In this document: positions 1 to 64,000 of the stretch, one piece after another
Numbering within the stretch: position 1 is the first letter of the stretch
Layout of the letters: the number at the start of each line of letters is the position of its first letter
NCBI GenBank assembly: GCA_965112735.1
Contig: OZ218951.1
Span: 992,001-1,056,000 of the forward strand
DNA length: 64,000 nt
Source: Phaeosaccion multiseriatum
Lineage: Eukaryota > Protista > Ochrophyta, other classes
Direction of reading: 5' to 3'
The notes under the pieces: model-generated
What the model saw: the letters and a program-made list of their open reading frames with translations, nothing else
Databases searched by the model: none
Told to the model about the DNA's origin: nothing
Position numbers and translations under genes: made by a program

Positions 1-3000
1 GGCTCTGCCGTTTGGGTATGCGGACTACTCGCAGTGGCAGCGGTCGCGGCTGGACGGGGACAACGGCCTGGCCCTGGAGCAGCTGTTGGAGTACTGGCAG
101 GGGCAGCTAACGGGGGCGTCTACACTGACCCTGCCCCTGGACCGACCGCACGGTGCTTTCGGCCCGCATCTGACGGAGACTGTAAGTCAAGATGGGATTG
201 TGGGGGGGCGCGGCGGGAGTGTCGCTGTTGTTCTGCCGGCTTCGCTGATAGTGAAGCTGAGCAAGCTATGCTCGAGCAGCTCCGCCACGCTGTTTGTGGG
301 GCTCATGGGCGCGTTCCAAGTGCTGCTGGCTCGTGTGTGCGGAGCGGAGGATGTGGTGGTGGGCACTGCGCACTTCGGAAGGGACATGGCGCAAGGCTTG
401 GAAGGAGTGCTGGGATGCTTCGTCAACACCCTCGCGTTCCGTCTGGGCCTGGGAGGAAGCCCCAGCTTTCGGGAGGTGCTGCTTCGCGTACAGGGCGCGT
501 ATCTGGGTGCCATGAAGCATGCCGAGGCACCGTTCCATAAGGTGGTGGAGCGGGCCCAGCTGGGCACAAAGAGTGGTGGCAAGGCGCTACAAGCCTTCTT
601 TGTACTGCAGGAGGGAGATGCCAGCGCCGTGGAGGAGGAGGCCCAGCTGTCAGCTGGAGCACTCCACGAGATCATGACGGAGGAGGCTGGAGAGCGGCAG
701 GCCAATCAGTTTAGCAAGACTGACATCGAGCTAAGCCTTGTGCGCAGCACGGACAGTGCGTCGGACATGCACGGCAGCCTGTGCTACAATACGGCGGTGC
801 TCGACCAGGCCACAATGGAGACCCTGGCGCGGAGCTTCCTGGCGCTGCTGGAGAGTGCAGTGGGCAGGCCGGGCGAGAGCGTGTGGAAGCTGAGTCTCTT
901 GGCACACGAGGACCGTGTGAAGGTGGTGGAGACGCTGAGCGGCGCTGCACTGGTGGCGGAGGATGCCAATGGAGACGAGGAGGGAGGTGCAGAGGAAGCA
1001 TCGCCACCACCGCCCCTCCTGCACGCGGCTTTCGAAGAGATGGCCTCTCGCAGTCCGGAGCAGGAAGCCCTGCACGAGTATGAGACAGGTCGGGTCATGA
1101 GCTACGGGGAGCTGAATGGGCATGCGAATGCGGTGGCATGCATGCTGCAGGGGAGGGGCATGGGGCCGGAGTGCCTGGTGGGGGTGCTGATTGCTGGGGA
1201 CTGCGTGGAGGCGGTTGTGGCAGTGCTGGGCGTGCTCAAGGCCGGGGCGGCGTACGTGCCCCTGGATCCCGAGCATCCCGACGATAGGCTATCGATGATC
1301 GCACAAGATGCCGGGCTGAACGTCGTTCTCACAGCAGCAACTGGGGCGGACCATGTGGAACAAGGCCTCCCCACAGGCGGTAGGTCGGCTCGCTCCGTCG
1401 GAGGCGCGAGCTGTGTGGATGTGAGGACCATGATGCAGCTCGAGGGGGCTGCTACGACAGTCTCTGAGGTGGAGTGTAAGGCCGTCTATAACAATGTGGC
1501 GTATGTGATATACACGTCTGGAAGCACCGGGCGACCGAAGGGTGTGGTGGTCGAGCATAGAAACGCGGCCGGCTTCATGGCGACGATCTACGAAACGTTA
1601 CTGGGCACTATAGACCCTTCGTCACGGGTGCTACTGAGCAGTGCTTTGACTTTCGACATGTCGGTGGCATTGATCTTCGGGGCTCTGTCATGCGGGGCGA
1701 CGCTCTGCCTGGTACAAAGGCTCTCCATGTTGAGCGAGCTGCCAGAGGTTGTGCGCTCGCTTGGGGTATCGTTCTTGGGGTTCACTCCGTCACTACTGTC
1801 TTTGCTCCAACAGCCTCATGGTGGAGAAGTGGGTTTCCCGAGTCTTCGGTCCATCGCGCTTGGGGGAGAGGCCTTACGTCAAGAGCAGGTCGATTACTGG
1901 AAACACCGAGTGCGACTGGGCAATGCTTATGGACCCACAGAGACGGCGGTGGCAGTCACCTGGCACGAGTACACACCGTCTGCCGTGCCGAGCGCGTCCG
2001 TCATCGGCAAGCCTCAAGCCGGCGTGCAAGTGTATGTGGTGGACAAGCGTCTGCAGCTGGTGCCTCGGGGCGTGGATGGCGAGCTGTGCATTGGGGGGAG
2101 ACAGCTGGCGCGTGGGTACTTGAATCGCCCAGAGCTCACGTCGAAGGCCTTCATCCCCGCGCCCTTCTTGGCGGACCAGCGCAGAGTGTATCGTACGGTA
2201 AGTCGAAAAGGTTGCCCATGGGTGTGCGGCTTTGTGTAGTGTGTACATTTGGATTGCTTTTGGCAATCATGTCATGCGGTGAAAAGAAGAGAGCGCAGGG
2301 GGGGGGGGGATGATGGAAGTAGTTCTCTCTGCTACCCTGCGCACTGTTCTGATCTGACGCATCTCAAACTTAAAACCGTTCTGACAGGGCGACTTGGTGC
2401 GGCAGCTGGCAGACGGATCGCGGGTGTTTAGGGGTCGCCGAGACTCTCAAGTGAAGGTGCGCGGCCATCGCATTGAGCTGGGCGAGGTGGAGGCTGCGCT
2501 GCTCCATCAAGAGGGTGTGAGGAGCGCTGTGGCAGCCGTGGACAGAGAACGCGAGACGGTTGTGGCGGCTCTGACACCTTCTAGTGCCGAAGTTGATATG
2601 GTACTGCAAGGAGTGAGCAAGCTGCTACCGGCATACATGGTGCCGAGCACGGCTGTGGCCATGAATGCTCTACCAATGACGAGCAGCGGGAAGCGAGACG
2701 TGAAAGAGCTTCTCAGAGCCATTCGAGAGGCACATGACCATGGCCCTGGCAGGCAGCGGAGCCTAGGCGTCAGCGATGACGCACCTATGGACGACACCAC
2801 CCGTCAAGTGCTCGGCATTATGCGAGAGGCCATTGGGCGACCGGATCTGCGAGCCAGCGGCGACTTGTTCGCCGAGGGAGGCACTTCGCTTGACGCTGCA
2901 AGTGTCACAGCACGCATCCGCGCAGAGGTGCCAGGCTTCGAGGTGAGTGGGATGGAGGGCTGTCTTTCTGGTGTGGCCGGTAGTTCCAAATGGTTTGCTA

Positions 3001-6000
3001 ATATAGTTGTGGACCGTCGGATATCCTTACTCGTTGCTGTACTCAGGCGCTCCAGGTGGCAGAGATGTTCCAGACACCCACCGCGAGGGGTGTGTCTCGC
3101 TTATGTGCGAGCAGGGAGGACACGCTTCCTGGTATGATGATGATATCGCGAGTTGGCGACCATTGTGAGGCTCCAGCGTCGTACCAACAGGAGCACATGC
3201 TGCTGTCGGACCTGGCGCTGCGAGCGGGCGACCCAGACGGGAGGGCGCGATACAACGTGCCCATGCTTCTACCCGTGCCCAGCTCCGAATCGGAGAGAGA
3301 GCCCAGCGAGGTTGTGGACGGCTTGTCCCGTGCCCTGTGCGCCATGGTGGAGCGTCACGATGTTCTGCGATTGGCGCTAGGCTGGTCACCGGAGGGGACG
3401 CTGCAGCAGGTGCGGCTGCAGACCACAGCAGCGGAGGTTGTGGCGTCAGTGCTTCTGTCCGCCGAGGCGAACAGCATCGAAGAGGCCGAGAGCGTGCTAT
3501 TGGCAGAGGCGGGGCGCCTGTTTGACGTGGAGGAGGAAAGGCCACTCTGGCGCAGCACCATCGTCACCGTTGCACCGCCCCAGGAAGGTGAGAAGGAGCA
3601 CCCGCTGGGGCGGCAAGCGGTGCTGTGTGTCTTCCACCACTCCATCATGGATGGGTGGTCATCCAAGCTGTTCTCGCGCGAGCTGTTGGTCCTGTGGGGG
3701 GCTGTCGCGTCTGGCCGAGAGGCGACGAAGGCGCTAGCGGCTCTGCCGTTTGGGTATGCGGACTACTCCCTGTGGCAGCGGTCGCGACTGGACGGGGACA
3801 ACGGCCTGGCCCTGGAGCAGCTGTTGGAGTACTGGCAGGGGCAGCTAACGGGGGCGTCTACACTGACTCTGCCCCTGGACCGACCGCACGGTGCTTTCGG
3901 CCCGCATCTGACGGAGACTGTAGGTCAAGATGGGGTTGTGGGGGGGGGCGGCGGGAGTGTCGCAGTTGTTCTACCGGCTTCGCTGATAGTGAAGCTGAGC
4001 AACCTATGCTCGAGCAGCTCCGTCACGCTGTTTGTGGGGCTCATGGGCGTGTTCCAAGTGCTGCTGGCTCGTGTGTGCGGAGCGGAAGATGTGGTGGTGG
4101 GCACTGCGCACTTCGGAAGGGACATGGCGCAAGGCTTGGAGGGCGTGCTGGGATGCTTCGTCAACACCCTCGTGTTCCGTCTGGGCCTAGGAGGAAGCCC
4201 CAGCTTTCGGGAGGTGCTGCTTCGCGTACAAGTCGCGTATCTGGGTGCCATGAAGCATGCCGAGGCACCGTTCCACAAGGTGGTGGAGCGGGCCCAGCTG
4301 GGTAGAAAGAGTGGTGGCAAGGCGCTACAAGCCTTCTTTGTACTGCAGGAGGGAGATGCCAGCGCCGTGGAGGAGGAGGCCCTGCTGTCAGCTGGAGCAC
4401 TCCACAAGATCATGACGGAGGGTGCTGGAGAGCAGCAGGCCAATCAGTTTAGCAAGACTGACATCGAGCTAAGCCTTGTGCGCAGCACGGGCAGTGCGTC
4501 GGACATGCACGGCAGCCTGTGCTACAATACGGCGGTGCTCGACCAGGCCACAGTGGAGACCCTGGCGCGGAGCTTCCTGGCGCTGCTGGAGAGTGCAGTG
4601 GGCAGGCCGGGCGAGAGCGTGTGGAAGCTGAGTCTCTTGGCACACGAGGACCGTGTGAAGGTGGTGGAGACGTTGAGCGGCGCTGCACTGGTGGCGGAGG
4701 ATGCCAATGGAGACGAGGAGGGAGGTGCAGAGGAAGCATCGCCACCACCGCCCCTCCTGCACGCGGCTTTCGAAGAGGTGTCGTCTCGCAGTCCGGAGCA
4801 GGAAGCCCTGCACGAGTATGAGACGGGTCGGGTCATGAGCTACGGGGAGCTGAATGGGCATGCGAATGCGGTGGCATGCATGCTGCAGGGGAGAGGCGTA
4901 GGGCCGGAGTGCCTGGTGGGGGTGCTGATTGCTGGGGACTGCGTGGAGGCGATTGTGGCAGTGCTGGGCGTGCTCAAGGCCGGGGCGGCGTACGTGCCCC
5001 TGGATCCCGAGCATCCCGACGATAGGCTATCGATGATCGCACAAGACGCCGGGCTGAGCGTCGTTCTGACGACGGCAAAGGCAGCAGGCGAGTCTGAGGT
5101 GCTGGCATCCGCCGATGCCAGCTTAGCGCGGCGTGTCGGAGACGCGAGCTGTGTGGACGTGGTGGCTGTGATGCAAGTGGAGAGTACAGCGGAGCCTGTG
5201 TGCCACGCGGTGGGCGAGAGCATGGCGTACGTGATTTTCACGTCGGGAAGCACCGGGCTGCCGAAGGGCGTGATGATTGAGCACAGAAGCACGGCCTGCT
5301 TCATGGCGACTCTCTACGAAGAGGAACTGACGATAACGGCATCTTCTCGTGTGCTCCTGAGTGCTGCTCTGACATTTGATGCGTCTGTGGAGCTGCTGTT
5401 CGGGACGTTGTCGTGTGGGGCGACGCTGTGCTTGGCAGAGAAGGGCTCCATGCTGAACGACCTGCCGGAGCTGATACGGTCTTTGAAGGTGACGGACATT
5501 CATTGCACCCCTTCACTGCTGTCGCTGCTTCGGCCGCACGACATCGCCACAGGGGCGCAGGAGGCTACCCTACGGTCGATCGCTTTGGGTGGGGAACCGA
5601 TAAAGCAAGACCAAGTGGACATGTGGAGGCACCGTGTGCGCCTTGTGAATAGCTACGGCCCAACCGAGGCAACTATTGCCGTGATCGCACATGAGTACTC
5701 CTCTAGGGCTCTGTCGAGCGCGTCCGTCATCGGCAAGCCTCGAGCCGGCGTGCAAGTGTATGTGGTGGACAAGCGTCTGCAGCTGGTGCCTCAGGGCGTG
5801 GAGGGCGAGCTGTGCATTGGGGGGAGACAGCTGGCGCGTGGGTACTTGAATCGCCCAGAGCTCACGTCGAAGGCCTTCATCCCCGCGCCCTTCTTGGCGG
5901 ACCAGTGCAGAGTGTATCGTACGGTAAGTCGAAAAGGTTGCCCATGGGTGTGCGGCTTTGTGTAGTGTGTACATTTGGATTGCTTTTGGCAATCATGTCA

Positions 6001-9000
6001 TGCGGTGAAAAGAAGAGAGCGCAGGGGGGGGGGGATGGAGGTAGTTCTCTCTGTTGCCCTTTGCACTGCTCTGATCTGACGCGTGTCAAACTTAAAACCG
6101 TTCTGACAGGGTGACTTGGTGCGGCAGCTGGCAGACGGATCGCTGGTGTTTAGGGGTCGCCAAGACTCCCAAGTGAAGGTGCGCGGCTATCGCATTGAGC
6201 TGGGCGAGGTGGAGGCTGCGCTGCTCCATCAAGAGGGGGTGAGGAGCGCTGTGGCCGCCGTGGACAGAGACGGCGAGGCGGTTGTGGCGGCTCTGACACC
6301 TTCAAGTGCCGAAGTTGATATGGTGCTGCAAGGAGTGAGCAAGCTGCTACCGGCATACATGGTGCCGAGCACGGCTGTGGCCATGGATGCTCTACCAATG
6401 ACGAGCAGCGGCAAGCGAGACGTGAAAGGGCTTCTCAGAGCCATTCGAGAGGCACATGACCATGGCCATGGCAGGCAGCGGAGCCTAGGCGTCCGCGATG
6501 ACGCACCTATGGACGACACCACCCGTCAAGTGCTCGGCATTATGCGAGAGGCCATTGGGCGACCGGATCTGCGAGCCAGCGACGACTTGTTCGCCGAGGG
6601 AGGCACTTCGCTTGACGCTGCAAGTGTCACAGCACGCATCCGCGCAGAGGTGCCAGGCTTCGAGGTGAGTGGGATGGAGGGCTGTCTTTCTGGTGTGGCC
6701 GGTAGTTCCAAATGGTTTGCTAATATAGTTGTGGACCGTCGGATATCCTTACTCGTTGCTGTACTCAGGCGCTCCAGGTGGCAGAGATGTTCCAGACACC
6801 CACCGCGAGGGGTGTGTCTCGCTTATGTGCGAGCAGGGAGGACACGCTTCCTGGTATGATGATGATATCGCGAGTTGGCGACCATTGTGAGGCTCCAGCG
6901 TCGTACCAACAGGAGCACATGCTGCTGTCGGACCTGGCGCTGCGAGCGGGCGACCCAGACGGGAGGGCGCGATACAACGTGCCCATGCTTCTACCCGTGC
7001 CCAGCTCCGAATCGGAGAGAGAGCCCAGCGAGGTTGTGGACGGCTTGTCCCGTGCCCTGTGCGCCATGGTGGAGCGTCACGATGTTCTGCGATTGGCGCT
7101 AGGCTGGTCACCGGAGGGGACGCTGCAGCAGGTGCGGCTGCAGACCACAGCAGCGGAGGTTGTGGCGTCAGTGCTTCTGTCCGCCGAGGCGAACAGCATC
7201 GAAGAGGCCGAGAGCGTGCTATTGGCAGAGGCGGGGCGCCTGTTTGACGTGGAGGAGGAAAGGCCACTCTGGCGCAGCACCATCGTCACCGTTGCACCGC
7301 CCCAGGAAGGTGAGAAGGAGCACCCGCTGGGGCGGCAAGCGGTGCTGTGTGTCTTCCACCACTCCATCATGGATGGGTGGTCATCCAAGCTGTTCTCGCG
7401 CGAGCTGTTGGTCCTGTGGGGGGCTGTCGCGTCTGGCCGAGAGGCGACGAAGGCGCTAGCGGCTCTGCCGTTTGGGTATGCGGACTACTCCCTGTGGCAG
7501 CGGTCGCGACTGGACGGGGACAACGGCCTGGCCCTGGAGCAGCTGTTGGAGTACTGGCAGGGGCAGCTAACGGGGGCGTCTACACTGACCCTGCCCCTGG
7601 ACCGACCGCACGGTGCTTTCGGCCCGCATCTGACGGAGACTATAGGTCAAGATGGGATTGTGGGGGGGCGCGGCGGGAGTGTCGCTGTTGTTCTGCCGGC
7701 TTCGCTGATAGTGAAGCTGAGCAACCTATGCTCGGGCAGCTCCGCCACGTTGTTTGTGGGGCTCATGGGCGCGTTCCAAGTGCTGCTGGCTCGTGTGTGC
7801 GGAGCGGAGGATGTGGTGGTGGGCACTGCGCACTTCGGAAGAGACGTGGCGCAAGGCTTGGAGGGCGTGCTGGGATGCTTCGTCAACACCCTCGCGTTCC
7901 GTCTGGGCCTGGGAGGAAGCCCCAGCTTTCGGGAGGTGCTGCTTCGCGTACAAGTCGCGTATCTGGGTGCCATGAAGCATGCCGAGGCACCGTTCCACAA
8001 GGTGGTGGAGCGGGCCCAGCTGGGCAGAAAGAGTGGTGGCAAGGCGCTGCAGGCCTTCTTTTTACTGCAGGAGGGAAATGCCAGCGCCGTGGAGGAGGAG
8101 GCCCAGCTGTCAGCTGGAGCACTCCACAAGATCATGACGGAGGAGGCTGGAGAGCAGCAGGCCAATAATCTTAGCAAGACTGACATCGAGCTATGCCTTG
8201 TGCGCAGCACGGACAGTGCGTCGGACATGCACGGCAGCCTGTGCTACAATATGGCGGTGTTCGACCAGGCCACAGTGGAGACCCTGGCGCGGAGCTTCCT
8301 GGCGCTGCTGGAGAGTGCAGTGGGCAGGCCGGGCGAGAGCGTGTGGAAGCTGAGTCTCTTGGCACACGAGGACCATGTGAAGGTGGTGGAGACGTTGAGC
8401 GGCGCTGCACTGGTGGCGGGGGATGCCAATGGAGATGAGGAGGGAGGTGCAGAGGAAGCATCGCCACCACCGCCCCTCCTGCACGCGGCTTTCGAAGAGA
8501 TGGCCTCTCGTAGTCCGGAGCAGGAAGCCCTGCACGAGTATGAGACGGGTCGAGTCATGAGCTACGGGGAGCTGAATGGGCATGCGAATGCGGTGGCATG
8601 CATGCTGCAGGGGAGAGGCGTGGGGCCGGAGTGCCTGGTGGGGGTGCTGATTGCTGGGGACTGCGTGGAGGCGGTTGTGGCAGTGCTGGGCGTGCTCAAG
8701 GCCGGGGCGGCGTACGTGCCCCTGGATCCCGAGCATCCCGACGATAGGCTATCGATGATCGCACAAGACGCCGGGCTGAGTGTCGTTCTGACGACGGCAA
8801 AGGCAGTAGGCGAGTCTGAGGGGCTGGTAACCGCCGATGCCAGCTTAGCGCGGCGTGTCGGAGACGCGAGCTGTGTGGACGTGGTGGCTGTGATGCAAGT
8901 GGAGAGTACAGCGGAGCCTGTGTGCCACGCCGTGGGCGAGAACATGGCGTACGTGATCTACACATCCGGTAGTACCGGCCGGCCAAAGGGCGTGATGATT

Positions 9001-12000
9001 GAGCACAGAAGCACGGCCAGCTTCATGGCGACTCTCTACGAAGAGGAACTGACGATAACGGCATCTTCTCGTGTGCTCCTGAGTGCTGCTTTGACATTTG
9101 ATGTGTCTGTGGCGTCGCTGTTTGGGCCGTTGTCGTGTGGGGCGACGCTGTGCTTGGCAGAGAAGGGCTCCATGCTGAACGACCTGCCGGAGGTGATACG
9201 GTCTTTGAGGGTAACAGACATGTACTGCACCCCTTCACTGCTGTCGCTGCTTCGACCGGATGACATCACCAATGGAGCTAAGGAGGCCACCTTACGGTCC
9301 ATCGCATTGATTGGGGAGCCGATCAAGGAAGGCCAAGTGGACATGTGGAGGCGCAGTGTTCGCCTTGTCAATAGCTACGGCCCAACAGAGGCGACGGTTT
9401 CCGCTACCGCACATGAGTACAGTCCGGGTGCCCTGTCGAGTGGGTTCGTCATCGGCAAGCCTCGAGCCGGCGTGCAAGTGTATGTGGTGGACAAGCGTCT
9501 GCAGCTGGTGCCTCAGGGCGTGGAGGGCGAGCTGTGCATTGGGGGGAGACAGCTGGCGCGTGGGTACTTGAATCGCCCAGAGCTCACGTCGCAGGCCTTC
9601 ATCCCCGCGCCCTTCCTGACGGATCAGCGCAGAGTGTATCGTACGGTAAGTCGCAAAGGTGGCCCATGGGTGTGCGGCTTTGTGTGTGTGCGTGTGTTGT
9701 GTGTACATTTGGCTTGCTTTTGGCCTGTCATGCGGTGAAAAGAAGAGAGCGCAGGGGGGGGGGGATGGAGGTAGTTCTCTTTGCTGCCCTGTGCACTGTT
9801 CTGATATGACGCATCTCAAACTTAACACGTTCTGACAGGGTGACTTGGTGCGGCAGCTGGCAGACGGATCGCTGGTGTTTAGGGGTCGCCGAGACTCTCA
9901 AGTGAAGGTGCGCGGCCATCGCATTGAGCTGGGCGAGGTGGAGGCTGCGCTGCTCCATCAAGAAGGTGTGAGGAGCGCTGTGGCAGCCGTGGACATTGAG
10001 CGCGAGACGGTTGTGGCGGCTCTGACACCTTCTAGCGCCGAAGTCGAGATGGTGCTGCAAGGAGTGAGCAAGCTGCTACCGGCATACATGGTGCCGAGCA
10101 CGGCTGTGGCCATGGATGCTCTACCGATGACGAGCAGCGGCAAGCGAGACGTGACAGAGGTTCTCAGAGCCATTCGAGAGGCACATGACCATGGCCCTGG
10201 CAGGCAGCGGAGCCTAGGCGTCCGCGATGACGCACCTATGGACGACACCACCCGTCAAGTGCTCGGCATTATGCGAGAGGCCATTGGGCGACCGGATCTG
10301 CGAGCCAGCGGCGACTTGTTCGCCGAGGGAGGCACTTCGCTTGACGCTGCAAGTGTCACAGCACGCATCCGCGCAGAGGTGCCAGGCTTCGAGGTGAGTG
10401 GGATGGAGGGCTGTCTTTCTGGTGTGGCCGGTAGTTCCAAATGGTTTGCTAATATAGTTGTGGACCGTCGGATATCCTTACTCGTTGCTGTACTCAGGCG
10501 CTCCAGGTGGCAGAGATGTTCCAGACACCCACCGCGAGGGGTGTGTCTCGCTTATGTGCGAGCAGGGAGGACACGCTTCCTGGTATGATGATGATATCGC
10601 GAGTTGGCGACCATCGTGAGGCTCCAGCGTCGTACCAACAGGAGCACATGCTGCTGTCGGACCTGGCGCTGCGAGCGGGCGACCCAGACGGGAGGGCGCG
10701 ATACAACGTGCCCATGCTGCTACCCGTGTCCAGCTCCGAATCGGAGAGAGAGCCCAGCGAGGTTGTGGACGGCTTGTCCCGTGCCCTGTGTGCCATGGTG
10801 GAGCGTCACGATGTTCTGCGATTGGCGCTAGGCTGGTCACCGGAGGGGACGCTGCAGCCGGTGCGGCTGCAGACCACAGCAGCGGAGGTTGTGGCGTCAG
10901 TGCTCCTGTCCGCCGAGGCGAACAGCATCAAAGAGGCCGAGAGCGTGCTATTGGCAGAGGCGGGGCGCCTGTTTGACTTGGAGGAGGAAAGGCCACTCTG
11001 GCGCAGCACCATCGTCACCGTTGCACCGCCCCAGGATGATGAGAAGGAGCACCCGCTGGGGCGGCAAGCGGTGCTGTGTGTCTTCCACCACTCCATCATG
11101 GATGGGTGGTCATCCAAGCTGTTCTCGCGCGAGCTGTTGGTCATGTGGGGGGCTGTCGTGTCTGGCCGAGAGGCGACGAAGGCGCTAGCGGCTCTGCCGT
11201 TTGGGTATGCGGACTACTCGCGGTGGCAACGGTCGCGACTGGACGGGGACAACGGCCTGGCCCTGGAGCAGCTGTTGGAGTACTGGCAGGGGCAGCTAAC
11301 GGGGGCGTCTTCACTGACCCTGCCCCTGGACCGACCGCACGGTGCTTTCGGCCCGCATCTGACGGAGACTGTAAGTCAAGATGGGATTGTGGGGGGGGGC
11401 GGCGGGAGTGTTGCTGTTGTTCTGCCGGCTTCGCTGATAGTGAAGCTGAGCAACCTATGCTCGAGCAGCTCCGTCACGCTGTTTGTGGGGCTCATGGGCG
11501 CGTTCCAAGTGCTGCTGGCTCGTGTGTGCGGAGCGGAGGATGTGGTGGTGGGCACTGCGCACTTCGGAAGAGACGTGGCGCAAGGCTTGGAGGGCGTGCT
11601 GGGATGCTTCGTCAACACCCTCGCGTTCCGTCTGGGCCTGGGAGGAAGCCCCAGCTTTCGGGAGGTGCTGCTTCGCGTACAAGTCGCGTATCTGGGTGCC
11701 ATGAAGCATGCCGAGGCACCGTTCCACAAGGTGGTGGAGCGGGCCCAGCTGGGCAGAAAGAGTGGTGGTAAGGCGCTACAAGCCTTCTTTGTACTGCAGG
11801 AGGGAAATGCCAGCGCCGTGGAGGAGGAGGCCCAGCTGTCAGCTGGAGCACTCCACAAGATCATGACGGAGGAGGCTGGAGAGCAGCAGGCCAATAATCT
11901 TAGCAAGACTGACATCCAGCTAAGCCTTGTGCGCCGCAGCACGGACAGTGCGTCGGACATGCACGGCAGCCTGTGCTACAATACGGCGGTGCTCGACCAG

Positions 12001-15000
12001 CCCACAGTGGAGACCCTGGCGCGGAGCTTCCTGGCGCTGCTGGAGAGTGCAGTGGGCAGGCCGGGCGAGAGCGTGTGGAAGCTGAGTCTCTTGGCACACG
12101 AGGACCGTGTGAAGGTGGTGGAGACGCTGAGCGGCGCTGCACTGGTGGCGGGGGATGCCAATGGAGATGAGGAGGGAGGTGCAGAGGAAGCATCGCCACC
12201 ACCGCCCCTCCTGCACGCGGCTTTCGAAGAGGTGGCCTCTTGTAGTCCGGAGCAGGAAGCCCTGCACGAGTATGAGACAGGTCGATTGATGAGCTACGGG
12301 GAGCTGAATGGGCATGCGAATGCGGTGGCGTGCATGCTGCAGGGGAGAGGCGTGGGGCCGGAGTGCCTGGTGGGGGTGCTGATTGCTGGGGACTGCGTGG
12401 AGGCGGTTGTGGCAGAGCTGGGCGTGCTCAAGGCCGGGGCGGCGTACGTGCCCCTGGATCCCGAGCATCCCGACGATAGGCTGTCGATGATCGCACAAGA
12501 CGCCGGGCTGAGCGTCGTTCTCACAGCAGCATCTGGGGCGGACCATGTGGAACAAGGCCTCCCCACAGGAGGTAGGTCGGCTCGCACCGTTGGAGGCGCG
12601 AGCTGCGTGGATGTCAGGACCATGATGCAGCTCGAGGGGGCTGCTACGACAGTCTCTGAGGTGGAGTGTAAGGCCGCCGATATCAATGTGGCGTATGTGA
12701 TATACACATCTGGAAGCACCGGGCGACCCAAGGGTGTGGTGGTCGAGCATAGAAACACGGCCAGCTTCATGGCGACTCTCTACGAGGCGGAATTGGGCAC
12801 CATAGACCCTTCGTCACGGGTTCTGCTGAGCAGCGCTTTGACTTTCGATATGTCAGTGGCGTTGATCTTCGGGGCTCTGTCATGCGGGGCGACGCTGTGC
12901 CTGGTGCAAAAGCTCTCCATGTTGAGCGAGCTGCCAGAGGTTGTGCGCTCGCTAGGGGTATCGTTCTTGGTGTGCACTCCGTCACTTCTGTCTTTGCTCC
13001 CACAGCCTCATGGTGGAGAAGCGGCTTTCCCGAGTCTTCGGTCGATCGCGCTTGGGGGAGAGGCCTTACATCAAGAGCAGGTCGACTACTGGAAGCACCG
13101 AGTGCGACTGGGCAATGCTTATGGACCCACAGAGACGGCGATGGCAGTCACCTGGCACGAGCACACACCTGGGGCCCTGTCGAGTGGGTTCGTCCTCGGC
13201 AAGCCTCGAGCCGGCGTGCAAGTGTATGTGGTGGACAAGCGTCTGCAGCTGGTGCCTCGGGGCGTGGATGGCGAGCTGTGCATTGGGGGGAGACAGCTGG
13301 CGCGTGGGTACTTGAATCGCCCAGAGCTCACGTCGAAGGCCTTCATCCCCGCGCCCTTCTTGACGGACCAGCGCAGGGTGTATCGTACGGTAAGTGGAAA
13401 CGGTTGCCCATGGGTGTGGCTTTGTGTGTGTGCGTGTGTTGTGTGTACATTTGGCTTGCTTTTGGCCTGTCATGCGGTGAAAAGAAGAGAGCGCAGGGGG
13501 GGGGGGATGGAGGTAGTTCTCTTTGCTGCCCTGTGCACTGTTCTGATATGACGCATCTCAAACTTAACACGTTCTGACAGGGTGACTTGGTGCGGCAGCT
13601 GGCAGACGGATCGCTGGTGTTTAGGGGTCGCCGAGACTCTCAAGTGAAGGTGCGCGGCCATCGCATTGAGCTGGGCGAGGTGGAGGCTGCGCTGCTCCAT
13701 CAAGAAGGTGTGAGGAGCGCTGTGGCAGCCGTGGACATTGAGCGCGAGACGGTTGTGGCGGCTCTGACACCTTCTAGCGCCGAAGTCGAGATGGTGCTGC
13801 AAGGAGTGAGCAAGCTGCTACCGGCATACATGGTGCCGAGCACGGCTGTGGCCATGGATGCTCTACCGATGACGAGCAGCGGCAAGCGAGACGTGACAGA
13901 GGTTCTCAGAGCCATTCGAGAGGCACATGACCATGGCCCTGGCAGGCAGCGGAGCCTAGGCGTCCGCGATGACGCACCTATGGACGACACCACCCGTCAA
14001 GTGCTCGGCATTATGCGAGAGGCCATTGGGCGACCGGATCTGCGAGCCAGCGGCGACTTGTTCGCCGAGGGAGGCACTTCGCTTGACGCTGCAAGTGTCA
14101 CAGCACGCATCCGCGCAGAGGTGCCAGGCTTCGAGGTGAGTGGGATGGAGGGCTGTCTTTCTGGTGTGGCCGGTAGTTCCAAATGGTTTGCTAATATAGT
14201 TGTGGACCGTCGGATATCCTTACTCGTTGCTGTACTCAGGCGCTCCAGGTGGCAGAGATGTTCCAGACACCCACCGCGAGGGGTGTGTCTCGCTTATGTG
14301 CGAGCAGGGAGGACACGCTTCCTGGTATGATGATGATATCGCGAGTTGGCGACCATCGTGAGGCTCCAGCGTCGTACCAACAGGAGCACATGCTGCTGTC
14401 GGACCTGGCGCTGCGAGCGGGCGACCCAGACGGGAGGGCGCGATACAACGTGCCCATGCTTCTACCCGTGTCCAGCTCCGAATCGGAGAGAGAGCCCAGC
14501 GAGGTTGTGGACGGCTTGTCCCGTGCCCTGTGTGCCATGGTGGAGCGTCACGATGTTCTGCGATTGGCGCTAGGCTGGTCACCGGAGGGGACGCTGCAGC
14601 AGGTGCGGCTGCAGACCACAGTAGCGGAGGTTGTGGCGTCAGTGCTTCTGTCCGCCGAGGCGAACAGCATCGAAGAGGCCGAGAGCGTGCTATTGGCAGA
14701 GGCGGGGCGCCTGTTTGACGTGGAGGAGGAAAGGCCACTCTGGCGCAGCACCATCGTCACCGTTGCACCGCCCCAGGATGATGAGAAGGAGTACCCGCTG
14801 GGGCGGCAAGCGGTGCTGTGCGTCTTCCATCACTCCATCATGGATGGGTGGTCATCCAAGCTGTTCTCGCGCGAGCTGTTGGTCCTGTGGGGGGCTGTCG
14901 CGTCTGGCCGAGAGGCGACGAAGGCGCTAGCGGCTCTGCCGTTTGGGTATGCGGACTACTCCCTGTGGCAGCGGTCGCGACTGGACGGGGACAACGGCCT

Positions 15001-17580
15001 GGCCCTGGAGCAGCTGTTGGAGTACTGGCAGGGGCAGCTAACGGGGGCGTCTACACTGACCCTGCCCCTGGACCGACCGCACGGTGCTTTCGGCCCGCAT
15101 CTGACGGAGACTATAGGTCAAGATGGGATTGTGGGGGGGCGCGGCGGGAGTGTCGCTGTTGTTCTGCCGGCTTCGCTGATAGTGAAGCTGAGCAACCTAT
15201 GCTCGAGCAGCTCCGCCACGTTGTTTGTGGGGCTCATGGGCGCGTTCCAAGTGCTGCTGGCTCGTGTGTGCGGAGCGGAGGATGTGGTGGTGGGCACTGC
15301 GCACTTCGGAAGAGACGTGGCGCAAGGCTTGGAGGGCGTGCTGGGATGCTTCGTCAACACCCTCGCGTTCCGTCTGGGCCTGGGGGGAAACCCCAGCTTT
15401 CGGGAGGTGCTTCTTCGCGTGCAAGTCGCGTATCTGGGTGCCATGAAGCATGCCGAGGCACCGTTCCACAAGGTGGTGGAGCGGGCCCAGCTGGGCAGAA
15501 AGAGTGGTGGCAAGGCGCTACAAGCCTTCTTTGTACTGCAGGAGGGAAATGCCAGCGCCGTGGAGGAGGAGGCCCAGCTGTCAGCTGGAGCACTCCACAA
15601 GATCATGACGGAGGAGGCTGGAGAGCAGCAGGCCAATAATCTTAGCAAGACTGACATCGAGCTATGCCTTGTGCGCAGCACGGACAGTGCGTCGGACATG
15701 CACGGCAGCCTGTGCTACAATATGGCGGTGTTCGACCAGGCCACAGTGGAGACCCTGGCGCGGAGCTTCCTGGCGCTGCTGGAGAGTGCAGTGGGCAGGC
15801 CGGGCGAGAGCGTGTGGAAGCTGGGTCTCTCGGCACACGAGGACCGTGTGAAGGTGGTGGAGACGCTGAGCGGCGCTGCACTGGTGGCGGAGGATGCCAA
15901 TGGAGATGAGGAGGGAGGTGCAGAGGAAGCATCGCCACCACCGCCCCTCCTGCACGCGGCTTTCGAAGAGATGGCCTCTCGTAGTCCGGAGCAGGAAGCC
16001 CTGCACGAGTATGAAACAGGTCGGGTGATGAGCTACGGGGAGCTCAATGGGCATGCGAATACGGTGGCGTGCATGCTGCAGGGGAGGGGCGTGCGGCCGG
16101 AGTGCCTGGTGGGGGTGCTGATTGCTGGGGACTGCGTGGAGGCGGTTGTGGCAGTGCTGGGCGTGCTCAAGGCCGGGGCGGCGTACGTGCCCCTGGATCC
16201 CGAGCATCCCGATGACAGGCTGTCGATGATCGCACAAGACGCAGGGCTGAGCGTCGTTCTGACGACGGCAAAGGCAGCAGGCGAGTCTGAGGGGCTGGAA
16301 TCCGCCGATGCCAGCTTAGCGCGGCGTGTCGGAGACGTGAGCTGTGTGGACGTGGTGGCTGTGATGCAAGTGGAGAGTACCGCGGAGCCTGTGTGCCACG
16401 CGGTGGGCGAGAGCATGGCGTACGTGATCTACACATCCGGTAGCACAGGCCGGCCAAAGGGCGTGATGATTGAGCACAGAAGCACGGCCTGCTTCATGGC
16501 GACTCTCTACGAATTCGAACTGACAGTGACAGCATCTTCGCGCGTGCTTCTGAGCAGCGCTTTGACTTTCGATGTGTCTATGGCGTTGCTGTTCGGGACG
16601 TTGTCGTGTGGGGCGACGCTGTGTTTGGCAGAGAAGGGCTCCCTGCTGAACGACCTGCCGGAGCTGATACGGTATTTCGGGGTGACGGAAGCTGAATTCA
16701 CCCCCTCACTGTTGTCACTGCTGAAACCGGGAGACATTATGGAGGAGGGCACCTTACGGTCCATCGCTTTGGGTGGGGAGACGGTGAAGCAGGATCAAGT
16801 GGACATGTGGAGGCACCATGTGCGCCTCGTTAATAGCTACGGTCCAACAGAGGCGACGGTTTCCGCGACCGCACATGAGTACTCCTCTGGGGCCCTGTCG
16901 AGCGCATCTGTCATCGGCAAGCCTCTGACCGGCGTGCAAGTGTATGTGGTGGACAAGCGTCTGCAGCTGGTGCCTCAGGGCGTGGAGGGCGAGCTGTGCA
17001 TTGGGGGGAGACAGCTGGCGCGTGGGTACTTGAACCGCCCAGAGCTCACGTCGAAGGCCTTCATCCCCGCGCCCTTCTTGACGGACCAGCGCAGAGTGTA
17101 TCGTACGGTAAGTCGAAAAGGTTGCCCATGGGTGTGCGGCTTTTTGTGTGTGCGTGTATTGTGTGTACATTTGGCTTGCTTTTGGCATGTCATGCAGTGA
17201 CAAGCAGAGCGCAGGGGGGGGTGGAGGTAGTTTTCTCTGCTGCCTATGGTGTAGTGTTCTGATCTGACGCGTCTCAAACATAACACGTTCGGACAGGGTG
17301 ACTTGGTGCGGCAGCTGGCAGACGGATCGCTGGTGTTTAGCGGTCGCCGAGACTCTCAAGTGAAGGTGCGCGGCTATCGCATTGAGCTGGGCGAGGTGGA
17401 GGCTGCGCTGCTCCATCAACGGGGGGTGGTGAGCGCTGTGGCAGCGGTGGACAGAGAGCGCGAGATGATTGTGGCGGCTCTGACACCTTCTAGCGCCGAA
17501 GTTGAGATGGTGCTGCAAGGAGTGAGCAGACTGCTACCGTCATACATGGTGCCGAGCACGGCTGTGGCCGTGGATGCTGT
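1..17580 (+). repeat. Tandem array of about 3.73-kb NRPS module units, introns included (units start at 3047, 6769, 10498, 14240; the first is partial)
   Basis: Near-identical sequence recurs at offsets of 3722, 3729 and 3742 bp. The 104-bp intron reads identically in four copies. Confidence 0.97.
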
Positions 17581-20500
17581 GCTGTGGGTGCCGTGGCCGT
17601 GGATGCTCTACCGATGACGAGCAGTGGAAAGAGAGACGTGAAAGAGGTGCTGAGGATGATCAAGGCGGAAGCGAAGGGAAACAAAACCGCTGTAAAGGCG
17701 TCCGACGGCGACGAGGCGTTAGGCGACACTGCCCGCCAAGTGCTGGGCATCCTGAGGCAGGCCACGGAGCAGCCTCACTTGCAGGCCAATGACGACTTGT
17801 TCGCAGAGGGAGGAACATCGTTGAGTGCGGCTCAGGCGGTTTCGCGTATCCGGGCAGAGGTTCCCGGCTTCGAGGTGAGTGACTTTGAGCACAAAGCTTT
17901 CGTTGTGTTGTGTCTCGCCCTTGTTGCTGACCCTGTTGTGTCTGTGTGACTCCTGCAGGCTCTGACAGTAATGCAGATCTTCCAGAACCGAACCGCTGTG
18001 GCACTTTCAGTGCTTGGTGCCGCGGAGGAGGGCGGAGGTAGAGGAGACAGCGGGCAAGAGTCGTCGGCAGCAAGCGAAGCCCGACTGAAGGACGAGGAGC
18101 GCGATTTCGAGTCAGCCGGTGAAGAAGGGGAAGCGATGAAAGCGCACCGGAGGCCCAGCACTGGCAACCAAGTGGTGCTGCAGGTTCTGAGTTGGCTGCT
18201 CGTTGTTGCTGTGCTCAGCGGCGGGTTTTCTCCCAGCTTCGTTGGCGTGTACTTGTTACGTAGAGCAGGGCGCGGCAATACGACGATTCTTTCTTGGCTA
18301 CCACTCCTCGTCGTCGTGTCAGTAAGTTGGGTCCTTGCCCTGATTGCAGTGGTGAAGTGGGCTGTGCTTGGCCGCATGCGACCGGGGCGATGGTCCGTGA
18401 GGAGCTCATACTACTGGCGGTGGTATGCTGTGCAGAATGTGCTGAAACTGGCCGCACGGCTGATTTCTGTTCTCCGTGGTACCTTCGCCTTGCGGGTGTG
18501 GAACCGCCTGCTGGGGGCACGAATCAGTGGAAGCGCGCGCTTAGAGAGCTGGCTGCTGCACGAGCATGACTTGATCGAGATTGGAGAAGGGGCCGTGATC
18601 GAGTACGGAGCCGTCATTCGCCCGTCTGTCATTACTCGAAATGGCATGCTCCATGTCCATCGCGTGAGGATCGGGAAGGGAGCAAAGGTGGGCATACTGT
18701 CCAACGTGTGTCCGTCTCCCTGGGAGGGGGGGCAGACGCAGGAGGGGGAGGAGGGCCTGGATGAGGAGCTAAAGGACTTGGTCATCGGCGAGGGGATGGA
18801 GCTCGGTCCGTACGCGTCGCTCGGCCATTCGCTACTTTCTGGCCCGCTGGCAGAGGTCGAACGCGAGCAGGGGCTGCGGCGGGCAGGAAAGGAGCTTTTT
18901 GCCTTGGCCCTGCTTTCAGTGACCAACTTGGGGTCGTACCTGCTGCCCCTCTGGATACTTGTGCTTGCCGGTGGGGGTGATGTGGACGACGCGGGGGAGA
19001 GTGTCCCCATCTTCGCTCGTACATTGGCGTTCCCCGTGCTGCTGCTGATCGGAAGCATGCTGTACATGGTGGCAGTGCTATCGATACAGCGTGTATTCTT
19101 GCTGCTCGGCCCCAGCGCCACCACACGGCTGTCACTCGGAGTTCTTCAGGAGAGTCCTCTCTTCAAGGTTGGCTTCCTTCTTGTGGCAAAATGTGGGCTC
19201 AACCGTGTTTTTGCTTCCGCCATGGGCGCCAAGCTGGAGCGGGGGTGCGCACTTTCTACCCTTCCTATCACTACGATATGGGAGAAGCTCAGGATAGGGG
19301 AAAACTCCCAGCTCGCGGGCTCTGTGCACCTTTTCGCTGATGCGGGTGCCCGTGGAGACGAGGATACGCAAAGCATCACAATCGGCCGCTTCAGCATTGT
19401 TGCGAACGAAGCTCTTCTCCTAGGCGGAGCTTGCATTGGGGACGGAAGCACGGTCGCAGATCGCACCGTTGTGAGTGGAGACGACGACGTACCGTGCAAC
19501 TCTTCTGTAGTGGGCGCCCCTCGGCCGTTTGTATTGCCGAACCCAATGAGTGCTGCTGCTGAGAAGGATGGCGTCGATGCAGCAGCCAGTCTTCCTGTTC
19601 CGTCGAGGATGCAGAATGCGCTGCGTGGGCTTGCGACTGTGGTGCTGCTCCTCGGCGCATGGTGTCCGGGGGTGTTGATCAGCGCGTCGGTAGCTGACCT
19701 GCTGTTGCGCAATGGCCATGTGCATGGGGCTGCCGCCTTCTGTCCCTTCGTCCTTCCAGAAGTGGTGGCGAGGGATACACTGAGCGAGAGCCATACTGGA
19801 GTGTTCTTTCTTGTGTTGGGGAGCTTCGTCTTTCAAGTTCTCATGGCCTTGGCGGGCGCTTGCTCAGCCATTCATTTCCATCGAGTTCTGGGCACATCCT
19901 TGCATGCCAAAGAGGGGCAGCCTCCCATAGCGCTCGATTCGCCTTCGCTGGATATATACCACTTGGGCAGCATGGCCCCTGGCTTCATTGAGGATCTCTG
20001 TATCAAGTACTTCGCGGGCGGGCCGGTGTACGCGGCGTGGCTGCGGCTGCTGGGGGCAAGTGTTGGCAAGGACACATCTTTATGGCTCAGGCCTACTGAT
20101 GCGCATCTTCTCGTCATTGGAGACGAAGCGGTGGTGTTGCAAGACTCCACAATCTTCGCGCACACCATCGAAGGCACGGGAGGGTTCGTCTTCAAGACTG
20201 TGCAAGTCGAGGAGAACGCGTGGCTCGGAGCAAGGGCTCACTTGCAGCCTGGATGCCGCGTTGAAGCAGGAGCTAACGTTGGTGACTTGAGCATGGCCAT
20301 GAGAGGTGAAAGTGTCACCAATTCAAAGCGTGGAGACGTGGCGTGGGTGGGCATACCGCTGAGAAAGCACGTCTTGTCCTCCCGAGCGCTCGCTGCGCCG
20401 CGTCACGGAACGGAGCTGGACAGCGGCAGAGCCCCGGCAGAAGAGCGAACCCTTCGCAACAAGGGCAGAGGGGGGTCGAGGAGACATGTGCTTCGAGAGA

Positions 20501-20595
20501 GAAGCAGCCCTCGCCGAGGAGGAGCGTCTTTCCGGCGGAAGAGTGTGCATCAGCCTGGGGAGACCAAGAATGCGGATAGATTCGATGTAGTTTGA
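1..20595 (+). CDS. Giant multimodular NRPS, 5'-truncated by the window edge: [C]-A-T-(C-A-T)x4-Pls/PosA-like terminal membrane domain, >6,300 aa if the frameshift at 17,579-17,607 is ignored. Exons: <1-2197, 2388-2942, 3047-5923, 6110-6664, 6769-9645, 9839-10393, 10498-13389, 13581-14135, 14240-17107, 17297-17874, 17959-20595
   Basis: C-domain motifs: [41 protein letters not shown]-domain motifs: [22 protein letters not shown], FDxSV, Nx[23 protein letters not shown]|[38 protein letters not shown]-domain motif: [10 protein letters not shown]. All ten GT-AG introns are phase 0 and rejoin split motifs, and every internal exon is a multiple of 3 except 17297-17874. Confidence 0.95.
17959..20595 (+). 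CDS. Terminal exon of the NRPS: end of the last T domain plus a Pls/PosA-like (NRPS_term_dom, TIGR02353-like) domain with three units of TM helices and hexapeptide/left-handed beta-helix repeats
   Basis: [23 protein letters not shown]...[19 protein letters not shown]...[11 protein letters not shown]. The second and third units carry AMGAKLERG...LRIGENSQL and [12 protein letters not shown]...[10 protein letters not shown]. Paired hydrophobic segments precede each unit. No TE (GxSxG) or reductase domain was seen. Confidence 0.85.
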   Translation, partial: ALTVMQIFQNRTAVALSVLGAAEEGGGRGDSGQESSAASEARLKDEERDFESAGEEGEAMKAHRRPSTGNQVVLQVLSWLLVVAVLSGGFSPSFVGVYLLRRAGRGNTTILSWLPLLVVVSVSWVLALIAVVKWAVLGRMRPGRWSVRSSYYWRWYAVQNVLKLAARLISVLRGTFALRVWNRLLGARISGSARLESWLLHEHDLIEIGEGAVIEYGAVIRPSVITRNGMLHVHRVRIGKGAKVGILSNVCPSPWEGGQTQEGEEGLDEELKDLVIGEGMELGPYASLGHSLLSGPLAEVEREQGLRRAGKELFALALLSVTNLGSYLLPLWILVLAGGGDVDDAGESVPIFARTLAFPVLLLIGSMLYMVAVLSIQRVFLLLGPSATTRLSLGVLQESPLFKVGFLLVAKCGLNRVFASAMGAKLERGCALSTLPITTIWEKLRIGENSQLAGSVHLFADAGARGDEDTQSITIGRFSIVANEALLLGGACIGDGSTVADRTVVSGDDDVPCNSSVVGAPRPFVLPNPMSAAAEKDGVDAAASLPVPSRMQNALRGLATVVLLLGAWCPGVLISASVADLLLRNGHVHGAAAFCPFVLPEVVARDTLSESHTGVFFLVLGSFVFQVLMALAGACSAIHFHRVLGTSLHAKEGQPPIALDSPSLDIYHLGSMAPGFIEDLCIKYFAGGPVYAAWLRLLGASVGKDTSLWLRPTDAHLLVIGDEAVVLQDSTIFAHTIEGTGGFVFKTVQVEENAWLGARAHLQPGCRVEAGANVGDLSMAMRGESVTNSKRGDVAWVGIPLRKHVLSSRALAAPRHGTELDSGRAPAEERTLRNKGRGGSRRHVLRERSSPRRGGASFRRKSVHQPGETKNADRFDVV

Positions 20596-20651
20596 TCCCT
20601 CTAGTAAGATACGGGCGATTGATGTATACTTGGCTGGCTGGTCCCGGACCC

Positions 20652-20831
20652 ATGATCGATGGGTGGATCCGCTTATCCGCCATGGCGCGCATCTCCGTGC
20701 TTGTGAACGAGCTCCGTGAGCGCGTGGACCAATTGTTGTTCGACAAGATGGAGTGCCCGGGTCTTGACATCACCGCAAGCCCGGTGGTACATGTGCTGGT
20801 GACGCTGCTGCTCACGGACGGGATGGCCTAG
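20652..20831 (+). pseudogene. Orphan C-terminal fragment of a DEAH-box RNA helicase (DHX57/DHX29/DHX36-like)
   Basis: IDGWIRLSAMARISVLVNELRERVDQLLFDKMECPGLDITASPVVHVLVTLLLTDGMA* matches the typical C-terminal pattern DGWI.F.A...A.L...LR..LD.LL..KI..P..D. No other helicase exons are in the window. Confidence 0.6.
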
Positions 20832-22045
20832 GGGGAGGGGAGGGGAGGAGGAGCGGAGGGGAAGGACAGGGAGGAGGGAGGAGGGAGGAGGAAGGAGCGA
20901 GGAAGGGAGAGAGGAAGGCCGAAGAGTCGTGGTAGAGGAGGGGCCAGAGAAGACAAGGGGGATGCGGCTTACATGATGCAGGCAGCGTGTGGAGCACGCA
21001 GCGAGAGGCCAAGTACGAGGTGCAGAAAGGAGCACAGCAGGTAGGGATGGCACTGGACGCGGAGGGAGGCATGGCAGGGGGGGGGGGGGGGAAGCGAATC
21101 GCGGCGGAGGAGGGAGCACACCATCCAAGGGGGGCAGCAAAGGGAGGCGTGGTGGAAGAGGGAGCACAGCACGTCAGGGGGGGGGGGAGGGAGGCGGGGT
21201 GGGGGGGGGGGCGTGGGGGCAAAAGTGGAGGAGAGAGTGGTGCCGATAGCAGAGGGAAGACCCCTTCCGGGGGCGGAGGAGGGGGTGGAAGTGGAGGTGG
21301 GGGCACAGTAGGGGGTGATTTGAGGACTGCGCCGGCTCACGGCGCTGGGAGAATGTAAGTGTATGGGCAGGACATCGACATTGGATATCGAGGAGGTCCG
21401 TTTCTGTCAAATTCGGAACAGTGGGAGGGGCGGTTCAGTGACGAGGCCGTGTAGGGGGGCAAAGTGACAAGGCCGTGTAGTAGCTAGGCAAAGGAGTATC
21501 AGGACAAGGACATCAAGGACATTGAGGCAAGTGTAAGGACAGGACATCATCGAAAGGGCTTTTTTTATATATAGCTATATACACACACTCTACTTAATCT
21601 ATCTTGGAGTGAGCGGTAGGCCTCTAGGAGGTTACTGAGAGCTGTTACGGGAAGGGTCGTCACTGCCGTGGCTCGGAGGCTAACAAGAAGCACAAAATGC
21701 ACCGCCTAGCTACTCGTCGATACTCGCAGGGGTGCCTGATCGAATGCTGGAGGCATATGAGCGGCCTATACATTTCACACCCCTGTTGCCACTGCGCTGT
21801 GCTGCTCCTGTGCTGCTCCTGCTCCTGCTTTGCTGCTCCTCCTTCACTGCTCCGCCCCACGCCTTGGGCGCCGCGTCGGCCCCACCCAATCCTCGGCTCC
21901 AGACTGGCCTAGAAGCCTAGGCCTAGAGACGAAATTCGGCCGGCCTAGGGGGGCCGCAGGCCCCCGGCCTAGGCCTAGAGGGGGCCGCAGGTCCCCGGCC
22001 TAGCTAGGCCTATTCTTGGCGCAGCCCCCCCGGCCTTGGCCTAGA

Positions 22046-22236
22046 TCGACCCTGGACAACAAGGTTACGGTGTGCGCCGGCCGTAATCAGTAATCAGCCC
22101 CCGGCCGGCGCAAAATCAGTAATCAGGCCGGCTGGTGCGGCTGTAAGCAACCAGACCGGCTGGCGCCGGTCATAATCAGTAATCAGGCCGGCTGCGCCGG
22201 CCGTAATCAGAATCAGATAATCTTGTCCAGGGTCGA
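22046..22236. mobile_element. MITE-like 191-bp element with 14-bp terminal inverted repeats
   Basis: TCGACCCTGGACAA (22,046-22,059) is the exact reverse complement of TTGTCCAGGGTCGA (22,223-22,236). The interior holds four GCCGGC...TAATCAG(T)AATCAG subrepeats. No clear target-site duplication. Confidence 0.5.
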
Positions 22237-22593
22237 CTCCCTCCCTCCCTCCCTCCCTCCCTCCCTCCCTCCCTCCCTCCCTCCCTCCCTCTCTCCCTCC
22301 CTCTCTCCCTCTCTCTCTCCCTCTCTCCCTCCCTGCCTCCCTCCCTGCCTGCCTCCCTCTCTCCCTCCCTCCCTGCCTCCCACCCTCCCTCCCTCCCTCC
22401 CTCTCTCCCTCCCTCTCTCCCTCCCTTCCTCCCTCCCTCCCTCCCTCTCTCCCTCCCTCCCTCCCTCCCTCCCTCCCTCCCTCCCTCCCTCCCTCCCTCC
22501 CTCCCTCCCTCCCTCCCTCCCTCCCTCCCACCCACCCTTCCTCCCTCCCTCCCTCCCTCCCTCCCTCCCTCCCTCCCTCCCTCCCTCCCTCCC
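22237..22593. repeat. (CCCT)n microsatellite
   Basis: Visible directly in the sequence. Confidence 0.97.
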
Positions 22594-23539
22594 TGTGTGC
22601 GCCGGCCGTAATCAGTAATCAGCCCCCGGCTGGAGCATACTAATCAATAATCAGGCCGGCTGCCTCGGCCGTAATTACTAATCAGATAGGTCGAGGCCTA
22701 GGCCTAGAACCGCCGGCCTAGGGAGAAAAAATGGCCGGCCTAGAGCGGCCAACGGCCGCCGGCCTAGCTAGGCCTAGAGCTCGGCCCCGTGCACGCCTAG
22801 CGGCCTAGGCCTATTTTGGAAAATTGCCCGGCCTAGCGAGGGCCGTAGGCCCTCGGCCTATTTGTAGGCCGCCTAGACGGCGGCCTAGGCGGCGGCCGGA
22901 GGCCCGCGGCCTAGGGGAGACGCCAACTATATGCCCCTGGGCTGGCCTGGAACCCGCCCAAGTGTCGTCAGTTTTAAGCAAATGTTAAGGAAAAGGGAGG
23001 AGTAGACTTGACTTGGTTCGTGTTGTCTCTTTCCGCCTCGCTGGCCCTACGAGGAGGCAGGCCTACAGTCGACTAGACTACAGGTGTGCTGCTACCCATT
23101 GGCTGGGCGGCACCACGCACGCGCCCACGGTCACTGGGAGGCTGCCTGCCTAGAGGCGGGCTATAGACCGCCTAGGGCTGAAAAGTGAGCGGTCTAGAGC
23201 GGCCGGAGGGGCTGATAGAGCATAATAGGCTTCTAGGCCAGTCTGGAGCCGACAATCCCTTACATGGCGGAAACCTCAAATCCCTGTTGAAACTTGACCC
23301 TTGGAAGGCAATTGGAAAAGAAAGAAAAATCCCTTCTCCTCTCCTCCAGCCAGCTCTTCCTCTTCTGTTGTACCATCGTCTGCAGTAGCGGGTGGAGGCC
23401 AGGAGGGGAGGGAAACGAGGGGGAACACACGGAAAGAGACGAAAGGTGGCGCAGGATCGCTCATTTGAAAGAAACAGGAACAGGGAGAGGGAAGAGAGCG
23501 ATAATACGAGGCAAAAGCAGCCGGTTGTCGGGCTAAAGG

Positions 23540-26500
23540 ATGGCTCGGGATCACTCTGCAGTAGCACTGGTGGTGCTGCTGCTCGGGGTGCTGCAACTTA
23601 TCCCTTGCATCTCCGGATTCGCTGTTCCCACCACCACCACCACGGCTCCACCACCAACAGAAGCAGCAGCGGGAGCAGGGGGAGCAGGGGGGGCAGGGCG
23701 AAGCCTATGTAGAGGTTCCGTACGGAGGGGGGCGAGGTCATTTCCCTCACCTAGGGGTGGCTTGGGCTCCATACTCGCCCGAGAGGGGGGGCGTGGGACA
23801 AGGGGGAGGGGTGCGGGAGGGCGAGGAACCTCCGCTATTGGGGCAACCTCCCCGACCAACCACCTTCACCACGGCAACCTGCACCACGGCAGCAGCGGTA
23901 GCGGCAGCGACAGCAGTATCAGGGGCGGGGATCGCGAGAACGAGCACGCTCAATCCCACGACTCTCCTGGGAGCAGTTCGTGGGGCTGGAAGGGGCTCAT
24001 GCTGACGCCTCTACAGAGGAAGCTGGTGACGCCGATGGATCACGAGGGGTGGACAAAGCTCTGGATGGGCACCACGGTGGGTGGGTGGGAGGGGGGGGGG
24101 GCGAGAGGGACAAGGGAAGGGAAGGTGGCACGGAAGGAAGGAGGGCAAAGAGAGGGAGGGGGTGGGTGTAGTCTTCACCAAGGCGTGACGCTTTCTTGTT
24201 TGTCACTCGTCCGTTCTCTCTTCCTTCGTGGGTGCGCAGGACGATGAAGCCGAGGAAGGGGAGGAGGACGATGAAGACGTCGAGGACGACGGCGACTACT
24301 ACGAAGACGACGTGGAGGAGGACGGGGAGGCGGAGCTCGATTTGGACGACCCCTCTGCTAGTGAGGAGATCGCATCCAAGGAGTCTCTGAGGGCGGCAAG
24401 CATCGTGTTCAGAAGGGTACGTCGTGTGCGTGTGTGCGTGTGTGTGTTTGGACTCATCTCTCACTGAAGGGACGCACAACCGCTTCTCGCTCGACCACAG
24501 TAGCTGTGTATTAGTCTCTGTCGATGTCTCCCACCCCGCCGCCCGTGCTCGCTCTTGTATTGCACCACTTCGGCTGGCGCTGACTCACTCACTCACTCAC
24601 TCACTCACGAATCCTTGTTGCTGCTGGTGCTGCTGTATCACCACTTGCTACTGCTGCTCAGGTGGTGTGGATCGGGTGGTGGGTGCAAGTCATCACATCG
24701 ACTGTATCTGCCGTCATCCTCCTCTTCTCCAATGCCTTCACCGATAGGTAGGTACTAGCTGCTCGTTGTGACTACTGCTACTCGGTGTACATGCCTACCT
24801 ACCTGCGTGTAGCTGGGCTCGTTGTGCAAAGTATGGGAAACATCCCCAAGGCTTGATGGTCACGTTGTGGACAGACCAGAGAACAGACCTCCTCCTTCTT
24901 GCGCCCCTTTCAGGAGTGGAGCAAAGCCGAGGGCAGACACTATTCCTCATTCCTGCCATGCGAGCACACACGGACAGCAGCTTCCCCACTACTCCCTCCT
25001 GCCGCCGCTTGACTCACTCGCTCGTTTGGCTGCCTCTCTCCCCTCTTCTCCTCCACACCCTCCCCCATGGGTGTCTGACGTACGTCTGGATGTGAACGCA
25101 TCATCCCGCTCGCTCAGGTTGATGCGGGAGCAATTCGCGGCCAATGGGGTGCTTCTCGCAGGTACGGGAGAGGGGAGGAGGGATAGAGTCGAGGCTCTAC
25201 GCTCGACGACGCGGGTGGGGGAGGGCAGAGTGGGGAAGTCTTTACCCGGGGGTTACCCCATCATACCTTCCGATATTCAGAACACTCGAGATGCGGCCGA
25301 TTAGAAAAATGGAATGCACTGCTTGATGCTTGTTTGCGTTCGTTCATGTGTATTTTGTGTGTATGTATGTGTGTGTGTTCCCAATCCTTCGCCCTTCACA
25401 ACTCGCAACATTAACTCCACATAACTCGCACTCACTTCAACAGGGGCGGGGATGACAGTGTCCTTCTTCAGCATCTTCTGGACCTTCAGCTACATTGTGC
25501 AGGCGCGCAGCTGGCTCAAGCGGTGAGTAAATGAGTGGTGTTCCTTTGCGCTATCGACTGCTCTACTTCGTCTGCGTAAAGTGCCACGTCACGTTACTCA
25601 ATAGAATTCCTGTTTATCCTATTGTAAATGGATTACACTTTTTGCTTGAATAAAACCTAACCAAACAGACACAACTACTGGTTCAAGCGCGCCGCCACTG
25701 CCCGCCGCATCTGCCGCAGCCTGCGTGTGGGCCTGTGGATCAACCTAGCCGGCATGGCGCTGGCCCTCATCGGGGCCGAGCAGATTGTGGGCACGCTGGT
25801 GGCCAAGGTGCTGTACTCACAGGGCTTCTCCATGGGCAGCCCCATGATCAACACAGGCGGGGCCGTCAATCAGTTCCGCGCACTGGACATGTTCGTCGTG
25901 CAGGTGCGTACGTGCGTGGGTGGGTGGGTGCGAGCGTGCGTGCGTGCGTGCGTGAGGGCGTGGGTGGGTGGTTGGGAGGTCGTGGGTGGTTGGGTGGGTG
26001 GGTTATGGTGTGGGCGGGTGGGTCGGTAGGTAGGTAGGTGGGTGCGTGGGTGGGTTAAGGCGTGGGTGGATGTGATGCCTTTCCCTGAACGTGCTATCCC
26101 CTCTCCTGATGAAACTGTGCCGCCGGGGCTGTCGTGGAGCGTGCTGAGTAAGCTGCAGTGGTGACTCTTTTCGGGTGTGATGATTAATCTTTGGATTGGA
26201 TTCCCCTTCATGACAAGTGGGGCCCCTTATCGGGGGTCCTTCACATGACCGAGTATAGACTTATATCTGACCCGTAAAAGGCATGACACGCAGCAGCAGA
26301 AGCAGTAGCACCCGCACCAACAGAAAGGGGGAGGAGCGAGTCCATCCCGCGTGTTGCCTACCTGGCCTGTGTGGGTGTGTGACAAGGAGAAAGAGGGAGT
26401 GTGTGTTTGCGGCGTGGAAGTGGTGTATTCCGCCAACAGTCGAACCCTTGTCTTCTTCGCCAAGGGGATACCCTGTCCTCTCCTTCCCCCCTCCCCGACC

Positions 26501-26804
26501 TTAAGCGTACGCCAAGCCTCATTCTCTCGCACCTTCCCCCCCCCTCTCTCTCTCTCTCTTGTACACACGCCTCCCCTCTCTCGCTGTCTGTCTCCCGCTC
26601 TCCCTCTCTCGCATCCCCTCCCTCTTTCCCGCGCACACACACACGCACATCGCTTGACACTACCAGGCCAACACCAACACAATGGTGAGTTTATTTGCGG
26701 GCATTTGCATGAACCTCTACCTGCGCACCAAGCTCGGCAAGTACTTCCCCTCGCTGCAGACGAGGAGGAAAGATGGGGAACTCAAGAAGGCGGCCAAGGC
26801 ATAG
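23540..26804 (+). CDS. Plastid-targeted DUF3611 (Tic21/PIC1-related) membrane protein, about 7 exons
   Basis: Signal peptide ...LIPCISG-FAVP (ASAFAP-like). Spliced exons give SLRAASIVFRR|..WIGWWVQVITSTVSAVILLFSN, SFFSIFWTFSY, GLWINLAGMALALIGAEQIVGTLVAKVL, RALDMFVVQ|ANTNTM. Stop TAG at 26,802-26,804. Confidence 0.8.
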
Positions 26805-27490
26805 AGACTGTCTGGAGGCCGACTTGAAGAGACTGTGACAGGCTGAAAGACTGACAGACTGTGACAGACTATGACAGACTGACGCACTGACGGACTGAGT
26901 GCACGTACACGTGCATGAAGTTCAAGAGTAGCGGTGGGATGCTGATCTGATCGGGGCAGTGCTCCATGCTGTAGTGCTCGTTTTGGTGTCAGTTTCTGTC
27001 CGTGCTCGAGACCTATGGAAGTAGCAACAAGAGGGGTTTGCGGACAGGACAGACGGGAGGGAACTGACGACGAAGCAGATGGGGGAGGGGTGGGGGGCTA
27101 TAGACCTCCTGACTTGACCTCATCTCTTCTTTGGTAGAGCTTCGCTTTGCCGCTTTGTTGTGGTGGTGCTGTTGCGCTGCTGATGTGGGCACCGTCGAGG
27201 GATGAGCAGCTTCGCGATGACTCTGGGCAGAGAGAGGATTGGACGTGTACATACAAGTAGACATCGAGAGATGGATCCAAGGAAACTATGGTTTCCTTTC
27301 TTCCGTCTGCTGACAAGGAAACTATGGTTGTCTCTCTCTTTTGGTTTTGTTCTGAACTCCAAAGTCAAAGAGACCGGCATCCGCTTCGTTCGGGTGTACA
27401 GGGAAGGCAGCAGAATGGGTGGGTAGAATCCCTTTGTGCAGCCCTTAGTACAGGCTATTATATATTTTATTATTTATAGAGAGAGATTAC

Positions 27491-27690
27491 GAGCTCGGCT
27501 TCACCCAGAGCCTCTCCGACGCGTGTGTCTTCACTCGTACTGGCGCTGACGGCATCACCATCATCTTCACCATCGTGGACGACCTCCTCATCATGGGCCC
27601 TTCCGCCCCGGCTATCGACGCAGCTGCCATGGAGATCGGCCCCAACTACATCCTCAACCCGGTCACCACCTCCCTCTTCCTCGGCTACCT
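27491..27690 (+). mobile_element. Ty1/copia reverse transcriptase (RVT_2) relic
   Basis: Hand translation, not in the ORF track: ELGFTQSLSDACVFTRTGADGITIIFTIVDDLLIMG...SLFLGY. This fits the copia pattern LGFxxSxxDxCxF...(Y)VDDLLIxG...FLG. No LTR or other domains nearby. Confidence 0.75.
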
Positions 27691-28239
27691 CTGCGGCTTT
27701 GTGTCGGAGATGTAGTTGGAGAAGTGAATGGTGATGGAGCCAAGCTGGTGCTCCAAAGTGAAGCCGAGGAAGAGGGAGGTGGTGACCGGCTATCGACACA
27801 AATCCCCAGAGATTATTTTTAATTAAACCTTCCATTCCTTGGCTCCACTTAGAAACAAATGTCCACGCGCAGTCCGATATGTACGAACCAAGTGTAGTAC
27901 GTAAGCAAGCAGCAGGCCTGGACATGATGAGTCCACACTGTCCATTCACTGCCATCGCCACTAAGCAAGCAAGCAATCCACTCTTTATAACGAGCCCTTC
28001 GCCAAAGTCTACGATGAGTCCGCTGTCCTCCAAGCCCTTGGGCCAAAGCTGGAGCTGTCCATTCACTGCCATCGCATCGCAAACCAAAGTCAAGACCATC
28101 CTATACCAAAGGGGTACCCTTAAAATGTCTCTCCTTTGCTCTGCGATGGCAGTGAATGGACCACCCCATCCATCGAGGGTGTTTGCTCATCTCACTATAC
28201 TGGTACCAGAGCAGTGAGTAAAGGAAGCAGCCCCGCCCT

Positions 28240-29898
28240 TTACATGACGAGGCCTTCGCCAAAGTCCATGGTCAGCCCGCTGCCCTCCATCTGACTCCGA
28301 TACACTTCATCAAACGTCTCGCTCTCCCGTACGGTAAACACATCTCTCCAGCCTCCCGAGCCCCCCTTGCGCAGATGGCCAAGGCCGATGTTGGCTTTGA
28401 CGTTGTTCTTCATGGCGTCCATCGTCGAGCCAGCTGTGACTTTAGCCAGCACTTCTGGAGAGAGAGGCAGACCCAAGAACTCTGCAATCTTTTTAATGCT
28501 TCCCTCCGCGTCTGCTAGCATGTCCTCGTACTTTAAAAAGAGGATGTTGTCGGGCTTCTTTTGGGACTCCTCCCACCACTCCAGCACGTGGTTGAACCAG
28601 GAGCCGTTCTCGCAGAGCCCTTCGGCAAAGTAGTGCAAGAGCGTGCTGAATGCTCCCGTGTAGTGAAAGTCGGGTTTGTTGGTGGCGTGGTGTTGCAGGC
28701 TTACGGCCACGTCCTGTGGGTTGGTTTGGGTTTGGTCAATAGGTTTGGTGGGGTTGGATTGAGGGGCGAGAGACAGACAAAAGGAGGCGAGGCGGAGGTG
28801 GGACGAACGCGTGAGGGGTTACATATGGTGATGAAATGAAGGGGAGGGGGGGGGGAGGGTACAGGCACACGCACACCCACATTCACACCCACCCCCACAA
28901 GCACACTTGACCAGCCGCAGTAGGTACACAGAGCTACTCTCTCGAGTGCTTGTAGTAGTCACGGATGGCGGCACAGCCTAGTGATGGCCAAGATAGGGAG
29001 GAGGTACCATGCGACTCGACAAGATGAGCGATGATCGCATCCCATCCCATGCCATGTCATGCCAATGAGATGTGGGAGGCGCTGAGTATGCTCACTCACC
29101 TTGGGGTTCCTGGCAACGTAGATGACCTTCCTGGAGTCGGCGCCGTCCTTGGGCATGTCCTTGACGTTGGCGTGTGTCTTGAAGAAGCGCCTTTGGTCCT
29201 CAGGGATGGCATCAATGTCATCTACAATGTAGCCACCGGATTCTCTGTCGTTCAGCGGCCCTGTGGGGGCAATGGATGGGGCGGAGGCCGGAGGGGTTGG
29301 GATTAGCATACGGACTATCGAGAGATTGAGACGCCATGTGCTAAGGACACAGACTTTTGGTCCTCAGTGGAGCAGGGGGAGGGGAAGAACAGGAGGAGTG
29401 ATAGAGAAACGTCGACTCAGGCTTACGTCGAGCAGAAATAGAGGTTAGGGAGAAGGACTGGATACGAGGCGGTGAGCGAACAAGGTCCAAGGGGACGACA
29501 CAAAGTAAAGACAACACATACACAGGGCCATGCTCTTCCGCCCTCACCATTAAGAAACGCGTATCTCTCTTTCTCTTACCTGGTAGGACTGTGGTTGCCT
29601 CCAGCCAGGGGCAGGTCTGTCCGTAAACTTTGTCCCCTTGCTCTCCACCGTTACGCAGCAAGTGCAAGATCTGCTGCGTCCACGTTGTGCCGGACTTGAC
29701 GTAGGTGCACACATACACGTCGTCCGATCTTCCCTTGAAGGTATTGAGGAGGGTGTTGATGGTCTCCTCCTTGAAGTGCGGGTTCTGCGGCACCCCATTC
29801 ACCACGCCAAGGTCGTAGCGCTGGTCGTGGAGCTGTTCTCGAGGTGCCCAGGATACCGGCTTGCGGGGGGGAATCACGCTCTCCCACAGCTCTACCAT
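28240..29898 (-). CDS. Cytosolic-type PAPS-dependent sulfotransferase (Sulfotransfer_1). Exons 29898-29580, 29260-29100, 28713-28240
   Basis: 5'-PSB loop DDVYVCTYVKSGTTWTQQI, FFKTH, 3'-PB motif KVIYVARNPK|DVAVS, GSWFNHVLEWW, LKYEDM, LRKGGSGGW. GT-AG introns join the exons in frame. Confidence 0.93.
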
Positions 29899-30952
29899 GG
29901 CTCCTGCCTGCCACCTGATGCCTCACTCTCGAACCTCGACTTTGAATGCTCTGCTGCGCTTCTGCCTTTATTATCCTTTCTCCATCAGGGGTCTTTTTGA
30001 AACCCATGAGCTTAAACTGGAAATTTATACCTTGTTCCCCCCCCCTTTTTTTGTGTGCCTTTCGCCTTTGACGCCAGCGGATCCTTCGAGACACGGACGC
30101 CGAGATGGCGAGCTTTGAAGGAAGGTTCGTTCGCTGTGCTGTAACCGTCACTCGAGGTCGAAAGAGGGCTGTGGTGAGCGGAGGCTTTTTGTTGGCTTTC
30201 AAAAAGCAAAATGAATGGTGGTAAATTGTAAATTGTGTGTTGCGTCTTTTTACAACCACGACTCTGCGGCTTCTACCTACCTACGAGTCCCTACATCTCC
30301 CCCCCCCCCCCCTCTCACTCTTGCTACTATGTATACATGGATCGAATACCCCACTCACCTCCTCCCTCTCCATCGGAGGGGAAGAAGGGCAGGTAGTCAA
30401 GTCGAGATTCGCACAGGAGATCGTTCGATAGATCGCCATCGCAGACGCAGGGGCAGTCCTCAGTCTGTTCGTCTGTAGGGGAAGCAAGCCTCTTGTCCGA
30501 AGCTCCCCTCTCGTCTCGCTGCTTGTCACCACACAAGCCTGGGGCGAGCGAGGATGGACTGCTCCCACTGAGTTAGTCTGCCGTCTTGAGAGCTCTTTTT
30601 CGGTAACCTCTGCCGTGTGAGTCTCTGGCAATCAGCCCAAACAAACGCACAGGATAGAAAAGCGCGCCCCCCTCGACCACCATCACCATCCCCATCCCTT
30701 CTCCCCTTTCCCCCCGCCAGCGCACATGGGAGGGACGGAGGGCGGGGAGAGGCCGCACATGGGCAGACAGATAGACAGACAGACAGGCAGACAAACAAAC
30801 AGACAGGGCAAGCGGCACCACCACCACCGCACCCCACCATGTTTGGAGCCGGCCAAACACACGCACATTCGACGACTCTAAGGCTTCCTTCACCGACACT
30901 CGCTCGATGCTGTCTGCCCTACCCCGTCCTCCCCTCCGTAGACAGGCCCTCC

Positions 30953-33435
30953 TTAGGCCGATCGGCTCAGCTCCTCCTGCTGGTAGGAGCCCATTGCGCC
31001 GACCGACGACGAGGAGGAGGGCATGCCTGCGCTACCGATGCTCTCTCCCCGCGTGGGCTGCTCCTCCGGCGGGGCGATGCCCATGGCGTCTGCGATGCCC
31101 CTGATGACAAAGGTCATATCAAGCTCGGTGTCAAGTTTGTTGACGGCAGAGCCCACACCCACTCCGCTTGCTCCTGCCGCCAAGGCCATGGGGGCGGTGA
31201 CGTCACACAACCCTGTGTGTGTGTGTGCATGTGTGTGTGTGAGAGAGAGAGAGAGAGAGTGAGTGCGTGTGTGTGTGAGGGGGGCAGTGAGTGACAAGGA
31301 CAGGCCTGAAGCTGTGTGGTACGAAGTAACGAGGGCCAAGGGCTAAGCAAAGCCCTCAGGAGAGCATCAGGTACATTCATCCCAAAGCATGGAGCGCTAC
31401 CCCGCCCACCCCCCCTCGTTAAGTGACATAGACGCACACACACACACGCAATCTGAGACGCCCAATCTAAGAAACCCAATCGCTCTCACCTGAGGCAGCC
31501 ATGACTGGGATGTTGACGGCACGGGAGATGGCGTACGCTGCGGCCAGTGTGGGGGCAGCCTTCTCAATCGCGCCCTGAACACCGCCCCTGATCAGACAAA
31601 GAGGCAAGACAAAGAAAGAGAAGAGAAGACAACGTAAGAAAGAGAAGAGGGATAAGCCAAGACAGTTAAGCCCAGAGAGAAGAGGGATAAGCCAAGACAG
31701 CTAAGCCCAGAGAGGACACAAGAAGAGCGCTGGGTCGCTTGGTCTGTTCACTGACATATGCATAGTGTGCCTACTCCCTAACTAATGTGTAGTGTGCCTG
31801 CTCACGGACTGTGTGTACTGTGTCTGCTCACTGACTTACATGCTGGGGTTGATGCTGACCTTGCCCTCGGTCTGAATGAGGTCGGCTCCGAGCGCCTCCA
31901 GCCGCACAGCCAAATCCACCTGCATGCAGGAGAGTTGAGGGAGAGGGGGGGCGAGACATGGAGATCAGGGAGAGAGAGAGAGAGAGAGAGCAAGGAGAAG
32001 GAGAGAAGAGAGAGCATGGATAATGTCAATGAATGAGGGAGTGAAGGAAGAAAGAGAACAAGGGATCTGACTGAAGTACACAAAGCGTGCGACGCTATGC
32101 AGCACGGCTGCTGGGGTGACCCACTTCTCGCTTCACTCGACCACTACTCACGACTGGCTCTGATTGACTGATTGACTGACTGACTGACTGGCTGGCTGTT
32201 CCTTCTCTCTCCTCCCTTCCTCCCCTTTCTTCCCTCCCTCCCTGCCTCCCTCCCCACCCTCCTTCCCTTCCCCACTCCCTCCCTCCCCCACCTGATCGGA
32301 GATGCACAGCGTGTGTGGGACGGTGACCGAGAGGGGGATGTCGGGCAGCAGCTCTCTTGTGTGCATGGTCATGTCAATCACGTCCTGGGCAGTGAAGGTG
32401 AGGCCCTGCTCGTAGAACGGGTCGAAGTTGCCCAGCTCGATCATCTTGAGGGGGATGGGGAAGGGGGTGGATACGATGCGGGTACCAAGACCAGCCATAC
32501 AAACACACAGAGCGAGAGAGAGAGGGACAGGAGAGATAGAGAGAGGAGAGTCCAAGGGGGGGGGGGGGAGGAAGGGGAGAGGGGAGGGCAAAGGCAAGGG
32601 AGAGAGGTGGAGAAACGCTTCCGTAAGCTGTGCTGCCCACTCAGCCACCAAGTGGAGAAGAATGACATGAGCGATGGATGGGCCTTGAATGGAGCAGCGA
32701 GTTATTGGCCATTGATTGATTGATCAGATAGTGGTGCATGTTTTGTCGTCAAAAGGCGGACGCATGACCCTGCCCATCCGCAATGCTTTTCAGCACCGCA
32801 GCACGGGAGGCGCAGAACCATTACGAACAGGTCTATGATAAATATGGGTTTTTATCCTCATCTCAATCAGGGGAAAAGAAGCACAACGTACACGAAGACA
32901 TACACATCCATCCATCGCAGTACCCACACCCACACCCACATGCCTCACCTCGGCTCCCTCCTGCACGCACAGAGGGAAGAGCGCAGGGTTGATGGCGCTG
33001 ACGCAGACGGGCACGTCGCTGACTGCCTTGGCTGCGCGCACGAGGGCGGGATCTGCGGCAATGTCGATGCAGGATGCGCCTCCAAAGGCGGAGGCCTTTG
33101 CCACGTTCTCCACGAGCTTCTGGTCGAAGTTCTGCAGCCCGGAGATGACCTGTGTTGTGGGTGTGATGATGATAATTATAATCATGGTGATGAAACATGA
33201 GCATGGTAAGGAAGCAAGGAAGGGAAGGAAGTAGAGGAGAGTAAGGAAGGAAGGAGAGGGAGGGGAAAGCGAAGGAAGGACAGCATGGTCTGTACTGCGG
33301 CCGAGCCACGACACTAACCTTCAGGGCCCGCCCCTCCTTGAAAGGCGTGAGCACGTTGTTCATGCTCATCTGTGGCACAAAGGCCGTCGCGAGGCCAGCG
33401 GTGGCCAGAGCCAGGCACATACTAAGAGATGACAT
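30953..33435 (-). CDS. ycf23: Ycf23/DUF561 TIM-barrel protein, nucleus-encoded and plastid-targeted, 6 exons
   Basis: Presequence MSSLSMCLALATAGLATA-FVP. Spliced motifs: ALK|VISGLQNFD, IDIAADP, PVCVSA, MIELGNFDPFY, LSVTVPHTL, GADLIQTEG, IEKAAPTLAAAYAISRAV, ASG|LCDVTAPMALAAGASGVGVGSAVNKL. Confidence 0.92.
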
Positions 33436-33883
33436 GCTTGAAGTTGAGAGAGTCTGAGGAGGGAGAAGAGTGTAGGTCGGTAGGGGGGCGATGGGTACTG
33501 TTAAAGAGGCAGGAAGAGCAAGAAAGCGCGCTTGATCTGGGGAGGGAAAGGAGAGGATAGAAAGGTGGGGAGGCGAAGGAAGGAGGCAACAGCGAAGCAA
33601 GTATCATCCACCCCTCCCCAATGAATAGGATCTGGCCGAGGCAACATAGGCATGCAGTTGTAGCTCTCGACCAACCAGAGGCAGCAGGGAGAAGGTGGGG
33701 CTTACCGAGAGAGAGAGAGAGAGAGAGGAGAAGAGAGGTTGAAAAGGAGCGAGGGAACGGCGAGGAGAAAAGTCAACAAAACAAACCCAAGGGTGGAATC
33801 AATACAGTTTCGTTTCATTTGGGATTGCTTTGCCGCGAAGCAGGGCGAGCTTGGCTTGCTTGTGTTTGACTTGTGGCTGCGCT

Positions 33884-34735
33884 ATGGCGCAAGCGATTGA
33901 TGAAGTCGCTCGGAATAAGATGTGGGTGGAGACCATCAACAAGGAGAACAGCCTCATCGGGAAGCCGCACCAGTTCTTCCTGAACCCCTCGAAGCTCGTC
34001 TTCATCGCCAGGAAACCCACTGAGCTGGATCCGCGCAAGTACGAGGACGAGAGAGAGGTCATGGAGGAGAAGGTCAGTTGTGGCGGGCGATGGCAGCTCG
34101 CAGTTCAGTGCGAGCGAAGCAAACAATTGTTGTGGAATGAGGATATCTGTTCTTCGGAGGCTTGGGAGGCGCCACCTCTGGTAGGCCGGTCGGGCGCAAA
34201 GTAGGTTGTCTGGGGGTTGCGCGTAGTCCTGACGCTCCCTCTTGGGACGATATCCAGCCTCTTGCGTCTTAGACCCCTCTCTTCCGTCTCGAACCCAAAT
34301 TTCCGTCTTCACTATTCTCCTCCGTCTCAAGCCCCACCCACCTCCCGCCCACCTCGCGCTGGTTCCCTGCCTGCTCCCCCCCCCGTCTGTGACAATGCTA
34401 AATAAAAAACAAAACCCCCATAGATGAAGCAGCTGGCAAAAAGTGTGGCGGCGAGAAAGGCGGAGAACGAAATGTGTCCCCAGTGGATGTACGAGCGGGA
34501 GAGTGATGGCTGGGGCACCTTTGTAAAGCCCTGTCCACCAGAGGAGCAGAACGACTGCACAGGGGAGGTCAAGCTTGACATGAGTCTCTCCAAAATGTTT
34601 CAGAGCACCAAATCGTCATGGTATGCGCCCAAGGGGAGCTCTGATGTGACGGCATACGCCGAGCACTACTACAGCATGGCAAGGGTCAGTCCATTCGCAA
34701 GGAAGGATGCCCTTGCAAAGGGTGGGGGGGGATGA
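33884..34735 (+). CDS. CFAP144/FAM183-like flagellar protein. Exons 33884-34072, 34424-34735
   Basis: MAQAIDEVARNKMWVETINKE...FFLNP...KP...GW...WYAPKGSSDVTAYAEHYYSMARVSPF resembles the FAM183 family. The intron is phase 0 GT-AG. Confidence 0.65.
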
Positions 34736-35312
34736 GGGAGAATGGAGGGAGAATGAGGAGGAGGACGATTATAGCGCTCGCTGGTTTTGCTGCACCAGCG
34801 TAGAGGCTGCTTCCTTGCGAATGCAAGGCAAGAAAATAGGGTGCGTACACGAAACCGAGTGTAGTGGTGTGTGTGCTTCATGGTACGATAAGTGTATAGA
34901 CATGTGGTTCACGAGACTTAGTTGCCACTTGGGTCCTCTCTTCCCTCACTCGCAAACGAGATTGCTCTCTTCCAAGGGAAGATGTGCTTATGCTGTAGAC
35001 CTGAGCCTACGAGCCCCGCTGCAGTTGCCCCTATTTAAGTCAAAAGCAAAATTCGAGGAGCTCATCCACCGCTAGACGAGAGGAGGCAGGCATCCGTCTA
35101 GTCAAGCAGCTACTATACCTACCTGAGCCTCCATCTCGACACTCCCCCGCCCCGCCTTCCTTTCACCTGCTGCAAGCTGCCGCTTTCTGTTGTGTGATTC
35201 GACGAATGAAAAAAACCTCCTCGTCCGGCAGTTATAGTGCATGGGGGGACGCATGGTATATGAAAAGCAATGGGATACTGTCTATTCATGTACGTATCAA
35301 TACACAGTGCTA

Positions 35313-36035
35313 TTAGGACTTGTCCTTGTGCAGCGGCGACAAGTCCTCTTCCGCCTTGCCATTGCCGAGCCTCTCCACCGCCCGTCGCAGTGTGCTAATT
35401 TTCTCTGCCCTATCCCCCTTGAACACGTACGAGCCTGCCACGATCAAATTCGCCCCGGCCTCTGCTGCCTGATCGATGCTATCGGCATTGAGCCCCCCGT
35501 CTACTTCGATGGCGAGGCCTGGGAACTTTTCCCGGATAGCCTTGACCTTGCTCATTTGGTCTTGCATGAAGCTCTGTCCCCCAAAGCCGGGTTCTACTGT
35601 CATAATGAGGGCGAGGTCGAGCTGGTCGCAGTACTGCAACAGGCCCTCCACAGGGGTGGCTGGCTTGATGGCCATGCCCACCTTCATGCCACTGCCCTTG
35701 ATGGCATTGATCACCTCACTCGGCTCGCAGTCCGACTCCAAATGGAAGGTCAGTCTATCCACACCTGCTTTGGCCATATCCTCCACCCACTGCTGCGGTT
35801 TGGTGACCATGAGGTGAGCATCCAGCACTGCTTTGGTGTGTTGTCTCAGCCCCTTGATGACAGGCGCGCCGAAGGAGATGTTTGGCACAAAGTGTCCGTC
35901 CATCACATCAAGGTGAATGTAGTCAGCGCCAGAGGCCTCCACGTGCGCCACTTCCTCCGCAAGGCGGGAGAGGTCGGACGCCAGCACGGAGGGGCCGATT
36001 TCAGGCGGGCAGCTGTGGGGCGATGTGGACGCCAT
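35313..36035 (-). CDS. RPE: Ribulose-phosphate 3-epimerase, intronless (an upstream in-frame ATG at 36,197 is also possible)
   Basis: IGPSVLASD, YIHLDVMDGHFVPNISFG, LDAHLMV, TFHLE, IKPATP, LIMTVEPGFGGQSFM, IEVDGG, AGANLIVAGS. Confidence 0.97.
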   Translation of the reverse strand: MASTSPHSCPPEIGPSVLASDLSRLAEEVAHVEASGADYIHLDVMDGHFVPNISFGAPVIKGLRQHTKAVLDAHLMVTKPQQWVEDMAKAGVDRLTFHLESDCEPSEVINAIKGSGMKVGMAIKPATPVEGLLQYCDQLDLALIMTVEPGFGGQSFMQDQMSKVKAIREKFPGLAIEVDGGLNADSIDQAAEAGANLIVAGSYVFKGDRAEKISTLRRAVERLGNGKAEEDLSPLHKDKS

Positions 36036-36858
36036 GTTCTCCCTTGTCTTCGACGCTGGGAAGTGAGTGTACGACGGTGAGGATGCGGGGCTGGAAGAGG
36101 AGCAGCAGCTAGCTGCAGCAGCTGCAGCAGCACCGGCAAGGCTGTGAGAGGCAGGAGGGCACGTAATTTTTTTTTGTTGATTATTGGCAGGAGGCATGAA
36201 TGTCTAGTCCCAACCCATTTTCTACCATTTACGCAAGGGGAGACAGGCAAGAACTTACCAGCAGCAGCTAACAAAGGTCTTGAGGAGCCGAATATCCAGG
36301 CTTACTTCTTACTCTTTGCTGTGAAGGGAGAATGAGGCGCGATAAGGTCGTCGGGAAGTCGGGGTGCGGGGAAGGGGGAGCGTAATGCCGCAACGGAAAC
36401 CTCTGGATGGCACCTGATGGCCCAAACTAGTTTGGCGTCCATTTTATTTTTTTAAAGTGCCCCTCTCTTGCCTCTTGTCTGTTCCCTACCGCACCCTTAC
36501 TCAGGATGGGTCGTGCATGACCCTCCTCTCTCTCTGTCCTCGTCGTGGTAGGCCTTTGCATTCCATCGGGACGGACACGACATTATCTAAAGTCTCCCTC
36601 TCGCGACAACTGCCAAGTCGCCTTGACGGTGACATTGCGCGACATTGCCGCTCCCTCACATAGCAACATGTGCTGAGTGTCCAGAACGGGCCCTAATCCG
36701 TTTATACTCCTCGCGCTGGGAAGGAAGGAGGCTTGGGCCCGGAGGAAGAATAAGCGCGAGATTGGACCGATTCACCGAGGACTCTGCGCTTCACGCTGTA
36801 ACGTAGCCTTCAGCGTCTCCCGCCGGCTTGCGTTCTTTCTCCCACCTCGGGGGATACC

Positions 36859-37712
36859 ATGGGTCGTCGGCAGGTGGCTATCGAGCCTGACAAGGCAGAG
36901 GAGCAGGCGCGCGAGAGAGAGCGGAGGAAGCACTTCATGCTAGGCAGGCTGAACGACGGCATGGCCTTCCTACGAAGGTCCTACAAAATGGAAGAATGGT
37001 GAGTGGGGACGGAGGCTAGCTGGCTAGCTGCCTGGTTGTGATGGAGGGGCGCGACGTTCGCTCATGGCTTGACTTGCTGGGAGAGGTGGAGAGTTTCAGC
37101 AGAAGGAGTGCAAGAATGTGATTTTATCGAGAGGCTCTCGAGGCTGTGGCGTGTGAGCCTGCCGTCCGCACCTTGGCTGGCTTCCTACAGGATGAAAGGA
37201 GGGGGGAGGGAGAGAGAGGGAGCCAATTGTCCTGCCCGCCTGCATGGGCTGTCTACCATTTCACTATCAGTCAACTACTTATCGATGGGATATCATACCC
37301 TCCTCTCATTAAAAAACCTCTCGCACACAGCTCAAGACTGCACTCGAGGGACGCGTCTTCCTTCCCCTGCACCGATGTTGTCACTTGGAGCCAGAGCCAT
37401 GGCTTCCAAATGGCAAAGAGGGGCGAGGGACAGAGCGCCCATTCAGAGGGTAAGTCGCTGCGGTGTTAACCTCCTTGTAACTAGAGGATTCGTCCGTATG
37501 ATCAGTCGTCCCTTGAGCTGACTGCTCCGGGACTGCTCAGGGCGAAGAGCCTCTGGGGGAAGGTTAAGTCAAAGAGCAGTCACTCAGTGAATGGACTGTC
37601 GCAATGTTCTCCTCACTACACAACTGCGCTTCTGTTGGTACGTTTGTTGTGCTGCTTCCCTCACACTTCACCACAGCCCTTGCTAAACTACACCTGGAGC
37701 AGCGACGAGAAG

Positions 37713-37750
<38 letters not shown>

Positions 37751-38764
37751 CGTGGTAGCCAACCTAGAGGGAGGGAGAGGGCAGGAAGAGCAAACAGGGC
37801 TTGTCTATCGGACACAGAGACAGGGCAGTAGCAGCAGTTTCGTAGAGGAAGGAGCACAGCGACTCTGGATAAGGCGGCAAGTCGAGAACATAGGGAGTTC
37901 GAAGTTATGGGTTGGTTTTAACCCTCACTCTCTTCTGCTCCTGAGAAACACACATATACTCATCAATGCGTCTCAACCTCTAAGCCTCCTCCTCCTCTGC
38001 CTCTCTGCTGCAGTACGCGACCCGAAACGCTCGTACAAATCTCTAAACCTTGACACCTGCTCCTCCCTTGCCGCTCTGCTGCAGTGGCCGACCATCGAGT
38101 GTGTCTGAACAGCCTCGCATCGAAGCGCCGGAGCCTTGACACAGAGATCGAGGCCACGCAGAGAGCTTTGGACGAGCAGCAGAGGCGCCAAGAAGAGGGG
38201 CCCAAGTGCAATCAGGAAGGAGGACCCAACATGGTTAGGGCGACGTCCTACAGGCACTATCCGCCCAGAGGTACAGGGTGTGTCTGTGCACGTACCTGAA
38301 CACCTCTAGTGTGCACTCAGGTCCCATAAGCCATCGTTGCTACCTTGAGTACCCACCCACCGACCTACCTACCTATCTACCTACGTATGCACGTACCTGC
38401 CTACTCCCGTCTCTGTTCGACTTCCTGACATCCTCACCCACTCCTCACTCACCTATCTCTCTTGTTTTGCCTCGGATCGTGTTTATTGATTGGTCACACA
38501 GATCGAGCAGCAACAGTACCAAGACCACATCACCGAGTAGTACGCGGGAGCAGCAGGAGGAGCAGTGGGTGTGAACGTCTGCCTCCTCCCTCTGCTCCCG
38601 ATGCCCGCCGGTCAGAAGGACTTTTCTCCTACGAGAAGTGCCTCGGGCCTGTTGCCCCTACCGGGAGGATTGGAGAAGTGCCATGTCAGGCCCATCACGA
38701 GAGGATCATTCAAAACCACATCGACCCTCGCATGTTCACTCTGCCAGGCTTGGTGTTGGAGTAG
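36859..38764 (+). CDS. Hypothetical small coiled-coil protein, multi-exon, internal structure unresolved
   Basis: Exon MGRRQVAIEPDKAEEQARERERRKHFMLGRLNDGMAFLRRSYKMEE ends in a GTGAGT donor. Later coding-like segments read SKRRSLDTEIEATQRALDEQQRRQ and ...AHHERIIQNHIDPRMFTLPGLVLE*. Confidence 0.45.
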
Positions 38765-39748
38765 AGAAGACTAGGGCGAGCAAGCCTCACTCGGGTCTGT
38801 CTCTCTCTCTCTGTCTGTCTTCTGTCTCTCTCTCTCTCTTGGAGACGAGGGGATTCGAAAACTCGACTGATTTGATAGAGGGAGAGAGGAGTCCTGAAGA
38901 CCCTCCCTCGCTCGGAGCGACGGGGTTTGAACTCTCACCTAGCTAGTGAGAGGAAGGGAAGGGAAGATAGGAGGGCTGGGTCCTTCACTTAGAGGAAGGG
39001 AAGGGAAGAGAGGAGTGGGTCCTGGCTGAGACTGGCAGCTGAGTAGTGTGCGTTCGTGCACGCACGTTGCGCACTCTTTCTTTCAAAGAAGAGCGAGACA
39101 ACCACCAATCGATACCAAAGATGCAGCCACAGAGAGGTCAAAGAGAGAGAGAGAGAGAGAGAGAGAGTGGAGGCCCGGAGCCCCGCGTGCTGTCTGTCCG
39201 TCTCTGCAGGAGCGAGGAACGGCACATACACATGAACGGAGAGCACGGAAGGGAAGGGTTCCCTGCCTACTCTTGCTTCACGCTGTCACTGGGCTTGACT
39301 GTTGACTGGGGAACTTTGCTGAGGGGGTGCTCGTAGTACATCCGAGGACGGAGCACGTTTGGCAATCTTTGACATGCTGGAGCCGCAACATCGATCAGGG
39401 AATCCTCTCGCGATTCCATCTAGTGGGCGGGTTGGTATCGAAAAAGCAGCAAGAGCAGCAGCAGCAGATGGTGATACAGCAGGAGCAGGAGCATCTTGCT
39501 GAGGGGATTTTTAGCTTAGAAGTACAATTAATTAGCACGAATAAGAAACACTCGTGTATTTTAATTTATACACACACCTGCTTGTGCTGGGCAACTACAA
39601 AACTGCCAAAAAGTCCCCTCCCACCCCCCCCCCCCCCCCTCAAAAACTGCACACTGTGAACTTTTTGTATGTACAACACACTCACCCACCCCAATTTTGC
39701 CCCCGCCCCTCCCCGCTTCAGATGCAGATGGCACCTTGCGGCAGAGAC

Positions 39749-40712
39749 TCACTCATCGCCTGGTGGGGTAGGGACGCTGGTGGGTAGGCTCATCGCGACA
39801 GGCACGTATCTTTTACACTTCCCGCCCTGCTGTTGTTCCTGCCGACGTCGCTGCTCTTCTCTCTGCTCCAGCTGCCTTTCGAAGGACCATCCCGGCTCGC
39901 CCTCCTCACCCTCGGCTCGGGGTGCTGTACGAAGCGCTGCCTCCCTCGCGGCTGTTCCCTTCGCTACCAGGATCCCTCCTGCTCCTCCTCCTGCTGCTGC
40001 TGCTGCTACGGATGCGGCAAGAACGCTCTCCTCGCTTTCGAACTCGAATTTACCCTTTCCGCGCTGCTTCTCCTTCCTCTCCTCCTCCTCACACTGGACC
40101 AAGTACCCCAATAGGGGGCGAAGCTTCAAGCCATGGTCTCTCAACATCTGACGCGTCGCCAGCGCAGACCACTTGCGGTGTGGGGCACACAGCCAGGCCA
40201 CACACCGAGCCACGTACGTATGCTTACGTAACCCCAGAAGGTGGGCAGCCGCAAGGCACCGGACCCCAACCAAGTGCACCAGCTCCGGCGGCTCCACCGT
40301 GCCCCCTTCCCTCCACCAATCTGGCGTTCGAAACCACTTGGGGGGCAGCACCTGCTCGGGAAGGCAGTCAATGGGCACGTCCACTAAAGCTTGGGCGAGG
40401 CACTGCTGCTCCGGGTCGGGCGGCCCGGCGGGGAAGAGGAGGCATGTGCGATTGGCGCTCGCAGGCCACAGAGGTGGGGTTTTGGTGTGTCCTGATATAG
40501 AATAAGGTCGGGGAGGAGGAAGAAGAGGAGGAGGAGGAGGAGGAGGAGGAGGGGGGGGGGGGGGGGGGAGGAGAGGGGGGGGGGGCACACGAGTGTGAGG
40601 AGAGGAGGGCGTATAGAGTCAGTCAGTCAGTCAGTCAGTCAGTCAGTCAGTCAGTCAGTCAGTCGGTCGGTCAGTCCGTCAGTCAGACAATCAGACAGTC
40701 AGTCAGTCAGTC

Positions 40713-40744
<32 letters not shown>

Positions 40745-40804
40745 AGTCAGTCAGTCAGTCAATCAGTCAGTCAGTCAGTCAGTCAGTCAGTCAGTCAGTC
40801 AGTC

Positions 40805-40837
<33 letters not shown>

Positions 40838-41356
40838 GTCAGTCAGTCAGTTAGTCGGTCAGTCGGTCAGTCGGTCAGTCGGTCAGTCGGTCAGTCTTGC
40901 AGTCAGTCCTTGCTCCTGCGGCAGACAGATAGACAGACAGCAATGGACGACGGAGAGCTTTCCAAGCCTCCCTGCTCACTCACTCACGTACCCGCAGTAC
41001 CACCGCCCTCCTGCTCCTCCTCATCGTCATCGTCCTCCTCCTCCCCCTCATCGGCACCACGACCACCACGCCCGCCACCCCTTTCATCCTTGCCACTCTC
41101 GGAGTCGGAGTCTGACCCTCCCGAGGCTGAGGCGTACATGTTGACACTGGCAATCTGGCTCTGGGGCTGCGACACGGCGATGACATCATCGAACAGATGA
41201 CCGAACATACCCCCGTCTCCGCTGTCCTCGTCTTCTTCTTCCTCACTCTCGTCGTCTTGGTCGTCGTCATCATCTGCAAGCTCCTGCTTCAAGTGCTCCA
41301 AACCATGTTGTGGTTGCTGCATCTGCCTCTGCCGCTGCTGTGCTGCTGTGTCACCA

Positions 41357-41390
<34 letters not shown>

Positions 41391-44300
41391 TTGCAACATC
41401 GCTGCCGTTTCCATTGCCGTTACACTTTCTCCTCTTCTTCGCACTACCCCCATCGTTCTCCCTGCGTTGGGTGTCCCCATCGTCGCTGCCAACTGTGCCG
41501 TCCTCGTGGTCATCAAAGGTATCGATTCCCCCGTCAGCCAGGCCGTTATGCTCCTCTTCTTCCTCCTCTTCCTCCCCTCCCTCCTCCTCCTCCTCCTCCT
41601 CCTCCTCCTCCTCCTCCTCCTCCTCCTCCTCCTCCTCCTCCTCCTCCACTTCGTCCTTCCCCTGCTGCTGTGGCGAATCCAAACCCTTCTCCTCAGTCCA
41701 CTCTCGATCGGAGCCCTGTGGCCCAAAGTAGAACACCACCCCTCCATCCGCATCCTCCTCCTCCCTATCCTCGCGCCCCCATCCACACCGCTCGGTGGGC
41801 ACCAAGTGCCCGTCCTGCCCCTGCACACGAAACCTCCCCTTCGCCATCAATTCGAGTGGGCGTAGAGTAGTGCGTCGCCCGCTACTCTCGACTCTAAGGC
41901 CGGGGTTGTGTCTATACTTACGGACTCGCTTCTTCTTGCCCCCTTGCCCTGTTCCTTCCTGCTCCTGCTGCTGCTCCTGCTGCTGCTGTTCTTGGCCGCC
42001 GGGGGCTCCCTCTTTCACGTTTTTAGCCGGCCTTCCTCTCTTTCTTCTCCCTCCCCCTGCCCCTGCCGCTCCTGCTCCTGCTCCTGCTGCGGATGCTGCT
42101 GTATCACCAACTGTTGCCCCTCCTTGGTGCGGCTCGTCCTCTTCCTCTTCACAAAAGAATCGATTGCCGTGCAACAGCTCGACTTTCTTGAAGAGCAATC
42201 TGTCCAGCAACCTCGGAGGGACCTTTCCAGCCCGCCAAGCCTTCGTTTCAGCCCCCATCCTGGCCATTTCGGATTTTGTAGCAGCCCCCTCGCCCCCCTC
42301 TCCTTCCCCACCTCCTCGTCGTCGTCCTCTTCCTCCCCCTCCTCCTCCTCCTCCTCCTCCTCCTCCTCCTCCTCCTCCTCCCCCTTCGCTCGCCTGTGGC
42401 AGCTCGTCAATCGGCCAGCTTCCCTTCTCGAACAACACCGAGTCCCACCAATCGATGCCCAGCCCTCTCAGCGCCGGGTGTAGTTGACCTTCCTCTGCGG
42501 CCATGGTACTTGTGGCAGAGGCAGACACAGGCATCTGCCTACTCCTCTTGAGCTGCACTCTCAGAGGCCCAAGCAAGAAGCAGAACATGTCCCACAGGGA
42601 GACGGTGGCCATGGTGGGGCGGTGCACACAAGCAAAGTGCTCGAGCTGCCGAACCACGGCACGAAGCAATTCTCTCTTGGACAGTAAACGCGTGCAATTC
42701 TGCATCTGCTGCCGCTGCTGTTGTTGCTGTTGTTGTATCACCACCTGCTCCTCCTCCTCGTACCAGCGTTGAAAGACCCTCTGCAGAGGCCGATGGTCCA
42801 GGCAGTCCTCCCGCAGCCACCCCAGCGCAGCTCGCCCCCTCGCCTCCGTATCAAAGGGCTGGAACTCGTCCAGAAATAGAGTCAGAAGCTCGTGGGCCTT
42901 CGCACGAGCACCCCTTCCTCCTCCTCCTCCTCCTCCTCCTCCTCCTCCTCCTCCTCCTCCTCCTCCTCCTCCTCCTCCTCCTCCTCCTCGTCCTCCTCCT
43001 CCTGCCGCTGCTGCTGCTGCTGCTGCTCTTTCTCCAGCTCCTCCATCCACTCTTGCCGCAACAGCCGCCTCCGCCTCCTCCACCTGTTTCCTAAGCAAGC
43101 GGAACGCGCCTTCCTCGTCCCCCAATCCCACCAGCACGGCAGCCAACAGCCCGGCCACTGCCGCCCTTTCCCACACCTTGACACGTGTCAGCGCACCGAG
43201 GAAGAACTTTCGAGACTCTCTTAACAGCTCCAAAGTCCGTCCAGAGTGATGAACAACATCCGCCCTTGTGCTTCTCTTCCTCTTCCTCTTCCCGCTGCTG
43301 CTACTACTCGGCGAAGAGTATTCCGTCGTCGTTCCTCTTTCTCTGCCAGTGTCGGTGTCTGCATTGTTGTCGTTCCTCGGCTGCAAACTCCTGGCCACAG
43401 CAAGCGGGTTGCGCAGATCTGACACCACTTCATCCAGCCCCTCCCCCGCCCGCCCCCCACCGCCACCATCCCCACCAGCAGCAGAAGAATCGGGCAGATC
43501 GGAATCGGACGTGCGGCCCGTACTCTTGTTCTTCTTCTTCTCCTTCTTCCTCTGCTTCCGCCCCTCCCGCACTCTCTCCTTCCGGAGCTCTGCCAGTGCC
43601 ATGAGGAGCGTGACTGCGGCGAGGTAGGACTGCACGCGTGAGTCGTCAGGGATACGCGTCTTTCTCTCTCCGAGCTGCTCGAGCTCCCTCCGCGCTTCCT
43701 CATACCTTGGGGCCACGGGGAGGAAGAGGGGGAGGCGGCGGCGGAGGAGGAGGACCATCATACATACGGGGTCACACGGGTTAGAAAGAGGAGCCGTTTG
43801 CGTCGGTTGTGCTGCTGGATATCAAAGACGGACCGAGAGCAGAGCGAGGAGAAGACGCCTCAAACCAATCCCCAGACGAGGCAGGCCTCTTGCTCTCCCC
43901 CCCCTCGTTCTTGTTCGTTCTCTTTGTCTCCCCTTCTCTCCTCCCTCCCTCCCTCCCTCTGGTCGAGCTCAGTCTCTCACCTCCCCTCGTCCACCAAGTA
44001 CTCCACAAAGTTAAAGAGGATGGGCAGGCCCTCCGCAACGTGCGTGTTTTGGATGCTTCTCAGCTTGAGGTTAATGAGGCGTCGGAAACCCCTTGATATA
44101 AGCAGATCGTCGCCCGTGAGGCGCAGCAGCAGCACAGTGGCCCTGTAGACCTCGGGGTCGAGACTGTTATTGACGCGGTGCATGGTGGCAAGGAGGCGGG
44201 CAGCAGCGGCATAGTCGTGTGCTGCCATCGCCAACTGTGAGAGGGGCGTGTGAGACAGGTGTTGAAAGGGGGGCAGGGGAATGTGAGGGTGGGAGTAGTG

Positions 44301-45405
44301 GGCAGGCCGAGCGAGCGAGAGAGAGGGAGAGAGTCTCAACCAACGGAGGGGACGAGTGTGTGTGCATGTGGCTTGAGCACCAGGGAAGGATGTTATACTT
44401 CACCCCCCCCTTGCTCCCTCTACGTGTATGGAAGTGGGTGCTCCTAGCCCTGCCTGCCCAGGGCACGTGTCTGTCGCTGTTCTTGATGATCTCCCCCCCC
44501 ATCCACTGCCATCCCCCATCCCCCACGCTGACTAAATGTACTTCACTTGCCTGGAGCAACCTCTTGAGATTCTTGGTGTGCAAGCGCTCAACGTTGAGCG
44601 AAGATCCCAGCTTGTCGTATTGGGAGGAGGGGGCGTTGGCCGGGGTGGGAAGCAGCTGATATGGCGTGAAGCTTGAGGCTCCGGTCTGGAAGTCCTGGAC
44701 CTGGAGTAAAGTATTGCAAAGGGTAGGGGTTAGGGCGAGCAGGTCCATTGGACAATTCGATTGTGGGGTTGAAATAAAAAGGGGCAGAGGAGTGGCGAGA
44801 GACGCAAGCTGTAGAGGAAGGAAGAAACGAAGGAAGGAGGGGGGGGGGTAGGGGGGAAGGCCAACACATACTATTTCTTGAGATTTTCAGGTGGAGGAAG
44901 CAGCAGCAGCGGATACTACACTTGCCTCAGCATCTAGCGTGGGCCGGAAGCCCAGCTTGGCGAGCTTGACGTCCCTCCTCCCCTCCAGCTGGGAAGGGAC
45001 GGCCATGGGCATCCACTTCTGCCCCAGATAGAACTCCTCCAGCGAGGTGAGTACCTCGGCCTCGGCCACCGCCTCCTCCCCATCTGCTGCGGCTGCTGCG
45101 CCGCGGGGGCCTCGGCCATTCTCCTCTTCGTCGTTCTCATCTTCCTCTACCTCTCTCGGAGCGGCAGAGGCCACGGCAAAGAGTCGTGGCTCCTGCTTCT
45201 GCTGATGCCCCGCTCTGGCATCCTCGTCATCACCATCACTAGAGTTAGGGTCTTCTACCTTAAGCGGCGGCTTCTTCTTCTTCTCCTTTTCCTTTGTTTT
45301 CTTCTTCTGCTGCTGCTGGTGCTGCTGCCCTTGAGAGCTGTCCTGGCTTCTGCTCTCCTGCGGCTGCTGAGAGGCCGAGCCGTAGATGAGGTCTCTCAGA
45401 TCCAT
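39749..45405 (-). CDS. Large low-complexity helical protein, possibly an Rrn11/TAF1A-like RNA polymerase I initiation factor, multi-exon
   Basis: ORFs 45405-44887, about 44700-44548, 44233-43981, 43703-40990 and about 40400-39749 are bounded by plausible splice sites. LHTKNLKRLLQ|LAMAAHDYAAAARLLATM...DPEVY loosely resembles the Rrn11 N-terminal pattern. The gene is likely real; the family call is weak. Confidence 0.5.
40617..40906. repeat. (AGTC)n/(AGAC)n compound microsatellite in an intron
   Basis: Visible directly in the sequence. Confidence 0.95.
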
Positions 45406-45633
45406 GCGGGAGCCCTGAGAAGCAGGGCGGCAGCCGCCTTGATACTAATGGCAAGCGGAGGCCGGCGCCATCGGCCGGGCTTGCATAAACCGAGGCGATC
45501 CCGAGGCTCTCCTCTCTGTGCCCGTGTTGGTGCTCCAACTCCTCACAGGCCAACTGCTCTCTCCGCTTGTGAGACGATTTGGATTGTTGGATTGTCATCA
45601 TGCGTTGTAGAAGAAGGTGACCAAGCATCAGTC

Positions 45634-46870
45634 ATGCGTGCCGTCGATTCTCCTCCCTCTTATCAAGAGGACGAGCTCGGGATGCCCGAGCTGGAGGCGA
45701 AGGGAAGGGCCATGCAAGGCATCATGGACGAGATGGGGCTCGCCGGTCTCATCTTGACGGTGCACTGCTGCGGAGCGGGTCTATGCAGCAACCGAGAAGG
45801 GGTCGCAGTGATTCACGTGGAGAGTCACGACCACAGCCTCTGTGGTGATGCGTGGCTGAGCAGGAGCCAAGTGGAGACGGTGCTGTATCGAATCCGCCAC
45901 GCCAACGAGCGGGTGGGAGTGCTGTACGAGGAGTTAGAAGCAAATGAGCTTCTCCCAGCGGGCCTCAGTAGGTGGGTCTTCTCGCTGTAGTGTGTGCAAA
46001 GTTGTGGGCAGAGGCATAGCGAGAGAGACAGATGGATGACACAATTCCTTGCTTTCATGCGGGCGAGAAGCTTGCCCTTTCCCCTCTTGTGAGGATGCTT
46101 CACAAGCTAAACAGTGCCTATCCCCGTCTGTGAATGACATGGACTCTTTTTTATGCAGCTGGTGCGAAGTGGTGGGCGCTGCAGCTGCAGGCGACGCCTT
46201 CCCCGTGACTGAGCCGGCCGACCTGTCGGAGAAAGGGGCCAAGCAGCGCCAGGCTATTGATCGCCGGAGACAGCTCACAACCGCAGCCCTCCGCCTCGGA
46301 TACACAGAACTTCTCGTCTACAAGCTTGAAGAGAACGGGTGGGTGTGGCTGTGGCTGTGGGTGTGACTGTGGGACGAAACATGGACCGTACATCATCGTT
46401 TGTGTCTTTCGGCTCAAGCTCTGCCCGCCCCCCCCTTCTCTCCCTCCCTCCCGCCCTCCCTCCCTCCCGCCCTCCCTCCCTCCCTCCCTCCTCTCTCTCT
46501 CTCTCGCGCGCGCGCGTGCCCTCTCTCTCCGTCTCTCCCACCCACCTCTCTACCTCCCTCTCTCCCTCTCCCTCCCCCCCCCTTCTTCCCACCTGACGAC
46601 GACCATGACCAGACTCTCTCCGGAGGGCCTCAGCAGCGAACACACCGATGTGTTTCTCGACACTATGGACGTGGAGCTCGCTCCAGCGGCCCTCAGCGCC
46701 CTTGTCCAGCTCCATCCCCGGCAGGTGACGGCGGCCGAGCTCGCTGACTTTCTCCTCGTCGAGATGACAAGAGTCACGCTGAGAGCGGTCCAGCCAAGCA
46801 CCAAGGGGCGGGGGGGGGGCGACGGAGGAGGAGGAGGAGAGGGGGACTTGGATGAAGAAGATGGAGTGGG

Positions 46871-46903
<33 letters not shown>

Positions 46904-49115
46904 TGGGGAGGGCATAGGGAGAATTGTTCGCTTTCACCGCGAAATGCAACTTCGATGGACACCCAACGTGTCCAAGAGGCGGGGAGGCCCGTCGCCAAGT
47001 GGGGAGGAGGAGCAAGACTTTACGTTAGCAGACAGGATGCGCACAGATGAGCGCAGGAACAGCAGTGGTGGAGAGGGGGAGCAGTTGGTGATACAGCAGC
47101 AGCAGCAGGAGCAGCAGTGGAGTAGTGGAGTAGTCCAAGAGGATGGCATCGTGGGACGGGTCAGCAGCGACTACTATGGGGGTGAGGATGATGAGGAGGA
47201 CAAGGAGGAGAGGGGGGAGGAGGAGGAGGAGGAGGAGGAGGAGGAGGAGGAGGAGGAGGAGGAGGAGGAGGAAGAGGAGGAGGAGGACCTAGATGATAGC
47301 ATAGGGAGTATCGAGTCCGATGAGGCGGACGCCATCGCTGGAGGTGGTGGGGACACTTGGGTCCCGCAACACGACCCAACCATCGGAGGTGAGGACAGAT
47401 GGGTACCGCAACACCGCGACCCACCCAGCGGCGCTGGGCCAAGTCTGGTGGTAGCGCCATTAGGGGATAGTGCCGGCGCGGGAACGGGCGTTTTTGGAAC
47501 CGAAACTGAAACTCGGACTGCTGCCGCTGCTGGTGGGGAGGGAGATGGAGATGAGGATGAAGGTCACGGTATGCGCGAGGAGGACGGTGTTGTTGAGAGA
47601 GCGGAGGAGGAGGAGGAGGAGGAGGAGGAGGAGGAGGAGGGTGATGGTGGTGGGGATGGTGACGTCCCGAGAAGGAGGCGGGAGCACGTCTGTGGTAAAA
47701 GAGTCGGAGGGGAAGAGCGGGACCGATTAAAAGAGAAAGGGAGGGGGGCCGGGATCGACCTCCTGCCCGACGTTGTGCAGTTAGGCGACGAGGAGCGGGA
47801 TCGATTGAAAGTCGGGCTCGATATTTTCCATGCCTTCTGGACGGAGCAAACGACGTCCGAGCCCAGGCACAAGCACAAACGGGGGGAAGGGGAGGGAAGG
47901 GGGGACGGTGGAGAGACTTCGAGGCTCCAAACCCATCCGTTGTACGCTCGGCTTGTAGAGGCACATCGTCAAGGCCGTGCCGAGGCCGCCGCCGTCGCTG
48001 CTACTGATAGTAATGTTCCTCCCAGGCTAAGGCTAAGGCTAGGAGGAGGAAGAGGAGAGGGTGGGGGTGGGCTCCACACAGCCTGTACCGTGTTGGTGCA
48101 AGCAGCGCTGCGGGCAGAGCAGAGGGCCTTGGTGAGGGCCGTGTGGAGGTGGAGAGGAGCGGTGGCGGTGGGGACGGCCGTGGAGAGGGCGGTGGATGCT
48201 ACAGAGACGGAGTTCGAGCAAGTGTGTGAGAGGTACGTGCACCAAGGGGCGTGTGTGTGTGTGTTTGGGTAGGTGGGAGGGAGTATGAGTGTGTGCTTTT
48301 TTTCTCCTCAACTCTCTTCTGTCTCTCTCGGTGTGTGTATTGTGTGTGTGCGCGCGTGCAGACTCGTGGAGGAGGCGGAAGAGCGTTGCGAGGAGAGGCT
48401 GGCGTCAGCGCTGGAGGAGGCAAGGAGAGGTGAGAGAGGGAGAGAGACAGAGAGAGAGAGCAAGGAAAGAGAGAAAGGGAGAGATACATGCACAGAGAGG
48501 GAGAGGGAGATGGAGAGAGAGGGAGACACACACAGGGAGACAAACATACACAGAGGGGGAGATAGAGAGACGAGCAAGAGATGATCCTCCCCGGCCTGTG
48601 CGTGGGCCCTTGGCAAGGAAGAGGAAGAGGAAGGCGGGCCGCGTGTGGTTGCTGGCAGCAGTCTTCTCCCCTCTCTCTGTGCTTCGTCACCATTCCTTTG
48701 CAACAAACAAACTTACCGACTTTCCTCTCTCTCTCGCCGTCTCTCCCCCCGTCTTGCCTCTCTCTCCTTCCCCGCTTGGCGCCACCCCCTTTTCTGTCAT
48801 CACACCCTCCTCTTTTCCTCACTCCTTCATCACCACGCCACTCGAAACTCAAAAGTGGAACACTCCTTGGCTGAGGAGAATGCAAAGCTCCGGCGCAGAG
48901 TGAGCCAACTCCTCCTCCAGCACGGAAACGGACAGCAGGGCGACAGTGAGCCCGAGACGACTCACCATGAGCAGGAGGGGAGCGAGAGCAGCCAATCCAC
49001 CTCCCCCCTCGACAGCCCCGTTAAGGCAGATGTGCCGACGCCGATTGACGGGACGATAGGAGACTGTGAAGACATTAATGGTGGGGCATATCGAGACCGG
49101 GGGGCGTCGTTCTGA
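45634..49115 (+). CDS. Hypothetical acidic/coiled-coil protein, multi-exon, head-to-head with the preceding gene (about 230 bp between ATGs)
   Basis: Coding-like ORFs from MRAVDSPPSYQEDEL through the 46.6-48.2 kb exon with poly-E tracts, then LVEEAEERCEERLASALEEARR and SLAEENAKLRRRVSQLL. No family recognised. Confidence 0.55.
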
Positions 49116-49344
49116 GTCGTTTCGTCGTATAGTTTCTTGTTTTGTGTATATTTTATTCTGTTGGGCATGGTGTTGATAAGAATTAATTTGAAGGAGAAAA
49201 AGAGGGTGCCGTAGTTGGGTACTTGGGAAGGTAGGCGAAGCTCGCCACCAGGCAACTACTGTCACCAGAGGAAAGGAGCCTTCCTTACACCAACTAACGT
49301 AACGTGCTTTGCTTCTCTCTGCTCATAATGCACAACGCGGAAGA

Positions 49345-50852
49345 CTAACCATGAGTTCCTTGGTTGATGAACCACCTCTGCTCCTCCGTAAACCGCCAAT
49401 TTCGCGAGGGGTAACCGCGGAAGACACGCCCCAAAAGCCCCTCCTGAAAGTCGGGAGGGACAAACTCGAGTGAGTGATCCGGCTGAACGTGCACCACTAG
49501 AAAAGGCCAAGCACGAGTAGCCCAATCATCCCCCAATACCGAGCCCCGCACCAACACCACCACTCCTCGATGAAGCTGTCGCTCCGTTGTCAACTGTGAA
49601 ACACGAGGCAGCGTATGTGGAAGAGGTGTGCCTTGACCACCAACAGCTGACTCCTCCTGCTCCTACTGTGGAGCACCGCCACACCCTCTCCGAACCACCC
49701 GTCGCTCTCGCCTTTGGGCTACAGCGTCTTGCCGCCCAGCTCCTTGTCTCTCCACCCCTCACTCCTCGTAAGTCCAGGGAGGTGTCGCCAAGCAAGTGAT
49801 ACCAACCAGCACACGTTGATGTCTTCCAAGTGCTCGTACGTGCCCATGTCGGCCACTCGTTCACTTCCTTCTGTCCCCCTTGGGGCGCACAGATCCCCCC
49901 AGCCCTCGCACGCGACAAGGTGGTCCACAGACTCTCAACAAATCGGTGAACCCTCCTTTTTGCTGCCATGCTGATCCATGAGCTCCCGCGCCATCTCGTG
50001 TCTGTTCGTCTACCAGCACGACTGTAAAAGCGGTCACTACGAAGCTGGCGCCAGCCGCCCAGGATACATCTGACCAAGTCGCGGGGGCCCGTCAATCTCC
50101 AACTTCTGTGAACCCGAGAGCGGCTGAACCTCTCCCGCCCCCGTGGAACTACTGTCCTGGCTTTGCTTCTCCTCCATGTCATGCCGAAGTGAGTTGACAA
50201 CCGCTGCGGGGGCCATCGCCCAGTGGGCAATGAGGCCTGCAGGTCGGTTTGCTGCTGAGGAGTGCCCTGCGCAAGCTGTTGTTGCGCCGCCTGTTGGGAC
50301 AACGGTACTACCGCGTCCTTGTGCCACAACTGCTGCTGCTGCTGGTGCTGGTGCTGCTGGTGCTGTGCCTTCTCTTCCTCAAGCTGCAACTGCTATTTCA
50401 CCTTCTCATCCTCCAACTGCAGGTGCTGCTTCACCTTCTCTTTCTCCAACTACACCTGCTGTCTCTCCTCCTCTTCCTGCAGATGCCATGCCTTCTCCTC
50501 CAGCAGTCTACGACGCATCTGCTCTTCCCTCAGTTTCTGCTGTTTTTCTTGCCACCGCTGCCTCTGTTCCCTCTCTATCGAGGCTCTCTGTTTCGCAGGG
50601 TCGTCCTCCCTTATTACCCTCACATGCAGCCACGGTTGCTCATTCTCCTTCCGTTGTTGCCGACGGTGTTGGGGGCTCTCTGTCCGCTGAGGCTGAGGAG
50701 GCTGTTGCAGAAGAAGAGGCTGCTGCTGAGGAGGCAGATACCCGAGGGTGCTGCGTCATCGGTTGAGGCTGCCACTGCCGCGGCTGAGGCTGCCCTTGCT
50801 GCTGCTGAGGCCACTCCTCCTACGTAATGTGTGTGAGACGAGAGTGCCATGG
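49345..50852 (-). pseudogene. Decayed ORF (Gln/Glu-rich coiled-coil repeats, then a degenerate globular region), possibly a retroelement gag-protease relic
   Basis: The frame ...LQEEEERQQV*LEKEKVKQHLQLEDEKVK*QLQLEEEKAQ has TAG where the repeat predicts CAG. More stops and frame changes follow, and no introns explain them. Confidence 0.4.
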
Positions 50853-51159
50853 TGAGGAGGAGGGGGGACGCGTGCACGATTGGAGAACGGGGAGTAGACC
50901 CCGAACGGCGGAGGCCGCCGAAGCGACCGCCACCGAACAAGGGTGCGAGAACTTAGGCCGGCCGGCCCGCCAGGAGAAACTTTATTGACTAATAGAACTC
51001 AGGTCAGGATGGACGGACGTCGCCATTTGAAGGGCAATGACCAACTTACAAAGATCGCGCTACTGTACAACCAAAGAAAAACATCTTCCCGCGGCGACCG
51101 CTAGGAGCAGCGCGATAGCGGCCTGCGCCCCGTAGCGCAGGGCCCACGCTCGGGCAGCC

Positions 51160-52204
51160 ATGGCCGACGGGAAGGAGGACCCTCCCAAGCGGCGCTTCAA
51201 GCCCAAGGCCCAGCGCAAGGCTGTCAAGCCCAAGGCCGAGCCTGCAGCACCCGAAGGTGGGTGGGGAGGCGTGACAGGGAGCGGGAGAGGGGAGGGAGCG
51301 GGAGAGAGAGAGGGAGAGAGAGAGGCGGGGGGAAGAGAGAGGGGGAGAGAAGGAGGAAGAGAGAAAGAGGCATTCATTGGTTTGTTGGCTGAGGCATTTA
51401 CCTTCATCCCCACTCCCTGCCGGTCCCATGTAATAATACACCCCCTCAATGCCTGTCGCGTGTCTGTGCAGCCGAGGCCAGCGGGAGAGGATATGGAGGA
51501 GGCGACGGGTGGAGAGGAGGGCGAGGAAGGTGTGTGAGGGGCATGGCGTCTGGTTGGGCTGTGGTGGGGCGATGATGCCGAGGGGGTGAAGGGTGGGGAG
51601 GCAGGCGACGGGGAACGTACGCGATTGGCGTTAACTTGGAGAACGGAGGCGCGACTGGAGATGGATAGTAAAAGGATCCACACGCGGTCTGATGCCTCTT
51701 ACTTTTATGCACAGAGGACACCCACCTCCCCCGAGTGGCAACAAAGCCTCTGACACCCCCCTCGTTGTCGCTACCTTTTGCGTGTGTATACTGTACTATA
51801 CTGCTGGCGTGTGGTGTGGTGTATTCCAGGAGGGGAGGGAGGGGGTTTGAAGGCGCGCGAGGGAGAGGGAGAGGCGGGAGAGGCTTTGTCATGCCCAGAG
51901 GAAAGGACTTTTTTGAAGCCGGGGGCGGGGACAGCTCTTCCCTGGGTGCAGGAGCCACTTCGACAAGTGGCCGGCAGGTTATGATGAGGCCTAGCCCCTC
52001 CAGTGGTGGCGCAGCCTCCTCCTCCTCCACCTCCTCCTCCACTCGAGGAGGAGGTGGCGGGTTGAGCAGCAGCAAGAAGGGACAAGAGGAAGGGGCAGGG
52101 GCAGCACCAGCAGCAGACGAGGTGGTGGAGGGAGGAGAGGATAGGGAGGCTGGAGCGACATCAGCAGCCGTGGGGGCAGGCCGCGGAGGAGGAGGAGGAG
52201 GAGG

Positions 52205-52239
<35 letters not shown>

Positions 52240-53040
52240 GGGGAGGGGGGCGGGGACGTAGCAGTAGTGGGAGGGATGGGTTAGGTGCCGGGGAGGAGGG
52301 GGACGGGATCGATTTCTACGGCGACGGAGGAGAGAAAGACGACGAGGAAGAGGATTCAATCGCGAAGAAGAAGAGAGAGGATGAGGAGAAGGACAAGGTG
52401 GGGCAGGAGAGTTTTCAGTTTTCAGTTTTCAGTTTTTGTGTCCTTTTCAGTATCGAACATCATTAATGGGATCGATATGGGCAGAGAGGGAGGGGAGGGG
52501 CTGCTATGTCATGAGAGAGAGTTGCTGTCTTTGTGTGTGAGGAGGAGCGGCAGAGCCAACCCCCTACCTTTGATTGGGCCTTTGACTTGCACACGAGTGT
52601 AGGAGGAGGGTGGTAGAGCGACGTGGTAGGGGCGTGGTATGGTGGTGTTGAGAAGGATCAACGGCGGAGAAGAGGAGGGAGAGATGGGTGTGATGTGGAG
52701 GAAAAGGTGGTGTTGATGTTTTGTCAAGAAACAACCTTGGCAGTGCGTACGTGTGTGGAGTAACTTCTTTCACTCACCAACGACCATTCTTGCTTGCAGC
52801 ACCTTGATTTAGAAACAACGTTGTGACCAGTATACTCACTCATTTGTGATTATGCCCGCCTCCACATCAAATGGCGTCGTGTCCCGAATGTCCAACTTAC
52901 TGCTCAGGACTTTGGCTCTCTGACCGTCAAGGGCCAAGTGATGGACGTCAATGACCGTATGCGGCCCATCGCTCTGGAGTATGGCTCCACCTCCAACCCA
53001 GGTATGCATGTGAAAGAGGTCAATCAGAGAGAGAGCTTTT

Positions 53041-53109
<69 letters not shown>

Positions 53110-55046
53110 TGCGTGTCTGCGTGCCTAAAGGAGAAGGAGAAGGAAGAGGAGGAGGAGGAGGAGGAGGAGGAGGAGGAGGAGGAGGAGGAGGAGGAGGGAG
53201 GGAGGATGGGTTGTACAGCCCAAGTGTAACCGACCATGATGCCACCCCACCCCCACAGAACAAATTAACCTCCGCTCTGTGTCTGTTTTTTTGGATCCTC
53301 ACCGCAACACACCATCGACACCACAACACCTTTTTCTCTGTCTCTCCGACTTCTCTCTCTCTGCCCGTTCCTTTAGCCTATCTGATTCGCTGCATTTGTG
53401 CTTACCCCTCGCTCTACCATGTACTGTACCACACCATGCCATACCCTATCGCTCAGACGAGGCCATCTTCGCGGACCCCAACGACACGATAGCCATGGAG
53501 GAGGAGGAGGACTCGAGCATTTTCTTCATTCAGCTACCCACCAGGCTGCCGCAGGTCACGGAGGACTGCCTTTATAGCAACGCTGAGGGAGTGCCGCCGA
53601 CGCCCCCCGCCGACAAGGAAGGTGGGTAGGGGGTGGGGGAGGTGTGGGGGGTTGGGGGTTGGGATGGCAGTGGATGGGAGAGGAGGAGGAGAGGAAAGGA
53701 GAGGGAGTGGAGGGTGGGCGGCGTTCACGTGTGCCTGCGACGATGCTGCCGCCGCCGCCGCCCAAGAAGAGATGTGTGTATGTGTATGTGTGTGTGTGGT
53801 ATGTGTGTACTTTGACCTCCCCGTCTCTGTCTCTTTTTCTCCCCCCCCCCTCACTCTCTGTTTTCCTTGCCTCAGACTCATCAGGGGAGAAGGTAGAGCC
53901 AATGTTCGATGATTCACTAAGCAAGATGAAGGCGGGGCCGGTGGGCAAGCTCCGAGTGCATGAGTCCGGCAAAGTGGTGCTAGTGCTCGGAGGGGTCACC
54001 TTCGACGTGTCGACCGGGGTGCGTGTGTGTGCATGTGTGCATCGTGTGTGTGCATGTGTTTGTGTGTGCGTGTGTGTGCATGTGTTTGTGTGTGCATGTG
54101 CGCATCGTGTGTGTGCATGTGTGTGTGTGTGTGCGTGTGTGTGCGTGTGCGTGCTATATACGTCTGTGTGTGTGCGTGCATGCTGTCTGGTCTGGCTCCC
54201 TCCCCCTTCGCTCGCCCTCTGTGGCTCTGTGCCTCTTTGCCTCTTTGCCTACGCCACTCCGCTTTGCGTCTCTGTGTCTTCTCAATCTCGCCTGCTCTCT
54301 TCCTCTGAAGGTGTCTCTTATCAATCTCGCCTGTTCTCTTTCTCTGAAGGTGGCTTGCGAGTTCGCTGAGGATCTGGTGGCCATTGAGCCGGAAGAAAAG
54401 GCCTTCAGGCTCTTCGGGCAGGTGAGAGAGGGAAAGAGGGGAGGGAGGGAAGGAAGGAGGGAGGGAGGGAGGGAGGGGGAGGGAGGGAGGGGAAAGAGGG
54501 CATGAAGGTCGAGAGGGATGAAGGTCGGGAGGGAGAAGAGGAGAGAGAGCGGAGAGGGAGGGATGGAGGAGAAGAAGGAAGGAAGGAAGGAAGGACGGGA
54601 GGGAGGGAAGGAGCAAGTGAGGAGAGGGATGGAGGAAACGCCCTCCTATACTCTCCATACAAGAGGGGGCATTTTCGAACATTCATAGGCAAGAGAAGAG
54701 TGTAAGTGCGCAGTTTCTTCGGCCCTTGTGCTACTCTCTGCCAGCGCCGTTCTCGGACTGCACTGCCTCTCCGCCGCGCCCACTCCACCTGCTTGTCGTC
54801 TTCCTCGGCACTCAACTACGCGCGCTTCCCCTCTCTCCCTCCCTCCTCCTTCCCCATATGCCTCTACTTCTGTCCTTACCGTACCTCCTCTCGGGAGAGC
54901 AGGTCACTCGTCGGTTAGTGTGCAGCCCTGACTTTGCTGCGCTTCACACGCTCAAGGCGGAGAGGGCAGCGCAGGGAGGGGTGGCGGTTGGTGGTACAGG
55001 AGGGGTGAAGGCCGAGCTGGACGAGGACGATGGGGAGAACTGGTGA
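51160..55046 (+). CDS. RPC4: RNA polymerase III subunit RPC4 (C53), multi-exon
   Basis: N-terminal KRRFKPK and an RG-rich segment. C-terminal Rpc4 domain: SIFFIQLPTRLP, GPVGKLRVHESGKVVLVLGGVTFDVSTG|VACEFAEDLVAI...LFGQ|VTRRLVCSPDF. Confidence 0.9.
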
Positions 55047-55699
55047 CCGGGGATGGGGGGCACAGCACAGTGTGGGGGGATGGGTGGGTGCGTAACGGAA
55101 GCTGCACCCCTTTCTCTTTGGGCGGTCCTCGCCCAACGGAGGGGAGGATCCCAACGTATTAAAATTGAAACAGTATTATTATGAATTAGAAGAAAGCGCT
55201 ACTACGTTGTCTTGCTGCCTCTGCTTTGCTCATACCTTCGCTTCTTTTTCATGACGCGAAGAAGCACGTGCCGTCTTGCCCTTGATCCTCACTCCCTCGT
55301 GTTAGCCAGTAAAGTCAGGGAGTCACTCAGTCAACCAGTCTATCTGTCTATCAGTGTCAATTAAAAGTATATAGGGACCCTATCTTGCCCCCGGGGAGTT
55401 CCCTGCTGTGGCCACCGTGTGCGCTTCCAAGAAGCACATGGGTTGGCCTGGAGTTTGACGTGGGTAGACAGTTGTGGGCCGCTACCTCCCTCTGCCTAGG
55501 AGTAGGAAGGTACCCCCAAGCTGAGCGCTGCTGTTCCGGTCCAAGTAAAGGAGAGAGAAGAGTCTGACTGGGGCTATCCCACCCTAAGACCCTGGAAGCT
55601 TCCTTTGAGATAAGGAAGCTTTCGACTTGGTCTTTACGGGTTCAGGAGTGCGGGGGGGGGCAGCCGGGCCCAAATGATCCGTCACCCACAGCATTGACT

Positions 55700-55910
55700 T
55701 ATGGTACTGCCTACCTAACCATACGTAATTGAGCCCATCCCAGCTCCACCACAGAGCTCAGATAGGTCCAGCTCCTCCTCCCATGACTGGAAGGCGATCA
55801 ACCCTTCTTGCTTGCACAAGGCCGAAACATCCACCGACGGCGCAACCCGAGGTTGGAGAAAGGATTGACCTAACAGAGGCGGTGGGAGGGTCGCTTGCTG
55901 AAAGAACGGC

Positions 55911-55965
<55 letters not shown>

Positions 55966-56406
55966 GCCGCTGTTGCTGTTGCTGCTGCTGCTGCTGCTGC
56001 TACTGCTATTGCTGCGGCTGCTGCACCAGGGGTACCCGCAGTTGATGCTGGTAGCCCGACTGAGGAGTGCGGCAGGAGACGCAGGGACAACGTGAGGGCA
56101 ATCAGGCGATCCGGGTGGCGGTAAACAGTGTCGGACAGCTGCTGCGGGGGTTGCCCCTGCTGCTGCTGAGGGGGGCACTGCTGCTGCTGAGGCAGCCCCC
56201 TGTGGCTGCCGACTGCTATCGTTGCTGCGGTACTGCGGCTGCCATCTGCTCCGGTGACCACTCTTTCTGAAAAGGGGCTGCACTGCGGTTGCCCACTGCT
56301 GAGGCGACCACTGTTGATGTTGAGGTAGAGGAACCGGCTGCAGAGGCTGATGGGGATAATGGGGTCCTGGAAGCTGAGCCTGCGGGTGATTCTGCTGCGG
56401 CTGATG

Positions 56407-56443
<37 letters not shown>

Positions 56444-57072
56444 GGCACCAGGGGTGGGGGCTGCTGATGTTGCGGTGGAGGATGTTGCTGAGACTGATGC
56501 TGTTGCTGCTGCTGCTGCTGCTGAGACTGTGCAGGCGGCTGGTAGCGTGCCTGCTGAGCACGTCCTCTCGGCGGTGAAGTATTACGCTGCATCCGCTAAG
56601 GAGGAGGAGCGGATTGCCGGTTGACCATCGCTTGCATTATGTCCCCGTCAGGAAATCGAGGCGGTCCAACAGTTCCTCTATATCAGGAGCCATCGCCGCC
56701 CGTATCGCGCGAAGGCTCTCACGTTGCTCCAGCGTCGCCTGCCGCCCTGGTCGAAAGGAAATAGTGCGTGGGAGCCGAAAGCTGTCCCCAGACCCTACTC
56801 TTCCATCCAGGAACCGTGTGCCCTCCGCTGTGAGAGCGTTCGTGGGGCTGTGTTGCCCTGCCACAACCACCACCATTACCAGCATTACTGTGTGTATTGT
56901 CTGCGGCGAAATAACCGAACGTGCTGTCGCCCTCCACTGCAGAAGCCACCCCCTCCGACTGCTGCACCACTCCCTCCGATGAAGTGGTCTCGGGGCCCAA
57001 CAGTTCCTCGGTCAGTTCGTCCACTCCTCTGTCCTCTTCGCCAGATTCCGGCGGAGCTGAGGCGTCCGCCAT
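55700..57072 (-). pseudogene. Frameshifted Gln/Ser/Pro-rich ORF remnant with (CAG)n tracts, possibly a transposon ORF1/gag relic
   Basis: MADASAPPESGEEDRGVDELTEELL..., LEQRESLRAIRAAMAPDIEELLDRLD and a poly-Q segment lie in different frames with stops and no obvious introns. Confidence 0.3.
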
Positions 57073-57269
57073 CCCTCCCCCCTTGACGCGGAACGCGGGA
57101 GACGAACGCCGAGCATTGAAAAGAATCGAAAGAGGGAGAGTGAGTGAGTGAGGGGAGGGGGGGGAGGGATCGAGGGAGGGAGGAAAAAGGAAAAAGGAAA
57201 AAGTAAAAAAAAAAGGAAAAGCCTTGGTCACCAGGTTTTGATCTTTAGAAGACGTGAAGATTACGATGA

Positions 57270-57298
57270 ATATAACGAGAAGCAGGGCCAACGCCCAA
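57270..57298 (+). promoter_or_regulatory. Candidate upstream Pol III promoter (TATA-like box plus CAA motifs) of the permuted tRNA
   Basis: ATATAA at 57,270-57,275, and CAA at 57,289 and 57,296, just 5' of the tRNA leader. Confidence 0.4.
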
Positions 57299-57307
57299 TG
57301 TCTAATC

Positions 57308-57403
57308 AACATGACGTCGGCAGTTCAATTCTGTCCAGAAGCTGGAATCTTGATGGCCTCCATCATAGCTTCTGTAACTCAGTGGTAGAGTGCGTGTTTA
57401 GTA
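57308..57403 (+). tRNA. trnT(AGU): Circularly permuted tRNA-Thr(AGU): 3' half at 57,308-57,343, 24-nt spacer, 5' half at 57,368-57,403, junction at tRNA position 37/38
   Basis: The rejoined halves give a 72-nt cloverleaf: acceptor GCTTCTG/CAGAAGC plus T73, D stem ACTC/GAGT with loop AGTGGTA, anticodon stem CGTGT/ACATG with loop TT-AGT-AA, variable loop ACGTC, T stem GGCAG/CTGTC with loop TTCAATT. Confidence 0.88.
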
Positions 57404-57418
57404 GCATTCCACATCTCA

Positions 57419-57425
57419 TTTTTTT
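57419..57425 (+). terminator. Pol III oligo-T terminator
   Basis: T7 run beginning 15 nt after the end of the tRNA 5' half. Confidence 0.7.
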
Positions 57426-57900
57426 CCTCGTTCCTTTGTGAGTGCTGCGCTGGTCGTTCTCCCCTCGCCATCGAGCACTCTCATTCTATTTTTTTCTTTT
57501 TTCCTCGTTCCTTTACAGTTGTATGTTTGCTCCGCTGGTTTTGCTCACCCCCTGTGTGCTCCCGCGTTGTGCTCTCACCCCCCTGGCATTCTCGCCCCCC
57601 AACACTCTCGTTTGATCTTCCGGGGCAGTGGTCACATTTAGTACAGTTACGAGTATGTGGGGGAGGCCGAAATGAGGGCGAAGGGAGAGGAAAATTGAAA
57701 ATTAGACCTTTTTGGTGACAGCAAGATTGTGATGAGTAATGACATCCCCACAGCCTCGCCTGAGCAGGACTAGTGTAACTTGAAGGGTGTAGAGAGTGTA
57801 TGTATCTCTGTGTCTCTTGGAGGGGGGGAGTGCTCGGAGGGTTGCTTGTCCAGCTAGTAGGACATCACAAGAGCACGAACGCTCGGAGGCGTTGTGTCCC

Positions 57901-58070
57901 GTCAAGAGGAGATGGCAGTGAATGGGCAGAGTGTCGGCTCAAGAGGGGATGGCAGTGGATGGGCTGTGACCGCTCAAGGAAGAGGGGATGGCAGTGGATG
58001 GGATGGGTCGGCACAAGAGGAGAAAGCACTGGATGGGTTGGGCTGGCTCAAGAGGGGATGGCAGTGGAGG
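57901..58070. repeat. Degenerate minisatellite of about 37 bp containing CAAGAGGGGATGGCAGTGRATGG
   Basis: Core copies at 57,911, 57,948, 57,987 and 58,057, plus one degenerate copy. Confidence 0.8.
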
Positions 58071-58544
58071 CGACACAATAACAAGAGAAGCAGCAGCAGC
58101 AGCAGAGAGCAGCGAGACAAAGTCAGGAGACGCTTACGTCATTCGCGCCTGCCTCTCTCTCTTTCTCTTTCGTTAGACCACTTAAGTAAACACCCGGCTT
58201 GACAACAGCTTGACACAGTCCAATGCAGTTACGGGCGGTCCAGGGAGAGACCCTCTCCTGCCCTGCCATTATATTGATTAATCAATTATTCAATCGTAAA
58301 TGTGTATAACCGATGAGAGGTTTCCTCTAGTACTACCCCCTCCCTCCCTCACCCTCCCCACCTCACTCCCCCCCTCCCTCCTTCACTTGCTCACTCAATA
58401 TATAGCTCCACTCGACTCCTCTGCCCCCCCCTTCTCCACTATAGACCCACACGTATCCTACCCTACCACCCTCACAGCCTATACCATGAAACACGCAGCA
58501 GCTCCTGCCCTTGTGTCATATCAAAATGACAAAACGGCTCTCAT

Positions 58545-61500
58545 CTACTGAAAGAAAACCCAAGCCGAAACCACAGCTTGCAAAAACACAAAGGCCGCGC
58601 TAAGGCTGGCCAGCTCCACAAACGTCTTCTTCTCCGCCACGGCCAGGTCGAACTCTCGAATCAGGTTCGACACGCCCGCCGCGCTGGTGGTGGAACCAAT
58701 CTTCTCATCATCCTCATGCCAATCCTCATCATCATCGTCGTACTCGCCGCTCTCAGCCTTCTCCCGCAAGCCGCTAAGCTCGGCCTTGACCAGACCGTCA
58801 ATTTGGGCCTTGCGCGCCAGAGCACGCTCCAGTGACCCCGACAGAGAGGTCATGCGCTTGCTCCGAAGGAAGGCCTTCTCTGTCTCCGCCTGAACCCGCT
58901 TGGTCAGGGCCTCTACCGCGACGCCTGCACCCTCCTCGGTTGGACTTCGTGGCACCACTACCACCTCTTCCTTCTTCTCCTCCTCCTTCTCCTTCACCTT
59001 CACCTCCTTCTCCTTTGACTCCACCTCCTCCTTTTCTAACCCCTTCTCCTCCTCTACTGACTCAACCTCTTTCGCCCCATTGACGCTCCCCGAGCTTGCC
59101 TCTGTAACAGTTGGAGCCGCTGCCTGCGGGGAAGGGGGTGACACCTCCTCCCTCACCGGTGGTGGCTTCGTCACTCCTCCACCAAAGGCCGAATAGTTTT
59201 TACGCTGCGGCTCTTGCGCCTGTGCCCCTCCCCCAACCGCAGAGACAGCACCTCCACCGCTTGCTTGCCCTGCCTCGAGGCTCTTCCGGTACTCCGCGTA
59301 ACTCATTGCAGCTCCCGAGGCCTCTGGTGCCGCTTGTCTCACAGGGGGTGGTTGCGGCTCTCTGACAGACGGTGTCGAGCTGCCGCTGCGATAGGCCCCA
59401 ACGCCATAGCTCTTAACGGGAGCGGTGGGTGCAGCAGCTGCTGGCGCCGCTGGAGGCGATGATGATGCTGCGATTCCTCCTGAGCTGCCGCGGTCTGCTC
59501 CGTATGGGCTGTAGCTCGTCACAGGAGCAGTGGGTGCAGCTGGCGGTGGCACTGGCGCTGCTGGAGCCGATGATGAGGCTCCCATTCCTCCCGGGCTGCC
59601 GCTGCGGTACGCCCCGCGGCCAAAGCTCTTGACTGGGGCACTGGGAGCAGCTGGGGGTGGCATTGGCGCTGCTGGAGGCGATGATGATGCTGCGATTCCT
59701 CCTGAGCTGCCGCGGTCTGCTCCGTATGGGCTGTAGCTCGTCACAGGAGCAGTGGGTGCAGCTGGCGGTGGCACTGGCGCTGCTGGAGCCGATGATGAGG
59801 CTCCCATTCCTCCCGGGCTGCCGCTGCGGTACGCCCCGCGGCCAAAGCTCTTGACTGGGGCACTGGGAGCAGTTGGGGGTGGCATTGACGCTGCTGGAGG
59901 CGATGATGATGCTGCGATTCCTCCTGAGCTGCCGCGGTCTGCTCCGTATGGGCTGTAGCTCGTCACAGGAGCAGTGGGTGCAGCTGGCGGTGGCACTGGC
60001 GCTGCTGGAGCCGATGATGAGGCTCCCATTCCTCCCGGGCTGCCGCTGCGGTACGCCCCGCGGCCAAAGCTCTTGACTGGGGCACTGGGAGCAGCTGGGG
60101 GTGGCATTGGCGCTGCTGGAGGCGACGAGGCTGTCGCAGCTCCGCCTGAGCTGCTGCGGTTTGCTCCGAAAGGGCTGTAGCTCGTCGTGGGGGCACTGGG
60201 TGGAGCTCGGGGTGGCAATGGCGCTGCTGGAGGCGATGATGCAGCCACCGCTCCGCCTGAGCCGCTGCGATGGTCGCCGAAGCGGGCGTACGACTTTGTC
60301 GGGGGTGATGAGACGTCTCTCAACGGCTCTGACGCTAGTGGGAGGAAGGGAGGAAGAGAGAGAGAGGGGGAGGGAGGGAGGGAGGGAGGGAGGGAGGGAG
60401 GGAGGGAGAGGGGGAAGGAGGGAGAGAGGGAAGGAGGGATGGGGAGAGAGAAGGGGAGGAGGGAATGAGGAGGGAGGGAGGGAGGGAGGGAGGGAGGGAG
60501 GGAGGGAGGGAGGGAGGGAGGGAGGGGGGAGGGAAGGAAGGAGGGGGGGGAGGGGAGAGGGAAGGAGGGAGGGAGGGAGGGAGGGAAGAAGGGGGAGGGG
60601 CGGGGGGAAAGAGAGTGAGACGAGTCAGTCGGGCTGTCCAAGAAACACTACACACACACACACACGCACACACACAAATACCTGGCGCGGGCGCTGCAGG
60701 TTGCGACGATGCTGCCACTGCAGGGCTGTCGCTGCGGTAGGCCCCGCGCCCAAAGCTTTTTGTCCCTCCTTCTGCGCTGGGAGGAGGAGTGCTCGTCAAG
60801 GGGGCAGCGGGTGGTGGCAATGGCGCTACTGGAGCCGATGATGAGGCGGCTGCCACACCTCCTGAGCTGCCGCTGCGGTAGGCCCCAACGCCATAGCTCT
60901 TAACGGGATCACTGGGTGCGGCAGCTGCAGGTGCCGCTGGAGTCGATGATGGTGCTGCTATTCCTCCTGAGCTGCTGCGGTTTGCTCCGTATGGGCTGTA
61001 GCTCGTCGTGGGGGCACTGGGTGGAGCTCGGGGTGGCAATGGCGCTGCTGGAGGCGATGATGCAGCCGCCGCTCCGCCTGAGCCGCTGCGGTAGTCCCCA
61101 AAGCGGGAGTAACTCTTCTTAGGCTCTGGGGACCATAATGGCGCCACATTTGGCGCCTCTTCTCTCACAGGTGCTGGCTGTGTGTCTCCTTCCCTACTGC
61201 GGTAATCTGCGTACGGTGAGTAGCTCGTCACAGGGGCCTTCGGTGCAGCTGCTGATGGTTCCCTCACAGACGGTGTCGAGCTGCTGCTGCTGCTGCTGCT
61301 GCTACTACTACTCCGATAGTCTCCGAAGCGGGCGTACGACTTGGGAGGGGGTGGTGAGACGTCTCTCAACGGCTCTGATGCTGGTGGGAAGGAGGGGAGG
61401 GAGAGGGAGGGAGAGAGAGAGGGAGGGAGGCGAGGGGAGGGAGAGTGGGAGGGAGGGAGAGTTAGGAGGGATGAAGAGTGGAAGGAAGGGAGGCGAGGGA

Positions 61501-61598
61501 GGGATGGAGAGAGGCATGGAGACAGTGAGACAAGTCAGTCGGGCTGTCCAAAGAAAAAAACAGGAACACACAAAACCACACACAGAGACACACACCCT

Positions 61599-61632
<34 letters not shown>

Positions 61633-62584
61633 CTATACCTGGTGCTGCAGGTTGCGACCATGCTGCCGAACCTTGCGACCCGCTGCGGTAGGCCCCGCGT
61701 CCATAGCTTTTTGTCTCTCCTCCTGCACTGGGAGGGGGAGTGCCTGTCAAGAGGACAGGGGCTGATGGTGCTGGTGCTGAAGGAGGCGATGAGGCCGCTG
61801 CTCCTCCTGGGCTGCTGCGGTAACTGTCGAATGCTGAGAAGCTCCGGCCCTTTGCTGACGACTGGGCTGGAGGTGCTGGTACCTGGTTCACTGGTGACGA
61901 TGCCGTGAGCCCCGCTGGCGTCGGAGAAGGCGAATGCGATACAGGTGCCTGCCTTGGTGTTGCCCCGCCGAAGGGGGAGTAGCTCCTGGCCGCTGCCGGT
62001 GGCTGTGGGGCTGTTGGTGACCCTCGCATAGGCTCTGACACTGACGGCAATGGCGCTGTTACTGGAGGCGATGAGGCTGCTTCCACTCGTCCTGAGCTTC
62101 TGTAGTCTCCGAAAGGGCTGTAGCTCGTCACGGGAGCAGTGGGTGCAGCTGGCGGCGGCATTGGCGCTGCTGGAGGGGATGATGAGGCTCCCATTCCTCC
62201 CGGGCTGCCGCTGCGGTACGCCCCGCGGCCAAAGCTCTTGACCGGGGCACTGGGCGCAGCTGGTGGCGTCTGTCCTGCTCCTTGCTGGGCCTGGTAGCTG
62301 CTGTCCGTGTTGCTCTGATGATTGGGGAAAGGGTGATGACGTGGGGAGGACGAGAGGTGGGGTGTGGTTGGGGAGAGGAGAGAGTGTGAGTGAAGCGGGC
62401 CGGGGGGAGTGGCAAGGCAAGGAAGACGCACACAAAGCGCTCGAACCGCGGCAGTCTTGAAAACACTTTCCAAAAATCGAGGAGGATGTACGCTCACGAA
62501 CACACACAACACAAGATAAACAAACGCACTCGGCATTCCATTCCCATCTGCTTCTTGCCGCTCTGGACACCAGACAAGCCACAG

Positions 62585-62624
<40 letters not shown>

Positions 62625-63217
62625 ACACACACACACACACACTCACTCACACACACAATCGCACACACTCACTCACACACACAATCGCACACACTCACTT
62701 ACACACACAACAAAAAATGAGGATAAAACGTTCGATATATTATAGTCAAGAGAGAAAAGGAGGAGGTCGGTAGGTGCGCAGAGGCTCAACAGCGAAGTCT
62801 CTCCCTCCTCCAACCTCATCCATCCACTGCCATCCATCCATCTCAGCGACTGCCGTCCCCACTAACCTTTTGCTGCTGCTGCGCGGCGTAAAGGGCCGCT
62901 CCCTCAACACCGAAGCTTCCTCCTGTGCTGCTTGCGCCGCTGCCGCTGTCGCGGTTTGCTCCGTAAGGTGAGTAGCTCGTCATGGGCGCACTGGGAGGAG
63001 CTGGTGGTGCTTCTCTCCCAGACGGTGGTGCTGAAGCCACTCCTCCAGGAGGGCTGCTGCTGTTGCTCCCGCTGCGGTAGGCCCCGCGGCCGAAGCTCTT
63101 CACCTCTCCTGTGCTGCTTGCGTCGCTGCCGCCTATTACGCTGACTCCAACCGGAGTGAAGCTCACAGGCACTTGCGCTGACCCTTCCGGCGGCACGGGT
63201 ACTGACCGTGAGATGGA

Positions 63218-63255
<38 letters not shown>

Positions 63256-64000
63256 GGTAGGCGCCGAAGCGATCATACGTCCTTGCTCCTCCTCCTGAGC
63301 TCTCTGTCCTCTCTCCTGCGCTGCTTGGGGAGCCTCCGATGGCAGCAGAAGCGCTGCTCACAGGGGCAGTGTAGACTGATGGCGCTGGTGCGGCTGGGGC
63401 TGATGCCGATGCTGTGCGTGACGCCATGTACGCTGCAAAGCCCGTCAATGGGGCACTTTCTGCAGCTGCTGATGCCTCCCTAACAGGAGGTGTTGAGCCG
63501 CTGCTGCTGCTGCTGCCGCTGCTACTACTACTACTGCTGGTGCTGGTGCGATAGTCTCCGTAGCGGGCGTACGACTTTGCCCCTCCTCCTGTGCTGTGTT
63601 GGTAAGCTGCGATGGGAGGAGGAGGCGACGCTGATGCCACTACTCCAGGAGGGCTGCTGCTGCGGCTCTCGCTGCGGTATGCCCCGCGGCCGAAGCTCTT
63701 CGCCTCTCCTGTGCTCGGCGTTGGTTGCTGTGTGACACTTGCTGTCCGACGGCGGAGCTCTTCAAACGACCCTCTCCCTCCTCCTCCCCCTGCCACAGCA
63801 CCTCCACCGCTTGCTTGAGCTGCCTCGAGGCTCTTCCGGTACTCCGCGTAACTCATTGCAGCTCCCGAGGGCTCTGGTGCCGCTTGTCTCACAGGGGGTG
63901 GCGGCGGCGTCGTCAGTCCTCCTTGTTCGCTACCACGATAGTCTTGAAATCGGGAGAAACTCCTTCCTGACCCTTCCACTGGATGGGCCGCTGGTGCCGG
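58545..64000 (-). CDS. Repetitive intrinsically disordered Ser/Ala/Pro/Gly protein with aromatic-Arg motifs, a C-terminal coiled coil and a hydrophobic tail; 5' end lies beyond the window. Introns 62315-62866, 61381-61638, 60335-60681
   Basis: Four long ORFs are joined in frame by GT-AG introns (K|SNTD, P-A|SEPLRDVS twice). Recurring motifs are KSFGRGAYRS, TSYSPYG, KSYARFGDYRS and MSYAEYRKSL. Confidence 0.8.
59446..60126. repeat. Coding tandem repeat, 222 bp (74 aa) x3, near-perfect
   Basis: Near-identical shadow ORFs start at 59,530, 59,752 and 59,974 (offset 222). Confidence 0.95.

Follow-up and report, generated by a model that had tools for sequence, protein, structure and literature searches.

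A multimodular NRPS gene with a Pls-type terminal membrane domain that may release its product by a single acyl transfer

Pls-type end domains have been characterised solely as polymerases that follow a single A-T unit; no structure of such a domain has been solved. The gene described here lies in a stretch of 64,000 nt (the window) and raises the question of what a domain of this type does at the end of a line of at least five C-A-T modules. Algae seldom have long NRPS; in a survey of 32 genomes, three C domains were found in the largest one (PMC4661987).

Within the window, the megasynthase gene comprises 11 exons and 10 GT-AG introns, its 5′ end being cut by the window edge. Five near-identical C-A-T modules, each split by the same two introns, occupy positions 2-17874 and join a terminal exon at 17959-20595. 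Of the C domains, at least four are complete and a fifth is partial. The exons and the last intron are as follows:

2-2197 (+): exon, module 1, second half of C and A core, code DMAGAGAVAK; 5′ part cut by the window edge
2388-2942 (+): exon, module 1, A subdomain with A10 Lys, then the leading two-thirds of T1 (GGTSL at 2880)
3047-5923 (+): exon, end of T1, C2 (HHSIMDG at 3635) and A2 core, code DAEHAGSIAK, Lys-like
6110-6664 (+): exon, A2 subdomain and T2
6769-9645 (+): exon, C3 and A3 core, code DVAYAISVSK
9839-10393 (+): exon, A3 subdomain and T3
10498-13389 (+): exon, C4 and A4 core, code DMAVAGAMAK
13581-14135 (+): exon, A4 subdomain and T4
14240-17107 (+): exon, C5 and A5 core, code DVAEAGSVSK
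17297-17874 (+): exon, A5 subdomain and the leading two-thirds of T5; carries the frameshift of this assembly
17875-17958 (+): intron of 84 nt, GT-AG, within T5, spliced junction in run X5
17959-20595 (+): terminal exon coding for 878 aa, from the final T5 helices through an acidic linker and the Pls/PosA-type membrane domain (about 18136-20370) to an Arg-rich tail and the stop

The modules carry the canonical motifs of C (HHxxxDG), of A (A3 and the A10 Lys) and of T (Ser). HHSIMDG, which the original prediction had placed in modules 2-5, was found at nt 3635, 7357, 11086 and 14828, while the C-domain His of module 1 precedes the window. All five A domains carry YTSGSTG or FTSGSTG and all five T domains GGTSL; the A-domain Lys and T-domain Ser named earlier are A10 Lys and the Ser of GGTSL. 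Neither a thioesterase or reductase nor a terminal C domain for release was detected, the terminal exon matching Hexapep and TIGR02353 only. Nucleotide identity between modules is 85-96%, and stretches of ~820 nt are identical between modules 2 and 3 and between modules 3 and 4. The array arose by duplication of one intron-bearing module and diversified mainly in the A-domain pocket.

It is hardly credible that the terminal exon forms a gene of its own or that the tandem array arose as an assembly artefact. An ATG-initiated ORF of 874 aa does start at 17971, and the identical ~820-nt stretches would fit an artefact. However, the last intron splits T5 and the terminal exon opens with the final T5 helices, the splice junction of this intron is visible in the RNA-like run X5 (loose ends at 17875 and 17957), and T5 is joined to the terminal exon in a DNA contig. 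Against an artefact, the five pockets are not alike, and independent runs show two of the pocket types. Both alternatives were rejected, and the single gene originally proposed stands, its terminal exon being spliced to T5 and not transcribed separately.

The assumption of one intact frame through the modules has to be corrected. The small exon of module 5 (17297-17874) measures 578 nt, which is not a multiple of three owing to a frameshifting duplication that the original prediction had missed:

17564-17592 (+): insertion of 29 nt (15-mer duplication with a 14-nt spacer between the copies), absent from another strain's contig

As assembled, translation stops at 17615-17617, upstream of A10 Lys, T5 and the terminal domain. 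The contig X4 from the other strain, which covers 17551-18038, does not contain the 29 nt, and indels in X4 and X5 are in frame. An allele free of the insertion exists, and splicing of the gene is seen in other strains; the frameshifted copy assembled here is either a null allele or an assembly error. Rescue by a cryptic intron was rejected, as every frame-restoring GT..AG pair that keeps A10 Lys deletes or scrambles the conserved LPxYMVP stretch. Differences between strains in the terminal exon (13 synonymous versus 11 non-synonymous; 26% expected; p=0.003) point to purifying selection on this exon. If the lesion is real, the null-allele strain and strains with the intact allele would offer a ready comparison for finding the product.

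The terminal exon matches TIGR02353 with an E value of 9e-41 and 140 bits, below the curated cutoff of 423. The assignment as a Pls-type domain holds nonetheless, and the three units of membrane helices plus hexapeptide repeats described originally are recovered by two methods: hydropathy gives six hydrophobic segments in three pairs, and an AlphaFold2 model (pLDDT 87, pTM 0.91) consists of three times a helix pair plus a left-handed β-helix. This model reaches TM 0.80-0.82 against Pls-type models (Atlas), while a PDB sequence search with the end domain gave no match. The domain is thus predicted to be a membrane-embedded, pseudo-trimeric β-helix domain of the Pls family. Two sites in its third repeat bear on catalysis:

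20098-20106 (+): ExD motif of the third repeat, here D-A-H
20161-20163 (+): His676 in the third β-helix, candidate catalytic base, conserved in 98% of the Pls group and 92% of the sister group

His676 is retained here like Arg95, Asp145 and Arg637. The Asp of the ExD motif is found in 100% of the Pls group and is Asp, Glu or Asn in the sister group, but His in the window. This change (D657H) and three others (E655D, K582H, R361S) affect positions that are 83-100% conserved in both groups. Ten further polar residues (E372, S374, D395, N424, R497, R504, E609, Q674, D681, R682) reach 90-100% in the Pls group but 0-25% among sister-group homologues. By column, this set is absent here: S374 meets a Ser and N424 an Asn of the window, and the other eight differ.

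Two LG-model trees place the terminal domain next to that of a Chrysoparadoxa protein with the order ER-KR-ACP-C-A-T-end (support 97-99), in a set rich in eukaryotes and separate from the Pls group of A-T-end proteins; this split has a support of 100 in both trees. Placing the domain with Pls was not rejected by the AU test (p=0.257), and the branches are long. The eukaryote-rich set includes lines devoid of an amino-acid module, such as an A-like-PKS-PKS-ACP-end protein of Stygiella and a FAAL-PKS-end protein (P0085). A C domain occurs in 2 of the 157 retrieved end-domain homologues and more than one C domain in none of them. Contrary to the original prediction, which treated the ending as unique, the public proteins P0013 and P0148 have PKS-NRPS-Pls and C-A-T-Pls architectures. 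Among long proteins (2400-7600 aa), a low-sensitivity search for this end domain recovered the query alone, and a metagenome scan with a single sequence gave no match, nor did an exact look-up of the terminal ORF. The literature searched, mostly non-subscription papers, gave no description of this architecture, in line with the original statement that no such enzyme has been characterised. A neighbouring DUF3611 gene has an apparent heterokont bipartite plastid leader. This leader and the best relatives of modules and terminal domain, both from the ochrophyte Chrysoparadoxa, indirectly support an ochrophyte-like alga as host.

Substrate codes were read by motif position. The module 2 code (Asp1/Ala2/Glu3/His4) resembles that of PosA, DMEHNGTVSK (Asp1/Met2/Glu3/His4), but has Ala2 as in Lys-activating homologues. 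In module 5, position 4 is Glu, a residue also seen there in Orn domains of the bacitracin type (BacB-M2 Orn). Glu3, which stands beside the end domain in all characterised polymerases, is present here in the internal module 2 only; module 5, next to the end domain, has Ala. The peptide would accordingly contain two basic residues, a Lys-like one from module 2 and an Orn-like one from module 5; substrate predictions for algal A domains are unreliable (PMC7073580).

Our preferred reading, to which we assign a probability of roughly 0.5, is that the terminal domain makes one acyl transfer at the membrane and thereby releases a finished (lipo)peptide, not a polymer. The modules would build a defined peptide with the Lys-like and Orn-like residues. 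The terminal domain, standing in for a thioesterase, would take the finished chain from T5 and transfer it once, probably via the conserved His of the third β-helix, to a free amine or hydroxyl at the membrane (amino acid, polyamine, sugar or lipid head group). In Pls enzymes the donor is T-bound and the acceptor free; with a capped donor, single transfer would thus be the default outcome. The AU result and the long branches count against separating the domain from Pls, and D657H could weaken catalysis. Of the two outcomes originally suggested, transfer to an acceptor is the better supported. Head-to-tail polymerisation of a heteropeptide is weaker, because the domain groups with eukaryotic copies behind PKS or FAAL carriers that load no amino acid and because acidic and polar residues near-invariant in Pls-type polymerases are missing. 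A siderophore function was dismissed, no N-hydroxylase being present among the neighbouring ORFs scanned.

The acceptor might also belong to the chain itself, a side-chain amine attacking to give a cyclic lipopeptide. The Lys-like code of module 2 (cf. PosA) and Glu4 of module 5 (cf. BacB-M2 Orn) would supply such an amine, and Pls-type domains form isopeptide bonds as their native reaction. Attack by the module 2 residue would give a bacitracin-like lariat, attack by the terminal Orn-like residue a δ-lactam. We consider intramolecular release unlikely, however: close relatives terminate PKS-only lines or single-module hybrids without an internal amine, cyclisation needs no six membrane helices, and the amines come from predicted codes. 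Polymerisation in an amended form, in which A5-T5-end acts as a Pls unit, seems rather improbable. Each finished chain would be linked to an amine in the side chain of either the preceding product or free Orn or Lys, giving an isopeptide backbone with (lipo)peptide side chains or a lipopeptide-primed polycation tail; in the former case, a bottle-brush with a poly-ornithine-like backbone and a defined lipopeptide as repeating unit would be extruded at the membrane. The Orn-like last module, the full three-repeat fold with its His and the AU test, which leaves kinship with Pls possible, are consistent with this, and an N-acyl cap is no bar to side-chain isopeptide links. Yet most Pls-group-specific polar residues are missing, Ala replaces the Glu3 of the characterised polymerases, the best trees put the domain with non-Pls partners and the unit would be bulky. 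An isopeptide bottle-brush biopolymer of this kind was not described in the literature searched.

The end domain could, in contrast to these readings, be catalytically degenerate, serving as membrane anchor or export aid beside another releasing enzyme, or the gene could be decaying. D657H, E655D, K582H, R361S and the frameshift in this assembly would agree with such a loss, but purifying selection on the terminal exon, spliced transcripts in X5, in-frame indels in X4 and X5, the retained His676 and a complete, confidently predicted fold make it distinctly improbable. If the terminal domain does unload a multimodular line, it would represent an undescribed class of chain release, which eukaryotic microbes would then appear to use on PKS, FAAL and NRPS lines. 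The gene is also an example of module duplication and pocket swapping within a eukaryote.

Among known systems, the Pls, PosA and PDAP synthetases of TIGR02353 make cationic homo-polyamino acids (PMC10522769, PMC4668381). They share the end domain of ~730 residues behind an A-T unit, with six membrane helices in three pairs, three β-helix repeats, the conserved His and RLLGA-type motifs in repeats 1 and 3. Unlike the present gene with its at least five C-A-T modules, they are single A-T-end proteins of ~1300 aa without a C domain; the window domain has ~20-26% identity to theirs, 140 of 423 bits and few of the Pls-specific polar residues, and its adjoining A domain has no Glu at code position 3. 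The polymalate synthetase of Aureobasidium has been presented as an ester-forming transmembrane NRPS of the A-T-'C-like' type (PMC11905612); such enzymes would therefore need no amine. It is likened here by description only, being fungal, single-module and a homopolymer producer.

The unstudied Chrysoparadoxa australica protein CAM9397790.1 (ER-KR-ACP-C-A-T-Pls-type end) is an ochrophyte hybrid PKS-NRPS with the same ending, the top whole-module BLAST score among the retrieved proteins (34% identity), the best T5 match and the nearest position in the two trees. It differs in having one NRPS module, no basic-residue pocket and a kept ExD motif (ENDL). Bacterial multimodular lipopeptide NRPS and PKS-NRPS of the bacitracin and surfactin type share the canonical C, A and T motifs, with 30-36% module identity, and the C domains here have motifs that we take to be LCL-like; the present gene, in contrast, is eukaryotic, split by introns, derived from recent tandem duplication and devoid of a thioesterase or reductase. 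Resemblances to solved structures were to β-helix proteins, mainly acyltransferases (LpxA, sugar acetyltransferases), plus gamma carbonic anhydrases. The top matches, left-handed β-helix acyltransferases (LpxA/LpxD, maltose and galactoside acetyltransferases), share the β-helix repeats but match only locally, with a TM by query of about 0.1, and LpxA and LpxD take their acyl groups from a carrier-protein thioester. These enzymes are soluble homotrimers, whereas the terminal domain described here combines three repeats and membrane helices in one chain.

The module array and the terminal exon (17959–20595, 878 aa) form one gene, which is spliced and under selection. Ten GT-AG introns split it into 11 exons (2–20595, + strand, 5′ end cut by the window edge), and five C-A-T repeat units of ~3.72 kb carry two introns each, one of 186–193 nt in the A domain (at YRT/GD) and one in the T domain of 104 nt, or 84 nt in the last repeat. 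Pfam domains follow the expected order Condensation, AMP-binding, AMP-binding_C and PP-binding, and the NRPS motifs of the original prediction are borne out (HHSIMDG ×4; A3, LPMTSSGK and GGTSL ×5 each). No epimerase domain was found in the window. Since intron positions within the module are common to the repeats, duplication took place within the eukaryote. DNA identity between repeats is 85–96%. It reaches 94–100% over the C domain and the start of the A core, and drops to just 57–62% in the pocket region when the module 1/4 type is compared with the module 2/3/5 type. The C domains are 30–36% identical to bacterial ones, and the top whole-module match among retrieved proteins is CAM9397790.1 of Chrysoparadoxa australica. 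Over ~820 nt, modules 2 and 3, and likewise 3 and 4, are identical even in their introns (6769–7590 and ~9700–10600), the result of very recent conversion or duplication; module number may therefore vary between strains.

A-domain pocket codes were assigned by motif position, and the substrate calls are predictions: DMAGAGAVAK (module 1), DAEHAGSIAK (2), DVAYAISVSK (3), DMAVAGAMAK (4) and DVAEAGSVSK (5). The PosA code is DMEHNGTVSK, position 2 is Ala in Lys-activating homologues, and BacB-M2 (Orn) has Glu at position 4 (PMC10522769). Compared with these, the module 2 code looks Lys-like and that of module 5 Orn-like; modules 1, 3 and 4 look small or hydrophobic.

As predicted, the terminal exon matched TIGR02353 (E 9e-41, three stretches), but its score of 140 fell under the cutoff of 423. 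Six hydrophobic segments and a model (pLDDT 87, pTM 0.91) with three units of helix pair plus beta-helix agree with the proposed three TM-plus-hexapeptide units. The model resembles Pls-type Atlas models (TM 0.80–0.82), and PDB comparison gave local matches only, to beta-helix proteins, in agreement with the PosA model. The nearest sequences are distant, with ~20–26% identity across the whole domain. The majority of relatives are A-T-end proteins with Asp-x-Glu pockets (the Pls set); a second, eukaryote-rich set has varied partners, comprising ER-KR-ACP-C-A-T-end of Chrysoparadoxa, PKS-end of Stygiella, a FAAL-PKS-end, a TE-T / C-A-T-end-AT locus, and chytrid, dinoflagellate, Goniomonas and plant proteins. 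In two trees the window's end domain grouped with Chrysoparadoxa and the retrieved homologue P0031 (support 97–99) within the second set; branches are long, and an AU test did not reject Pls placement (p = 0.257). Almost all members of the Pls set carry E372, D395, R497, R504, E609, Q674, D681 and R682 (terminal-domain numbering); these polar residues are infrequent in the second set and missing here. His676, Arg95, Asp145 and Arg637, common to both sets, are retained, and the ExD motif of repeat 3 reads D-A-H, unusual in both.

On the Chrysoparadoxa contig, the open frame does not begin at the annotated start but, with AT-like sequence, reaches the contig edge upstream of it (L001:1–2076); CAM9397790.1 probably represents only the end of a truncated, larger PKS-NRPS. 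In one metagenome (JGI 3300068088), two eukaryote-like contigs (L003, L005) place the Pls-type end domain after unusual partners: double amine oxidase-T-T and FAAL-ACP-KS-AT-KR.

The small exon of module 5 (578 nt) carries a 29-nt insertion (17564–17592) that duplicates a 15-mer, the two copies flanking a 14-nt spacer. The frame stops at 17615–17617, upstream of the A10 Lys, the module 5 carrier domain (T5) and the end domain; the spliced translation was carried past this lesion with X. A cryptic intron restoring the frame was rejected, no plausible one being found. The public run X4 bears the same organism label; one of its DNA contigs (459 nt) spans 17551–18038 with three mismatches, lacks the 29 nt, and reads on through the final intron to the terminal exon. 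Public runs show fixed differences from the window at many sites, thus representing another strain and being uninformative on whether the assembled strain truly has the insertion. The duplicated, templated look of the insertion slightly favors a repair scar over a base-calling error (~60:40). In X5, an RNA-like run of a second sample, depth falls over the module-5-specific stretch (17561–17785) and a contig has internal-module-type T sequence to 17785 and module-5 type beyond. This pattern suggests that the last module of that strain recombined at a different point, by gene conversion or unequal crossover. Only run X1 shows one-base deletions (15483, 17420, 18726, 20470), in a minority of its contigs; they are probably read errors.

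The surroundings contain the following genes:
23540–26800, + strand: DUF3611 gene, with a signal peptide and then a Phe-led transit-like stretch at its start, apparently of the heterokont plastid targeting type
28243–29922, − strand: sulfotransferase gene split by introns (Sulfotransfer_1, E 1.8e-37), ~8 kb downstream from the NRPS gene; its product may be a tailoring enzyme
35316–36203, − strand: ribulose-phosphate 3-epimerase, single open stretch (E 1.4e-70)
Right after the NRPS stop lies a short, helical-looking ORF-like stretch of ~65 codons (20633–20830, +), with no repeat of it elsewhere in the window. Further on (21900–22950), CCTAGG-rich palindromic repeats cluster around a CTCC microsatellite, resembling a non-autonomous mobile element or a repeat island.

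That the terminal exon is a separate gene, or the tandem array an assembly artefact, is very improbable. The exon opens with the final helices of T5, and spliced T5 aligns unbroken with a homologous T domain over the exon junction. X5, labelled 'DNA?', which we take to be RNA, skips the intron 17108–17296, has zero depth past the 3′ end, and its two loose ends match unique sequence flanking the 17875–17958 intron. Of the inter-strain differences listed for the terminal exon (24, the best-supported subset only), 13 are synonymous, where 26% would be expected (p = 0.003). At 19093–19113 one sample's runs carry two variant sets, each unlike the window, representing either two alleles of this exon or a paralogue close to it. 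A degenerate anchor or a decaying gene could be read from the lesion and from changes such as that of the ExD motif; beside the selection on the terminal exon, the splicing, the retained His676 and the complete fold we consider it unlikely.

In Pls the donor is carrier-bound and the acceptor free. If the donor is a finished chain, the same chemistry would by default give one transfer, and the PKS-only partners of the second set show that an amino-acid monomer is not required. We favor, at a probability of about 0.5, a single transfer of the chain to an outside acceptor at the membrane; the predicted residues, a putative N-terminal lipid cap, a candidate catalytic His and the presumed acceptor would complete this mechanism. 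Cyclisation via the Lys-like or Orn-like side chain is the less probable alternative, and an isopeptide polymer, the product type of Pls/PosA synthetases, is slightly more doubtful still.

Published surveys record few algal NRPSs, and those are short (PMC4661987, PMC7073580); the original prediction held long multimodular ones to be uncommon in algae. It knew of no characterised enzyme of this architecture; likewise, our limited literature search found no description of a multimodular NRPS with a Pls-type ending, and none of the 157 homologues retrieved in a limited search has more than one C domain. One-module versions of the C-A-T-Pls-type ending are already in public data, unstudied. By architecture, TIGR02353 score and adjacent pocket, the gene falls outside the Pls/PosA family, whereas its end domain is homologous to theirs and probably shares related acyl-transfer chemistry.

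Follow-up and report, generated by a model that had tools for sequence, protein, structure and literature searches.

The locus raises the question of how NRPS modules that are almost identical over most of their length come to carry different specificity codes. The initial annotation of the window, that is, of the whole stretch of 64,000 nucleotides analysed here, had attributed the codes to diversifying selection on the substrate pocket after module duplication, and had seen in them an assembly line caught evolving a new product.

Modules and specificity codes

The gene is an intron-bearing PKS-NRPS of a stramenopile alga, in which the NRPS modules come after PKS modules and a Pls-type domain stands at the end. 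Five modules had been annotated, and five (M1-M5) are indeed in the window, but the whole gene has seven C-A-T modules, of which these are the last; N1 and N2 lie upstream of the window. In the 67-Mb genome, the module family numbers at least 24 members, whose nine loci are spread over three contigs of a 22-contig assembly. Exon limits were set from conserved splice sites, and domains from the open frame and from Pfam Condensation and AMP-binding matches (Table 1).

The A domains are NRPS adenylation domains (ANL superfamily) in terms of profile and motif. In the profile search, every module matched PF00501 with 247-258 bits, and M2 scored 322.9 bits with TIGR01733 (curated cut-off 317.4). A pattern check found C3, A3, A5 and A6 intact in 7/7 modules, and A7, A8 and A10 are legible in the exon translations. 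N1, N2 and M1-M4 contain all of A3 (TSGSTGxPKG), A4 (FDxS), A5 (NxYGPTE), A6 (GELxIxG), A7 (YRTGD), A8 and A10 (PxxxxGK). In M5, every core A motif is there in the DNA, but the 29-nt insertion puts the A10 lysine out of frame; the DNA for SSGKRD, which holds this lysine, is at 17620, and the sequence downstream of the duplication is intact in its own frame. With its last module frameshifted, the gene may be inactive, which further weakens the picture of a new product in the making. The terminal frame matched Pfam Hexapep (8.4e-12) and NCBIfam TIGR02353 (E 8.7e-41, short of the curated cut-off).

Table 1. Positions in the window of the NRPS exons, introns, A-core cassettes and terminal domain.
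Feature	Position	Strand	Remarks
M1 (third of seven) exon: T second half, C, A1-A7	1..2197	+	exon start 691 nt before window
M1 A-core cassette	1328..2020	+	lineage II, DMAGAGAVA
M1 pocket codon starts	1655, 1658, 1667, 1778, 1856, 1862, 1925, 1949, 1952	+	
M1 intron 1	2198..2387	+	phase 0, GTAAGT...CTGACAG, splits A7 (YRT/GD)
M1 exon A8-A10 and T first half	2388..2942	+	Lys517 codon at 2691
M1 intron 2	2943..3046	+	104 nt, within T domain
Intron 2, other copies	6665-6768, 10394-10497, 14136-14239		
M2 T/C/A1-A7 exon	3047..5923	+	
M2 A-core cassette	5066..5746	+	lineage Ib, DAEHAGSIA
M2 intron 1	5924-6109		
M2 A8-A10/T exon	6110..6664	+	Lys517 codon at 6413
M3 T/C/A1-A7 exon	6769..9645	+	
M3 A-core cassette	8788..9468	+	lineage Ic, DVAYAISVS
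M3 intron 1	9646-9838		
M3 A8-A10/T exon	9839..10393	+	Lys517 codon at 10142
M4 T/C/A1-A7 exon	10498..13389	+	
M4 A-core cassette	12520..13212	+	lineage II, DMAVAGAMA
M4 intron 1	13390-13580		
M4 A8-A10/T exon	13581..14135	+	Lys517 codon at 13884
M5 (last module) T/C/A1-A7 exon	14240..17107	+	
M5 A-core cassette	16259..16930	+	lineage Ia, DVAEAGSVS
M5 A8-A10/T exon	17297..17874	+	terminal-module type, 578 nt vs 549 nt in five intact paralogs
Partial tandem duplication	17564..17592	+	29 nt, frameshift before A10 lysine
Terminal domain	17971..20595	+	open frame after last T-domain intron; Pls/PosA type, hexapeptide repeats

The codes were extracted by the motif anchors FDxS, xCTPS, ALGGE and NxYGPTE, and the anchoring of M2 was checked against A domains in the PDB. 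This gave DMAGAGAVAK (M1), DAEHAGSIAK (M2), DVAYAISVSK (M3), DMAVAGAMAK (M4) and DVAEAGSVS(K) (M5), identical to the five codes aligned earlier by hand, including the different residue at position 278 in every window module (G/H/Y/V/E in M1-M5). The upstream modules read DVAWAGSVSK (N1) and DVAEAGSVSK (N2), the latter the same as M5. Asp235, which had been described as kept, occurs throughout the 24-member family, and Lys517 in every member read in frame, but not in M5 or C2_0.46; these residues at the two code ends mark A domains that activate alpha-amino acids. As stated before, the codes could be matched to no known substrate: the window codes do not occur in the searchable literature, and none of the published codes compared agreed with them at eight or more of the ten positions. 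The best verified match is 6/10, between M5/N2 and the ornithine-type code DVGEIGSIDK as used in PMC3992020, with D235, V236, E278, G301, S322 and K517 in common and V in place of I at 330. This is far short of a code-based call, but it may serve as a lead towards a basic substrate.

Old cassettes in a uniform scaffold

The annotation rightly placed the differences between A2 and A6. Divergence is confined there to a block of about 230 codons, in which motifs A3-A5 and all but one of the ten specificity residues fall. Modules of different cassette lineages share 96-98% of their nucleotides from the second half of T through C, A1 and A2 and 97-100% in A6-A7, but 63-89% within the block. Lineages I and II differ at 36-38% of bases within the block and at 2-3% outside it, far beyond chance. 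Within lineages, block identity is 92% for M1 and M4, which together with N1 represent lineage II in this gene, and 98.4% for N2 and M5 (lineage Ia); M2 and M3 represent Ib and Ic, respectively. In two-rate change-point fits, the blocks begin past A2 and stop short of A6 (alignment columns 722-957), between flanks that are 96-100% identical. Divergence is thereby limited to the Acore, and the C-A linker, Asub and the Asub-T interface are native. The breakpoints are nested, with left edges at columns 722-725, 777-785 (at A3), 814 and 870 and right edges at 944-957, so that several distinct breakpoints fall in the Acore, as is seen in A-core exchange units.

C domains, T domains and introns had been called almost identical. 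This holds for the C-containing flank and for intron 2, which is identical (100%) in M1-M4; intron 1, however, is only 74-97% identical, and the A8-A10/T exon of M5 shares 80% identity with those of the other modules. Two perfect tracts of 821 and 822 nt reach the module boundaries and go on for 186 and 221 nt beyond, giving about 1,007 and 1,043 nt, and these tracts adjoin blocks that are 36-38% divergent. Identical neutral tracts, namely intron 2 and the 1-kb tracts, beside divergent segments are the mark of concerted evolution, and we infer that the scaffold owes its uniformity to recurrent gene conversion or unequal crossing-over. Collapsed or chimeric repeats in the assembly could also give identical-looking scaffolds, as 3.7-kb repeats this similar (96-98% identity) are difficult to assemble and the 29-nt insertion is possibly an assembly error. 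On the other hand, each module differs from the others at scattered positions and in its intron-1 variants, and the same pattern appears at all nine loci on the three contigs. We consider an assembly artefact highly improbable.

The block is much older than its surroundings. In a sliding dN/dS analysis over the six elongation modules (N2 and M1-M5), mean dS was 0.4-1.0 in the cassette and 0-0.1 in the flanks, that is, 10-20 times higher in the block, where dN/dS was 0.1-0.47. In the cassette, lineages I and II are separated by a dS of 1.1-1.7 and Ia and Ib/Ic by about 0.3, and dS within lineages is 0.01-0.19, comparisons between loci included; scaffold dS among elongation modules from different loci is 0.01-0.1. 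The lineages II, Ia, Ib and Ic recur among the at least 24 modules at the nine loci, and each window cassette is nearer to some cassette elsewhere, in a different module or locus, than to its neighbours of other lineages (C2b_1/4 for M1, C2b_5 for M2, C2_0.26 for M3, and N2 and C2_0.53b for M5).

The cassette and scaffold trees disagree. Two deep clades (branches 0.33 and 0.28) make up the cassette tree, in which the window modules are interspersed with those of other loci, and the scaffold tree is a shallow star sorted according to where a module stands in the gene rather than by the type of its cassette. On the cassette alignment, the AU test rejected N2 and M1-M5 as one clade (delta lnL 842, p-AU 1e-4). 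Applied to the shallow scaffold alignment, the test did not reject the lineage-II modules as a clade (p 0.12), so the case for different histories rests there on the more than tenfold dS contrast and the identical introns. Together, ages, trees and the AU result show the incongruence of cassette and scaffold expected of an A-core exchange unit.

These results go against the view that most of the A2-A6 differences arose after in-place duplication of the modules, with positive selection on point mutations across the whole A2-A6 region as a new peptide evolved. That view would account for differences limited to the specificity-bearing region and for replacements enriched at pocket codons (see below). 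However, it accords poorly with the raised dS and a dN/dS below 0.5, with the same cassettes in other loci, with N2 and M5 sharing one cassette and with a frameshifted last module, and we regard it as very unlikely.

Eukaryote NRPS genes are often bacterial in origin, and the nearest outside relatives of the cassettes are bacterial, so a lineage such as II could have been transferred horizontally from a bacterium into the algal scaffold. The two lineages, however, share 59-62% amino-acid identity in the cassette with each other but only 38-45% with the best outside sequences, and cassette GC3 (0.66-0.72) lies close to the host gene's value, which is 0.75-0.76 over the N2 and M1-M5 scaffolds. 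No outside donor was found: identity to the best external A domains was at most 43%, and to those in 185,579 bacterial and archaeal genomes at most 37%. Such a transfer thus has very little probability in our estimation.

Replacements at pocket codons

Within the cassette lineages, replacements are in excess at the pocket. In two sets of counts, the nine Stachelhaus codons had replacement:synonymous ratios of 12:3 and 19:3, and the other 241 codons had 67:70 and 123:140 (Fisher p = 0.02 and 0.00025); pocket codons changed 4-5 times more than the remainder. These parsimony counts assume one cassette tree, though nested conversion occurs within the cassette. Position 278, with eight changes, has changed more often than any other column in the family (W/G/V/M in lineage II and E/H/D/Y/C in lineage I). 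In pairs, 5 of the 26 replacements between M4 and N1 (p 0.001) and 6 of the 33 between M2 and M3 (p 0.0004) fall at the nine pocket sites. The comparisons along windows and sites that had been proposed as a check on pocket selection gave a divided answer, with enriched pocket replacements and 278 as the top column, but with low dN/dS and raised dS over the block as a whole.

The claim of diversifying selection on the pocket is likewise upheld only in part. The replacement excess supports it, but pocket omega, 1.24 and 1.98 against 0.30-0.33 elsewhere in the cassette, is not significantly above 1 (p 0.19, binomial test on combined counts), so relaxed constraint may explain the pocket. The mosaic could then be real and the pocket changes neutral, either because promiscuous enzymes leave the pocket unconstrained or because many members are decaying; omega values of 1.2-2.0 are statistically compatible with 1, and the gene has a frameshift. 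On the other hand, the remaining cassette is under purifying selection, 24/24 long A-domain exons and 23/24 downstream A8-A10/T exons are open, and some cassettes retain the same code at different loci (DVAEAGSVS three times, DVAYAISVS twice and DMTMAGGMV three times). In light of this, we consider neutral pocket change unlikely; selection is the putative cause of the replacements, and a change of substrate may have come with them.

Proposed mechanism and known systems

Considering that old shared cassettes stand beside a recently homogenised scaffold, the main pattern is probably gene conversion of the scaffold around A-core cassettes, with retuning of the pocket within lineages in addition. 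In this mechanism, the scaffold, comprising C, A to just past A2, the part from just before A6 through A10, T and both introns, would be kept near-identical across modules and loci by recurrent gene conversion or unequal crossing-over. The cassette of about 230 codons, present as a few much older lineages, would be seated in this uniform scaffold. At 63-89% identity, the cores would be too divergent for mutual conversion, and would therefore persist as blocks. Recombination at the nested breakpoints would place cassettes into different scaffolds, so that the five codes would depend mainly on how pre-existing cassettes are distributed over the modules. Within lineages, the repeated replacement of pocket residues, 278 above all, fits a repeated retuning of substrate choice. 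As for direction, the scaffold may have been converted around fixed cores, or cores may have been pasted into scaffolds; the sequences suit either. Tentatively, we suggest that the alga may possess a small library of A-core cassettes, dealt by gene conversion among at least nine intron-bearing PKS-NRPS loci, with 278 and its neighbours retuned under selection.

The kahalalide NRPS family of Candidatus Endobryopsis kahalalidifaciens likewise has many intensively recombining NRPS pathways in one genome, with a highly variable 'Acore' unit, from A3 to just before A6, that clusters by substrate rather than pathway; between closely related cores, the substrate seems to be switched by a few mutations (Li et al. 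2024, PMC11428043). The host there, however, is a bacterial symbiont whose genes lack introns and whose products are known, whereas the modules described here belong to a eukaryotic alga, have two conserved introns each and follow PKS modules, with the Pls-type domain at the end. Our unit can also begin further upstream, directly behind A2, and stops 20-30 codons short of A6. In cyanobacteria and other bacteria, recombination replaces part of the Acore at diverse breakpoints while the C-A linker, Asub and the Asub-T interface are retained (Baunach et al. 2021, PMC8097286). Those cases concern orthologous clusters between strains or species, whereas ours concern paralogous modules in one nuclear genome, with scaffolds homogenised genome-wide. 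Algal type I PKSs also grow by module duplication, and the modules of one enzyme are closely related in the KS phylogeny (Shelest et al. 2015, PMC4661987). In this respect the gene resembles them, but that study describes no specificity cassettes.

Our analysis indicates that recombination of Acore cassettes, for which most descriptions so far are bacterial, is also at work in an algal nuclear gene family with introns. In algae, NRPSs had been reported as rare and small (7/32 species, the largest with three C domains; PMC4661987). The analysis also carries a caution: where cloned repeats differ in a patch over a functional site, this does not have to mean fresh selection, and synonymous divergence should be checked first. 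For NRPS engineering, the family offers at least 24 naturally tolerated combinations of cassette and scaffold with mapped boundaries. Near-isogenic cassettes that differ almost only at the pocket (278 W/G/V in lineage II; 278 H/D in M2 vs C2b_5) are ready tests of specificity residues. If the cassette library is real, it would supply field-tested cassette boundaries for engineering and would represent a nuclear combinatorial system for lipopeptide diversification, a eukaryotic counterpart of the kahalalide NRPS family.

Gene architecture and the variable part of the modules

The forward strand of the window begins with the 3' portion of a single large gene with introns, in which long (~960 codons) and short (~185 codons) open frames alternate, repeating every ~3.73 kb, and encode Condensation, AMP-binding, AMP-binding_C and PP-binding domains. 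Five NRPS modules (M1 to M5) had been counted in the initial annotation. These five do lie in the window, but the NRPS part of the gene has seven, since inspection of 30 kb upstream added the modules N1 and N2. Two phase-0 introns occur at fixed positions in each module, and the same two positions were found in all 17 further family modules examined. The motifs C3, A3, A5 and A6 were intact in all seven modules in a pattern check, and A7, A8 and A10 are readable in the exon translations. All searches used single exons as queries, and the two exon types were analyzed separately by script. N1 has a C domain of a different, first-module type, and the carrier motif of N2 is DGATSL, compared with EGGTSL in the other modules. 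The terminal open frame after M5 contains hexapeptide repeats and a Pls/PosA-type terminal domain, with a match to TIGR02353 of NCBIfam (E 8.7e-41) that is below the curated cut-off; a PDB sequence search found no solved structure similar to it in sequence.

Features of the gene and of the window (window coordinates; negative positions lie upstream; variable blocks from change-point fits)
Feature	Position	Strand	Code	Remark
Gene, 3' part	1-20595	+
N1	about -8200 to -4527		DVAWAGSVSK	C-A-T module
N2	-4412 to -796		DVAEAGSVSK	C-A-T module
M1 variable block	1328-2020		DMAGAGAVAK
M2 variable block	5066-5746		DAEHAGSIAK
M3 variable block	8788-9468		DVAYAISVSK
M4 variable block	12520-13212		DMAVAGAMAK
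M5 variable block	16259-16930		DVAEAGSVS	lysine out of frame
Intron 1	2198-2387 (in M1)			~190 nt, GTAAGT...CTGACAG, inside motif A7 (between YRT and GD)
Intron 2				104 nt, inside T domain (between GFE and AL)
First perfect tract pair	2861-3867 = 6583-7589			1,007 nt, across module boundary
Second perfect tract pair	9676-10718 = 13418-14460			1,043 nt, across module boundary
M5 insertion	17564-17592			29 nt
Terminal open frame	17971-20595	+
Ribulose-phosphate 3-epimerase gene	35313-36197	-
Long open frame	40984-43761	-
Long open frame	46257-48272	+
Long open frame	58545-60641	-

The claim that the differences among modules are concentrated between motifs A2 and A6 was borne out by segment identities and change-point fits. 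Among the elongation modules (N2 and M1 to M5), nucleotide identity is 96-98% from the second half of T through C, A1 and A2, and 97-100% from A6 to A7. The A8-A10/T exon is 94-100% identical among N1 to M4; that of M5 is of the terminal-module type and only 80% identical to the others. On the other hand, the variable block, or cassette, which begins ~20 codons past A2 and ends 20-30 codons ahead of A6, is only 63-89% identical between lineages. For the two main lineages, 36-38% of the bases differ inside the block compared with 2-3% outside. Introns had also been described as almost identical, which holds for intron 2 (100% in M1 to M4) but not for intron 1 (74-97%). In the copies of intron 1, the lengths of a (TG)n stretch and of a run of about 6-12 G vary by module, and the copies pair as M1/M2 (94%) and M3/M4 (97%).

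The last exon of M5 has a frameshifting 29-nt partial tandem duplication, unique to this module, that precedes the A10 lysine, the carrier serine and the terminal domain. Five intact terminal-module paralogs, otherwise up to 98% identical, have no such insertion, and the sequence downstream of it is clean in its own frame. Inspection of the exon by eye found no GT...AG intron of suitable length that would remove it. The insertion must be explained in one of two ways, as a disabling mutation of very recent origin or as an error in the assembly.

Elsewhere in the window, a single-exon ribulose-phosphate 3-epimerase gene with a 66-residue N-terminal extension has its best matches in brown algae, Chrysoparadoxa, raphidophytes and oomycetes (62-69% identity), and on this basis the host belongs to the ochrophyte stramenopiles. 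Three long open frames of 671-925 codons gave no Pfam family above threshold.

Old cassettes in a homogenized scaffold

Had the block diverged freshly after module duplication, its dS would equal that of its flanks. The block, with a dN/dS of 0.1-0.47, has a mean pairwise dS of 0.4-1.0, compared with 0-0.1 for the flanks, and therefore it is not fresh divergence by selection. The family comprises at least 24 A domains, with 17 outside this gene, and is spread over nine loci and three contigs of the 67-Mb, 22-contig assembly. Its cassettes belong to lineage II (N1, M1, M4 and, at other loci, C2b_1, C2b_4 and C8_1-3), lineage Ia (N2, M5 and C2_0.53b, also at another locus), lineage Ib (M2 and its paralog C2b_5) or lineage Ic (M3 and ten others), and they follow each other along the seven-module gene in the order II-Ia-II-Ib-Ic-II-Ia. 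Cassette dS is 1.1-1.7 between lineages I and II, ~0.3 between Ia and Ib or Ic, and ~0.2 between Ib and Ic. Within lineages it is 0.01-0.19, comparisons between loci included. Scaffold dS, in the rest of the module, is 0.01-0.1 among all elongation modules, irrespective of locus or cassette. A paralogous five-module gene at C2:2641400-2660150, on the contig that also contains the window (C2:992001-1056000), has the cassette order II-Ic-Ic-II-Ib; the final one shares 96% identity with the cassette of M2 but has Asp rather than His at position 278.

The cassette tree scatters the window modules, placing M1 beside C2b_1 and C2b_4, M2 beside C2b_5, M3 beside C2_0.26 (a module at another locus), and M5 beside N2 and C2_0.53b. 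When the six elongation modules were forced together on the cassette, 842 log-likelihood units were lost (p-AU 1e-4). The tree of the scaffolds has the form of a shallow star, in which modules group by their place in the gene (the first one behind the PKS part, or an elongation module) and not by cassette type. AU tests on the scaffold alignment were non-significant (p 0.12 and 0.14), because this alignment carries little signal and the tree is too shallow to resolve; therefore, for the scaffold it is the dS contrast and the identical introns that support the argument.

Signs of recombination were found in the modules. Nested breakpoints have their left edges at alignment columns 722-725, 777-785 (at motif A3), 814 and 870, and their right edges at columns 944-957. 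Tracts of 821 and 822 nt without a mismatch reach module boundaries; together with the identical tracts beyond these boundaries they form the two ~1-kb perfect tract pairs, one module apart, which cover the T domain, intron 2 and the beginning of the following C domain. GC3 in N2 and M1 to M5 is 0.75-0.76 in the scaffold compared with 0.66-0.72 in the cassette, which fits GC-biased gene conversion, though it is no proof of it.

At the amino-acid level, the cassettes of the two main lineages, I and II, are 59-62% identical, and we considered whether they could have come from outside the family. A word-index protein search with the T/C/A exon of M2 and its A-domain part returned bacterial NRPSs only (29-43% identity); this search was restricted by a length window and by word sharing, and therefore it would not catch giant algal gene models. 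The closest external proteins come from bacteria, with identities of no more than 43%. Among 185,579 bacterial and archaeal genomes, no full-length match to the M1 A domain exceeded 37% identity, on which ground a bacterial donor of lineage II was rejected. From these comparisons, an outside donor of the cassettes is unlikely. Considering the dS contrast, the trees, the signs of recombination and the lack of a likely outside donor, we conclude that the main pattern is a mosaic, with old, family-born cassettes in a scaffold homogenized by recombination.

Specificity codes and replacement in the pocket

The ten code positions (GrsA numbering) were anchored on conserved motifs, and for M2 HMMER alignments with A domains of solved structure confirmed the anchoring. 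This extraction returned exactly the five codes read initially, and residue 278 does differ in each of the five window modules; despite this, the code of upstream N2 is that of M5. These codes had been left without a known substrate, and full-text search agrees, as they are absent from the searchable literature; among them and the candidate Lys, Orn and Arg codes, only the ornithine code was found, in one paper. DVAEAGSVSK of M5 and N2 shares six of ten positions with the ornithine code DVGEIGSIDK. M2 combines Glu239 with His278; position 278 is Asp in C2b_5, a close paralog. As a lead only, the acidic pockets of M5/N2, M2 and C2b_5 suggest basic or polar substrates. The pockets of lineage II are small and hydrophobic, with W, V or G at position 278, and this residue may act as a size gate, which is likewise only a lead.

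Since cassette dS within lineages is low, changes were counted by parsimony on the cassette tree within lineages. At the nine pocket codons, replacement and synonymous changes numbered 12:3 in lineage II, compared with 67:70 at the other 241 codons (Fisher p 0.02), and 19:3 compared with 123:140 in lineage I (Fisher p 0.00025). Pocket replacements per site are 4-5 times those elsewhere in the cassette, and position 278 is the most changeable column in the whole family, with 8 changes. The excess also appears in single pairs, where pocket sites hold 5 of 26 replacements between M4 and N1 (p 0.001), 5 of 23 between M1 and C8_2 (p 0.0006), and 6 of 33 between M2 and M3 (p 0.0004). Omega is 1.24 and 1.98 in the pocket compared with 0.33 and 0.30 elsewhere, although for nine codons the pocket value does not significantly exceed 1 (p 0.19). 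The concentration of replacements in the pocket is real. Its likeliest cause, though not proven, is positive selection, given that purifying selection acts on the remainder of the cassette and that different loci have kept some of the codes.

Accordingly, the observation in the initial annotation is confirmed, and its interpretation is partly supported. Selection on the pocket agrees with the replacement excess, but the block predates the likeness of the scaffold. An assembly line caught evolving a new product is not what the gene is; it holds old cassettes in a homogenized scaffold.

A-core exchange in an algal family

The algal mosaic is the same pattern of A-core exchange that has been described in bacterial NRPSs (PMC8097286). 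In Ca. Endobryopsis kahalalidifaciens, A-core exchange likewise concerns many pathways in one genome (PMC11428043). The P. multiseriatum family is a new eukaryotic case of the known recombination of A-core cassettes, with retuning of the pocket, and it is useful as a natural experiment.

Follow-up and report, generated by a model that had tools for sequence, protein, structure and literature searches.

Order of the tRNA halves and the rejoined cloverleaf

Two halves of a tRNA gene lie in swapped order on the + strand of the 64-kb window (the whole stretch of DNA that was analysed), separated by 24 nt. The 3′ half, corresponding to nt 38-73 of the tRNA, occupies positions 57308-57343 and precedes the 5′ half, nt 1-37, at positions 57368-57403. 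The 3′ half is composed of the 3′ strand of the anticodon stem, a 5-nt variable loop, the T arm GGCAG/TTCAATT/CTGTC, the acceptor strand CAGAAGC and the discriminator T, and the B box GGCAGTTCAATTC sits in its T arm. The CCA end is absent from the gene, which is the eukaryotic type, T73 being followed by GGA. The 5′ half consists of the acceptor strand GCTTCTG, the D arm, the 5′ strand of the anticodon stem and the loop TTAGTA with the anticodon AGT, and its D arm carries the A-box-like sequence TAACTCAGTGG with A10. The spacer between the halves (57344-57367, + strand, 24 nt, sequence GGAATCTTGATGGCCTCCATCATA) closes the acceptor stem. A 6-bp hairpin, TGATGG/CCATCA, is predicted inside the spacer by RNAfold at 57351-57365, in agreement with the first-pass annotation of this DNA, which had described both the spacer length and the hairpin.

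When the halves were rejoined, the 5′ half followed by the 3′ half, ARAGORN called the resulting 72 nt as tRNA-Thr(agt), the identity that had been proposed; this call is the basis on which both halves were assigned. The acceptor stem is Watson-Crick throughout (7/7 pairs), and the other three stems, D, anticodon and T, are intact. The claim that a 3′ half stands upstream of a 5′ half, with four stems pairing across them, was thus confirmed, and the halves are perfectly complementary, with 12 stem pairs formed between them. By inspection, the rejoined tRNA has the consensus residues U8, A14, G15:C48, G18G19, A21, G26:A44, U33, A37, G46, G53-C61, T54T55C56 and A58, together with the pairs G1-C72 and C2-G71; its sole oddity is A10-U25, which replaces the usual G10-C25. 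We take G1-C72, C2-G71, G35 and U36 to agree with the threonine identity elements. A34 in a threonine anticodon is of the eukaryotic nuclear type and is normally edited to inosine; its presence argues against an organelle-derived fragment.

No defect was found in either half at conserved positions or in pairing. This speaks against a reading that we consider unlikely, namely that a tandem pair of intron-containing Thr(AGT) genes lost its outer halves and left the locus behind as a silent relic, with Thr(AGU) being supplied by conventional genes elsewhere. Loss from such a tandem is the published origin model, and the pairing between leader and trailer described below would then come free from the ancestral intron (PMC3978253). 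The flanks, however, are without decayed outer halves: a search for them by local alignment found only an 18-nt T-rich repeat.

As had been anticipated, standard tRNA finders miss the gene. ARAGORN detected 0 tRNAs in the unrearranged 64-kb window, and Rfam gave no match at gathering score in the window and none, not even a half-match, at E ≤ 10 over 57200-57500. For a scan for permuted genes, the window was cut into 150-nt segments, each of which was doubled, so that a type II permuted gene appears "intron-containing", and ARAGORN was then run. Junction-spanning tRNAs were found in seven overlapping segments covering this locus and nowhere else in the 64 kb, with both strands included. Each half is present once in the window, even with 3 mismatches allowed, which upholds the earlier statement that neither has a second copy nearby; with no second half in 64 kb at this threshold, a tandem array of intron-containing tRNA genes was not observed. 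Nowhere else in the window does a B-box-like pattern lie within tRNA range of a D-arm pattern; each pattern has one other match, and these two matches are isolated and 1.6 kb apart. A split (trans-spliced) arrangement of the Nanoarchaeum type was not found either: the halves are 24 nt apart, and there is no promoter or terminator between them, the spacer containing no T run and no TATA.

Candidate splice motif and putative transcription signals in the flanks

In the canonical motif at a 37/38 junction, nt 32-35 pair with the four nucleotides before the last two intron nucleotides, these last two form a 3-nt bulge together with nt 38, and an outer helix is present. At the permuted locus, the 3′ part of the intron-equivalent is the leader (57297-57307, + strand), which was analysed by manual pairing, energy evaluation and a random-flank test, and the 5′ part is the trailer (57404-57418, + strand), in which (G)CATT at 57404-57408 pairs with the leader. 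The leader comprises (i) AATG(T), one strand of the outer helix h′, (ii) CTAA (57302-57305), one strand of the central helix H, and (iii) TC, which bulges with A38. Helix H consists of 4 Watson-Crick bp, in which T32, T33, A34 and G35 pair with A57305, A57304, T57303 and C57302, respectively. T57306, C57307 and A38 make up a 3-nt 3′ bulge, so that the motif includes the anticodon-intron pair, formed by nt 32 and position -3. The outer helix h′ has 4-5 bp, C57405-T57408 of the trailer pairing with G57300-A57297 of the leader and G57404-T57301 being an optional wobble. The 5′ bulge is 2 nt long if G57404-T57301 pairs and 3 nt otherwise, so the motif is relaxed and not strict. Green-algal and nucleomorph permuted genes likewise have "relaxed" hBH motifs (PMC3978253).

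The pairing behind the BHB-like motif that had been proposed at 37/38 was verified, with the caveat that it is not the minimum-energy fold in RNAfold. Among random leader/trailer pairs drawn from the window, the fraction satisfying the motif rule was 1e-5 with Watson-Crick pairs only and 9e-4 with G-U pairs allowed. With the four tRNA stems enforced, RNAfold gave the four Watson-Crick h′ pairs a probability of 0.57-0.98 and the H-helix pairs one of only ~0.06; it favoured pairing of the leader CTA with T36, A37 and G57404, at -32.7 kcal/mol versus -30.7 kcal/mol for the BHB conformer. According to these models, a BHB-like motif is available and close in energy, though it is not predicted to be the dominant fold.

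A TATA-like element, AATATAA (57269-57275, + strand), is a putative upstream Pol III promoter, a role suggested by comparison with the tRNA genes of C. merolae and of plants (PMC3978253). The element stands ~26 nt before a CAA triplet at 57296-57298 (+ strand) and 37 nt before the 3′ half, and TATAA is rare in the 64-kb window (59.5% GC), with 6 occurrences on the + strand. Plant tRNA genes carry CAA start motifs, and from such general knowledge the triplet at 57296-57298 is a putative transcription start; another CAA triplet lies at 57289-91. A start near 57297 would give an ~11-nt leader, just long enough for h′, H and the two bulge nucleotides. Downstream, a T7 run (57419-57425, + strand), located 15 nt after the 5′ half, is a putative Pol III terminator. 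The T-rich trailer is locally duplicated: the 18 nt TTTTTTCCTCGTTCCTTT at 57420-57437 recur exactly, in direct orientation, at 57497-57514, so that the terminator region is repeated 77 nt downstream. This duplication includes further T7 and T6 runs (57489-57502, + strand), which are possible back-up terminators. The TATA-like box, CAA and T7 run listed in the first-pass annotation are thus all in place. When upstream and downstream signals were scored jointly, as TATAA 25-45 nt upstream and T≥5 within 30 nt downstream of a 96-nt unit, the combination occurred at 3e-4 of window positions, every one of which represents this locus.

Since the 3′ half comes first, its B box stands ahead of the A-box-like sequence of the 5′ half, an order that deprives TFIIIC of its usual geometry; the argument has also been made for known permuted tRNA genes (PMC3978253). 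That a rare TATAA and a T7 run are placed exactly as a transcription unit needs them weighs against a silent relic. So does the position of the T7 run 15 nt into the trailer, which is incompatible with a working intron, so that the flanks are not simply an old intron.

The terminator ~45 nt downstream of the A-box-like sequence makes a short transcript conceivable. The locus might then produce tRNA-half-like small RNAs, or a stable 5′-half transcript begun in the spacer from the A box, and not a decoding tRNA. We regard such a role as very improbable: it would leave the 12 cross-half stem pairs and the splice-site geometry without purpose, and the A box deviates at G10. To our knowledge, there is no precedent for a non-decoding role of such a locus.

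Read-derived contigs, host lineage and searches for relatives

Logan contigs of three runs (X1, X3 and X6) of one sample, S1, were compared with positions 56300-58400, the simple-repeat stretch 56387-56533 being skipped; the sample may be the one behind the assembly, in which case the runs are not fully independent of it. In each run, one contig extends from 57274/57277 onward with 0 differences through both halves, the spacer and the terminators, reaching past 58400 in X1 and X3 and covering 57274-57562 in X6. The depth at the locus equals that of the unique flanks (88.9 vs 104.9, 517.7 vs 532 and 52 vs 51.1 in the three runs), which indicates that nothing is collapsed, and in X1, X3 and X6 alike the depth of the bin 57365-57435, which contains the 5′ half, is exactly that of the one contig that spans the locus.

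A second 5′-half copy at ≥90% likeness, sought with pieces down to 24 nt, was found in none of the three runs, a result that also disfavours a silent relic, although divergent isodecoders would escape this threshold. The joint 57403→57308, the mark of a conventional intron-less copy or of the mature RNA, was not reported in the runs, which look like DNA. Contigs built from 31-letter words presumably break at repeated words. Those of the three runs are unbroken through both 36-nt halves, which argues that neither half is identically repeated in the genome.

Judged by these contigs, the arrangement is real in the genome and is not an assembly error or a collapsed tandem. A collapsed or truncated tandem had been named in the first-pass annotation as a finding that would overturn the reading, and it is not seen in the read-derived contigs of the three runs. 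We consider it extremely unlikely that ordinary tRNA genes in tandem were mis-joined or collapsed during assembly. What speaks for such an artefact is a contig break with a 30-nt overlap at 57274-57303 in all three S1 runs, just upstream of the 3′ half. Separately built contigs of the three runs nevertheless cross both halves and the spacer without a difference and at single-copy depth, and the upstream contig, which starts at 56548 (X3), 57144 (X1) or 57206 (X6) and ends at 57303 in each run, reaches the leader with no 5′ half in it.

The contig break at 57274-57303, which falls between the TATA-like element and the leader, points to branching of the 31-mer graph; a variant at 57273 or 57304 could be the cause, as could a second locus sharing the 30-mer. 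Extra depth in the bin 57294-57364 was considered as a sign of a second 3′-half copy, an explanation that was rejected, the size of the excess being inconsistent between runs of the same sample.

A further run, X5, from a second sample and study with the same organism label, covers 56548-57150, differing there by a single SNP (C>G at 56795), and contains nothing of 57223-57932. Absence of the locus from the X5 contigs would suit a silent relic, but the hole proves nothing. The depths of this run are uneven (28.9 to 188.8), and it may therefore be RNA-derived; alternatively, the locus may be polymorphic.

The description of the host as an ochrophyte-like alga was borne out by a ribulose-phosphate 3-epimerase ORF (35313-36197, - strand). 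Its best matches, with 61-69% identity, are from brown algae, Chrysoparadoxa and raphidophytes, followed by oomycetes. In a maximum-likelihood tree, the epimerase falls in a clade with Chrysoparadoxa and Phaeophyceae (support 100/99), outside the brown algae, and the raphidophytes are next out. An ochrophyte host is supported by this single-gene tree.

Several other genes were recognized in the window. A DUF561 gene (32148-33314, - strand), presumably Ycf23-like, is split over at least 2 exons and fits a plastid-bearing organism; a sulfotransferase gene is also present. Six tandem ORFs of ~720-1010 aa occupy 86-20595 (+ strand), and the one that was scanned (6778-9738) has Condensation and AMP-binding domains; by its sequence, the array resembles a multi-module non-ribosomal peptide synthetase, here in a eukaryotic setting with introns. 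The protein encoded by long ORFs at 58545-63979 (- strand) is rich in Ser/Pro/Ala/Gly and highly repetitive: the DNA contains 111-nt repeats, and motifs such as SYSPYGADR and KSFGRGAYRSGS recur in the protein, for which no Pfam match was found. A search for contigs that encode the two ORFs flanking the tRNA gene found none on record.

Metagenomes were scanned for the permuted layout with a pattern consisting of a T loop, 20-50 nt, and then the D arm TAACTCAGTGGTAGAG, with no Thr anticodon arm in the pattern. No relative of the permuted Thr gene was found among the 120 loci retrieved. Conventional tRNA genes around the match explain 114 of them (two genes in 103 loci, one in 11), and the matches are mostly bacterial and phage tandem tRNA genes. 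Viral contigs scanned with the cores of the 5′ and 3′ halves gave 0 matches.

One of the metagenome loci (L094, 2020-2140 on the + strand of contig Ga0129324_10032048, GC 41%) has an anticodon arm (TGT), a T arm, the 3′ strand of an acceptor stem and GCCA, followed after 6 nt by the acceptor 5′ strand and a D arm. When rejoined, it is called tRNA-Thr(tgt) by ARAGORN, and 9 nt of leader/trailer complementarity flank it. From its sequence, the locus looks like a permuted tRNA gene with a junction near 26/27 and an encoded CCA; the contig also carries conventional tRNA-Ser, His and Thr(tgt) genes and is therefore phage- or bacterium-like. At five other loci (L005, L013, L062, L079 and L114), a T arm and acceptor strand are closely followed by an acceptor strand and D arm, and no conventional tRNA is called there; ARAGORN found no tmRNA in any of the five. 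L062 has a G3-U70 acceptor pair and an encoded CCA.

Proposed maturation and comparison with known permuted tRNA genes

The analyses establish the DNA-level anatomy of the locus, that is, its layout, cloverleaf, capacity for the splice motif, flanking signals and single-copy status in read-derived contigs. The order of the halves is that of a type II permuted gene, and it is accompanied by a canonical cloverleaf, BHB-capable flanks, upstream and downstream signals and the lack of an encoded CCA. The locus is most likely a known kind of gene in a new lineage, a permuted tRNA gene in an ochrophyte. We consider it probable that it is a working type II (37/38) circularly permuted nuclear tRNA-Thr(AGU) gene whose transcript matures as in C. 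merolae, the RNA steps being proposed by analogy with this alga and with green-algal precedents.

Following this analogy, the upstream TATA-like element would direct Pol III to a start site near the CAA at 57296-98, the internal boxes being in the wrong order for normal use. Transcription would stop at the T7 run (57419-57425), giving a ~125-nt linear precursor composed of the leader, the 3′ half, the 24-nt spacer, the 5′ half and the trailer. The precursor would fold as a cloverleaf, with the spacer closing the acceptor stem and with the leader and trailer pairing beside the anticodon stem to form the BHB-like motif. The tRNA splicing endonuclease would then cut after A37 (57403|57404) and before A38 (57307|57308), and tRNA ligase would join A37 to A38, producing a 96-nt circle. 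RNase P and tRNase Z would excise the spacer at G1 and U73, as in the C. merolae pathway (PMC3978253), after which CCA would be added. Finally, deamination would convert A34 to inosine, the usual fate of this base in eukaryotic Thr(AGU).

The published catalogue of permuted tRNA genes contains 34 entries: 11 from C. merolae, 19 from Ostreococcus and Micromonas, two from the Bigelowiella nucleomorph and two from Thermofilum pendens (PMC3978253). The list of lineages in the first-pass annotation omits later additions, namely further chlorarachniophyte nucleomorphs (PMC4494063) and Auxenochlorella (PMC12633428). A 2026 review of photosynthetic eukaryotes places permuted tRNAs in red algae, green algae and nucleomorphs only (PMC13578239). 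In the full-text literature searched, which included diatoms, brown algae, Nannochloropsis and pelagophytes, we found no report of a permuted tRNA gene in a stramenopile, consistent with the earlier remark that none was known from this lineage.

The patchy distribution of permuted tRNA genes figures centrally in the question of whether such genes are relics of great age or were invented recently and more than once. If the gene described here is a working one, a copy in the host nucleus of a stramenopile would add a lineage outside Archaeplastida. It would also favour repeated origin where Pol III transcription from upstream promoters and 37/38 splicing coexist, the alternative being transfer from a red-algal endosymbiont. 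Standard annotation pipelines miss permuted genes, and ochrophyte genomes may therefore be wrongly scored as lacking a Thr(AGU) decoder. Specialists in tRNA biology and in algal genomics would find the locus of interest, and it matters in practice for annotation.

The closest counterpart in layout is the permuted Thr(AGT) gene of C. merolae, with which the ochrophyte gene shares the isoacceptor, the 37/38 junction and a 24-bp intervening sequence (Soma et al. 2007; PMC3978253). The two are also alike in having no intron, a TATA-like element upstream, a T stretch downstream and no encoded CCA (PMC3978253). These shared features (isoacceptor, junction and intervening length) are what suggests that the gene might descend from a permuted Thr(AGU) gene of the red-algal endosymbiont, acquired through endosymbiotic gene transfer, and that the host might now depend on it alone for an essential tRNA. 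Were this true, a nuclear tRNA gene would have been carried into the ochrophyte nucleus together with its circular maturation route. We judge this descent to be a long shot and treat the match (Thr(AGT), type II, 24 bp) as coincidence, the likeness being one of layout. C. merolae is a red alga and not a stramenopile, and besides type II it has junctions of types I, III and IV, as well as ectopic introns (PMC3978253). Expression and a circular intermediate have been demonstrated experimentally for its Thr(AGT) gene (PMC3978253).

The type II genes of Ostreococcus, Micromonas and chlorarachniophyte nucleomorphs also have the 37/38 junction, AT-rich upstream regions, short spacers of 5-64 bp and a relaxed hBH motif that is within reach of the ordinary eukaryotic endonuclease (Maruyama et al. 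2010, as summarised in PMC3978253; PMC4494063). They differ in belonging to the green lineage or being green-derived, and in specificity: they are mostly Ser, Leu, Cys, iMet, Arg or Asn genes, with no Thr gene among those listed (PMC3978253; PMC4494063). In Auxenochlorella, a trebouxiophyte green alga, the halves are also reversed, and the genes came to light through an incomplete tRNAscan-SE set (PMC12633428). Thermofilum pendens has circular permutation and a BHB-type junction in common with the ochrophyte gene (PMC3218864). It differs in being an archaeon, with a 59/60 junction, encoded CCA, spacers of 1-7 nt, and introns as well (PMC3218864).

Ordinary eukaryotic tRNA genes with a 37/38 intron resemble the permuted gene in the anticodon-intron pair at nt 32 and the 3-nt 3′ bulge, and presumably in the use of the same endonuclease and ligase. 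Unlike theirs, the "intron" of the permuted gene is open-ended, consisting of leader and trailer, so that ligation makes a circle, and the acceptor ends must consequently be made by cutting out the internal spacer.
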